The translations under genes were made by a program, and so were the position numbers. A DNA stretch of 64,000 nt from Amphiscolops sp. MND2022 (taxonomy: Eukaryota): NCBI GenBank assembly GCA_964187785.1, contig OZ076409.1, positions 64,916,001 to 64,980,000 of the forward strand, given 5' to 3'. Of this stretch, positions 1 to 64,000 are shown piece by piece. A model generated the notes under the pieces. It was not told the DNA's origin. It ran no database searches and was given only the letters and a program-made list of their open reading frames with translations. Within the stretch, counting starts at the first letter, position 1; each line of letters begins with the position of its first letter.

Positions 1-737
1 TGCATATATTTATACAATTCTTTAATAAATTGATATCTGATTGATTTTTTATCTCCATAATTTAGATCATATTTCATATCATTTAGGAAAGTATAAATTG
101 AGTCCCAGTTATTTATTTGTTTGTCAAATTGCGTATTAGTTATAAAATATTGAAGATCTGGGTCATTTAAATTGTATGAATTCCCATTCTCGAAAGTTAT
201 TGTTGAACCTTTGATTAGCACTTGTTGTGGGTTATGGGGATTAATTATGAATATATTTGGATAGTCTTGTATAAATGGTTCTAAACTAAATTGACTTTTG
301 TTTTTGTCATTAAGTAAATTAGAAACTGTTTTTACAATACTGGAATCAACTTGATTGGAAGTAACAAGACTTGTAAGAAGCTGATTATTACGATTCGTAA
401 TTTCATCATATTCTTGTATTCCTTCTTTAATTGATTTCTGTAAATTTTTATTCAAAGCGTTACTCGATTCTCGAATAGCCTGTGTTTGATTTTTTATTGC
501 TTGTACTGTTTGTGAAGCTGCGCGCGAAGCTTCGCGGGTAGAATCATGTAGTGCTTGTATTTGTTTTTCATTTGCTTCTACCTGCTTTGTAGTAACAGGT
601 TCAAAAACTTCTTCAAGGTCATAATGAAAGTCTTGTTTCCCTAGTTTCTCTTTTAATCTTTCTTTAAAAATTAAGGATTTTGTTTCTTGTAATTTTTTTA
701 ATTTTTCCAAGTCATCTCGGGTGTGAATTGAATACAT
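1..737 (-). CDS. Polinton uncharacterised coiled-coil protein, runs off the window edge (MYSIHTRDDLEKLKKLQETK...LEEVFEPVT...)
   Basis: Open frame read manually from ATG 737 to the window start. It is preceded by the same TAATAAATG motif as its neighbours. It is absent from the ORF track because it has no stop in the window. Confidence 0.7.
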   Translation of the reverse strand, partial: MYSIHTRDDLEKLKKLQETKSLIFKERLKEKLGKQDFHYDLEEVFEPVTTKQVEANEKQIQALHDSTREASRAASQTVQAIKNQTQAIRESSNALNKNLQKSIKEGIQEYDEITNRNNQLLTSLVTSNQVDSSIVKTVSNLLNDKNKSQFSLEPFIQDYPNIFIINPHNPQQVLIKGSTITFENGNSYNLNDPDLQYFITNTQFDKQINNWDSIYTFLNDMKYDLNYGDKKSIRYQFIKELYKYM

Positions 738-763
738 TTATTAAGTATAATTAATGCATATAA

Positions 764-1300
764 CTAGTGGATTTTCCCCAGATACAGGCCTTTACCATTA
801 GTTCTTGCTTTTCTGTTTGTGTTGCTTGTGTTAGCTGCTTTGCTGCCGTTGCCTGCTGCTTTGCCTGCTTTGCTGCGATGGCTTCCGCCTTTACTCGACA
901 ATGCTTCGGCTTTGTATAGGCCCTTCCCTTGATGAACAAATTTAATAACATCGGGGGCAGTTGCGGCAATTAATCGTGGATTTTTACTTGCTGCTGCAGT
1001 TCCAATGTTTGCTGCTATTTCTAGAGCTCTTGCTGGGTTATTGAGTATTTTCTTTCCAACATTTTTGGCTGCAGAACCTAAATGTTTGAAAAAGTCCCCC
1101 AATCCTTCCCCATCTATTGTTCGTTCAGATACAATTAGACTCTTATTTCTGTTACACACTACACAGTTGCCACGTAATGTGTGTACGGGCCTGCCCATCT
1201 GTATCCCAGTGTTTGTAATTTCTCCATGAATATTTGTGGTGGGGGAATAATGTTTTCCACCAACACAATATGAATTATTTATAAATTTATTATAACTCAT
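764..1300 (-). CDS. Polinton virion core / candidate membrane-lytic protein (178 aa)
   Basis: N-terminal YCxxxxH...CxxC zinc-ribbon-like part. IDGE|G matches the adenain consensus (M/I/L)xGx|G and is followed by the amphipathic GLGDFFKHLGSAAKNVGKKIL. Basic G/A/K-rich tail with GKGLY twice. Confidence 0.6.
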   Translation of the reverse strand: MSYNKFINNSYCVGGKHYSPTTNIHGEITNTGIQMGRPVHTLRGNCVVCNRNKSLIVSERTIDGEGLGDFFKHLGSAAKNVGKKILNNPARALEIAANIGTAAASKNPRLIAATAPDVIKFVHQGKGLYKAEALSSKGGSHRSKAGKAAGNGSKAANTSNTNRKARTNGKGLYLGKIH

Positions 1301-1329
1301 TTATTAGAAAAAAATTGTATTAAATCCTA

Positions 1330-2673
1330 TCATATTTTGATAATTTGAATTGTGAAGGTGAGTGTCTCCCCGTTGAAATCAACTGAATCATGATTAGAGT
1401 CCTCAAGGAAAAATTGGATGGTGTCCAGTCGTGTTTTGTTAATTGATTTGTACAAAACAGTTGTGGGTTCTTTTATAATTTTATATCCGGGAGGTGCGCT
1501 TAAATTGAAAGAAAATAAAATTTGCTCTCGTATACCATTAACAATTGAACCATCTACACAGTCGCACTTCAGATGAACTTTGTCGGTGGTTGTTATCATG
1601 ACTGGTTTTTCTGATTCATGTGTTCCGGGTGGGTACACTGTGTGTGTAAAGCCCAAGACTGTGTTAAGTTTGGAGTTAAATTGAATATTGTTTGAGGTTG
1701 TTAAAACTGATTTCATTGATATTGTGTCAGGTATTAAATCAAATTTGAAATCATAATCACTTTCATTAATTTTTTGTTTAATAGCATTATTTATATCAAC
1801 TAGTTCATAAACTCCTGGTGTTAGATAAATTTCAAAGAAATCGTTTTCAACAATGTCAAAAGGGGGTAAATTTATTTCTTTTATTTGCGAAGCTACGCGG
1901 TTTGTTTGGTTTACTTGCGAAGATACGCGGTTTACTTCGCCATCTTCGTCATCTTCGTCATCTTCGTGATTTTCTTGGGTTGTTTGGTTTACTTCGTGCG
2001 GAGCTGTGTGTGAAGCTTCATCCTCCAAAAATATTTCCTCCCACTTTATTTCTTCCCAATTTATTTTTACCTGTTTTAGGTGATCTTTGTATTCTTTAAT
2101 TATTCTTTCTCGATTTAGTTTTGCGAGGCTTTGCTCTTGTTTTAATTTTTCTTGGTTTATTGTTTCCTGGTTGAGGCGATTGTTGTATATTTCAATGAGT
2201 GATTTAACTATCTTTGTTAAATAATCGAAATCTATTCTAGTAAGTTTATTCTTTTTAGAATAACTATTAGTAATAAGTTTATTGGCCTTTTCTACAAATT
2301 CATTATACTCACTAAGTGTGTAAGGTTTACCAAAATAAGTAACGTATAAATCTTCAACAAACAGTATTAATCCACTATCAAGTTTAAGTTCTTTGAGTTG
2401 TTGATCATTCAGAATAATTTGTAGTTTGTTATTCTTTTCAGTAATGTTATATACAGTGTTGTATACTTCTAAACTTGTTACTCCCATCATCCATTTTTCA
2501 GGCAGTAGTAATGGAACATCAAATGAGAAAGATTCTTTCTGTTTAGTCATTTTAAATTCTAGAGTTTCTTGTGGTTTAGAATGAGTGTTTTCAACAATTT
2601 CTTGATTAGATTTTGCAATACTTAAAAGAAGAGATTCTTTTTTATCATATGTTACGAAGCTTGATAGATCCAT
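1330..2673 (-). CDS. Minor capsid protein (penton-like single jelly-roll) with a large internal insertion
   Basis: Motifs typical of Polinton minor capsid proteins: YNITEKNN, LTPGVYEL..IN, LGF, VHLKCDCVDGSIVNG..ILFSF, PPGYKI, DFNGE..TF at the C-terminus. Confidence 0.75.
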   Translation of the reverse strand: MDLSSFVTYDKKESLLLSIAKSNQEIVENTHSKPQETLEFKMTKQKESFSFDVPLLLPEKWMMGVTSLEVYNTVYNITEKNNKLQIILNDQQLKELKLDSGLILFVEDLYVTYFGKPYTLSEYNEFVEKANKLITNSYSKKNKLTRIDFDYLTKIVKSLIEIYNNRLNQETINQEKLKQEQSLAKLNRERIIKEYKDHLKQVKINWEEIKWEEIFLEDEASHTAPHEVNQTTQENHEDDEDDEDGEVNRVSSQVNQTNRVASQIKEINLPPFDIVENDFFEIYLTPGVYELVDINNAIKQKINESDYDFKFDLIPDTISMKSVLTTSNNIQFNSKLNTVLGFTHTVYPPGTHESEKPVMITTTDKVHLKCDCVDGSIVNGIREQILFSFNLSAPPGYKIIKEPTTVLYKSINKTRLDTIQFFLEDSNHDSVDFNGETLTFTIQIIKI

Positions 2674-2721
2674 TTATTAAGAAAAAAATCCTTTTTTCTC
2701 AGCTCCGCGAAGCTGCGCGCA

Positions 2722-2970
2722 TTATAGATTAAATTGTTTGAATCCACTAGCGGAAATGTTATTTATAAATTCTTGCCTATCTTTTGATAATGTTTTCTTA
2801 TGTGTGAAACTCTGCGGCTTCGATGAATTTTTTCCATGATTTTGATTTTGATTGTGAAGCTGTTCTGCGTTAGCTGTCGCGGAGCTGTGCGTGAAATTTT
2901 GTGCGTTAGCTGTCGCGAAGCTGTGCGAGATAATTTTATATTGAGTTGAATAAGTATTTATTTTCTTCAT
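2722..2970 (-). CDS. Small Polinton ORF of unknown function (82 aa)
   Basis: ATG overlaps the protease stop (ATGA) and sits in the shared TAATAAATG motif. The ORF fills the gap between protease and penton genes. Confidence 0.5.
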   Translation of the reverse strand: MKKINTYSTQYKIISHSFATANAQNFTHSSATANAEQLHNQNQNHGKNSSKPQSFTHKKTLSKDRQEFINNISASGFKQFNL

Positions 2971-3416
2971 TTATTAGGTTTGAAAGTTTGATAGTATAAA
3001 TTTAGTACTGCATTTTTGAACCCAATTTTATTTGTGAGATACAGTGTGTATAAACAATACGCCGCGCAATAACTGTCGTTGGTCTGAATTTGATATTCTG
3101 AATAAATACCATTTTTAATATGATTAAGTATATTAGTTGGGGGTGGGCAGCCATATGAATCAAAATAATTTTGATTTGTAAACATAACCCAATGTGTTCC
3201 CACTGAGGGATGTAAGTTAACTATACCACTGGTAGTGTTAAACTTATCATCTCTCATGTATATTCCACAGCTTTGCCCACACACTGTATTTATTTCGCCG
3301 GAGGCACCAAGCCTATCAAGTATTTCTTTTATTTTTACATTGGAAGTTGCTTCGTTTTTTAGTCCGTATTTTTCAACAAATTCTTTGAATGATAAATAAT
3401 TGCGAAGCTGCGCCAT
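2967..3416 (-). CDS. Adenain-like (adenovirus/Polinton maturation) cysteine protease
   Basis: GIVNL...GTHWV...YFDSYG...QIQ...YCAAYC supplies the catalytic H, D, Q and C in adenain order. Confidence 0.88.
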   Translation of the reverse strand: MAQLRNYLSFKEFVEKYGLKNEATSNVKIKEILDRLGASGEINTVCGQSCGIYMRDDKFNTTSGIVNLHPSVGTHWVMFTNQNYFDSYGCPPPTNILNHIKNGIYSEYQIQTNDSYCAAYCLYTLYLTNKIGFKNAVLNLYYQTFKPNK

Positions 3417-3640
3417 TTATTAGTTATTTTTCATTGGTGTGTATTAATATTGTACGAGGCTGCGCGTGGCTAAAATTATTTCCCATGTGGTAAAAATACA
3501 AAACCCATAGGCATGCTCATTTGCATTTGTATATGCATTGACATGCCTATGGTAAACTCAAAGCCCATCGGGAGTCCGTTCCACTAAGAGTTTCCACAGC
3601 AGGGATTATCCTTTTTAAGAACTGTGCCATTGGTGATTAT

Positions 3641-3758
3641 TCTCCCATAACATGTAAGTTGTAACAAAGACTGGGGGACGTTGGATAGAAGTGAACCCCA
3701 AACACTCCGGCCGAAGCCTTAACTTTAGTCAATGCTATAACCACTAAGCTATGGGAGA
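3641..3758 (-). ncRNA. Candidate structured Pol III-type small RNA in the Polinton subterminal region
   Basis: 9-bp terminal inverted repeat (TCTCCCATA/TATGGGAGA), A-box-like TAGCTTAGTGG, GGC-TTCG-GCC hairpin, and a GGAGTG..CACTTC stem with a weak B-box. No adjacent T-run terminator. Confidence 0.3.
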
Positions 3759-3803
3759 CAAAAATGTGTTAGTTGTAGTTATATAAGAATAACGTATGCG
3801 CCG

Positions 3804-3910
3804 GTACATTAACGCTGGTTGTACATTAACGCTGGTTGTGCATTAACGCTGGTTGTACATTAACGCTGGTTGTACATTAACGCTGGTTGTGCATTAATGC
3901 TGGTTGTACA
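3804..3910. repeat. Six tandem 17-bp repeats GT(A/G)CATTAA(C/T)GCTGGTT in the Polinton terminal region
   Basis: Units start at 3804, 3821, 3838, 3855, 3872 and 3889, with no spacers. Confidence 0.95.
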
Positions 3911-5874
3911 GCAACGTGTTATTATTACACATTGCGTAGCTTCGCGATAGCTTTCGCGCATCATAGAGGTTAGTGAATTTTGCTTCATGGTAAAAACACT
4001 ATTTTTGATGATTTGTTTTCTAAAAAGTCCTTAAAATCAATGGTTTTGAGTACTTTTAATTTTTGGGGTTTTTGTGGCCCGTATCGGGATTTCCACTACT
4101 ACTCCGGGGCGGCTAGGATAGCAGATCTCTATCTATGTAATCACACGTTATAATTGTGACCATGAAAAAAGGTGAAGAAACTATTTTGAAGAAAACGGCC
4201 AAGAATCTGGTACACTATGCCGCAATTTGTTCAGGTTTTGGTCACGTTTGCAACATGTTCAATGACTAATGGGTCCTTTCGCGTTCAAGGTGAAAGGAAA
4301 TACCTAAATAATTACAAAGTAAGCGTGACCGCATTTTTCATCGAGTGTTTCCAAGGAGACAGTTATTAGATCCTTACCTCAAAGAAGAATTTTCGACCAT
4401 GCAGAAAAACAGCTTTCAAAAGCTGATGCGCGTTTCAGAACTTGCTACATATTTGCAGTTTGTTGAAACCTTTCTTGAATTTGGTTGTCACCTGTTTAAT
4501 TTTTGGTTTAATTTAATATAGACAAAAATCAAATTTCATTTTCAAGACAATGATTCAGTATAACAATATTTTTTTCTTTCAAGTCAAGACTGCTTTAAAC
4601 ACAGGGCATGTCTTTGATGTCATTGTTTTGAAATTGACCTTCATATTTAGAATCGGTTTCAAATCGAATGAGCGGGTTGTTCATCGCAGGCATATATCTC
4701 GCGGAGTTGGCAAAACGGAAACAGTACGTTATTTATGTCAGATATTTCATATTTCAATAGACAATCAGACTACAATTGCAAATTGAATTGTGAGTAAATA
4801 AAACCCTGTTTTTCTGCTTTTCCTACTCCGAGTTGTGCTCTCAAGAAAATCCGAGTCTCGAAAACATGCATTCCTAGCCAGATAGATGACGAGGGAGTCG
4901 TGCTCACAGTAGTCACCGGAAGTAAATTTGAATTGAGAATAAGTATTCACCATCTTTCCATCAAGCCTCTGCGAACAAACCAGCATAACTTTTGCCAAAG
5001 ACAAAAAATAATTTACAAAAAAAACGTTTAGTTAAATCGCACGTTGAAAATCGTTTAACATGCCAACCGTGTTCACACGTAAGTGATCTGTTGTCCGTTT
5101 CTTCGAGGTTCAGATTAAAATGTCTCATGAGCGGTAATATTAAGGGCGCCCAAAGTCTATGTACTTTGGTCAAAACGGTACTGTTTTCAGTTCACAATGG
5201 AACTGAAAGCATGGACCGTGATGCAACGCGAGCTTTGTTCCGTATGGCAACTCGCCTCATACCAAAATCAGCAACCAAGGTTTTGACATCACGAATTATG
5301 TTAATCGTTATCGCTAATACGATTACTCAATGATAAACTTCACTCGTACTATTATAACGCTCAACTTCAAGTCTGTGTCTAGACGGAATTGAACATTTAT
5401 TCATCTCGCGAATCGAAAAAAATGAAACTGAACAATTTTATAAGCCGTAAAAACAAAATTTCCCATTATAAAAAATGTTGAAACAGCAAAAAAACGAGCA
5501 ATTTTGAATTTTCCTGCATTTCACTAGTTGCAACACGGATCGCTGAATTATTCACATGCAGCTTCTAATCCGCAAAACTGATGATTAAATGGTGTCAAAA
5601 TTTTGCTAGCTAACACATCAACTTAGGTAGTACATGGAAATGCATATTACTATATTAAGTGAGCGAATTCGAGAAAACATGGAATCGGAATAGCTACACA
5701 GAGGCGAAGCCGTGCTTCGCAAACACTTGCGAACTTTTGAAGAAAACCAAATAAGGAAAATCATACGGAGAACCAAGGGTAAAAGGACATTTATTGTTGA
5801 AATTTCATCTATTTTACAGCGCCAAAAAATACCCGAAGAGATACGCATAAATCTCATAGTGCCAAAAAATCTGA

Positions 5875-6908
5875 ACACAGAGGCGAAGCGGTGCTTCGCA
5901 ACACATGACGAAGACAACTATTATTTTAATATGCGTATATATATTATTTTAATCGCATGCGTATATATTCAACAGTTCAACTTTATTCAATAACGTCCTT
6001 ATGGCACAGTGGTTAACACTTATGCCGCGCAATCGGGAGGCTGCAGGTTCGAATCTCTCTGGGGTTTTGGCTTTTCTCTAAAAGGCGCTTATTATGAAGT
6101 TGGCTATTGTGGAAAAAAAACTTTTAGCTGGACTGCAATGCACATTGACTTCGTCATGTGCAAAAAAGGGACCCTTTGGGATTTTTTAACATTCGTTCTA
6201 TTGCAAAATATCAAACAAATTGAAGGGAGGACCCTTTGGATACATTAACACAGAGGCGAAGCGGTGCTTCGCAACACATGACGAAGACATCGATTATTTT
6301 AATATGCGTATATATATTATTTTAATCGCATGCGTATATATTCAACAGTTCAACTTTGTTCAATAACGTCCCTATGGCACAATGGTCAACACTTATGCCG
6401 TGCAATCGGGAGGCTGCAGGTTCGAATCTCTCTGGGGTTTTGGCTTTTTTCTAAAAGGCACTCATTATGAAGTTGACTATAGTGGAAAAAACTTACTTAG
6501 CTGGACTGCAATGCACATTGACTTCGTCATGTGCAAAAAAGGGACCCTTTGGGATTTTTTAACATTCGTTCTATTGCAAAATATCAAACAAATTGAAGGG
6601 AGGACCCTTTGGATACATTAACACAGAGGCGAAGCGGTGCTTCGCAACACATGACGAAGACATCGATTATTTTAATATGCGTATATATATTATTTTAATC
6701 GCATGCGTATTTATTCAACAGTTCAACTTTGTTCAATAACGTCCCTATGGCACAATGGTCAACACTTATGCCGTGCAATCGGGAGGCTGCAGGTTCGAAT
6801 CTCTCTGGGGTTTTGGCTTTTTTCTAAAAGGCACTCATTATGAAGTTGACTATAGTGGAAAAAAACTTACTTAGCTGGACTGCAATGCACATTGACTTCG
6901 TCATGTGC
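5875..6908 (-). mobile_element. Three tandem HINE-A copies (about 290 bp each, period 373 bp) with a tRNA-derived cassette
   Basis: Copies start at 5875, 6248 and 6621. SubTIRs CACATGACGAAG / CTTCGTCATGTG and hairpin GCGAAGC-ggt-GCTTCGC. Plus-strand A box TGGCACAGTGG and B box GGTTCGAATC (e.g. 5995-6066). Confidence 0.75.
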
Positions 6909-6983
6909 AAAAAAGGGGGAGAAGTCTCATAGTGCCGAAAAAAGTGAGAACCTTCTGCTTCGGAATACTTCTTAAAAAAATCA

Positions 6984-7057
6984 GCGCATACGCACGGATT
7001 CGAACACGAACCCTCTGGGTTGAAAGGCAAGCATCTTACCACTAGACCACGAACGCC
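6984..7057 (-). pseudogene. tRNA-Glu(TTC)-like sequence inside HINE-C
   Basis: GGCGTTCGTGGTCTAGTGGTAAGATG...CTTTCAA...GTGTTCGAATCCG...CGTATGC: A and B boxes, a partly paired acceptor stem and a weak anticodon stem. Confidence 0.6.
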
Positions 7058-8084
7058 TGAACTATGCGACTTGCGGGCTGAAACGAGAGAGTTGTCGCCC
7101 GGAAAAAAAGCACCCGCACTTTCCCATAACACTTGCTTATCGCAAGTGTAATCAATGTATTAATGTATTTTGTGGCGGTTTATTCCTACAACTTTGGTTG
7201 ATCATGAAAATACAATTAATTTGACTCGGTTGCCGTTTCCTCATATTTTCACATTTTAATTTTCAGTTGGCGCATTTTGTAACATGTGCCGACTTGATCT
7301 ACGTAACCACATGAGACCAAAGGGTCCCCTTGGGATGTTCTCGGCACTGTGCAACTTTTTTAATATCGCCATACGGTAGCCCTTGTGAATACTTGAGAAC
7401 TTTTCGGCACAGAGAGTTTTTGGATTTTCTATAAAACAGCGTTTCAATAGTTGATCGACTAGCTTTTAGAGGTTTGAGCGGGGAGTCGACTTTAGACGTT
7501 CTTAAACAACGTTTCTGTCTGGAGAATTTTCTCAAGAGAGTGTAATTGGGAAAACTTTGCACTTTTTGAACCTCATGCGGGGAGCCGGCTTGAAAAGTTG
7601 TTGTATTGTTTTTGAAAGGGTGACCAACTTCGAGCATTGTCGCCAAAAACGGTCGAGAATGGGGCCCCGATGATTTAATAAATCATTGCTCCTCGAAACT
7701 GAAGAGGATTCATCTTGAACTGAAGAGAAATCTTTTCAAAGAGCAATTAGATCAAATTGCAATAAGCTATTGAATAAAGTTCGCAAATAAATTGAATTTA
7801 ACTATTATCTAAAAATTTGGGTAAAATAAAATGATTTCTAATATTGTTTCTATGAGGAAAATATTTGAACTGCGCAATAAATTTGAACACTATTTGATTC
7901 ATAAAAAACTATAGCATTTGAAATGTGCTGGTTGCATTGAAAAGAATTTGAGACACTGATTCGTATGATTGCATTCATCCGATTCACCGCACGAAAATTG
8001 AAACCGAACAATTATTGGAACGAGCGATTGGTCGAAAATTCGACCCCAGTCATTCAGCATAAAGCGGTGAAGTATAAAAATGTA

Positions 8085-10205
8085 TCACTGTGAGTTAGCA
8101 AAATGTAAAGAAACAGAACTCAGAATCTCTGCTCGGCACAAGGGACACTCGTAGGTCTTGTGGGAACAATTCGAGCAGCAGCAAACGTGACCACAAGGGA
8201 AGAAAACAACATTGGCGTTGCACTCCATGCATATGCAGCATTCGTTTTCTAGTATTATAGCCGCAGGCAGTTGCGAGTTGGCACTCACCATCGATTGCTT
8301 CCTTGGGGTGCCCTTTGGGGTAAACTGAGGCGTGACATCAACAGACTTCTTGCGTACATCATTAAGAGGCAATTTATCGATTTCTGAAAGAACAGTTGCC
8401 CGCAACCCAATTTCAGTCATGCCCATCAGCCTCAAATTGTCGTCATTCAGAGTGTGAAGAGATTCATACGTCATTTTGTGTTTAGCGAACAAGGCAGTGT
8501 ACTCCTGGGCTCCACATTTATGCAACAACTTCACAACCCGTACATCCAAGTCGAACTCTTTGGAAGCGATTGACGCGGGTTTCATGCTCAGAAGTCTTTG
8601 ATACTGAACCAACCAATACTGCTCGTTTTCGTCTTCCTTCTGTTGCTCCATTTGCATCAACAATTGACTGATTTCCTTTTCTCGAAGTTCACGCTCTTCG
8701 TGAATCTTACACAGAAGTTGGGAAAGTTGTTCACGCTCATTAGCCAAGGCATTCCGATGGTCATCCTCTGATTGCATGTCTCGTTGCTTCATTTCAAGAA
8801 GCGTCATTTGAGTCAACTGCTTCTCAATCATTTCCACGTGGTGCATCAGCTGGTTTCGTTTCACGTCTTGTTCAACTAGCATCTGGTGAACAAGTTGCTT
8901 TTGAACATTCTCGCTCTCTATATAATGTGACATAACGTGTGCGCTCTGCTCTTCCGCTTGAATCAAAAATATGTCTAAGACTTGGTCATCAAGTTGCATA
9001 TCAGTCAAAACCTTCTTAATCTGCCGATCACGGTTCTCGTCTAAAACCTTTGCCTTTTCTTCCAGCTCAATCATTTCTTTCAGCTGTTTTTCCATGGATT
9101 GCTTTATTTTCTCCTCCTCTAAAGCCCTGTACTCATGCACTTGAATTATTCCCAAATGTTCTTGCTTCATTCTTTCACTTTCTTCTTTCAAAAACGCCTC
9201 CTCAGTCTTATTCAACTTCTCATACATGGACAGCAAATCTTCGGTGGCTTTCCTAGTTTTCTGTTCCAAATCCAGCAGAGCCTTTGTCCAGCTGCATCTC
9301 TGCGCATCAACTTGGCGACTGAGGGTTTCAATTTCCTCAGCTTTGGACTTTTCCATTTCACTCAAAGTGGTTAGAAGCGCAATCTGCTCGTTTCTTTGTT
9401 GAGCCAGGTACTTGGATATCATAGCATCCTGAGCATCAACTTCTTTCTTGAAGGCTTTATGTGCTTCGTCTAAAGCAGTCGGGGCGCTGGCACAGCGGTC
9501 AAGAATTCGTTTCAAATAAGTAGAATCGTCCAAACGAGCCCTGTCAAAATCATCAGGTAGCTTCTCAATGTACTGATACTGTGTAAAAGGATTCAATGAA
9601 GACATTATGTCTTGGATACTTCTCATTGAATACCTTGTCTCCAAAGGCGTTGACTCAAATTTGAATTCTTTCAGCAGAACCAGCTCTGAAAACTTTACAG
9701 GGAGTGTTGAAATTGCATTGCTGGATATATCAAGACTTCTCAAACTTTGCAGCTCGGTAACACTGGGGGGCAGAAAGTGAAATCTGTTGTTATCAAGTGT
9801 GAGTATCTGTAATTTGTTCAAACTGGACAGGTCTAGAAGATCATCCAATTTGTTATGAGACAGATTCAGTTCCAGCAGATGAGTCAGACTAGAGACAGAA
9901 GAAGGAAGAGACTTGAGCTTGTTGTTCGAGAGGTCTAGCAACAAAAGACGGTCAAACTTCTGAGGCCCTGTCGAAGAGAAGATAGAGTAAGGCAACTTGT
10001 CTATATGATTGAAGTGAAAAACGAGGCCCTTTTTATTGAGCAACTGTGCCCATTCGATTACAGAGGCTGGGATGGTGGTCAATTCGCAGTTTGAGAAGTC
10101 CCAACAATTGATAGTGTCCAAGTCCCTTTGGTAGTGGGTGAACAAGTCATGGAACCTCTTCTTGGCCTCCTTAGACTGGTGATTACTTCTGAAGATAGAG
10201 TGCAT
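8085..10205 (-). CDS. LRSAM1: E3 ubiquitin ligase LRSAM1 homolog (LRR, coiled coil, SAM, RING); intronless CDS
   Basis: N-terminus MHSIFR..SKEAKKR..DFSNCELTTIP, LRRs (LDLSNNKLKSLP), a long coiled coil, YWLVQYQRLL, a SAM-like helix bundle and a C-terminal C3HC4 RING (CCICME..PCGHVCCC..C..CPLCR). The true ATG is probably 10205 rather than the TTG at 10232. Confidence 0.93.
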   Translation of the reverse strand: MHSIFRSNHQSKEAKKRFHDLFTHYQRDLDTINCWDFSNCELTTIPASVIEWAQLLNKKGLVFHFNHIDKLPYSIFSSTGPQKFDRLLLLDLSNNKLKSLPSSVSSLTHLLELNLSHNKLDDLLDLSSLNKLQILTLDNNRFHFLPPSVTELQSLRSLDISSNAISTLPVKFSELVLLKEFKFESTPLETRYSMRSIQDIMSSLNPFTQYQYIEKLPDDFDRARLDDSTYLKRILDRCASAPTALDEAHKAFKKEVDAQDAMISKYLAQQRNEQIALLTTLSEMEKSKAEEIETLSRQVDAQRCSWTKALLDLEQKTRKATEDLLSMYEKLNKTEEAFLKEESERMKQEHLGIIQVHEYRALEEEKIKQSMEKQLKEMIELEEKAKVLDENRDRQIKKVLTDMQLDDQVLDIFLIQAEEQSAHVMSHYIESENVQKQLVHQMLVEQDVKRNQLMHHVEMIEKQLTQMTLLEMKQRDMQSEDDHRNALANEREQLSQLLCKIHEERELREKEISQLLMQMEQQKEDENEQYWLVQYQRLLSMKPASIASKEFDLDVRVVKLLHKCGAQEYTALFAKHKMTYESLHTLNDDNLRLMGMTEIGLRATVLSEIDKLPLNDVRKKSVDVTPQFTPKGTPRKQSMVSANSQLPAAIILENECCICMECNANVVFFPCGHVCCCSNCSHKTYECPLCRAEILSSVSLHFANSQ

Positions 10206-11545
10206 GTCAGTATCTGAAAAACGATAAAACAATGCTAGTCAATTCGAAATACCTCACGTTTTCGTAGTTCCAGTTTCACATTAAATGAAAACGAACTTTT
10301 TGACAAAGGTGAAAGACACGAAGGTGAACGAATGGGGCAAAACATTGTAATTATTATTTCAGATTCGTTGGTTATTGCTGGTTTGAAATATATCTTATCG
10401 TCATAGTCTTTCCTTTTGAGTTAATATTGGCAGCATGAGGTAGTTCCTTTTGAGTTAACAATTACAATAGTCACGAAAAAACCTGTAAACGGTAAAAACC
10501 ATGGATTTAAAAATCACTGTGGTCAACTGATTGCCCAAGAATCTTTTGTGCGATAGGCATACAATTACTTGCTAGCAACGTACAACGGTGCCCAGATCAG
10601 AAATCCGGCAATGACAGGCGGACGGGAATTACATCTCGGAAAATAGTCAAAAAGTTGTCTGAGTCAACGCTAAATTATCCTTCAGAAAGTCTCAACAGGG
10701 GAGGTCAACACCCGCGTTAATATACAACTGCCGGTAACTCATGAAAAAATTATGTATTGAATTGATCGCCGCAAGTTTTCCTCAAACCAATCCTTCAGAC
10801 TCGCCCATGCGACTAGGTCCAAAAACGACAAAATTAACAAAGAATCACCGTAGTCAAAAATGCTCGTTTCAATGTTTTGATTATTGCGATCTTCAATTTG
10901 CTCTGCATTCTCTACTTTGAGAAAATGCATATCGGCAAAACTGATTTCACGGTTTTGGTGCCATCATAAAAGAGGAAAGTTCGCAAGAAAAAATCCGAGT
11001 ACATTTGTCTTTCAGGAACCTGGGGCACATGCAGGAGACGAATCTTTTTTTTTCTTGAAAAAAATAGAGTAGCAAAAAACTAATACACTCGATGTCGCTG
11101 ACAAAAATATTCAAATCGCAAGAACTTTTCACAAAAGTACTTGACACAAACGTCCTAAGGGCAAAGCATTCTCAAAGTTCGATCACAATAACGGGCATTT
11201 TTGAAATCAAACAAAAAATACAAACACTTAGATTTTCTCTTTTAACATTTTCCGGAAATTATCATGCAATATCTCCAAAACCGCTGCTCGTAACAAAAAC
11301 ACACGCAACAAACATTGTACCTTTGATTCCAATCTCTAACTTTTAAATAACAATTTTTCAAAAGAGACTCTCCTTAAAATTTGCACCACAAAATGTTTCG
11401 AGAAGTCAATTTCAAAAAAAGTTGAATATAAAAGTTAACGAACGGTGTCAAGGCCAAAAACTGTTCGAAGGTTTTTCTTCTGACCAGCAGCAGTCTTTGA
11501 GATATCGCGTACGATGTGAGAAAATTTTCATTCGAATTTAGGACA

Positions 11546-12895
11546 AACAAGCCGGAAACGGCCCAAGTCGATGCCATATCTAAGGCTCAAAAATAGCAAA
11601 AGGACTTCAAAGTGTCAAGTATTTTCTACAGTACCCACATGAAAAAATTGGAAAAAAATCCGAAACTTTTTTGATATCCGGTAAGTCGCATAGTGCCGAA
11701 ACATGTAAAAGGGGGCCTTTGGGAGTTTTTGAACTTCCATTCTTTTGCAAAGTAGGAAAAAATGAAGGGGACCCTTTGGAGACATTTAAAAAAATTTGCG
11801 AAAAAAAGTCTCACCAAGGCGAAATGACCTGCACGAAAAATTTTTGGTCAAGGGCGAGACTCGAACCCACGTCCTTCTGCTTGGCAGACCTCAAAAGTCC
11901 TCAAAATCAGAAGCAGAAGCTATATTAGTGTGGCAGTTAGTGGAAGGCAGCTTATAAAATCTGTCACTTCGTTGGTCTTAAAAAAATAAAAACTAAAATC
12001 TGCCAGTTCGTTGGTCTTAAAAAAAGAAAGGCACTGCTATAGTTTGCGTTTTTTACGAAAAGCGCCGACTAACAAGCCGGGAACGGCCCAAGTCGGCGCC
12101 ATATCTAAGGCTCAAAAATAGCAAAAGGACTTCAAAGTGTCTAGTATTGTCTTCTACAGTACCCGCATTAAGAAAAAAATGAAAAAAAATCCGAAATTTT
12201 TGTCGAATTTTTTTGGTCTCCGGTAAGTCGCATAGTGCCGAAAAATGTAAAAGAGGGCCCTTTGGGAGTTTTTGAACATCCATTCTTGTGCAAAATGAAC
12301 ACAGAGGCGAAGCGGTGCTTCGCAACACATGACGAAGACGAATCATGGCTAGACGAATGCCGAAAAATCGTATATATTCAATCGCATGCGTATATATTCA
12401 ACAGTTCAACTTTGTTCAATAACATCTCTATGGCACAGTGGTCAACACTTATGCCGTGCAATCGGGAGGCTGCAGGTTCGAATCTCTCTGGGGTTTTGGC
12501 TTTTATCTAAAAGGCGCTCATTATGAAGTTGACTATTGTGGAAAAAAAACTTACTTAGCTGGACTGCAATGCACATTGACTTCGTCATGTGCAAAAAAAT
12601 GAAGGGGAACCCTTTGGAGACATTAAAAAAATTTGCGAAAAAAGTCACAAAGCCGAAATAACCTGCACGAAAAAAAAATTGGTCAAGGGTGGGACTCGAA
12701 CCCACGTCCTTCTACTTGGCAGACCTCAAAAAAGCCTAATTAACCTCTATGCCAAGTGCCAGTAGAAGTAGTGTGGGACCGTTTAGTGTTAGAGCAAGTC
12801 AGCTTATAAAGCTTATAAAATCTGTCAGTTCGTTGGTCTTAAAAAAGAGAAGTCACTGCTGTAGTCTGCGTTTTTCTACGAAAAGCGCCGACTAA
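11546..12895 (-). mobile_element. Two head-to-tail HINE-B copies (about 11546-12070 and 12071-12895) with a tRNA-Leu/Ser-like cassette
   Basis: SubTIRs AGTCGGCGC / GCGCCGACT and terminal hairpin GCCG-ggaa-CGGC. The minus strand carries TGGCATAGAGG...GTGGGTTCGAGTCCCACC (about 12680-12755). Related fragments near 22090-22230, 53520-53586 and 63220-63256. Confidence 0.7.
12299..12592 (-). mobile_element. HINE-A copy nested in HINE-B
   Basis: Same termini and tRNA cassette as the 5875 copies. Absent from the equivalent site of the first HINE-B copy. Confidence 0.8.
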
Positions 12896-13581
12896 AATAC
12901 CGTTGCAATTCTCATCAAAATTTGAGAAGCTTTTGCCTGTGATGTTATCTGTCTTTAGCTTTTGGTACCAAGGTGTATTTGCGCTGATGTTCAGGTTTCA
13001 GGCTGTTTGCAAGAACAGAACATGGGCACCGAATTCGTGAATTAAAGTTTTGACGCAAGCGTAGTTTCATTACACTCGCAGCGGTTTAAGACAAAACACT
13101 GGAAGGATTATTATCCTGTTCTAGATAGCATGATAGATGACATCAGAATTCTATGCACATTAGAGCCTATCTCGCTAACATGCATATATCAGTAATCCCT
13201 TCTCTATTTTTTCACGTTTTATACGAGTGACAAATTTCCTTTGCTTCGAATTCGAATAAAAATTGGCTGATATAAAAAACGCATTTGAATGAAGTAACTA
13301 CAGTGGATCCCGGATAAAATCAACGTCTGTAGTAGAAGACTCAGACTCTTTACATACATGTTAATTAGTCTGTATTTATATGATTATATACTGTTGTTCT
13401 TTTTATCAAGTACCTGCCTATTGTATGCAGATGATGAACTATCATAAAGTCTCAGAACAAGATAGAATAAAGTTTGAATTGTCAATGCTACTCACAGTTA
13501 TAGAAGAGAGTTACAACATGGCGCAGTCAGCTTAGAACTAAAAGCTAAATAACACAAAAACGAAACATCCAGAAAGAAGAT

Positions 13582-14493
13582 ATGGATGAAAACACGGAAG
13601 AAAACCCAAGAGATGGAAACAACACACTGTCTTCATCGGGTACACGGCAAAACAACCAAACACTGCCGAACGATACAATGAACAGGACGGCTGACCGGAC
13701 CTGCACTCAGAAATTGACCATTCCCACATTGGAGAAACACGACCACACCAGTGCAAACTTGTGGTGGAGAAAATTCGTCCAATACATAAAAATGACGAAA
13801 GAAATTGACCTGTCAACCATGACAAACAACAAAGAGATACTGACACAATACTGTGACCAACTCGAAACGGAAATTAAAGATATTTTCATCTGGACAGAAT
13901 GCTATCACGGAAATGACAAAAACAATCAGAGAAAGAGAACCGAGCTCACTAGCATTGTATAAACTTTACACACTTTTCCGACTACACTTCACACCGGAAA
14001 GGAACGTACAACATAGTAGAGCCGATTTCTTCGACCTAAAACGAGAAGACGGTGAATCCGCAGCAGACGTGTGGAAACGAATACTAGAAATTGAAAGAAA
14101 CTGCGAATTTGAAACAATAACCGCGGCAGAACTTCTAGCATCAAAATTCTTGTCAGTCATCGGAAAATCAACCGGAGACTACGACCTAAAGAAAAAAATC
14201 AGAAAGAGTGACATGTTGGTAGAAGCAATAACTGACGCGATACTAGAATACACTTACGACAAATTAAATGACTCACCCGAAACAGAAGAAAAGAAAATAC
14301 GTTACTTGAATAAACGTAAAATAAAACCAACAAAAGAACCGGAAAAAACCGACAAAATTCAAAAAAAGTCGATTGCAACCGTTGCGGAGCACCAAACTGG
14401 TCAAGACAACATGAATGCCCAGCCAGAGGAAAGAAGTGTGCAAAATGCGGAAAAATAGGCCACTTCGCCAAATGTTGCCGCACAAATAAAAGA
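13582..14493 (+). pseudogene. gag: Gypsy-1 gag, frameshifted, with two zinc knuckles
   Basis: Overlapping ORFs 13582-13962 and 13853-14458. CNRCGAPNWSRQHEC and CAKCGKIGHFAKCC lie in a third frame continuous with pol. Confidence 0.85.
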
Positions 14494-17400
14494 GTGAACC
14501 ATATAATGGAGGAAGAGACAAGTAGCGCGAATGAAGACGATTGGACACCGAACACAATCCATTCAGTGAAACAAAAGATCCATTCAACACGATCAATAAA
14601 CAGCAACGGACCGGACTTCTTCACAATCACCGCACTGGTCAATAACCGACCAATCAAATTCATCATTGACAGCGGATCACCGGTAACATTAATACCAAAA
14701 TCACTATTCAACAACATCACAAAATTACACCCACTAAAAACGGAATACAGGGATGTAAATGACAACCGGATACAATTTGAAGGAAAAACGATAGCCAAAG
14801 TGGAAATCGACGGAAAACAAAAAGAACTGGAAATAGTGACCACTAAAAGAACCAACCCATTACTGGGGCTAGACTGGATGAAAAAGCTGGGAATAACGCT
14901 GGAGACGGACAAAACCGTCCCACAAATACAACAAATAAAAGAAGACCCAGACATAACATCATTGAAAACGAAATTCAAGAAACTTTTCACCGAAAACCAT
15001 ACAGTAAATGGACTGGAAGTAAAGATACAACTAAAAGAAGACGCGAAACTGATACAACAGAAAGGAAGACCAATACCGATTCACCTCCAACAATCGGTGG
15101 GGAAGGAAATAGAAAAACTAATAAAACAAGGACATATCGAAAAAGCCAACAATATCGACGAAAACTGCTTCGTAAGTCCAGCCGTGATCACGGTAAAGAA
15201 AGACAAATCAATAAAAATCGCCCTAGATTCGCGAAAATTGAATGAAATAACCGTGAAAAGAAAGGCACAAATGCCTAACATGGAGGAATTGATTTCACGG
15301 ATATCAAGAAAAATAGCAGATGGCCCAGCAGATGAGATATGGATCTCAAAATTCGATTTAGATTACGCATACGGACAACTACTGTTATCAAGAGAAGCTA
15401 GAAACTTGTGTATATTTGCCGTAACCGGGGGAAATTTTACCGGTTACTACCGCTTCCTAAAGGGCTTCTACGGTCTAGCGGATATACCAACGGTCTTTCA
15501 GGAGAAGATTGACCAAACACAGGATAACAAACATCCAGCGTGGTTAGATGACATCATCGTCGTAACCAAAGGGTCAAAAGAAGAACACAAAAAAGAATTG
15601 ATTGACGTCCTAACCAGACTAGAAAAAGCAGGATACCGCTTGAGTGAAACCAAGTCCGAATTTTTCAAAACGGAAATTGAATGGATAGGCCACAAAATTG
15701 ACCAGGCCGGTATCCGACCACTTCAAGACAAGTTGTTAGCCATAAAAGAACTAAAACAACCAAAAAATGAAAAAGAACTAAAATCATTTCTGGGAGCCAT
15801 TCAATACTTGTCAAAATATATCGACAACCTCTCCGCCCAAACCGACAGCTTGAGACAGTTACTGAAAAAAAACGAATGGATATGGACGGAAGAACACACA
15901 CAAGCATTCGAAAACTTAAAACAAAAGATCACGGAGATACCGTGTTTGGCTCACTACAACTCAGATTACCCAAATGTGATAACAACGGACGCAAGCACAA
16001 AAGGCTTGGGAGCTACCCTATGGCAAGAACAACCGGACGGGAAACTAAAACCGATCGGCTTCGCCAGTCGTTTCCTTTCAGACACCGAAAAGAAATACGC
16101 AATAAATGAACTTGAATTATTGGCGGTAGTATGGGGTTTAGAACATTTCCGCTTATACATTTACGGAAAACCGATCAAACTTTTAACCGATCATCAGGCA
16201 CTAGAACCATTAATCAAACGGAACCGGTCCAATAAAACATACAGCGCACGCTTAACACGATGGCTGGACCGATTAGCACATTTCAATATTAACGTACACC
16301 ATATAGCCGGTAAACATTTAGCACTTACGGATTATTTCAGTAGAAATCCGATACTACCACCGCAAACAGATGACGCATACGATGAAGAATACGTAATCAA
16401 CAACATATTACCGCACTACAACTTTATCTCCAAATATGGTTGCCTTAGCAACCAAACTGACAAATCAGAAAACAGAACGGAGAAAAGTGAACGCAAAGCA
16501 AACAACAAACCACGGAACAGCGACACACATAGACGAACTGCCATTGATTGCCTTAACACCGACACGTTAACACGCTTCAAACAAAAACACTGCCAAAGCA
16601 TCAAATTGACAATGGACGCAAATACAATAAACGAAATTGAAGCAGCAAATCCAACCGCGGAAACAATTGAATTGACAAACCGCTGGCGAGAAATCGTTAA
16701 ACCCGGGATTTATCGATTAACCGGGGGAAAATGGAAACGCTATCACGAACCAAAATTCTTACGCAATGAAAGAAAGGTGATAGAAGAAAGACTGCAACAA
16801 ATTATGAAAAACCACGAAACGGCAGATCTTAGACAAAGAATTAGCCCCAAACAGACGGGAGGCTTTGTACCACCCACCAGACACAGCGAACAATGGACGG
16901 TTGATTCATACTGGGACATGGACCGTCCCACCCCAGTCCAACACGACAGACCCGGACCATCCCAACAAACTTACATCCAGACAGCACCGATGGAGGAAGG
17001 CGAAATAGAAACCGACACCGATCAAGACCCATCAATCTTAGAAGTACCGGCAATAAATTGGGCACGCTATGTCGGAGTAAAGAGCGTCCAATACGTGAAG
17101 ATGGGACACGCTCCAAAAATAACCGCCGAAGAACAAAACGACTGGGATTCGGAACAAGCAGTGCGAGAAACGGAGAAAAATTTTTCTACCGATCTACAGC
17201 TGCTTATGATAGAGACGACGAACGACGCCAGCCTACTGAAAACACTAGTATGTCTGGAAAGACAGCAACATGAGCTGATACCCGAAGAATATCTATTAGT
17301 CAGAAAGAAATTGTCAAGCAGATTCGGCCTCGTATTCATGGAAGACAAAATCGTGGTCCCAAAGAATCTACGCACCACGGTTATAAGCCTGCTACACAAA

Positions 17401-19211
17401 GGACACCCGGCCATCAACAAGATGACCCTAGCAGCCCGACACTTCTGGTGGCCACGGATAACTGAAGCCATTCAGAAAAAGTGCGACTCCTGCATACCAT
17501 GCAAAATGTCCGGTAAGAGCATTAAACCTAACATACCGTATACGGAGTAAAACAATCTACCACCGGTAAACAATCCGAACGAGGAAATTCAACTGGATTT
17601 CATTGGCCCGATTACAGAAAATAACCGCCGGTTTTATATATTACTATCCATAGACCGATTTAGTAAATGGCCGGCAGCCAGTTTTTGCAAAAATACGGAC
17701 GGAGAAACGGCGGTAAAATTTATCGAACAGTATATGCAACTAAATGGGATACCGAAAACGATCAGAACGGATAAAGCAACCGCTTTCACAGGACGTCTCT
17801 TCCGCGATTTTTGTAAAAAAACATTACATCAAATTAATATACGGCACACCGTATATTCATACCCCAACAGGCCTAGTAGAGAGAGGAGTCAGAACACTCA
17901 AAGAAAATCTCTTAACAAACTTAAAAGCCGGAGAACGTTTTGGAAAAGCTCTAGATATAGCTCTAGAAATAATGCGTAAAACACCACACACGAGACTGAA
18001 AAAATCAGCTTTCGAATTACACTACGGTCGAAGCCCAAACACAGAAGTTAGTAACCTACTAAACTTAGATAGTTTGAAGAAACTAACGGAAAATCCCATT
18101 TCAGCAAAACCAGATACCTTACAGGTATGCTCATTCAGTGGAGCCGGCGGTGTGTCCGACCAGCTACCAATGAAGCCGAAGAAAAACGATAAAGAAGTTA
18201 GTAACTACCCATTCCTTTTCTTAGAAAAAAAAACATCAAAAATCAAAATTCGAAAGTGCCTACATGGATAAACCGAACATAGCCGTGTCCGGAACAAAAC
18301 ACACGGTGACAACACCGGATGGAAGAATAATACATAAAAAATGTATTAGTAAACCACTTAATAATTTTAACCAGGACTGCAACAACAACAGAGGAACCGG
18401 GTCGAGAGGACCAGATGGCCGGTTCACGAAGTCACCATCCAAAACAAGAAGGACATATATACTGGAGTCAGACAACGAGTCAGAGCCAACGCCGGACCAA
18501 ACAGACAACACTACGGTCAAAAAGGGTACATTCGGCCGAGGCAAACCAGTACAGAAACGGGAACGGTCGGAGTCAAGCTCACCACACAGCACACCGGGGG
18601 GCACAAACAAAAACACCGGCCCGCTCACCATAACAACCAACATGACGGACACGGAAATCAACCGTGCCATCAGCGACGTGAAACAAGCCAACGAAGAGCT
18701 TTTTATTAGAGACGAAAACGGTAAGGCGTTTAATAATGATAACATATTCCCTAACGAGGGGGAAGAGAATAGCCTTGATCTAGATTTTGCCAACAACCTG
18801 AGCTCAAGTACTGAACTAGAAACAGATGTGAAACGCGAAGAAAAAAAAGTACGCAGATCGAAAAGATTACCAAAAACTAACCCAATTATCAGATATAATA
18901 ACCCAATATGTCATGATTACAGGAACCACCGTAGAAAGGCTGAACTCGGAAGAAACACCGGGCCAAACCCAAACAGATATGGAAACAAGCAACCAGAATT
19001 AAACCCAACAGCAGACAACAAACAGACGTCACGGACAGAAGAACACTGTGACAAAAGCCAATGCGAGGACCGGTTATCCGTCCACAAACATATGGACCAA
19101 TGGAGGAATCACCGCCATACAGAAGCTACACAAAACCCCATTGGCCAGTCGACAGCCAATAGTGAAGGGGGGAATGTAGTAGAAGACTCAGACTCTTTAC
19201 ATACATGTTAA
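14494..19211 (+). pseudogene. pol: Gypsy-1 pol (PR, RT, RNase H, extra domain, integrase, long C-terminal tail) with one stop and frameshifts
   Basis: IDSGS protease; RT DLDYAYGQ / GFYGL / WLDD; RNase H TDAS, ELELLAVVW, TDHQAL; integrase HHCC then LDFIG, RTDKA, VER. Stop at 17548-17550 and frameshifts in A-runs near 17820 and 18230. Confidence 0.92.
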
Positions 19212-19647
19212 TTAGTCTGTATTTATATGATTATATACTGTTGTTCTTTTTATCAAGTACCTGCCTATTGTATGCAGATGATGAACTATCATAAAGTCTC
19301 AGAACAAGATAGAATAAAGTTTGAATTGTCAATGCTACTCACAGTTATAGAAGAGTTACAACAACGTCAGTGGTGTTTCTTATAATCGAACATTATATGG
19401 GTTTAAAGAGGAATTAATTTTGCAGTCGGGGCCAAGATACGCATTGACTATAAGCGGGTTTTTTTAATATCCGGGATCCACTGTTTTTACAGAAATGTAC
19501 TGTTAAATTCAGACAATATTGATTGACTACTGAAGGGAACCTTCAATAATTGAAAATGTCAAAACTAGATAAAGTTTGTACTATGAGTTAATACTTTAAG
19601 AACTCAAATGAATTAGCGAAGCCCATCAAATGTAACAGCAACATGTA

Positions 19648-19938
19648 ACACAGAGGCGAAGCGGTGCTTCGCAACACATGACGAAGACATCGATTATTTT
19701 AATATGCGTATATATATTATTTTAATCGCATGCGTATATATTCAACAGTTCAACTTCATTCAATAACGTCCTTATGGCACAGTGGTTAACACTTATGCCG
19801 CGCAATCGGGAGGCTGCAGGTTCGAATCTCTCTGGGGTTTTGGCTTTTCTCCAAAAGGCGCTCATTATGAAGTTGGCTATTGTGGAAAAAAAAACTTTCT
19901 TAGCTGGACTGCAATGCACATTGACTTCGTCATGTGCA
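19648..19938 (-). mobile_element. Solitary HINE-A copy
   Basis: Near-identical to the 5875 copy and defines the element boundaries (ACACAGAGGCGAAGC...CTTCGTCATGTGC), flanked by AA (TT on the minus strand). Confidence 0.85.
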
Positions 19939-22900
19939 ACAAAAGAAAAATAACAATATCAAGACTATTATACCGATTAAAAACTGTCCTTCGAAAAACG
20001 CAATTAATACAGCAGGCGCCGAATAGTCAGTTAGAAACGAAAAAAAACTTTCCTATGAAACCGAAAATTACGAGAAGCTCGGATAACAGATACCTTGTTG
20101 ATATCTAATCTTTCAAGCATCTATTCGTCTGAAAGAAATTATATACTTGTCCATACAATCTACTCTCTGTGGGTACTTCTGAGTAAATTACCGCTTAAAG
20201 ACCGACCGAATGACATTAAAATAATTTTGAACGTGGGAAAATTTTACCAATCAAAACGAACACGAATTGTAAATTGCAATATATAATGGAATGGAGTTCA
20301 CAACTTGAACTTTGCCCTGAGGTCTAAGTGAAATGGAGATTGCAAAAGCCTGTCTGAAATTGCTTCGACCCACGTGACCAGACACTTCAGTCCAAACAAG
20401 GTTATTCCACCCAGTAATCTCAGTCCGTTTTTTTGAACATGTTGGATCTATTCAATCCAGTTTTGACATCGGTTATTTTTGTCGCAAATCGCTCATTTCA
20501 AAATAGCTATTCCGCTATTCAAGAATGTTTTAAATATTGCATTGCGTCATTCAGTAGTTTGAATCAAGCCGGGAACAAAAACAAAATGACTAGATAGATG
20601 GCCAACGCTCTGAACACTGCTACTAGCTGTTTGTAGAACCATTCTGGTCATTTCGACCGAATTGAAAAGATTGACGGAAAGCCAATATAATGAGCGCGTT
20701 TCATTTCATAAAGGCCCGACTAATTATTTCATCCAGCGCCATTATGGCAGCCCGAATTTGTCAATGGAAACCGGTAAAGTACAACTTGACATTCGCAGAA
20801 AACTAGGAAATCAAATCGCAGTCGCCAGCAAATGGAATGGAGCACTCTTATTCGCAAATTGGACGTAGAAGCCTAATTGGATCCGCCTAATGTCGTCTTG
20901 CAATGAAAATGCACAACAAATAAAAAGCTCATACAATTTCAAAATTTGGAAATCCTTAATAATTCAGCAATTAACCCATATTCAAACATTTACGCAGCAT
21001 ACTCTATAACGCACTATTGCAGGGGTCCTTAGTGCTATTAGAACCCAACAAGTCAAGAACAGCTCGAAGCCGGCGCCCCGCCAACGCTTGAAAAGCTCAC
21101 TCAGCTAAATTAGTCAACGACCTCTTTGAAAATCGTTCATAGATCCATATCAGGGTTGCGATGTTAAAAACATGAATTGTTTTAAACGTGTTAAAATATG
21201 TTTCAAACACGTGGAAATATACTGTTTAAAACAATGACCAAAACGATTCCCCAATTCTTCCAGAGGCTGGCTCCAAAACATCAACATGAAAGGCCCGAAG
21301 CGACCCAGAGAGCAGCGAGGTGAACCTAGATACGCAACAGCTATTGCAATAAAATTGTTAATTCAACGGAAATGTGAACCATGGTCTTGCTAGGTATTCC
21401 TAAAGCACCCAGAAATTTTTTATCCATTTCTATCCATTATCGATACAGGTGTTATTTCAGGTGAATATAAACTCATTAATGACCAATAAATGGTCGCAAT
21501 AAAAAATACTGCTATATTATGGAATATGCTTTCGAAGAAAAACAAGTCTTCGAAAAAATCAAGTTAACGGTTGATTCAACTAATTTCGAATAAATGGATC
21601 AGATGTTAAGGTTGTCTGACTACAGTTGCGGAATTAACCATCAAAAGCAAGATCGTTTTCTGAATAATGTATCAATACATCAAATTCGATTCCGCAGCAT
21701 AGTGCAAATCATCTAAGTTTTATAGATCGTTTTGAAAAGAGGCTTTTAGTCGAACTCCCCAAAACAACGGTCTTTAGAACAAAATATTATTTCGAAAAAT
21801 AGTCGTTTTGGAAACATCAAAATTAAAACCAAGTAGCTGATAATTACGGTAGATAGAAATGTTGAAAGCGCAATTAATTGACGGTTACATTGTTATCAGA
21901 AACAATTTTCTTCCCCAATTTTCATTTTTCGTTTTTTTTCATACATTTTTATTTTTCGTTTTCCGAAGAGAGGAAACATCCTAATCTTAGTTGTAGCTGG
22001 GAAATTTTTCTTTACCTCCACCTGTTTCTGGCATAACTTCCCTTCAATTCTATAACCTCTTTATAACTTGTCCTAAAGTTCGACCCCAATTTTCTGAGGT
22101 CTAAGAAGCAGGAGTGCGAGTGCGTGGGTTCGAGTCTCACACTAAACCAAAACTTTGAATGCTTGCAAAGGGTCCCGCTTAAAGTTTTTAGGTACGGTGC
22201 GACTTTTTTTCGATCGAAAGTTTTTCTGGTTTTTGTGATATTTTCAGTTACGAAAAAAGTTTTTCTTTACTTTGAAAGACCCTTTCGAATTTTTGTTGTA
22301 AGTATGAAAAATATCACAGTGCCACTGAGCCTTTTGTTTTACATCCAGTCAGCGGTTTAATAAGAACTTTGAAGACCTAGCTATCAACATTTACAACAAA
22401 CCCTTCAAAAAGCGATTGGACTTTCCAGCATAAAAGTTTGTAGAATTCATCGATGAAACATGCACTTGTTCATTCATGATAATGCAGTTTAAATTATCAC
22501 CTGAACACAAAAAGACCATTATGGATTCCGGCAGTCGCTTACACTAAATTGCACTCCAATAAAGTATCAAGATTTCTGGAAATTGGAGGCTTCACGTTCA
22601 CTTCACGAATGCCAAAATAATCAAATACGTCCATATCTAAATATAGTTGTTTGAATACCGTTTTCAATTGAGGTCGCACTGGTACTCTGAAAATTATGAA
22701 TGGTACACAAAAAAGCTGCTCATACAGATTTTGAATGTCAAACAACCATACCAAATGACCTCTACAAAGGAAAAGATGACACCCTTCAGTAGACCAACAA
22801 AAATGCTGTATCAGTGAAATCTTGACGGTAGCGCAGGTCACCTTTTGTTCACGGGAAGAGATAAGAGTTGCAAAAAAAAAGATGTCCATAGGTTGAACAA

Positions 22901-23358
22901 TTTGGCTACAAAAACCATTAGTTAAATTGCGTAGATTAAACGATCTGTTTGATCGATTCGGTTGCATGCCGTGGATAATTCCTAAAACACGAGACAAAAA
23001 TGAGAAGACTCTCATTGCGGAACGTTCTTCAACAATAGCAAATTCGTTTTAATAACTTTTCATTTGAGTGTAAATTTTTGTGTTAAACACGTTTGTTTCT
23101 CGAATGCCAAACTACTCATCCTTGAAGTTTTCAGAAACATCGAGTCGATGCAAAGTTCATTAACTAATTGGTTTAATTCGTTTTCGTTCAAAAATGGGTT
23201 AAACGAATCAGTTAAAACGTTTGAATCGGTTTTTGATTTTAAACATCATTGAGGAACGAGATTATGAATTAGAAACAAAGTAAATTTTCCTACTTTAAAG
23301 GTGCATAGAATTAAGTACAAACACATTCAAGAAACAAACTACAAATATTAAATTACTT

Positions 23359-24564
23359 TCACCACGGCGCTCCCGTGTTGGCCAAACGACGCATTCGTCG
23401 GGTATTTCTATCCTGATCCCTAATTTTCTTCTCCATCTCAGCATCAGTTAGTGTCTCCATCACAGGTCCCCATTGGTCCAGATCATGTCTGTTCCTCAAA
23501 ACTACGTCAACGACTGGTAAAGGGTCTTCACTGAAAGCATACGTTCGCGCATGCCAAGATAGTTGACCTCTGATGCTATAAGCGATCGCAGTTGCAAATT
23601 CTCCTCCCAGACCAATTTCGGAACACATTGTCATTGCAAACTGCTCAGGCGAGTTCAAACTCTCCGACATGTCCCACTCGAATTGGTCTACTAGAGAGAT
23701 ATTTCCTACATGTATGTTTAACTTAATTTTCACTCTTTGGTCGGTTTGATTTTCAAGAATCTGTTCCATCGGGAAGGCTTCTATTTGTTGACGCATGCTT
23801 TGAGCAATAGCCGGCACAAAAGACTGAGGATTCAGATCCAGATCTTCACAGAGGATCTCGGCAAACATTTCAGGCGTTATCACCTGCTCATTTTTGTTCC
23901 ATGTAAAACAATCGCGTAATTTCTGTCCATCGGCTTCTATGTCCAATCGAATTGGCACAAGAATTTCGGTTTTACTGGCATTTTCATTGAACAAATCAGG
24001 ATCTGTATCATCGAAACAAAGAGGATAGTTTCGCTTACTGCGAGCCGTGACTCGATTTCTGTTGATGGGTGTAGAACAAGGAACAGCGTCCAAATGGTGA
24101 GAAGTATTAGGTGCAGCTTGAACCCACGAAGAACTTGGGTTGTTAGCTCCACGCTTACTGCTTCTACTTGGCACAGGTGTACCACTAATTGCAGCAGGAG
24201 TTCCAGGCGCAGCCATTTGACTACCATCTTTCGCTTGGGATTCACTACTTTGCACTGTTGATCCTGAATTTTTGAATTTATCACCATAGCCCGAGAGCAA
24301 TTCGTCTATTTCACAGGCTTTGACTAAAGTTATGTTTATTGCACTTCCTTGAGTAACATAGCAAGCATCAGTTAACATTTTTCTTTCAGCAGGTGTTACC
24401 ATGCGCCTCCACAAACCCGGAAACTTCCGGTAAATAGCTCCCCGGAACAGTCGCAGATACTGCCCAACATCTGACCCGATCATATAGTACTCACCGTCAG
24501 TTTCTAGTTGGAAGCGAGTAGGTTCTTTACCATACGTTTGAACTTTGGACGGTTCATCAGTCAT
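23359..24564 (-). CDS. SMARCB1: SWI/SNF core subunit SNF5/INI1; intronless CDS
   Basis: [28 protein letters not shown]-terminal winged helix, [43 protein letters not shown], and the C-terminus [28 protein letters not shown]. Confidence 0.98.
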
Positions 24565-25174
24565 CGTTAATGGTTTTCAAGTTACCTGAAAAAGAAATCA
24601 CAAGATGTGGCATCAAAGAATGTGCTTCGGATTTCACATACTGAAAATGGTTTTTTCGAGAATTGTTTTTTCTTCTATCAGATATCATGGATATTAGTCA
24701 TCAATCAAGTGCCATGTGTATCATCATGTTGGGGGAGAAGACACACCCGTGGTCTACAACGAAAGTAGGGAACCCCATACTACCAGCCACTATCCTAGTC
24801 GACCGGTAGAAACAAATTCTTAGAAAGCTGCAATTATACACAGGTTTTTCAAAAATATGCATCCGTTGCTTCTATCCATTGAGATCCGTTGCATCAAAAA
24901 GCTGCCAGATCGTTGATCGTCGTGCGAACGACAGAGCAATTTACAGACACGCGGGATGAAAATTTCATTGCTCTCGCCTAAAGAACCCTGTACTTCCATG
25001 GCCACCGGTTGAAAAATGTATCCTTTGTCTATTAATTAGCGATACTTCTAATTTTTTCCTCTATTAGGTATCATGGATCTTCGTCATCAATCAAGTTCCA
25101 TGTGTATCATCATGTTGAGGGAAGACACAGGTTTTTTTTGCTCTATCAGATATCATGGATCTTCGTCATCATCA

Positions 25175-25768
25175 GGGTGGCTGTAAATAGGTCGAATTTT
25201 TCTGGTCGAAAGGACAGAGGTCGGAGCTTTTGATCGAATTGCAGGGATCGAATGGAATGAGGTCGAATTTTATCGTATTTGTTGTATGGCTCGGTCGCTT
25301 CGCTCCCTTCGCCAAGTAGCAACATTGAGGCATGGCCAAATGGCACGTCGCTCCAATCCTGCATTCAGGGCACGGGTGAACGGAAATGGGTCGAAAGAAA
25401 TGGGTCGAATCGGCCTCCTGTGCCATGGGTCGAATCTTCACCGTTTCGGAATTGGGTCGAATGGACTTGGGTCGACCTTGAAAAATGCCAAGTTCTAGGA
25501 AGACAACATATTGATTTCGACCCAATTCCATTCGATCCAATTCGACCTCAGTCAATTCGACCAAAAGGGTCGACCTAATTCTTTTCGACCTATTTCTTTC
25601 GACCCATTTCATGCAATCCTCAGGGCACTAGGGGTATGTGAACATATCTGACTACGTTATAAAAATTTCGATCCGAGTTGTTTCGATCCCATTCAAAAGT
25701 TTGGTATGTCGACCTGAGGACTAACTCTGATATTCGATCCCGTTCCTACGACCTATTTCCGCCCACCC
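25175..25768. mobile_element. TCGA-rich MITE (Mutator-like G..C termini)
   Basis: Imperfect TIRs GGGTGGCTGTAAATAGGTCG / CGACCTATTTCCGCCCACCC. A second, inverted copy lies at 28304-34490. Confidence 0.7.
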
Positions 25769-26137
25769 GAAGACACACACCCGTGGTCTGCAACGAAAGT
25801 AGGGAACCCCATACCAGCCACTATCCCAGTAACAAAAAGAAACAACCAACAAACTACTCATACCAGCCACTATCCCAGTCTAACAGTAGAATTTTTTTAA
25901 AGCTGCTTTTATATAAAGGTTAAAAAAATTAGGCTATATGTAATAAATTTCTTCGAACGCAACTCTGTCGCTCACAGTTCCTAGAACACAGGCCGCATTG
26001 CCGATCTGAAGGGCCATTGAAATCAGTTGCTTCAAAAAACTGCCAGCTCGTTGATCGTCGTGCGAACGACAGAGCATTTTACAGAGACGCGTGATGAGAA
26101 TTTCACTGCTCTTGTCTGAAGAACCCTGTACTTCCAA

Positions 26138-27693
26138 GGGTTACCAGTCACTTGGCTTAATTCCATTTGGCTTAATTTTTTCGTCGAGTCATTTGGCTTA
26201 AAAATTTTAAGCCAAGTGACCACAAAATTGAAACAACTCCATTGCAACTCAAGGAATAAATATGTCAACTCCCGGAAATACGATAATGTGGGGCATATGC
26301 GGTAAATGCACGCTCGCCCTCACCGTCGCAAAGACGGCTTCGGGCAATAAGTTCGATTTACTAAGTTCGAAGGTGAACTAGTGGAATAAGTTCGAATAGG
26401 AATAGTTTCGAGACACCAAGTTCGAATTTTCATATCGGGCATATCCGGTGTGTCAAGCATGAAATATTACCTTTCGTAAATATCTCAGAAAATTTTCAAT
26501 ACTTTCCTTTTCTAATGTGAGGCAAATCCGGTGTATGCACGCTCGCCCTCACCGTCACAAAGAGCAGCTACAACTACGATCGCTTCGCGATCTCCGTTCC
26601 CGCTAGGTCTTTGCTCCTGTTCGACCTCGCTTAGCAAGAGGGGAACATAAGCGGCCCCAAGGGGCCGCGGGGCACTAGATGAATTGGAGAAATATCAGAG
26701 GCACGTTTTATACTTACGGCAGTTTGTTCAAAACTCGAACACAGTGATTCGAACTTGTTCCGGTTTTTGGAAAATTCGAACTTAGTCCATTCGAAATTAA
26801 AATTCGAACTTATGCGTTCGAACTTATTACCGTGCCCTGCAAAGACCAGCTCCCACTACGATCGCTTAGCGATCTTCGTTCCCGCTATGTCTTTGCTCCT
26901 GTTCGACCTCGCTTAGCAACATGGGAATGGCGGTGGGCATTTGGATCGAATGAATTTGCGCGAATATGCAATCTGTCACTGAGATCGAAGTTAAATGGTC
27001 AAAGAAAATGAAATCGAATCCATGTTTTCAAATACCTAGCGTTTTCAAATAACAATGTTTTTGGCCGTCGGATATGCCCCCCATTTCCTCTAATGCCCCG
27101 CGGCCCCTTGGGGCCGCCTATGTTCCCATCTTGCTAAGCGAGGTCGAACAGGAGCAAAGACCTAGTGGGAACGGTGATCGCGAAGCGATCGTAGTGGGAG
27201 CTGGTCCTTGCGACGGTAAGGGCGAGCGTGCATACACCGTATATGATCCCATATTAGGTGGGGAAAACTACCTAAAGAATTTTAAACGCTTTTAAACACT
27301 TTACAGGAGCAAAAACCTAGCAAAACCGGAAAAATTCGATCTCAAAACCTTCGATCCATTTTCGATCTCGCTTTTGGCTCACACAAAAATTCGATTAAAA
27401 AAACCCACCCATGGGAATATAGGCGGCCCCAAGGGGCCGCAGGGCACTAGAGGAAATTGGGACATATCCGAGGGGTACTTGCTATCACATGGTATAATAA
27501 TACACTGACAACGTTATAAAGATAAATTCGACAAAATCTGCCACGCGTTTTCAACTAAGTGGTTTTAAGTCAAATGACTTTAAGCCAAGTGACCAATACC
27601 CGAGACACTTAGCTTAAAAAATTAAGCCAAGTGACCAATTGTATTAAGCCAAATGACTTTAAGCCAAATGGCATTAAGCCGAGTGACCATTTA
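26138..27693. mobile_element. Mutator-like MITE containing further nested MITEs and short hairpin repeats
   Basis: 9-bp TSD TACTTCCAA (26129 / 27694) and inverted GTCACTTGGCTTAA arrays. An inner element at 26336-26837 is flanked by a (C/T)GCAAAGAC duplication. Copies of an approximately 190-bp repeat with hairpin GCGGCCCC-aa-GGGGCCGC. Confidence 0.65.
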
Positions 27694-28303
27694 TACTTCC
27701 AAGGCCACCGGTTGAAAAATGTAACTGTTGTTTATTGATTCGCGATACTTCTCAATTTTAGGAGCTTCAGCCTCAGTCGCGGTGGTTCCCGGGTTTCTTA
27801 AAATGCCTTGATTCAGACAGCTGGGTGCACGAGCATCCACAACCGTGACATCTCACACCAACTGTTTACCCACTTCCCAACGAATCTTGGTAACTCTGTC
27901 TGGACGTTTGCCATCAGTTCGGTACAGTCCACGCGAATCGAGTATTATCCCTATTTTTCAGAGACACTTTATCTTGAAATCAATTTTCTACTGAACACGT
28001 TTGTTGTGTCTTCCGCTGGTAAAAAAGGTTTGCTTAAGCTTCAATTAGACCTCTTCGATCAACGTAACAATATGGACATCGAACTTCATCTAAAACAAAT
28101 GCCTCTATCAATGGTATAATTACATTCCAGCAAGTTTTTTTATTCCTCTATCAGATATCATGGACGTTCGTCATCAATCAAGTGCCATGTGTATCATCAT
28201 GTTGGGGGAGAAGACACACACCCGTGGTCTGCAACGAAAGTAGAGAACCCCATACCAGCCACTATACCAGTAGGCCAGTAACAAAAAAAAACAACCAACA
28301 AAC

Positions 28304-31300
28304 GGGTGGGCGGAAGTAGGTCGAAGGTGTTATACGGTACACATACCGGACCGACATTTCGGTAAAGCTGTCAATCAAACTCAAACCTTTCATAGATCTA
28401 TCTAGATTATGTCTGTACATGTTGGTAAATATACCGTCCTAGTCACTTCTCGAGACTACATCATTCAGTACAAAAGTTTAGAAAGAGATAAACTGTTTTA
28501 TGATACCTTTCTACTAAAGAAAGATTTTAAATAAAACCTTTGTTTTATTATTCGAACCAAGAAATAGAACATGGCGCAGTTAGCTATTTAAAGTACCAAA
28601 TACATTTACAACAAAGAAAATGGCAGAAGAAAACAAAATCGAAGTACCGAACTTCGAAGCCACATCAGACGGGAAAAGAATTTTAACTCCGAAAAATGGC
28701 TCGAAAGATTTCGTCAATTCACCAAAAGAAAACACACAATGGATATAACCGAACTAATACTGGGAGCCGAAATAACACAAACCGGTTGGTCCGCAAAAGA
28801 AGCCGAAATCCAAGAAGCCTTTATATGGGGAATTGGCCACGAAGCCTTATATCAAATGACGGGAGCGGAATACAAAACAGACCCCGACAAAATAGCGGTA
28901 AAAGACCTCATCCGACTATTCAACGAATACTTCCTACCGAAGCGGAACACTTACCATAACTGCGGGGAAATCTTCTGGACAAGACAACCAGAACCCGAGA
29001 CACCGGAAGACTTCTGGCGGAGACTCATAGAAAAAGAATGCGCATTTGAAGGAATAACAGCCGAAGACCTATTAATTTCAAATTTCATGACCACTATTAC
29101 GGATACAAAACTCCGGGATAAATTGATGAAAGAGAAAAAGCTCGAACTGAAGAAAACAATTGAAATGATCAAACAAAACACATACGAAAGAAAAATTTGG
29201 AAAAACATTATACCGGAAGCACTGATACCACACCGAGAAAAAGAAATAAAAGAAGAGCCAATACAAAGAATGGAAAGGTCTGACACAAGACCGAAGAATA
29301 AATTTACCAGTGAAAAACCATGCAAATTCTGTAACGCACCAAATTGGAACCCCACTCATAAATGCACGGCATTGGGAAAACTTTGCAATAATTGCGGAAG
29401 GAAAGGACACTTCGCACGCGTATGTAGACAGAGAGAAAATTACAAACGCAAAGTACGAAACATCACCGAAGAAACGTCACAGACACGGAGAAGAATCCGA
29501 CGAATCAGAGACGAGTATACATCGAATCGAGAGAATAAATAGAATCACGGATAGAAACAAATACCAGGTAAAAGTGAACAGAATCGAAAAAGAATTTATG
29601 GTGAATACCGGATCACCAATTTTGATATTGCCCATAGATGAAAACATAATGAAACAAACCGAGATACAGAAAGTGAAACACCGATACCAAGATGTGAACA
29701 AAAATGAAGTTAAAGTCCGTGGCAAAACACCGGCCGATATTGCATACGAAAACAACAAACAAAAACTGGAGATTTTGATTACCGAAAGAAATGATAATAC
29801 ACCATTAGTTGGAATGGACTGGATGAAAAAATTTAAACTAACGATTGGAAGTATCCGGATACAAGATAATAACCAATCGGAGAACAAACGAACTTTCGAA
29901 AAATTTCCGGACTTATTCAAATATAACACCACGTTAAAGGATACCGAGATAAATATCCAACTATAACCGGGCCACTATCCGGTGAAACAAAAAACAAGAC
30001 CTATTCCACTACACCTACAAGAAGATGTCGGGAGAGAATTGGAGAAATTAATAAAGTTCGGACACTTGGAAAAAGTGAAGCACGTAGATGAAGATTGTTT
30101 TGTTTCGCCGGTGGTAATTACGGTAAAGAACGACAAGTCGGTTAAAATTGCATTGGATTCGAGAAAACTGAATGACAGCTGTATTAAAACCCGACCACAC
30201 ATGCCGAACATGGAAGAGTTACTAAACCAAAAATCGGTAGAGATCACAAAAGACCGAACGAAAGAACTAATAATGTCGAAAATCGACCTCGACTACGCAT
30301 ATGGTCAGATGAAATTGTCAAAAGAAACAAGCCGGCAATGCGTATTCGCAATAACGGGAGGAAAGTTTAGCGGATTTTACCGATTCAAAAAGAGATTTTA
30401 CGGTTTGGCCGATATCCCAACAATATTCCAAGAAAAAAATGACCGAACACTGGAATACTCTACACCAGCATGGCGTGACGAAATAATTGTAGTAACCAGA
30501 GGTGACCGAAAAGAGCACGAAAACAAATTGTATTAAAGAAACTAGAAGATGCAGGATACCGAGCAAGTGAGAAAAAAATCCGAATTCTTTTTTCACAAAA
30601 CGAAATGGCTCGGACACGAAATTGACGAAACGGGAATCAAACCTAACAAAGAAAAAGTAAAGGCAATACTGGATTTGGAACACCCGGAAAACCAAAAACA
30701 ACTGAAGTCATTTCTCGGCGCGATACAATACCTCGCAAAGTTCCTACCGAGATTATCGGAAAGAACAGAATAACTCCGACGATTACTGAAAAAGGATTCG
30801 GTATGGAACTGGGGAAAAGAACAAGACGAAGACTTCAATAAAATAAAAGTTTTGTTAACCGAAGAACCCTGCTTAGCTCATTACGCAAAAGACAGAAAAA
30901 ATATTGTTACAACCGACGCAAGCAAAACCGGACTCGGAATAACATTATGGCAGAAACAATCGGATGGAGAAATAAAACCGATGGCATTCGGTAGCAGATA
31001 TCTAAACGACACCGAAAAGAATTATTCGATCGGAGAACTAGAATTACTTGCAGTTGTTTGGGGACTTGAGAAAGTCCGATTTAATCTATACAGAAAGAAA
31101 GTTTACTTATGTAGCGACCACCAAGCTCTTGAACCTTTAATTAAAAGAAATCGGTGTAATAGACAATACAGCGCGAGACTAACTAGATGGTTAGACCGAC
31201 TCGCACACTTTGATATTGCCATCCAGCATATCGCAGGAAGTAATTTAAAATTTACCGACTTTTTCAGTAAAAATCCGGTAGAGAAAGCAACGAACGAAGA

Positions 31301-34300
31301 CGTATACGACGAGCAATACTTAATTAACATTCTTTCAGAACAAGCCGAATTAAACGTGAAATACGGAACATTATTCGCCGACCATTCGAAAAGCGCGCCG
31401 GAAAGAACAAAAAGAACCGAAAAGAAAATAAACAACCAATCACATCGAAATAGAACATTCGAGAAAAACCGAGACGGGAACGAAAATTACGAACGAGCGA
31501 AAAGCGCATCGACCAAACGCCGACAAAAAGTTAAAACAGAAAGTCCAATCCGAAATGCAAATTCAAATTGCATACAAAATTCCAAATATTTAAAAGAATT
31601 ACCTTTGTTTAAGAAAGAAATGGATCGAGATTATTTCCACTGGGGTGCAACCGCTGAAATCATGGAAATTATAGGAAAACGAAGAAAAAGCCCTGAAACG
31701 CTTCGACTAGTAGAAAAAAGATTGGAAATCTCCCGACCTGGAACAATGCGACGAAAGTTCGACATGAACGCGCAGAGACAAATTTGGGTCCATCAAGACC
31801 GAATAAGAGAAGTCGCGAAGAAATCGCGGAGATCGATGGGGAACTATTGACCAGAGCAAACCGGTTCGGCGGGGGATGCCGACCTCTCGAAAAACAAGTA
31901 GAAGAACAAGAAGAACCCCAACAACAACAACCGGAAGTTATTGAGGACACCGAACAAGAAAGCGAAGGAGAGAGTCAAGTGATTCGAGGTGATAACTTCC
32001 CAATCGTCGCTCTGAAATCATACAACACAGACGGGAAGGAGATACAATTTATACAAATCAACCAGGTCATAGAGAAAATCACCGGCGAGAAGAAGTGCTC
32101 CGAAGATACTATCAAGAGAGCCGAGTTTAACTTCGTGTTAGACCTGAAAACACTCATCGCAAAATCTTCGACGAACGCTGAGTTAAACCGAGTACGAGAC
32201 GCAATGCGAAGAGGCGAGAAAAATACGGCCCCCAATCAATACCGAAACGTGTTTGAAAAGCTGAACAATAAATGGGGAATGACATTCAATGTCGACCGAA
32301 TAGTAGTACCAACCGAACTACGGAAGGAACTGCTAGACACACTACATTTCGGACATGCCGGAGCTACCAAGATGACAGCGGAAGCCAAAATCTTTTGGTG
32401 GCCGAACATACTGAAAGAAATTGAAGACAAAACCAAAAACTGTGTGGCCTGTATGTCATAGGGTAAGAAAAGGACAAGAAATTCAATCGGTTTCTCCGGC
32501 AAACTAAATAACAAAAAACTAAACGGAGAACACAAAATAATAATCGCCATAGATAGATTCAGTAAATGGCCAACCGCGAAAATTTGCAAATCGTCGGAAA
32601 CTAGGAAGTAATAAATTTCCTGAAACAGAATTTCAATCTATACGGTTTACCGGAGAAAATAAAAACGGATAAAGGGGAGCGTTTATATCGAAAGAATTAA
32701 AAGAATTTTGCAACGGAAAAAATATTGAAATCGATTACAGTACACCGAGAATGCGTACCGGTACGGGAACGGTAGAACGCGCAATACAAACACTGAAGAA
32801 TTTAATCATCGCAAATCTGGACGACAACATATGTCTAACCGAATGCGTAAACATAGCGCTAAATGTAATGCAGTTCACAATACACACGGGACTAAAAACG
32901 ACACCGTTTGAATTACACCACGGACGGAAACCACGAACCGAACTAACAAACATAATTAAAGACGGAAGATCCTTCCTCTCTAATCAGCGTGAAATGTCTG
33001 TTTTAGCAAACAATCGTCCAAAGATACCAATCTACGTAGCCAGAAATGGTGATGGAGAGAACTCCAACTACATTGTTATGGCCCGAACAAAATCGGAAGA
33101 GAAGGCACAAACCGAAAAATCACCGAAGAAGAAAATTTCGGTTGGTAAATATCCTTTCCAATTCTTCGAAAAGAACCACAATAAAAAATCACTAGAAGGT
33201 AGATTCCAGTGAAACATACAAACCGCGGTGAACAATACCGAACATACCGTGACCACCGATACCGGAAAAAAAATTCACCGAAAATTTATTTCGGATCCAA
33301 TTGTATTTCAGAAAGAAAGAAAGACAGCACCGAAGCTCGGAGATGTTATCACCCCTAAGAACCGACACTGCCTTAATGGAGTAGACAGCAGGTACATACA
33401 ATGGAATGAAATCCTGAGAGATGTACTAAACGGAAAGCTAAAGATAGTACAAAACCAGCGAACCGAATCAGATTCCGGAAGTGAGGAGGGTGAAATAGAA
33501 GATGAAGAAAGCGACTTCGAAAATCACGACACCTCCGAAAAAGACGGTCGATATAAACCAATCACAACATCTCCCGAAGATGAGCTAAATCTACATTACA
33601 TACGGACGGTGAGATAAATACGGGTGAGAAACAATCAAATAATAAAACAACCGAAAACGAAAAATAAGACGGTCCAACCGTGAAAGTAAACAACCAAGTA
33701 GATATGGGGGTATTACCTACACAAAAAATTTTTGGGTATAAAACAAAAGAAAAATGAATCGTTATAGGCAGTGCAACCGACAACTGGACGAGCCGAAAGG
33801 AAGCCCCCAAGCCACTGACAAAGCCTGCGGACTTTATCAGAGAGAAGACTCCAACACCCGGAACATCAAAGCAGTAACCGAATAAGATTCCAGAAGGGAG
33901 GAACTGTTATACGGTACACATACCGGACCGACATTTCGGCAAAGCAGTCAATCAAACTCAAACCTTTTATAGAACTATCTAGATTATGTTTGTACATGTT
34001 GGTAAACATACCGTCCTAGTCACTTCTCGAGACTACATCATTCAGTACAAAAGTTTAGATAGAGATAGACTGTTTTATGATACTCTTCTACTAAAGAAAG
34101 ATTTTAAATGAAACCTTTGTTCTATTATTCGAACCGAGAAGGATACGGTTAGAAGGAACGGGATCGAATATCAGAGTTAGTCCTCAGGTCGACATACCAA
34201 ATTTTTGAATGGGATCGAAACAACTCGGGTCGAAAATTTTATAACGTAGTCAGATATGTTCACACACCTTCACATACCCCTAGTGCCCTGAATGCAGGAG

Positions 34301-34490
34301 CGAAGCGAAGCAGAGCGACGTGCCATTTGGCCATGCCTCAGTGTTGCTACTTGGCGAAGAGAGAGAAGCAACTGAGCCATGCAACAAATACGATAAAATT
34401 CGACCACATTCCATTCGATCCCTGCAATTCGATCGAAAGGTTCGACCTCTGTCCTTTCGACCAGAAAAATTTGACCTTTTTACAGCCACA
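28304..34490. mobile_element. Second copy of the TCGA-rich MITE, split by Gypsy-2
   Basis: TSD CCAACAAAC at 28295-28303 and 34491-34499. The two halves are collinear with the reverse complement of 25175-25768. Confidence 0.75.
28328..34151 (+). mobile_element. Ty3/Gypsy LTR retrotransposon (Gypsy-2), degenerate relative of Gypsy-1
   Basis: LTRs at 28328-28571 and 33905-34151 (several mismatches). TSD GAAGG (28323 / 34152), PBS TGGCGCAGTTAG and a PPT before 33905. Fragmented gag (CCHC), PR, RT, RNase H and integrase ORFs. Confidence 0.93.
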
Positions 34491-34527
34491 CCAACAAACT
34501 ACTCAAACCAGCCACTATGCAGTCGAC

Positions 34528-34771
34528 GGGTCAGGGACATTTCGTCACCACCAATTTGGGCGACAATATGGCGTCGGTCACACGGGCCACAAAAGTGTCG
34601 ACCAAATGGGTGGCACGTCACCCGCTTCGCTTCGCTCCTGCATTTAGGGCACTAGGGGTATGTGAACATATTTGGCCATTTGTCTACGGGACAATTGGGC
34701 GACATTTTTGTCGCCGAAATAGGCTGAAATTTTTGTCGCCCAAATGGTTGGTGACGAAACGTCCCTGCCCC
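34528..34771. mobile_element. Short MITE inserted in a CRE-like 3' UTR
   Basis: TIRs GGGTCAGGGACATTTCGTCACCA / TGGTGACGAAACGTCCCTGCCCC. TSD CAGTCGAC at 34520 and 34772. Confidence 0.8.
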
Positions 34772-34779
34772 CAGTCGAC

Positions 34780-37134
34780 CGGTGGAAATTTTTCTTTTAA
34801 AGCTGCTTTGATATAAAGGTCAAAAAAAATTAGGCTATATGTAATATTTCTTCGAACGCATCTCTGTTGCTCACAGTTCCTAGAACACAGGCCGCATTGC
34901 CAATCTGAAGGGCCATTGAAGTCAGTTGCTTCAAAAAACTGCCAGCTCGTTGATCGTCGTGCGAACGACAGAGCATTTTACAGAGACGCGTGATGAGAAT
35001 TTCACTGCTCTCGCCTAAAGAACCCTGTTCTTCCAAGGCCACTGGCTGAAAAAGTATCCATTGTCTATTAATACGCAATACTTCTCAATGTTACGCGCTT
35101 CAACCTTGGTGGCGGTGGTTTCCGGGTTGCATAAAGAGACTTGATTCAGGCGACTGGATGCAAGAGCATCCACAACCGTGACATACCACACCAGCTGTTT
35201 ACCCATTTCCCAAGGAATCATCGTAACACCGTCTGGGCGTTTGCCATCAGTTCGGTAAAGTCCACGCGGTTCGAGCATTGAAGGCAAGTCGAGAGATCCC
35301 AACGTCTGCTTCATGAGAGAATTGAGAGTAGCATGACGTGAGAAGCGACCAGCACTCTTGGTGCAAGAAAGACCGTGTGAACCGTCCCGTTCAACTCTTT
35401 TACCACAGTGGCACGTATGCGCAACGCAGATGTTGGCACCGAGACGCAAACTGATTGAAATTCGAAGTTGCTGATCATCAAGTTTCAGGCCTAGGTTCTT
35501 GCAAGGAACGACGTTCAGCCACTGAGACCCGAATTTGCCTTGATAAGCGTTGAAAACTTTCCAACGTTTGTCATCCATTCTAGAAATCAAATCTTGTGCT
35601 GTTTTGACGTAGACAGGTTGTGTCCAATTTTTCTGAGTTTCATCGAAAGGAATTTCTTGTTCATTGGTCAAACTCAACCACTTCTCAACCGCTTTTGTAA
35701 ACAAACCATCTTCGGATGTTTCCGAGAAAATCATCGTGAGAAAGTCACTCGCATCAAAAGCTGAGGCCAAAAAGGCGGGAAGTGCTAATAATGATGCGGA
35801 TGAAACCCCAAGACCACCCATCTCAGCAGGCAGAGCCAACTGAGTACACCAAATATCGTCGTCTTTGTTCACGCTACACACTTTGGAAAGTCCGTCGTGC
35901 ACGGTTTTGTCATTTTTCCAAGAGAGCTGAATGATTGAAACATGTACTGGTTCTCAGGAAGTACATTAACTTTAGCAAACTGAAGCAATTTTCTAACATA
36001 AAAAAACCATAGTGCGCATCTAGTTTTTCAACAATCTTGTTACCTTTTTCCAGTTCATTAATTTTTTTTCCAATAGGTCTGCTTGTGATTTCGGACAGAG
36101 CGGTGAACCAAGAATGATAAGTTCATCTTTCTATGGTGTTTTGATCCGGGGGCAAAGTTTTTGGAAAAATGCTAAAATTGTTGATCGTTGTTTTTCAGTG
36201 ATGTCACCAGAAAAAAAACTTCAAATTTCGTGGGTTTAATTTTGAGTCCCAGCGTTCTTTCCGCTTCAACAATTTTTCGAGATCTTTCAAAACGGTTCGG
36301 TAATCATCACTTAAATTTCCATCGTCAGAGTACCATAAGTTTATTTTCGACTCCAAACTGTCAATCAGATCCTGAATTGAATCCGAAAACAAAGCTGGAG
36401 ACTCAGGATCTCCTTGCTGGGTCTCTCCACAAGATTTGATTCCTGAATCACCGTAAAAAAGAAAACTTGGCTGACTGTACGCCGAGTGTGAACACTTATA
36501 AAATTCAGGGTGTATTTCAAAAATTTTCTCTAGCATGAACTGCCGGTTTATCGAATTGAGAGCGTTTTCAAAGTCAATTTTCAAAATTACGTTTTCTTTG
36601 GGCTGAGGGCTTTCTATCAAACAACGGAAAACATATGAGTCCAATTCAGCGCCCCTTTTGGTACCTACACCTACTTGTCAATTTCCATATTATGCTTGAC
36701 GTGATTTGAAGACATGGTATCCAGGACATTTTGCGGACAATCGGCGGAAAGTATTGCTTACAGCGATAGGACGAAGTCCTCCATCGGGCTTTTTAGCACA
36801 ATTAATTTCGCACCAAAGAAGTACGGTCGAAGTTTGAAAGGTATTTGTTAAGGCTCTGAGAAATTTCAGTCCAGTTTTCCCGTTCGACTTGGCAGTCAAA
36901 TCTTTCAAAATCTGGGGCGAAATGCCATCCAACCTTGCACTAGAGCCGTTGGGGAAGGACATTAAAGCCTTGTGGACGAAAAACTCCGAGGTTGAAAAGC
37001 AATCGATAACTGTGGGGCCCGGAACAGAGCAAGGTCTCTGCGGATGTTTCACCTTAAGGGCAGCGTAGTTGACGAACGTGAAATCTGCAAGCTTGTCGTA
37101 GCCTACTGTCATTCTGATTCCGGCCTTAACATTA
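34780..37134 (-). pseudogene. CRE-like non-LTR retrotransposon: RT plus CCHC plus restriction-like endonuclease, disrupted
   Basis: GGLRPIAV..TFRRL, LKIDFENA.NSINR, QQGDP..PALF, WYSDDG, LP..MGGLGV, CHCG..HGLSC..RH..LN, EP..L...DGKRPDG..PW..GK.LVW. Confidence 0.85.
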
Positions 37135-37444
37135 CAAGGAAGTACTTCAATGTTGTAGATGAGCACGAGAAATGGGATTTTTCCGTAAAAGGAAAATGCG
37201 AGGAAGCTACACAAATATACTGATTGAAGTAGTTTTTAACCGACAGTGTATCATTCATTCACCGACAAAAACTTGAATTAGACCCAGTTTATAGAATACC
37301 AGTTTGTAGAAACGTTTTTTCTACAAATTGGATCATTGAATTTCACAAACTGGATCATTAAATTCTACAAACTGGAAATCTTTCACACAAGATCCTGAGA
37401 ACTCCACCCAAAATCTAAAGGCGTAAGATCTAAAAAATGAAATG

Positions 37445-37630
37445 TGGGGCATATCCGATGTATGCACATTCACACTCGCCGTCGCAAATACCAGCTCCCA
37501 TTACGATCGCTCCACGATCTCCATTCTCGCTAGGTCTTTGCTCCTGTTCGACCTCGCTGAGCAAGATGGAAACATAAGCGGCCCCAACGGGCCGCGGGGC
37601 TCTTGAGGAAATGGGGACATATCCAAGGCA
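37445..37630 (+). repeat. Approximately 190-bp interspersed repeat with a GC hairpin near its 3' end (also about 26290, 26520, 27070 minus, 27415)
   Basis: Shared core CGCTAGGTCTTTGCTCCTGTTCGACCTCGC..AGCAAGATGG..GCGGCCCC..GGGCCGCGGGGC. Confidence 0.7.
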
Positions 37631-38099
37631 CGTAATATTCTTTGCGTCAATCCTACATTATTGGTCCTATTGTTTTTCTTCAGTTCCAGAGTTTTACTTT
37701 GAATTTACTTGTAAAGTTGCAATGGATTGAAGGAAGCTCTTAAGGATTTTCAAAAGTCAAACAACATAAATTTGAGACCGTTGTTTACGGCAGAATTCAT
37801 GCCGGTCGAAGTAACAAAACTTGGGTTTTCTTCTATGGTAGTTCGTTGCTTACCTCAATGCCCAATATTGACACATACACGCGATTGTGTAGTACTACAT
37901 TGACATTAGATCCTGCGAACAGATCCATCATTACTTGATATAAGTTGGCCAAAGAGTACACTGGCCTTTCAGGATCCAGTATTGGAAAGCGAACACTGCA
38001 GATTCCCCTGCCCTCAAGCCACGTAATCAGCTTCTCCAGACAGAGTAAAAACGAGTCCGCTGATTGGCACGCTTTATCATTAGGTGGAGTGTTTGAGAT

Positions 38100-41000
38100 G
38101 GTTTATTCGTGATCGAGAGACTTAACGTTAGTATCTCCTCACTTGCGGATGCAAGAAGAAGACCTGTTCCCGGCCACTTTCACGCAGCACAGAGCGCAAC
38201 GCAGCCCAACAAGTCTGCAATTCAGAGGGGCATGCCAAAGCAATTTGACCTTCGGCTTGCAGGAGATCAGTGGTTGCGTACAGAATGTATTCCACTCGGT
38301 TAGGACGTAGATTGCCTGGGTAGATGATCACTTGTCCAGGTCCGTTGTCAGGAGGTAGACACACGCGTGGGGTACGTCCTTTTATCGAGGCTAGGCCTTG
38401 CCATACCGAGCGTGGCCATGCTTGATTGTCCACATTCGCTCGGACCCATGTCTCCAGTGTGCTTACCGCTGCCTTAACCGGCAGGGGTTCCCCGAATGTG
38501 TGGACTCACTCATCTAGCAGTAGAATTCGCGGGTAGTTGACAAAACACGTGATGATCAATTCTAACCACCAGCGAAATTTCACTTCATCCCTATACCAAT
38601 GGATAAGATGGAAGCATTAGATTAGATCTTTTGTGGTGGAAGTCCTCAGACCTTCCAAGCATAGCAACAAGTGCCGTGGATTCACTAGCGTGTCAATGCG
38701 GTTAGCAGTCACCAATAACCACCAGTAGGGGCGGGGCTGTAGACGCCACCCGGCTCAACTTCTACCCCATATCGGTCGAGTAGCAGGTCAGCAGTAATGC
38801 ACCTTTTGGCCATTTGGACTGGCTCTCGCTCGAAATTGAACGGACCAAACACGTTATTGGGGAGAACTGGGGGAACCACCATGGGTAGCGTGAACTCAAG
38901 ACCTTTGCCATCGCTCGTCCACTCTTTGAATCGGGGACACGGCGCTTTGGTGACACCTGGCACTGCAATTTGTTGTAAAATTATTTCAGTTGAGTGATTG
39001 CCAGTTCTTTTTAAACCAGCGAAGGTCTTTTCCGCTCGTACAACTTTGCGGTGAACAAAGTCCTTGTACTGTCGTCTTTCCGGGGGACTCCCCGGGCTCC
39101 AATGGGAACCTCCCGGTTCTCATTCACAGCTGATATGCAGACGCTTTCGCGTAGACCACACGTTCCACATTTGTATCTAGGCCGTCGTTTTTGCCTTAGC
39201 TGATACCGCGAAGGTTGAGACTCTAAATGCTTTTCCGTCGGAGCCGAAGTCACGTCTAAAGTCGGGATTTTCCGTTGACGAGACACCCGTGTTTTTTTCG
39301 AGTTCTCCTCCTCACCCTTTTGGACGAAGGAGCTGTGAGGGTTTCAGGAGCGACCAAAGGGGCATCATCTACCGAAGGAGATGATGGGCGTGACAAGCAC
39401 ATGTTAGAGTCCTCAGCCTCGTTAGGCCATTTTGGATAGTTGCTGAGGTAATCAGTGAGAGTTGGATGAGTCAGCAACGGGGCAGACGTACCAACCATGG
39501 ATTGCTCTGGTGGGTTGTCTGAAGGCGACAGTTGTGATGACGGATAGCGCGCTAGCTCGTGGTCAGAAAACAACAAATGTAGGCAGTCATTAAAAGAGAC
39601 GTCAGACATGGGATCTTGGGGTGTAGAATCAACAGGTGGGTCTGGAGGCAATGTGGATTGGTCCATGTCCTGAGGATAGGCGGGGATGGGGCATGGCCTC
39701 GGAAGGGTCATCGTCTGTGTCTGACGTGGAGCAGTCAAATTGTTGATAATGTGGTCGTGATACTCCGGCACGGAGTTTAGTGCGGAGTCGTGTAATCATC
39801 CAGTGTCGTCGACGGGAGGGCAATGACACATTCAATGCTTCTGAAAGCAATTGTTCAGATTCCTAAGAAGGTTTGGAGAAGTCGTCATTTATGGCTTCAA
39901 TAGAGCGCTCAGGCTCCGGATCCATGACAACGGCGATTTCGCCAGTATCAAAAGGGGTAGTGGCGAACTCTGTAAGGCCACTGTGATGCAGATTAAGACG
40001 TTCAAAGTTCACCTTTTGCCCAGTATCTAAGATGTAGACACGTCCTTCCCGTAAATCGTGAGCAACGAAGTGGGGGCCGCCTCAAGCGCGCATGAGTTTA
40101 GGAGATCCCTTTTGCGGAACAAATCGACAAAAAACCCATACGAGATTGCTGTCCTTGTACGCTTTGGCGCGTATGGCACGATCATATTTGAGCTTTTGAC
40201 GCAACTGAGCTTGGTGGGTGTTGCGACGCACCAGGTCATCAATTTGTTGTTGGCGGCCCAACACATGGTCTACAAAAGCGTCATGAGTCGCAAATGACTG
40301 AGTCGCAAACTCAGGGTAAAGGCACGTGAGCTGTATCTCTTTCTCAGTACCAAAGGTCAACATGTAGGGAAAAACCCTGTTGTTGCGTGTCGGGTAGAGT
40401 TGTATGCACCAAGTACTTCATCTAGGTGTCTATTCCAGTCGCGCATTCGGGGGGAACACAACACTCGCAGCAATAGAGGGCAGTGTGCGATTCTGACGCA
40501 TCCACCAGTCCCTGCGTTCGTAGGTGACCAGCGGTAGAAGTAACCTTTGTAATTTGCGCGGCCTTCATGAACTCGTTCGAGACCTCGGATCTCAAATTGA
40601 GAGAGTTGTCAGGTTGCATGCGCGTGGGCGTGCCATGACGGGCAAACCATTTTTGAAGCAGTAAACGAAATGTGGTGATGGCGTCATACTTTTCGTGACT
40701 ACAAGGTACAGCTTCGTCGAATTTGGATAAATGGTCAATGATGACCAAAACTTCCCGTGTTGTCATCATCGAAAGGGCAGACTTCCATGTAATCATATTG
40801 GACCAGCTCATTGAAGTACCCACTCTGGATGTTCTTGAGGTAAAAACGGACGTCGCCAGGTTTATCTCATACTTGCTGGCAAGTAAGGCATTGACGGACG
40901 TATTGCTCTACAGTGAGACGAATCCCAGGCCAAGTCGGCGTTTTTAAATGCGAGCGACAACTTTGCTGATGCCTTGGTGACCCTTCGCATTGTGCGTACG

Positions 41001-44000
41001 AAAAAGAGTCTCATGTTGGTACAACTGGGGCATCACAATCGTTCAAGGCCGTTCAAGCAACAGTCGCTGGGCCGGAGGATAATTCGCACAGAGAACTCCG
41101 TTAGAATTCAAGAATAGTAATTCTGTTTTTGTTTGAAATAATTGCGGGCAAAATCTCGCATATCGTCAGGAAAGATGTCTTGGTCAATGTTTTCGTTGTT
41201 GAGCAATCTTCTGAGCGCCAAGATTTAAATGTCTCGGTTCTGGGCTAATACTAGATCCTCGATGCCGTGGACAATGTGGGTATACTAGTAAGATCACTGC
41301 CTGCTTGATGTTATTGGGAGCATTCTGTAACACTGCTCCACTGGCCTCGGCAAGCGCGTAGATTGTACGCGACGCGATATTTGTCACGTGGGTCGGCAGC
41401 AAGTGATCGTGGCTTGCTTCCTCGGTTACATCTATCCAGTCTCCGGGACAGTCTGGAAAGAAGTCTTCGTGTGCGTGCAGCACTGGTGGGGAAGGCGGTG
41501 GCAGTGGTGCCTGCCATAACTCTTTTTGCTTTTCCCGTCGTTTGGTCCGTTGTGTGAGACGAATGATTCGCTGAACCAAGTCAAGAGGGGTGGGTTGCAT
41601 TTTTCGTAGGTGCGATGGCAGATCAAGATGGTTAGGTATGATTCGGCGTTGCACGTCAAACCATGATGCAGTGGGCAATCGCTCATACTCATCATGAGAC
41701 AAGAAGTTCCAGCGTTCAGCAACAGGGGGAGCTTTTCTAGCTTTTGTTCTCGCCATCGATAGTCTTTAGTCCGTTTACACAAGCCATCGGCATTGCGATG
41801 TTGTGTCCGTGGTCGGTGTTCCACACGGAAGTGGTACTTCTCAAGGGCTATTATCCATCGACCAATGAGAACCTGGTCGGTTGAATAGGTTTTAAAACCA
41901 CGACAGTGCTTGGTTGTCCACTCGCAAAGTGAACTTTCGTGGACTTAAATAGATGTGCTTTTTGACAATGAAGTGGTAAGCGGCGTACATTTCCAATTTA
42001 GGTGCTCCGTATTTTGCCTGAGAAGCAATCAACTTCGTGCTGCCGTAGACAAAAGGGCGGAGGCGTCTGTCCTTTGGAGGACCTTGCCATTGGTGCAAGA
42101 TACCAGAAATCGCCACTGCACTAGCGTCAGTGTACAGCACAAATTCGCAGCGTTAACTCCAGTGATGGTGTGCAAAAGAGCAACAAGTTTGGCATGCCGA
42201 GGAATGAACTCGCGATAGTAATTGGCAAAGCCCAGAAAGTTTTGCATTTCCGTTTTGTTGCGGGGAATGTCCCAGTCCCACACTTTTGCGACGGCTTTGG
42301 GGTCAGGCTTTAAGCCCTCCCCTGACACTACGCGACCCAAGTAGTTGATTTCAGACTTCATGGAATCACACTTGGCAACCCAGCTGCGCGCAAGCATTCG
42401 AAGACTTCGCGGAGTCGCACCATGTGGTCTTCCACTGTTTCGGTGGCTATTACGATATCGTCGATGTAGGCCAGTACCATGCTACCTTCTCGGTTCACAA
42501 TTTTGCGTAGCGCTCAAACTATCGCTCTCTGGAAGGTGGCGGAAGCGTTACACATGCCAAAAGGCATGCGTCTCCACCCGAAAAGCCCTAGCTCGCACGC
42601 AAATGTGGTCTTCTGGCGGTCAGCTTTTCTGACGGGGATTTGCCAAAAAGCCCAGGTCAAGTCAAGGTTGGTGTAAATTTTTGCTTTACCCATCTTGGCC
42701 AGACTTTCGTCAATGCGGGATGACGGTAAGGCGTCTTTGACGGTTACTTCATTCTGTGGGCAAAAGTCACAACAGAACCGTAACTCACCGTTGTTTTTCT
42801 TGACCATGACAGTACCGGTGGCCTAAGGGGACAGCGACGGTTGAATTATGCCAAGTGCAAGTAGTCCACGCAGTTACTGGTTGGCACGTGCTGCCTTTTC
42901 AGGAGACATACGCCTGGCACCTTCACGATGAGGCACGGCACCTGGTTCTGTCTCCACCGGGTGTTTGGCTATGGTGCATCGACCAATGTCAACTTTATGT
43001 TTTATAAAAAAGTCATCAAACTCAGTTAAAATGTTTTCTAAAGAAGTGCTAGCTTCAGAACCCCACAAGTCCTTCACTTCCTGTAGCTGCGACTCTGGTC
43101 CCGGTATGGCAGCCCTAGCTCAGGATCCGTGCGCTTTTGCTTTTCACGGTCTGAAAGGTCTTCCTCAGTAGGTTCTGTTGATGCCAAAAACTCGAATTCA
43201 GATGAAAAAGTTAACTGCGAGTCAGTACTGGGAGTATTTACCTCATAAATTTTATGAACAAAATCAATATGGTCTTTATCGACCTCAGTTTTTGATTTTG
43301 GATGGTCCACTTTTTAGAGTATAGCTCGGTAAACCAGGGATACGGGTACTACAGTTCCCAAGTGGGTGTTGCCACGGATACGCTGTGGGTTGCTCGTGAG
43401 GTTCATCATGCTGATAAAGACATGGCCTGTCTCACTGACAGTGGCAATGCAGTCCTCTAAAAAGACAACATTCTGTAGTGACACGTCCGCAAGGGCAGCG
43501 CTTAACACTACATTTTGAAACACCAGTGGCTCATGTTCGTTGTGACCACCTTGGCGTTCACAACCGCACGTTCAAAGGGTTGCAGCACCACGTCGCTGTC
43601 TTGAGCGACGGGAACTGCTAAAGGGGAGGCACTTACCTGGGTGTGGACATGGTGCCAGACTGGTTGAACAGGCGCACGAACCACGATCTTCATCGATGTC
43701 AGGTCAACAAGGACCTGATAAGTTCGTAGGAAGTTGCGGCTTAGCAAGAAGTCTTCGACTCCCATTGCATCGTCCACCACAACGAAGTTTGTCTCTAACT
43801 CGTAGCCTCCTAATTGGAAGCGCACACGCTCCGTCAATCCAAATGTTTCGACAGTTTTGCCATTGGCGATGTACAAGTCAATCTGGTATGGTTTCAGCAC
43901 TGCTCCGGTCTGGACAGCGACTCGGTTGAAGGTAGAGAACGTCAAAATAGACACTCCGGAACCGGTGTCAATCAGACCTCGCAGTAGAATTGGTGCCACA

Positions 44001-47000
44001 TGGGGCACTATGAATGACATGACGACAACGCACGCTCGTCTCTTCGTGCTTAACCGGTGGGTGTCTGGCGATTGATTGTGTAGCATTTGAGCTCTTGAGG
44101 TCCCAGGCAAATGCCGGGAAGGAACACGTCAACTGCCACACAGGCTTCAAATTTCACGTCCACGCTGTCCATAGTGGCACAAATGGGCACTGGAGAATAT
44201 GTAGTCAATGTATCCGGTTCTCCAGGAACATACCACTCCTTTGGGCGAGGGAGTTCCACTCTCTTGTACAAGATAGATAGTTCAACCCAAAGTTTGACGA
44301 AAGTTAACGTCGGACGACGCAACTGCTCTGCAGCCAACATCAAATGGATGGATAAGAGCGTGCTCCCTTGGGGGTCGAATGTCGTTGGCTCCAAGTGCGT
44401 TTGCACTTGCTTGGCACTGCAAGTTATGATGAGGGGTGTGTAGAATGCGTGAGGTTCCGCGGGTTGGAGCATCAATACACAGTTGTCCTCTAACGGCACA
44501 GTATGTGCAACAGCACCAGTCGCCTCAACTTCCACCCATCGGCTGTAAGCGAAGTCGTCATTTACAGGATTTTCTACGCATTGTGAAGCCACATGATCCA
44601 CCAAGCGACGATTGACATAAAAGCGGACCCCGGAGCATTTCTTCGCGATGCACTCTTCGATATCTTCAGTAGTGGTTTTTACTGCTTCGGGCTCTGGCAC
44701 CACAGCGGGATTGCGAGCCTGATCTCGAGCAGAACAATCTCGGGCAAAGTGACCTATCTGGCCACAATTGAAACAGGCACCTAGCGGCAAGCGTACAGCT
44801 GGTTGCGCAGCCGCCGGGTTGGCAGGTGCATTGCCCGGAGGCGCTGGGGGCAATACTCTTTGCGGCAATACCATCTTGTTGGGGGCAATGGTACAAAAGG
44901 ATGAGGCCTTGACCTCATAGCGTAACGGAGATCATCGGGTTGTGAAGGTTTGGGTCGATTACGCTGCAGTTGCCTGATGGTGAATCTCAAGGTTTCTACG
45001 GTGGGTGGGTCAGTTACGTGGTTTCGGAGGCATACATGATAGAGAGTTCCTGTCGCAGCATGGCGTCACGGACACCCTCGACGAAGCGCTGCAGGATTTC
45101 ATAACGCTTAGTAGTGACGGGCTCATAAGGGAATCCCTGACTACGTAGCCCTTTCAAGGCGTCTAGGTACTGCATCCAGTCTTCTTTCTCGGATTATTGT
45201 CGAGTAACAAAGGCTTGACGCACTTGCATTCTGTTGCCTCCAGTTACGAAACGACTTGCTAGAAACTCGAATACTTTTTCAGGCGTGTTCTGTTCGGACT
45301 CGGCCTTGTTGATAATGTAGTTGCGCCCTTCACCTTCCAAGTGACCGATGATTCTCCAAACTCTGTCATTCGAAACTGCTTTGGCCTGCGTGCGTTGCGA
45401 ACAGCGGCCCATGACTAGGATCCATCCGTCAATGGAACCTTCTTTAGATGCTCGGTAAACACTAGATCGGGCTTGTTTGTGGTCGCGCCCAGGTAGTAAA
45501 GGGGCCAGATCCTCCGACATGGCTTTGGATAACGCAGCGGTGAATCGCAAATGCTCAGGGGAGATAAGTTCCCCCTCGTCGCTGGCTGCTGGGAAATTGT
45601 CTCAATTACCTTTGGTAGCCTGCATGGACAGATCTCCATTTGGATTATCCTTTTTGCGAGTGCTACTGGCACAAGGGTTGCCCGCGCGCACTTCTTCTCT
45701 GGCATTTAGGAACATTGAGCCAGTTCTATTGGTCCTTACCTTCATTACGGGGCCAAAGTGGGAAATGTTCAATTTTTCAAGAATCACGAAAAGTGGTAGT
45801 TTAAAGCAGCGAAGTGAATTTTCTCTCAATTCTTGAAATTTGAACTTCAAGGGAACTGTTTATGCCGCCTATAAAAGTCAAGAATTGAGAAAACAATAGT
45901 GCGCATGTATTTCCACTGATTTCAAGAATCGAGAAAAAGACATTCGAGAATCTAGACACTAATTTTAATACATGGAGATAATGTGTTAACATTAGTTTGT
46001 CGATTCTCGAATATTTGTCGATTCTTGAAATTTTTGTCGATTCTTGGAAAAGTTACTGATTCTTGGAAATTGTCTGGATTCTCAGAAAATTTTCCCGAAT
46101 TCTTATTCAAATGTTACAATAGTGAATTTAATTGATCAGCTGATAATTATTTTTTCAACAAATCAACGGAAGAATCATTGTTAAAATTATAATAAAGGTG
46201 TACAATTATTCCCCAGGTTAAATTGCTCTGAACCAGCTAGATTCTAAGGTGCTAATCAATTTTTAATTGAAACTTTTACTAGATTTTTTGAATGAATAAT
46301 TCAATATATTGCAGCAAAGATTTTTTCCTGAACCAATAGCGCCTCCATTTTAGCTTTTTACTTCGTTACTTGTCAAAAGCTACTTGTCAAATGTTTCTAA
46401 ACCGTGAGTAACAAAAGCAAAACTGAATTGACATCGAGTCTTTCAAAGAATTATCAAATATTTCTAATCCATGAGCAACAAAAGAAAAATTTCAAATGAA
46501 ATCGAGTCTTTCAATTAATTATTAGAAACCAGTTGTCTGAAACCAGCAGGAGCAACAGAAGCATAAGAAAATTGAATTCGAACCACTCTTTGAACTTTTA
46601 AACCTCATCGATTTTGGCCTCATCTTCGAGTCACTCTTTGAGTTTTCAAAAACTTTCAAACCAGGAGTATAAAAGAAATAGTAGAACTAATTTAAATTTG
46701 AACACGAAAATAAATTTCATTTTTTGAAAAGGCCTTGCGGTTTGATCCCAAGCCAGTCCGCCAAGTCCCGGGCATTGGCCAAAGCAGTAGAAAGTCCAAT
46801 CACGCGAACCTGAAAAAATTTTTGTTTCAAAAAATTGTTTCAAAATTGGTTTAAAAAAGGATGATATTTATATAAAATTGAGAATGAAAATTGTTTTAAA
46901 ACTGAGAATCAAATCTCAATAACATTGATTTCAAAAAAGAATGGAATTTAGTATGATTAGATTAGACCAAGAAATGATGAAAAGTTTTGAAGAATTGACA

Positions 47001-47850
47001 TATAATTTTCAAAAATTCATATAATTTTTAAGAATCAACGTAACATTGAAGAATCGAGAAAGTTTCAAGAATCGAGAAAAACAGCTAGAAGCTGTTTTTT
47101 TGGGTTCTTGAAACTTTTCTCGAATCTTGCATGCGATGCATTATAATTAAAACAAGAATCGAGAAAAATCCCCACTTGCTTCCGCTTAGCTTTTCTCGGT
47201 TCTTGAAATTTGTATGTAATACCATTAGTTCAAGGATTCAAAAATTACCACAACGAAATCGTTGTAGTTCACGTTTTTCCCACTTTGGCCTCGTAATGTT
47301 GGCGGTGGCGTACGTATCGTCTTCCACACTGCTGGTTTGGGATCCAGCTATTGCTTTGTGTCGGTCGAAGCTATGACCGACGAGGTGGTGATCATAGGAT
47401 CCACTCCTCGATCCTGAGTTCGAGTAAGCGACAGTGTGGATGGCAGCTGAATGGTGCTCAGTGAGTTTCGCTCGCCCACGTTCACCTTTGTGTGCTCCTT
47501 GGCTACCTCTGAAGGCTGGGGTGCTTTGGTCACGCGGGTACCACCTTACTACTGGACGAGGCATGTTCGTCTGCTGTGGTTTGGTTGCTGTTATGGGTTG
47601 CAGAACTCAGTCTGCATTCTGGTGTTCAGTTCAGTCATTTGCACTTCCATGCGAAGTTGGCGTTGAAGGAATAAATCCTTCTCTTCTTCTAGGCGATATC
47701 CCATAGCATCCATTTTTCGCAGATTGCAGTGTTTGTTGTTTATTAGTAGCCCTCAGGCTATCTTTTACAGAGCTTTGCATGGCCTCAAGCTCCACGGCCA
47801 TTACTTTATGCTGTTCATTGCACTCAGCACGAGTGACATTTATTTTGCCA
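38100..47850 (-). mobile_element. Degenerate large Ty3/Gypsy element (Gypsy-3, different lineage); LTRs not resolved, boundaries approximate
   Basis: Gag CFNCGQIGHFARDC; protease LIDTGSG; RT LDL..AFWQ / RMPFG..NA.ATFQR; FLGFANYYREFI; RNase H YTDAS, RVDNQAL; integrase W..RHG.P, T.GH....G. Many stops and frameshifts. Confidence 0.85.
45743..47298. mobile_element. Non-autonomous CACTA/EnSpm-like DNA transposon inserted in Gypsy-3 gag
   Basis: 23-bp TIRs CATTACG(G/A)GGCCAAAGTGGGAAA, 2-bp TT duplication, and many TCAAGAATCGAGAA subterminal repeats in both orientations. Removing it rejoins gag in frame (..YATA-K-VRTNR..). Confidence 0.75.
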
Positions 47851-47934
47851 AAAATATGTTATAGTGCCACGTCAGTCTTGAAAGAATTTTTCAAAGTTCA
47901 CCAACGTTTCGTTGATCACATGATGACGTTACAG

Positions 47935-49700
47935 AACAGCGTGACGTGTGAAGCGACCAGCACTCTTGCAGCAAATAAGACTTTGTCAACCGTTTAGTTC
48001 AACTCTTTTACCACCGGGGCACGTACGCGCAACACAGATTTTAGCTCCGAGACGTAAAAATTGGGAATCTGAAGCTGCTGATCATCAAGTTTCATGCCTA
48101 GGTTCTTGCAAGGAACAACATTCCACAACTGAGACCCGAGTTTGCCTTGATGAGCGTTAAAAACTATCGAACGTTTCTCATCCATTCTAGATATTAAATC
48201 TTGGGCAGTTTTGACGTAAACCAGCTGGGTCCAAATTTTCTGGGTTCCATCGATAGGACTTTCCTTGTCATTTATCAAACTCAGCAATTTCTCAAGGCCT
48301 TCTGTGAACAAAACACCATCTAAGGTGTCCCGGAAGAAAGTCACTCGCAACAAATGCTGAAACTAAGGAGGCGGGAAGCGCTAATAATGATGAGGGTTAA
48401 ACCGGAGACTACCCTTTCCAGCGCGCAGAGCCAGCTGAGTATTCGAAATATCGTCGAAGTTCAAGTAACACAATTTGGAAAGCCCGTCGCATACGGTGTT
48501 GTCCTACTTTTTCCAAGAGAGATGATGATTAAAACATGTACTGGTTCTCAAGACGTACAACAACTTTGACATACACACTTCATAGAATTTGATAACTGAA
48601 TCACCGTAAAAAAGAACACTTAGCCGACTGTACGCCAAGTGTGAGTACTTAAAAACTTCAGGGTGTTTTTCAAACGTTTTCTCCAGCATGATTTGTTGGT
48701 TTATCGAATTGAAAGCGTTGTCAAAGTCATATTTCAACGTTGTGTTTTCTTTTGTCCTGGGGTTTCTATCAAACAAAGGAAAATATATGAGACCAATTCA
48801 GGGCCTTTTTTGGTGCCTACGCCTACTTGTTGACTTCCGTATCCTGCTTGACGTGATACGAAGACCTTGTATCCGGAACATTTAGCAGAAACCCGGCGGA
48901 ACGTTTTGCCTACAGCGATAGGAAGTAGTCCTCTATCATGCAATTTGAGCGCCAAAACTGTCGCACCAAAGAAGTACGGTCGATGTTCAAAAAAAACGGT
49001 CGATGTTTTCTCCTGAGAATCATATTCACAAGCTTTGTGAAAGCTCTGTGAAAAATCAGTCCAGCATACCCGTTCGACTTGGTAGTCAAATCTTTCAAAA
49101 CTTGGAGCGAAATGCTATGCCATATAAACCTGCACTAGAGCTGTTGGGGAAGGACATGAGAGCTTTTTGGACAAAGAACGCCGAGGTTGAAAAAAATTGA
49201 CATCTGTGGGTTTGAAACAGAGCAAAATTCCCTCTGTGGATGATTCAGATTGAGGGCCGCATAGTTGTCGACCGTGAAATCTGCAATCTTGCTGTCGCCT
49301 ACTACCAGTCTTATTCCGGCCTTAACATTAACTTCGTCTAATTTAGTGCAAATGGATCGCATGTTTGACGGGTTTCACAAATAACATTTTTTGGCTATCA
49401 AGTTTTCAGTTAGGGTGATCCGTGAATTTTCAGGCTGTTTTCAAGTGAACAACCCTTGAATTTAAAAAATGTGTCTGGTATAAAGTTATCATCGAGGCAT
49501 TGAGACATAGTGTTCAATAAAGAACACCTACAACATTTAAATTGGGCCTTTGTTCTTGATAATGTGTCGCACTTTATATAAATCCATCCATTGCAAAGCC
49601 TACAACTTACCCAATCTATCAACCCTGAGGGCTTCAGACACTTCGTAGCGTTGCAGGTTTCGTTGATGTTCATCAAAACTCAACCTCATAACATAACCAA
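47935..49700 (-). pseudogene. Second CRE-like non-LTR copy, degenerate, retaining an N-terminal PHD-like finger
   Basis: Collinear with 35340-37134 (GLLPIAVGKTFRR, YDFDNAFNSIN, NVVPCKNLGMKLDD). ORF 49410-49676 has C..C..DWVSC..C.GW...C..FKC..C. Confidence 0.8.
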
Positions 49701-50352
49701 TTTCAGGAATACCTTATTTGAGAGTGCCAATCTCCTCAAAAAAACAACCACCACAGTGAAGCACTCAGTATATGAAACAAAACTTGAGTTGATAAAATGA
49801 AGTATAAATGGAATTATCCCACCCAGTTTTGATAGTTCTTTCAGCCCAAGTGCAGCGACAAACCAACACACCCGCGTCAGAGATGTTGTCCAGGTGTCTC
49901 ATGTCTCAAACTCAAATGATTGCTATCTCTGAAGTAAATTAACAAAGTTATCAAATCAGGTTGTGGAGATGGACTTTACAAGCAAAAAAGACCAAGAAAG
50001 AACCTTGTCTGGAAGCCTATTCCTGAATAATCAAATCTTCTGAGCTCAATATTACAACGAAGAAAACTTCCCAACCATTTGGTCTTATAACTACCACGTT
50101 TTTGTGCATGTAACCAAAACTTGCAAAACCCTCCTAAGCCGATGACTGTTGGGAGAGATATTGAACGAAATGTGCGAATTTCCAGTTAAACCATCCTGTT
50201 GATGACCAAATTTGTGAAACCTATCCTAACTATGCGTCCAAAGCTTACAAACAACGTAATAAACTAATCCCAAGTTTCCTACGAATGATGATTGACTCAG
50301 TAACGTGGAACGACCAGGTAAAAAAATCTTTCAATCATGCAGCTAAAATCTT

Positions 50353-52300
50353 TTGGATCGTCAAACGCGAAACAAATGGTCATTGAAAAATACATCGAAT
50401 ATGTCGAAACTCGACTTTATATTACAAAATGGGACCAAACAAACGAGACCGATTTTCAAAAACTATAGGCTTTTTCTCATCATCAGCAGGCACATCATGG
50501 CGATGTTCACCTTTCTCGCTCTAAAGACAAAAGGTGATGCGAATTTCGGAACTTCCAGAGAGAAATCTTTGGCTGAATCCGGTGTGCAGTGTCACAAATC
50601 CTTCATTCTATCCACTGCAGACATTTCTCCAAATGCGCAAGATGACATAAAAAACTTCATTGGTTCATTGGAAAATGCATGTTTTTGCCCAAAAAATAAC
50701 AAGATGGGAGTCATTTTCGTGAGAGATTTGAACAATAGAAGTCCTTCGTGGTTTGATACACGTTGCGATAAGAGTGGCCAATTGTTAGACCAGGCTTAAG
50801 GTGAACAGGCTTAAATCTTAACGATGGTGATTTGACATTTTAGTCAGTTAAAGGAACCTCCATCTTCGACTTATTCATCGTAACGGACAGTAAAACCAAT
50901 TAGAGTTTCTCTCTTTACAAGGACACAGAAGTCGCAACGCCGACTTGTACAGATGCCGTGAAACTTTGAAAAAGGAAGTCAGTAAATGGAGGGACCCATT
51001 CATTCCGGTATACAATAATCATGAAGAAGCCTGGTTGACAATCAGCATAACACTGGGGGAAGTAAATAAGTGTTGCATCTCAACCAGAATATGCCAAGTG
51101 TATAGAAAGAAAAATTTTTAATTTACTCTGATGCGTATGTTTGTAAATGAAGGTAAACAAAAGAGCATTCAAACAACTAAATATACACACAACACCAAAA
51201 GTGACTAAAGGTAATCCTAAACGGGAGAGGACCCTCCAAACACAGGGACGTCAGCAAAAGACAACGTCTGAGGAATTAATTTCAATAAAGACTACCAGAG
51301 TTTCAGGAAAAGTGTTATAAGTTTTTCTCTAACTTCTCAAACTTCTCTCACCAAATACGAAACTTGATACAATTCTGACGTTACTCTAAAAAAAATTAGG
51401 GGATATCCTTTGAACTCTGAAAACATCGGATGACGATCGGGTTGCACAACGACGACATACACCAGGATAAATATCTCAAGACCGCGCTCGGCATTTTGTC
51501 TACTCCACATTAACAACCATATCGGTTGTTCAGTCCCTATCGTCCATATCGGAGTTCAGTCATGTTATTGTACAGACTGAAAAAAAATACCGAACAAGTG
51601 CTATACAGATGCTGTGAAAAGGTCCAACAAGTCAAATGAAGAAGAGAAGTGATATCCATAGGCTTCGAGAAAACCTTTCAATCCGGTGGGTTAATGGGCT
51701 GTTGAGAACGTTCCATCAGCTGGGTGTCAAAGGTAAACGCCTAAAATTGTTTGCGGACTTTCTCAAAAACTGACACTTGATCTACAAATTGAGAACGATA
51801 ACAGTGGATTTTCGTAACAATAAGGGACTGCCTCAGGGAAAGGCAGTATTCCTGCTCTACTGTTCAGTTTTTTAGTCTCGGACATGGTTAACAGGCTAAA
51901 TTGCCAGAAGTTCAAAATCACAGAATATGGTAACTGCCTGGTAATAGCAGCAAGTGAACAGCAACAAGTCTAGCTATAGACTGTCAAATCATCCATAACC
52001 AACTTGAAGTTCATTGTGGGAAGTGGCGTTTTGCAATGAGAGGTGAAAAGAATTCAATAATATACCTGAATTGGGAGACCTGACGTTCCCAATCTGATGT
52101 TTTGTAATTTCGCAAAACCGCCAGAAACAGCGAAAATTTAGTACTTATGAAAGACATCCAACTGGACTATATTGAGCACCTATATGAAGTGGAATGGAAG
52201 TTGCAAGCAAAAGGAAAAGGAAAAGTTTTCTAACGAGAAAATGTATGTATTTTCCATGCCTAAAAACTTCCCTTCTCGGTACTTTTAGCAATGAATAAAA
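50353..52300 (+). pseudogene. Highly decayed LINE with an AP-endonuclease and RT
   Basis: DLNNRSPSW..(GQLL) resembles the EEP motif GDFN..W near 50725. GLPQG RT motif near 51823. Otherwise riddled with stops. Confidence 0.5.
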
Positions 52301-55300
52301 TTCATGAAAATAGGTTCATTCTAACAAGACCTCTCATCTTCATGTGTTCTGAGTCTGATTAGAAACAGTCTGATAGGGTCAACAACTGCTTTTTTCCACG
52401 TATCTCAAGTTACTTCCTAAAATTTGACATCCTATTCACATGACTTAACTTTAGACCAGAATGAGTGCGGGCTCTGGCTATGAAAAAGGTGATAGTTTTG
52501 TGTTTTACAATTTGGACCTTCAAAGTACGAATTTCCGTTTCGGATGATTCAAAACAAACAAAAATTGCGTTTTATCCGAACTATTAACGTTTTACCCGAC
52601 GTATATTGGATATTGCTAAAGCGACGTCGAAGTAAATGCTTCTTTCGAATTGTTCTTTATTTTTAAATAAAGTACTTTGTTTAGTTCAAATTATCCTGTT
52701 ATTTTCGTCGCAAAGTTCGGAGGCCTGAAGGTGTCTGTTTTTAGTCGGCGTTTCATTATATAAAACGCGACTAATATACTGGTTTTTCGCTGTGTTTCGT
52801 TCTTTTTCTAATCGGGTCAAAGTAACCATAAAAATTCTAAAAAAATTATAGAAACTTTCAAATTGATTGTTAGTGTCTACGCATTCATATTTTGAAATTT
52901 CCATTCGTATTGAAAAGTAATCCGAGTGTTTATTTTGAACCTGTGCGACTTTTTGCCGAAAATTGCTCGGTTATCCGAAATTCCTCTGTTATCTTTTCTT
53001 GTTTCAGACCGAAATTTGCCTATTATGCCTCAAGTGTTTCTCTTTCAACTCACTATTGTTGGGCCTTGAGTAAGTCCTTCCTGCCTAACTCAGTGGACTA
53101 GTTAGTGGAAAAAACGCATTTTGTGGAAAAAAGCAACAAAAAAAGAGCAACGGTGAACGATCAGTCAGACCTTCAGCAAGTCACTTCGGAACCACAGCTT
53201 CAAGCCGACCATTTCTTAACCATTTGGCTTCAAAGATGCTACCATGGCTTCCTACGGAGAGATCCGAAAGGGCACCGACTTAAAAAAGCAGAACTGCTCA
53301 GCACAAGTGGGGAAACTAATTTTCATATATAGTAAGTTTCTGATTTCACAGAATAGTTATCGCTCTGGCTTCTTGATGTGTCTGATTGAAAAAGAAGCCG
53401 AATCGCTTTTGCTTTTTGCAGTTTTTTATTTGAAAAAAAACTTTATTAGGCCGAATGAGACAATTCCTGTTTTTCAACACTGTGAGATTGAGAATTATTA
53501 GTCAAAAGAATCCTCGACGCTCGGAAGTACTTGTGCTTTTTGGAGTTTTAGAGCGATGCGCTGACTTGGACAGTTCCCGGCTTGTTTTTCTAAAGATGGC
53601 TCAAATGACTATACAAAAAAGTCGCCAATGCAACAACTGACTTTCTTGTTGCACTGGTAGTTCGCGCGTATTGTTCAGAAATTGATGTTTTTAAGTTAAA
53701 TAGTTCAATGTTCATCTAGACTAGAGTTGCTTCAAATATTTTGTCAAAAGTTGAAGAACCACCATTGAAAAGCTTTAGTTTGTCCGATAGCTGCTGTTGT
53801 TGAATCATTTTCTGTTGTTTTTGAAATGAATTTGATTTGAGTTTGAATTTGAATTTACCTGCTATCCAATGAAACGAAACGCAAGCCAATACACATTCTT
53901 TACAATCATCAAATAACAAAACAGACTTACATAACAGAAAGCATAACGTCAAAACAAAAATATGAGGAACAACACTTTTTTTCGTTTTTATTATTTTTTA
54001 AGAATTAGGTAAAATAGGTTAGGAACCGATTGATACTTTGGACTTCGTTCTTTTTTCAACTTGAGGGACACAGCTGCCTCATGTGGTGAACCTAGTGTCC
54101 ACTGGGAACATCCAGAGAAAACCATGCAATCCAAGAGTACACACAATAACTTCTTCGCTTATGGTTCCTAGAATGGAAAACCCTGCCTGCACCGCATAAA
54201 GCAGGCTTTACCCAATGCGATGATTACTTTCGTGTACTTTTTACAAAGGATAAAGTTACTCAGAAAAATGTGACGGTAGTGTCTTACCACTTCATCACTT
54301 AGCTCTTATCAAGGTACAGTCTGGTAACATGGAAATGTTTACCAGCTCGTTATAAAGTTCAGGTACACATTTGCATATTGAATTATTGAGTTTTTTGTTT
54401 TTTCTCCCTTCAAATGGCTGATCTAAGTCCAAAGCCAACATCACTAAGTATGTGGTAGGAGTCTTTTGTATCAAGGACATCTTCAGATCTCACGTATCCA
54501 ATAATAGTGTTCAGGAGCTCATATACATTCGATTTGTAAATAGTTGGTAGTTCAATCTCAACCATGAATTGATGGACCCAGGCATAATTAGGAAAAATTC
54601 ATGTCGATCTGACTATTCGTTTTTGGATTTTCAGAACGGAATCAAGTTTCGAATATGACGTACATCCATATATAAGGACGCCAATTTATACAATAGGGTT
54701 TACAAGCGTTTTATTATGGGACAACAATTGAAATCTTGTTAAGAAAATTCTCGCTCTCAGAACAGTGTAAATGCAAAACAACATTTTCTTTTTTAACTCT
54801 AGCACAATTATCACTTTGATGAAAAATACTGGCCAACAGTTTTTTTACTTAAGGATTTTCGCCTCTTATTGAAGAATAAACGCTGGAATAGAATGCTCAT
54901 CCAGTGTAAAATGAACCGAAACTCCGAAAAAAGAACTGAAAACATTGCAGTGAGTTCCCATACCTCCCCAGTCGAGTTAAAGAATATAAAATTTGTTCAA
55001 TTCAAATTTGATAACCAGCAGAAAACGTTGCACTCCACAAAATTCATGTAGTCGTGTGCAACAACAGTGATGAAATCGTCGTTTCAACAGTGATGAAATC
55101 GAGACATCAAATTCAGAGCCGGCAAATGACCATGAAATATTCTAAATTATCAGAAATGACAACGGAATGAGAAAAATGGAAACGTGGCAAAATCTGGAAA
55201 GACAGGTGAAATGAAATCACGAACAGCTATATCAGACGCTGAAACGATATCTGTGAAAATCAGCACCTTCCGATACAATTAAAGACAATTGGAAAACGAA

Positions 55301-55905
55301 GGAAAAAACGTGTTAATTTGTCAACATGTCGACATTTTACTGTCAACTTACGACTTCCAACTTCCAACTTGTACTGGAACTGTGAGGCGAATCAAAAGGG
55401 TCAAAAACGTTCATTAGGTCTTCTAGAAACTCTAGAGTTTGTAATTTTATCGAACAAAAGAAGTAGATCATATACCGGAGTAGAGAAGTGATTCTACAAC
55501 TCTAGTTTGTTTGGTTTGTTCAGAGATATTTATCACTTGTGAATCGCTTTTCAAATTTTCCAGCTTTTTTGAAATATCGGTTTTAAAAAATAGCGAGTTG
55601 AACCAATATCCTGAAACATGCATGACTAACAAATTGTGGAGTCCCATTTAGAGCTAACTGCAATGATACGTATCATCGGAAACTTTTTCTGGACACAATT
55701 TTTCTTCTTCTGAAAATAAACTTGTACTTAGTTCCCTGATGATTTTTATTGAAAAACGATGATTAAGTGCAGTTCATGAGCAAATTACTAGAAAAGCTTG
55801 TTTCTTCTCTTTCAAATAATTTAAAAACTTTGAATGCTTCGAGCCGACCACTGCTAAGCTACTTTGAAAGAACTTGTATTTCACAAGAATTTGATTCGTT
55901 GTTAA

Positions 55906-58010
55906 TGTTGTCATATTCGGTTTATTCCGGTTCCTGACCTCTACCGAGATTCGGTTCACCACAGTTCATATCAGTGAACTATAGATATTCTCTCAAATCT
56001 TTCTTTTACCTTAGTCTTTAGTTAGTGAGAATAGAACATGGCGCAGTCAGCCAAATTTTAAACAAAGTGAAACCTTCCCTATAAACTAGAACCATGGCAG
56101 AAAAAAATACAGTACCGAAACTAGAAGCAAGGACTTCGGACGGAAACGCGATATTCACACCAAGACAGTAGTTAAAACGATTTCGGCAGTTTACTAAACG
56201 GGAACATAAAATAGACATCGCACCACTATTAGAAGGAGAAGACGTCAGGGAAACCGGGTGAACCGAAAAAAACAACGCATTCAGGAAGATTTCACCTGGG
56301 GAGTGGGGCCCAAAGCTTTGTTCCAAATAACCTGTGCCGAGTACAAAACGGAACCGGACAATATTGAAATCAAAGACCTGATCCGGTTGTTCACCGAGTA
56401 CTTCTTACCGAAACGCAACACATACCATAACCATGGAGACTTCTTTTGGGCAAAACAACTGGAAGAAGAAACACCCGAAAAATTTGGGAGAAGATTAATC
56501 GAAATCGAAAAAAATGCATTTTCAGCACAATCTCAGCCGAAGAACTACTGATATCCAAATCTATGAAAGCAATCGCTGACAAAACAATAGTGATAATAGG
56601 ATGAAAGAAAAGACACTAGAACAAACTAAAAAGACGATTGATCTAATCGAACAAAACACCTATGAAAAGAAAAACACGAAAAACCCAAGAAAAAACACGA
56701 TACCAGAGTCAATAATTTTAGCAAAAGAAAGACACACAATTAAAGACGAGTCGAGACAAAAATTGGAAAGTTCGGAGCGAAACCAAAGAGCAGACCGACA
56801 CGAAAGAGACCATGTAGATTATGCGGGGCACCGAATTGGACACCATTACACAAGTGTCCATCAGTAGGAACAAATTGCAATAAATGTGAAAAAAAACACT
56901 ACGCAAAGGTGTGCAGACAAAAATATACCAACAACCGAGCAGTAAAAAGACTAACCAAAGAAGAAACCAAGGACCGAAGCGGAACATCAAGTGAATCAGA
57001 AGAAAGTATACACCACGGTAAAGAAATAAAGAAAACTGAAGAAAAGAGCAAACACTATACGGCAACAGTGAAAATAAATGTGACAAAGAAAGAATTCATA
57101 ATCGATACCGGATCACCAATAAGAGTAATGCCGCCGGACGGAAACATTAAAAGTAATCGGAATACAAAAAATCACAAACAGATACCAAGACGTGAATCAA
57201 AACGAAGTAAATTTCCGCTAAAAGATTCCGGTAGAAAAGGAATACGGGAATATTTTTCAAAAACTGGAAATTCAAATCACTGAAAGATCAGATATAGATA
57301 TAACACCTCTACTCGGGAAGTACTGGATGAAGAAATTAAAACTAACAATCGCCAGAAGACAATTGGACGAGAACAGCCAATTAGAACGCGGGTAAGTATT
57401 CAACAGACCGGTACCACTACACCTAGAAGAAGATGTCGGGCGGAAACTAGAAAAACTGATTTAGTTCGGACATTGTTTTGTATCACCAGTGGTAAATCCG
57501 TGAAAAGCGACAATTCGGTGAAGTTAGCATCAGACTCTCGGAAACTAAATGACAGCTGCATGAAAATGTGACCACATATGCCGAACATGGAGGAGCAATC
57601 AAACCAAGACGGAAAATATGCACCCATACGGACGAATCCGGAAGAGGATGCATTGCAAATCCACACCGACGGTTAGATTTTTGGTGCGAATTTAGAAACA
57701 AACATAAGACGATCAAACCGAAATCTTAAAAAACCGAATAGATTCGGCAGTATGCCATACACCGGAAACTTTTGGGGTTAGAAACATAGGGCTAAGTTTA
57801 TTTTGTCTATATTACGGGAAATCTGTGGACCAGATTGAAAGGAACGCCACAACCAAACGAAATACAAAAACCCTCAGACTTTTTGCCCGGCCACGCGACG
57901 CCACCCGGATCATTGAGTCGAAACTAAGAAGGAGGAAAAGAAAGAGGGTGAAACGACATATTCAGTTCATTCCGGTCCCTACTACAGAAATTCGGTTCAA
58001 CATCTGTCAA
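55906..58010 (+). mobile_element. Old, internally deleted Gypsy-2-family element
   Basis: LTR end ATAGAACA plus PBS TGGCGCAGTCAG at 56039. Gag (DLIRLF.EYFLPKRNTYHN), protease IDTGSP and the start of RT, then a jump to the 3' region, a PPT at about 57928 and a diverged LTR. Confidence 0.8.
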
Positions 58011-59292
58011 AACCGTCTACTCTACCTGATTGTTCAACATAAACAAAATCAGAAGTTGTATATCAAATACCTAATACTAGGGTAAGGAATCCTAATAATG
58101 GGGTTATATTTTAACAATCCTTGTGAATCGTATAATGTTTATTGATAACACGTATACAAAATCCTCCGTTTTCACCAAATATTAAAAATCCTTAAGTTCA
58201 ATGAATTTTTAAAACATAGAGATAGGTAATGTTTTTATACAAAAAATATGACATTAGTGACCAGTGAAATCTCTCTTATGAAGCATTTGAGTATTGTTAA
58301 TAAATTTTAGAGGCTCATGAAAGTTGTGTCTTGTAATGTTTTCGATAAACAAAACTCAATTACGTATTAAATTAGATACTTTATTATAGACAAATCGGTA
58401 TCTACGATACAGTCAGTCTGTAATAAAAAACGTCATGGAGCTGAACAGTTTTCTATCATTTTTTTCTCCAACTGATGCTAAGACAATCTTTTCTGCTATA
58501 TAGTCTATGCAATCAGCGCTGTTCGAAACTTTTTTGTATAACTATGCTAATTTCTTTTACAAGAATTTCATCGATAATCTGTTTCCAGTTGTAGAGAAAT
58601 ACAATAATATCTTGCCGAACTTCAGAGAATCTTTAAACACACGATCGGATCTCTAATTCTGTTACTGACGACAAATGCACCTCATTGCAATTTGTAGAAA
58701 AAAAATGAAAGGTTAGACAGCAATGAATGCAATGGCAAAATCGGAATTTTTGTTTTGTGTACACTAACTTCTATTAAACAGCCCTGTATTAGCCAGTAAA
58801 AAAGGGACTCGCTCCTTGTGCCTATTAGTTGAGATCTTTTGCTTCATGTAGTTTTCACGGAATTGAAATCAGCATCGTAAGCTAGCTGTCCACATACTTT
58901 GTAGTTTCCTTTTTATGAATGCAACTGTGTCTGATAGAATTATTTTTTCCTTTCATCTTGGATCTGTTAGTTTGAAATTGTATGCCAGAAATTTTGAATT
59001 AAAAACATTAAAACATTAGGAAACGAATGGTATTGAAAGCCAGAAAATTAATCTTAGAAAATTAAGTTTTCTTTTTTTAGATATTTTGGGGTTTGCGCGG
59101 TGTTTCTGTGTTCTTCAAACATGTGATGATATTTTTTCTGCTTGTTTTCATAAATAGCTCCATTAGCGAAATGTCTGATGTTTTGAATCTACACATAAGA
59201 TGCCTGGATAACAGGATATTCTTCGAATTGCGATTTCGACTGATATCACGGTGACGTCATCGTTGATTGGCAACGCCCCTTTTGCAAGGATT

Positions 59293-59545
59293 TCATTCAC
59301 GACTTCCAAGCTCCTCCATTTGCAGATCGTCCCTGGATCCGAAGCTGGCGTCACTTTTGTTTGACAGCCGATGTAATGAGTCATCACCCTCAGATTGTGC
59401 GAGATCACCGTCATTCTCGAAGGACAAAGTAGAAGTAGCAACCTGGAACTTTCCATGGAACAATTCATCGATATCCACCGATTTGCGATGCAGTTGATTC
59501 TCGTTCATGTAACGCGGCCGATCTACAATCTTACTGAACTGGTAC
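59293..59545 (-). CDS. Probable terminal coding exon (cytoplasmic tail) of the MFS transporter
   Basis: TTGTTGCAG acceptor. Its phase 2 matches the donor at 62888, giving ..HSKER-YQFSKIVDRPRYMNENQ..GSRE*. Confidence 0.5.
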
Positions 59546-60637
59546 CTGCAACAAAACGCCGAGACCTCATTTGAGTTTTTGTTCGTTCTGAATGGTAGTG
59601 AGGTTTTTTGAATTATTCTACAAGAAAAGTGTTTGTGATATAACTGGCAGCAATTTTGGATCTTATGATCGAGAGCCCGCTAGGGACCATGTGCTTAAGT
59701 AGATCGCACTTGGGGGGGGGGGTTTATGCGCTTCGTAATATAACACTAATAATTTGGGCCTTCCTTTAGTACCTGAATTAAAAACCTAATTTCATACCAT
59801 AAAGGAGGGAAAATTAAGCTTGATGATATTTAATGGCATCAAAAACATGATAATTATTAGTATCTCGTTTGTTTTTGACCTCGAACAGAGTCATATATTC
59901 ACTAAAAGTTGGTACCAAATAATGGTATAAGGTTTAATTCTTGTGTTATTTGAAATCTGGAATTCTTGCACAAAGACTTGGGGGTAGTTTTTTAAGATGT
60001 CCTATCTGGGGGCGTATTCTTTAATGGTGGTGGGTGTCTGGAGGGAGCATCTGTCGTACACAAGATCCGAAATGTTTATCAAGGTACAAAGTTTTTAAAA
60101 GTTAATCAAGAATTTTTTGGCTAATTGTTTTCAACTAAATAACTAGTGTACTAAAGACAAGAGTTTGATTTTCCAAAAATGATGGAGACTTATCAAATAG
60201 AAAGTAAGAAGATTTTAACTTGAGCTACTACTTTGTGGAATTCACTCGTCTGTTTTGATTAATTCGCACTTTTTAAAAATCATTAGAGAGTGCTCAGAAT
60301 AAGAAAGATTCCCATTGAATATTTTCTAGGATCCTACCGAAGTCAGGACACGATTGAGCATTTTGATAATGTCCATGGCAGTTTATTTCCATTTATTGCA
60401 TGAAAAATTCAATCATGAGCGTGGGTTCTCCTTACTTTTCCCCGTTCCTCACGAACATGAGGTAGGAAGTGGAATTCTTTCTCAGGTAGATCGTTTCCGA
60501 GAGTGCTCCACGTGGCACCATTTTGGAACTGTGACTCATCCGCTTCTTCTTCTCGTGGATCGACTTCTTTCTGCGAAAATGAGGAAACGAGTTTTCAACA
60601 ATCACGCCTCTCGATACCCGATTCACTGTAGTGTAGA

Positions 60638-61684
60638 CAGGCCCAATAGTTTTATGCTGCTCTATAAGCCATTTTCTGCGACTTTATAAAAAGAATTCTG
60701 CTAAATTCTGCACACCCTGGTTGGAACTGCTTGAACTTTTTACATGTTTTTGTAGGTTACCAAGCTAATTTTCCATGATTTTATAAAATTCTCAAAGAAA
60801 TGTCCATGCATTAAATCTTCACTGATGCAATTTAATTTTATCAAGCTGCCTATAAAATGCATCTTAAATTTGGCGGCAATACTGCGCCGCGATGTTTTGC
60901 AGGTTTCATAAAGACGCCGTTCTAATTTTGAAAGCAGCTGAGACTTTAATCAATTTTACCGCTTTCAATGCAAACAAATTTCAGTCACATTATAAGTTTC
61001 AAAGTAGCGTCATGTTGAACGTGCTATTTGGCTAACGGTGATTACATAAGGTACTTACATGAGAAACTTACGCGTGAAAACAAAGTGATCGCTGCGGAGA
61101 AGAAGTGGAATTGTTTTCAGTTTTAATTCAAATAGTAAAGGCTGCATTGTAATCCTACAAAATGTTTCCATGCACGGTCCCGGAATTTTCCATGTTTTAT
61201 AAAAAATTAGCCTGCATGTTTCCATGCAGCATGTAAAAAGTTCAAGCAATCTCGACTAGGGCAAGGAAAAAAGCTGCAATAGAAGGGATGGCACCTCCTT
61301 GCTTACAGTATTTTTTCACAATTTCATAATAACATTTAATTGAAGCCACAGGTTTCTCCTTTAATTTTGTGTTTCGCAGAATTAATATGGTCCCGAATAG
61401 CTGAGTTTTTAAAACTCGAAGAATGACAACAGAATGTACAGAATAATACGCCGTCCTGGACATATAAAATTGAAACAAGCTGGTAATTACCACATTTGCT
61501 AACATGGTTTTATACAATTATACAGTAATATAATGATTCATGAGTTTAAGATTTCGATATTCTGCTATATAACGTAAATTCTGCTAAATTCTGCTAAATT
61601 CTGCTTTATACTGTTTTCGGCTTTATACAGCATATTCTGCTGATTCTGCTTTATTCTGCGGCGAACAGAAAACTATTGGGCCTG
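60638..61684. mobile_element. hAT-like MITE in a transporter intron
   Basis: TIRs CAGGCCCAATAGTTTT / AAAACTATTGGGCCTG, 8-bp TSD AGTGTAG(A/G), and ATTCTGC subterminal repeats. Confidence 0.8.
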
Positions 61685-61959
61685 AGTGTAGGTTTTGCGT
61701 TACTACGCATGAAATTTATTATGTAACCGTTAATTATAACTCTTTTTTTGAAAAAGCCATTCCTCGTCTCTAAATCAAAGCCTCTTCGAGATACGATCTT
61801 CCCATAGCAAGCTATGGTCCTATATTTGCGACCAAGTGGTCAAGCAATGGCTTGAAGTTGTTGTTTCAAAGTGAATTGCTCAAGGTCACACGGATTCTGA
61901 CTGCTCTTCGTTAATCTTTTTAATTTGCTTTTCTCCGTCGAACGCGTTATTTTTTGTCA

Positions 61960-62078
61960 CTGACCACTCGGCTAAGCTAGGGACGAAGGACTGACTCAAG
62001 GTCCAACAATGGTGAGCTGACAGAGATTCGAACCTGATACCGCCCCAGTACAGGCCGTATACTCTAACCACTTCACCA
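61960..62078 (-). mobile_element. tRNA-derived SINE fragment (related piece at about 53040-53100, plus strand)
   Basis: GGTGAAGTGGTTAGAG...GGTTCGAATC followed by a CCTTGAGT.AGTCCTTC core-like motif. Confidence 0.55.
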
Positions 62079-62888
62079 TAATATAACTTTTTCTAGCTAA
62101 CTGGATAAAAATAGCAATGTGCTGATTAACGAACGAAGATCATTGTTATTTTTGAGATACTAGAAAGGTTATACCTGAAAGAACTCAGCAGCAAGGAAAT
62201 GATTATCGAGAAATTCGTGCGTTTTTCAAATCGGCTGAATGCGGTAATCTATGCTTTAAATGTTTTGAAGGATTTCGATTGTGTCAAAATGGATTTCCGT
62301 TCTATTTCATGATATTTTCAATCAATGCGGGCTGTTTTGGTACAGCTACTGCCAATTGCTAATGTACTAGGATCGTTAAGTACACCCAATGTCAGGGATT
62401 TTCCATCTGTGAACAACGCGTGCAAGCATACTAAAATACGAATGACAAAAGGGTCTTCAGCTTGTGGCACTGTTAGGCTGTTTTCACAATTTTGAAAACC
62501 TATGCAAAATGTTCTGCAATTTTATTCCTGGAATGGGGTGGATGTTTTTCAGTTTTAAGCAGAACAAATCTTTTCAGTTGAAAAGTAGCTTGAGAAATGT
62601 TTTCCTCCTATAGTTTAAATTGCAATACATTTGTTCATTGTATAGTACGATCGCAAAATGAGCAGTTTATTTGGCCGAGGTGATTTTCTGTACTTACAAC
62701 GAGTTTTCAGCAACAGAATTTTTGACAAGTTGTTTTTGGCGATTGGTTTTGGACGAGTTGTTTTTGACTACAATTCCTAAATTCTTGTAAAATATCCCGA
62801 TATCATCTTGAATTTTTCGCACTTCAGAAGCCAAATGTCTCGAATAGGCGAAGAGTAGATTTGTCACTTTCTGATTGGTTGGTTTTAC

Positions 62889-63091
62889 CTTTCTTTGGAG
62901 TGTCGTGAGATGGCGGCCAACACAGAAAGAGTGGCAGAAATACAGGCCATAGTGGAGGCTATCTCGAAGGCGAGTCTGTAGGAGCCACTTGCGTCATAGA
63001 TAAGACCACCAATCACAGGTCCACAAAGACACCCTATCCCCTGAGCCAACATCACCCACGTGAATCCGTTGCTCTTCTTGCCGACTACTTC
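62889..63091 (-). CDS. Exon of an MFS transporter (monocarboxylate transporter/SLC16-like, last two TM helices)
   Basis: AG..GT-bounded exon translating EVVGKKSNGFTWVMLAQGIGCLCGPVIGGLIYDASGSYRLAFEIASTMACISATLSVLAAISRHSKE. Upstream exons are not seen in the window. Confidence 0.75.
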
Positions 63092-63468
63092 CTGCAGCGT
63101 TTTTCAATTATAGAAAACAAAATGAAACAAGTACTAAGTACTTTTGGTAAAAGTGCACATAGAGCACAAAATGTGAACCATTCAGAGTCACACTGACAAA
63201 AAACTAGTCGCTGTAATATTTGAGCTTTTTTTCTTAAGTGAAAAGGCGCCGACTAAAAAGAGTAAACAAAAAAATTTGAGTTTTCAAAAATGCTGAAAAA
63301 ATTTAGTCATTTGAAATTTCAGTAATGAATTATCACTTTCAACACATCTTGTAACTCTTGTTGAAATCCTCCATACTCGATTAAATTTGATAATAATCCT
63401 GCCGAGATTCTCAAGAATCATTGAAAATCTTAGTAAGTGTTTCAAAACACAAGACACCTCAGCGCTAC

Positions 63469-64000
63469 TGTCGTAAGCATTTAAATTAATACCACCATCA
63501 TTCTGATGGTTATGGTTATGCTTGCTAGTTGAACTGTCTTTGGGGTTAATATTTTGCAGTCCTTCGGAATTTATTTCCGGTCTCTCGGACGGAATGTCCC
63601 ATCTGTTTTGTGTCATGTGTCCTGATCCGGCACTAAGGGCGGATTGGATTTGTGGGAGTACTTGGTTGCTTATTGCATCATTAATTGCCCTTTGGATCTG
63701 AGAATTGACACTACACATCATATCATCTAACTCTCTTGATAATCTAGAGTTCAATTCACTTGACAACTTGTTAATCTCAGCACTAGAGTTGCCACCAATT
63801 GAGTTTCGACCATAATTGGCATTATTACCAGGATCAATGTCCCTTGTGACTGAGTGCCTGTTTTCACCACTATTTCCTAGTTCATCTGCAGAGGTACTAC
63901 CAGGCCTTCTGCCGAAATTGCTACTAACACTTCCGTCCCTTTCATTTCTATTGAAGTGGTTTTCCCCTAGCATTATGTCAAGGTTCTCCAAGTCAGAAAG
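63469..64000 (-). other. Unidentified coding-like segment (S/N-rich plus coiled coil), probably part of a retroelement in the transporter intron
   Basis: An open frame enters from the window edge. Its coding-like composition stops at ..GCTTACGACA (possible LTR end) at about 63469. Confidence 0.3.

Follow-up and report, generated by a model that had tools for sequence, protein, structure and literature searches.

Poxvirus-late-type TAAAT(G) starts on every gene of an animal Polinton suggest possible dependence on a helper virus

Polintons/Mavericks (adintoviruses) share with the element described here AGT-ended inverted repeats, a 6-bp target duplication, a pPolB, an rve integrase, an A32 ATPase, an adenain-type protease, and a PF21738 double-jelly-roll capsid (PMC8502044; this and all other sources are cited for the accessible parts of their text). 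Particles of animal Polintons had not been observed (PMC8097293). Mavirus and the endogenous Cafeteria virophages are likewise integrated pPolB/rve elements whose gene starts match the late promoter of a large virus; in mavirus, the promoters correspond to the late motif of CroV (10.1101/068312), and the match is the basis of helper-triggered activation in mavirus and EMALEs (10.1101/068312; EMALE summary, 10.1101/2025.10.09.676808). Entomopoxvirus-associated PLVs have been proposed as hyperparasites of poxviruses (Barth et al. 2024, PMC11296320), and the top HHpred match of the AHEV_PLV1 capsid is PF21738, the family of our Polinton capsid; however, these PLVs were found in occlusion bodies, and AHEV_PLV1 lacks an integrase. 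The words "promoter," "motif," and "TAAAT" are absent from the accessible main text of that paper, and its supplement gives proteins and short repeats. The present analysis asks what drives transcription in animal Polintons, and whether these elements live as autonomous viruses or as hyperparasites. The yeast cytoplasmic linear plasmids pGKL1/2 are also pPolB elements. Their TAAAN initiator, with slippage producing 5' poly(A) leaders, resembles the motif reported below, but these plasmids themselves encode an RNA polymerase and a capping enzyme, and they do not integrate (PMC6211774).

An intact 15.6-kb Polinton, with inverted ends and a 6-bp target duplication, reaches with its right end into the window (the whole 64-kb stretch of DNA analyzed). 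The right terminal inverted repeat (positions 3495 to 4103, about 600 bp) is of the AGT-ended kind that marks Polintons/Mavericks, and its end reads ACTACTACT; it is followed by the target-site duplication CCGGGG (4104 to 4109, plus strand), whose second copy lies at the left end of the element (G000:C1:64904512-64904517). A 6-bp duplication was present in 17 of 18 family copies examined, two of which have one common flank. The copy number is high, with 98 capsid matches in the genome sharing at least 93% identity and 1,300 to 2,900 candidate copies at first look. The pPolB is a 1297-aa ORF without a direct PF03175 match at E 0.01, but ORFs of the same genome that do match PF03175 are 30 to 31% identical to it across about 1000 aa (E 1e-134). 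The integrase (PF00665, E 7.5e-11) and the double-jelly-roll major capsid (PF21738, E 4e-21) were recognized directly, and the A32 ATPase domain (PF04665) was found in two ORFs, which sets the element apart from the Polintons/Mavericks in the accessible text of PMC8502044. ORF267 gave no usable Atlas match, and the PHROGs comparison of the element ORFs gave nothing informative.

Five ORFs of the Polinton, all on the minus strand, open within the window, and each starts with the 9-mer TAATAAATG. The outermost gene encodes a cysteine protease of 149 aa (2967 to 3416; motif at 3414 to 3422) of the adenovirus/ASFV type, with invariant H, Q, and C and profile matches to S273R (E 1e-10) and adenain (E 4.5e-8); going inward from the right inverted repeat, it is the first gene, and no gene lies upstream of it. 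Next come a low-complexity ORF of 82 aa (2722 to 2970), retained in both sister families at 40 to 100% identity, whose motif (2968 to 2976) overlaps the protease stop codon (ATGA), and a 447-aa ORF (1330 to 2673; motif at 2671 to 2679), likely a minor capsid (penton) protein as judged from a weak match (E 0.008) between a profile of its relatives and a PDB penton protein. The 178-aa ORF (764 to 1300; motif at 1298 to 1306) combines a Cys knuckle at its N terminus, which matches DUF5679 weakly, with an amphipathic segment; it is likely a virion accessory protein, putatively cupiennin-like. The last one is a conserved Polinton ORF of 353 aa, of which the window holds the 5' part (1 to 737, 245 aa; motif at 735 to 743), the rest lying beyond its edge; the C-terminal PSDP..L..L motif of this ORF is common to distant relatives. 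The preliminary description had reported the 9-mer at all five starts, T7 runs ahead of two of them, and its lack in host genes, and each of these observations was reproduced: the 9-mer occurs exactly five times in the 64 kb, always on the minus strand and always with its ATG opening an ORF (shuffled windows averaged 0.95 occurrences, and 0 of 100 reached five); the T7 runs precede the motifs of the ORFs starting at 1300 and 2673; and the two host genes inspected in the window, which from their translations we take to be LRSAM1-like and SNF5-like, begin GAC/ATG and ACG/ATG.

Over the whole element, TAA directly precedes ATG (TAA/ATG) at all 12 gene starts, polymerase, integrase, ATPase, and capsid included. 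The earlier statement that every gene carries the 9-mer holds for the shorter ATAAATG (12 of 12), while the full 9-mer is found at only 8 of 12; likewise, the motif does mark the structural module to which it had been ascribed, but also the replication and integration genes. By comparison, TAA/ATG was found at 2.7% of 1959 ATGs in host DNA, at about 3.4% of the non-start ATGs of the element, and at 1 of 22 background ORFs of at least 200 aa. Another Polinton lineage of the same genome, taken as a control, has the motif at 0 of 22 genes. A general host ATG context is rejected by the host and control counts, and a trans-splice acceptor is also rejected because no AG precedes the ATG. The low-complexity gap after the capsid gene holds two extra 9-mer copies without a credible ORF behind them; a 105-aa ORF there was rejected as a gene, being mostly antisense to pPolB with a start that differs among copies.

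The fused AATAAA, present at 11 of the 12 starts, could be taken for the poly(A) signal of the upstream gene joined to the next ATG, and AATAAATG is also found at 67 and 91 nt past the stop of the capsid gene. We give this explanation almost no weight. As the preliminary description had argued, the protease gene starting at 3416 has no upstream gene to terminate, and the same is true of the head-to-head genes: the integrase and one ATPase gene lie 34 nt apart in the window copy and 14 nt apart in a sister family, with the motif on both. Sense ORFs show no avoidance of AATAAA, with 36 occurrences in 13.6 kb (z +1.3), and the post-capsid copies vary in number, with none within 150 nt in several element copies. 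The lineage provided 99 distinct start contexts, covering 40 to 100% protein identity; of these, TAA/ATG is kept in 83 and TAAAT lies within 8 nt of the start in 91, whereas the fused AATAAA is found in only 52; all 14 capsid start variants have TAA/ATG and none has AATAAA. The conserved core is TAAAT, not AATAAA.

The lineage contexts also bear on a translational role, in which the in-frame stop before the ATG would serve termination-reinitiation on read-through mRNAs, or the motif would simply be an AT-rich start context. Two junctions are indeed coupled (TAA ATG directly follows the stop of ORF267, and the TGA of the protease gene shares bases with the following ATG), and four single degraded copies have TGA/ATG instead. 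However, four genes lack a preceding gene on the same strand, the remaining tandem gaps span 26 to 338 nt, and true stops are mixed (8 TAA, 3 TGA, 1 TAG) against a pre-ATG triplet that is TAA in 12 of 12. In addition, starts that are not fused still keep the core (TAAAT-A-ATG, TAAAT-T-ATG, TAAAT-AGAA-ATG), and the motif places a T at -3, an unfavorable Kozak context. A translation signal is very improbable. TAAAT(G), which is retained in two sister families, is very likely a viral transcription initiator that acts gene by gene.

The architecture resembles the vaccinia late promoter, in which TAAAT(G) overlaps the start codon and a T-tract is centered about 10 nt upstream (PMC11980589, PMC5294985, PMC4542343); the vaccinia initiator allows TAAAT(G/A) (PMC5294985), which leaves room for unfused starts like those above, and its late signature is that the 10th base before TAAAT is a T (PMC11980589). 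In the Polinton, a T-rich tract lies 7 to 12 nt upstream of TAAAT, and the 10th base is T in 8 of 12 genes of the window copy (p about 0.1, not significant by itself) and in 10 of 11 in the sister family (p about 0.003), which is not independent of the window copy; a permutation p of 1e-4 for the tract overstates the effect, as its controls were mostly coding region. The 12 starts and the lineage counts support a start-fused initiator of poxvirus-late architecture throughout the Polinton. Unlike in vaccinia, all genes use the motif, DNA polymerase and integrase included, an extra conserved AA precedes TAAAT, and none of the 12 ORFs is recognizable as an RNA polymerase or a capping enzyme. Nor did 20 further copies (a small sample of the first-look candidates) hold any accessory or pox-derived genes, and RPB2 domains occur at only three loci of the genome; the element differs in this from the yeast plasmids, which encode both enzymes. 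Compared with mavirus, the Polinton lies in an animal host, has the pox-type TAAAT(G) instead of the CroV TCTA, and has a Polinton capsid family.

Similar starts were found beyond this family. A distant free viral contig, L195 (pPolB 28% identity, GC 38%), has TAA/ATG at 7 of 7 starts, a fused AATAAA at one of these, T at the 10th base in 2 of 7, and a head-to-head gene pair with a 34-nt gap. L175 to L177, relatives that share the capsid family of the window element, have TAAA near 13 of 16, 11 of 16, and 18 of 19 starts, respectively, with an A-rich block 15 to 21 nt upstream that resembles vaccinia intermediate promoters; the pox-intermediate core AAANAA-N10-14-TAAA was found at 11 of 19 starts in L177 and at 0 of 12 in the window element. 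Single-protein or narrow queries gave no close relatives in viral contigs, and a quick-mode pPolB tree (40 rows, loci with at least 6 ORFs and at least 500 aligned aa) did not group the window family with L195, its backbone being without resolution. TAAA-type starts occur at 60% or more of ORFs in 11 of 45 AT-rich PLV contigs (counted without a shuffle control), and being so common there, the motif cannot pin the helper to poxviruses.

Since all 12 genes start with TAAATG, the poxvirus late start signal, the Polinton is likely transcribed by an RNA polymerase borrowed from a pox-like helper, on which we infer that it depends. TAAAT(G) is probably recognized by a helper of the pox type or by some other large DNA virus; the fuller proposal, a compact poxvirus-late-type initiator on every gene that is served by the machinery of a co-infecting large DNA virus, pox-like or other, and not by the host alone, we favor by a slightly smaller measure. 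Transcription would start inside the AAA of TAAAT, and polymerase slippage would add a 5' poly(A) leader standing in for the 5' UTR. The chromosomal element would stay silent until infection of the cell by a helper, whereupon polymerase, integrase, and virion genes would be expressed together and the element could spread as mavirus does.

Alternatively, TAAAT could be the element's own initiator, used by host Pol II/TBP in the nucleus, perhaps with an unrecognized element factor; the pox likeness would then be convergent or inherited, and no helper would be needed today. Helper genes of the kind that the preliminary description proposed to seek in host reads, NCLDV/pox RNA polymerase and late factors, did not appear in the assembly: profiles for VLTF3, the NCLDV capsid, G9/A16, rpo30, and RPO7 (PF04947, PF04451, PF03003, PF12410, PF05864) each gave 0 matches, in searches run without positive controls, and the three RPB2 loci and the four family-B polymerase loci (the two checked being Pol zeta and epsilon) fit the host set. 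The high number of capsid matches and the duplications in 17 of 18 copies also agree with host reading, as do several element ORFs without an assigned function; under the helper model, so many germline insertions would need a helper to reach germ or stem cells repeatedly, which counts against it. The two motif copies with no gene behind them, the low count of T at the 10th base in L195, the separation from L195 in the pPolB tree, and the lack of pox-derived genes in the 20 further copies weigh in the same direction. Furthermore, PIWI loss can allow transcription of animal Polintons, as in planarians, where they were de-repressed (PMC8532177; in the accessible text, a helper is not mentioned and the Polinton type is not stated). 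On the other hand, the second Polinton lineage of the genome lacks the motif and AATAAA is tolerated within ORFs, and a start in TAAAT would leave a UTR of 1 to 2 nt, too short for ordinary scanning unless slippage occurs. A reading of TAAAT as a TATA box fails: a start 25 to 30 nt downstream would remove the N-terminal CxxC motifs (MENCSIC, MNCLIC/MKCLIC) kept in both families. We consider reading by the host unlikely.

A literature search, made mostly outside subscription papers, gave no published report of TAAAT(G) starts in Polintons; the accessible text of 10.1101/2024.03.23.586382 and 10.1101/2025.04.19.649669 holds nothing directly on the motif, and the start-fused TAAAT(G) on every gene distinguishes the window element from the Polintons/Mavericks of Starrett et al., the words "promoter" and "helper" being absent from the accessible text of PMC8502044. 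The two Polinton lineages of one genome split cleanly, with poxvirus-late-type starts at every gene or at none, and this split therefore offers a sequence-level predictor of lifestyle together with a sharp 5' poly(A)-leader test. It is tentatively conceivable, at somewhat less than even chances, that this lineage comprises endogenous virophages of an undiscovered poxvirus-like virus, carried in the germline, each gene under a vaccinia-late-type promoter, switched on by the helper polymerase, and possibly serving as an inherited antiviral defense. If so, a Polinton's helper would be predictable from its promoters, be they late (TAAATG), intermediate (TAAA), or of host type, the host should have a pox-like virus, and provirophage biology would extend beyond protists to animals.

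The window (G000:C1:64916001-64980000) holds the right end of a 15.6-kb element, and joining neighbouring stretches to it placed the whole element between C1:64904518 and window position 4103. The element has AGTAGT ends, an inverted repeat of roughly 600 bp and a CCGGGG duplication, and all Polinton hallmarks tested were found in it. Its 12 open genes comprise pPolB (1297 aa, with an endonuclease-VII-like insert), a capsid gene (PF21738), an integrase (rve), two A32-like ATPases and two ORFs without assigned function, together with, in the window part, a 353-aa ORF, a 178-aa ORF, a likely minor capsid gene, an 82-aa ORF and an adenain-type protease. The ATPase genes lie in tandem (L013:7034-8284 and L013:8623-9711, L013 being the coordinates for the neighbouring DNA); the N-terminus of one product contains a hydrophobic segment that likely spans the membrane, and that of the other a Cys-rich zinc-finger region.

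A capsid search gave 98 scored matches of 93-100% identity, which indicates a high-copy family. The nearest copies are 99.5% identical across 4.1 kb, 6-bp duplications occur at 17 of 18 copies examined, and none of 20 further copies examined carried accessory genes. Two copies on different contigs (L016-L017 and L019-L020) have identical flanks and the same target duplication, so they represent either a single insertion that was duplicated along with the DNA around it or a duplication introduced by the assembly. This genome also contains a sister family whose capsid is about 80% identical and whose genes are arranged in another order. A GC-rich near-palindromic repeat of the GCGAAGCT-CGC type (window 511-536, 1886-1929, 2706-2719, 2863-2934, 3401-3414 and 3933-3946) recurs throughout the AT-rich element, within ORFs as well as in the gaps between them, and seems to go along with in-frame length differences among copies. 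A 17-bp tandem repeat array lies within the terminal inverted repeat (window 3787-3922), and the capsid and pPolB genes converge on a gap (L013:4655-4765) made up of a variable low-complexity tandem array with 0-4 AATAAA copies at most 150 nt from the capsid stop.

The preliminary description had reported TAATAAATG at every Polinton ORF start in the window, and we found five copies there, all on the minus strand and all at an ORF start (shuffled window: mean 0.95, never five). The T7 run ahead of two of them was also recovered, and both host genes inspected lack the motif. Once the element was extended leftwards, the proposed presence at every gene held for ATAAATG (12/12, pPolB, integrase, ATPase and capsid genes included), but the full 9-mer was found at only 8/12. 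TAA precedes about 3% of other ATGs (52/1959 in host DNA and 18/536 non-start ATGs of the element) and 1 of 22 background ORFs of at least 200 aa, so the motif is not the host's general ATG context. A second Polinton lineage in this genome (PF03175 matches, pPolB identity 30-31%, GC about 40%) had TAAATG at 0 of 22 ORFs in three elements. The start motif is a real feature. As to the host DNA of the window, the LRSAM1-like (8085-10238) and SNF5-like (23359-24576) genes are apparently single long intron-free ORFs. Three 373-bp tandem repeats with a tRNA-like segment lie at 5874-6919, and ARAGORN called no tRNA in the window; two LTR-retrotransposon-like gag-pol regions, frameshifted in part, occupy 13844-19211 and 28592-33212.

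Across 99 distinct start contexts of the element and sister families, TAAATG occurs in 83, TAAAT within 8 nt in 91 and fused AATAAA in 52; capsid starts have TAAATG in 14/14 and AATAAA in 0/14, which excludes AATAAA as the conserved unit. Three sister-family genes keep TAAAT with 1-4 bases between it and the ATG, so a fused stop-start is not the unit either, and these observations together identify TAAAT itself as what is conserved. The integrase and ATPase genes, both starting TAAATG, stand head-to-head (gap 34 nt in the element, 14 nt in the sister family) and have no upstream gene to terminate, which argues against a poly(A) signal. AATAAA inside sense ORFs (36 in 13.6 kb) is not depleted versus synonymous shuffles (z +1.3), and this tolerance speaks weakly against the poly(A) reading; the control lineage, of different base composition, has 0.39 per kb. 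An N-terminal CxxC directly after the ATG is kept in both families; from this we infer that the ATG is in use and that a TATA-box reading, which would put the start 25-30 nt downstream, is disfavoured. TAAAT at the starts is element-wide, lineage-conserved, independent of AATAAA and upstream genes, and absent from the co-resident lineage.

TAAAT is very probably a transcription initiator, judging from the sequence. In vaccinia late promoters TAAAT(G) overlaps the start codon, and the tenth base upstream is a conserved T amid other Ts (PMC11980589, consulted in part); a T core lying 5-7 bp away from TAAAT(G/A) is also described (part of PMC5294985). Gene-weighted frequencies here are 74-78% for T at -14, -13 and -10, 65% at -12 and 47% at -11, with G nearly absent from -15 to -9. 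The tenth-base T is present at 8/12 element genes (p about 0.1) and at 10/11 sister-family genes (p about 0.003), the latter being orthologous and so not independent. On balance, the machinery of a large-DNA-virus helper would be the probable reader. The simplest one would be a pox-type polymerase slipping on three template Ts to make an A leader, as occurs in vaccinia and yeast linear plasmids (part of PMC6211774), and the first round from the chromosomal copy might follow the mavirus model, in which a helper late factor enters the nucleus (10.1101/068312, in part). Host Pol II reading the same TAAAT initiator is the main rival, unlikely yet not negligible. Two orphan motifs that follow the capsid stop and differ from copy to copy, and the PIWI-controlled expression of planarian Polintons, whose type the consulted part of PMC8532177 leaves unstated, count against the helper reading.

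Five virus-specific profiles, run without a positive control, had no match in the assembly. General profiles, run with working controls, detected three RPB2 loci and four family-B polymerase loci, consistent with the host's own set; two of the latter were verified as Pol zeta and epsilon (L292, L297), likewise long intron-free ORFs. Since a lytic cytoplasmic helper does not have to leave a trace in the genome, its absence from the assembly argues neither for nor against it.

Scans with pPolB and capsid yielded 101 distinct viral/metagenome loci, 45 with at least four ORFs. The distant viral contig L195 (1-9034; 9 kb, GC 38%, pPolB identity 28%) starts 7/7 of its ORFs with TAAATG, one of them with a fused AATAAA. 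It shows the T at position 10 at only 2/7 and has a head-to-head gap of 34 nt, equal to the element's; a quick pPolB tree, with an open backbone, did not join it with the element family. Its 503-aa ORF is a protease-integrase fusion. In L175, L176 and L177, three free Polinton-like contigs of the element's capsid family, TAAA lies no more than 12 nt from 13/16, 11/16 and 18/19 starts respectively and is combined with an A-rich block 15-21 nt upstream, a bipartite arrangement resembling vaccinia intermediate promoters; TCTA lies near 5/16 starts of L175. In 11/45 loci, many AT-rich and counted without shuffle control, at least 60% of starts have TAAA, so AT-rich start-fused motifs are widespread in such elements and do not identify the helper.

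Like mavirus, the element carries helper-style starts at every gene; by its sequence it is classed as a Polinton, not filed as a virophage. The closest biological precedent is the entomopoxvirus-associated PLVs, one sharing the PF21738 capsid family (PMC11296320, whose main text, as consulted, does not mention promoters). TAAAT(G) starts in Polintons appeared in no paper found, and supplements and subscription papers may have them. Within the literature searched, what is new here is TAAAT(G) at all gene starts of a Polinton.
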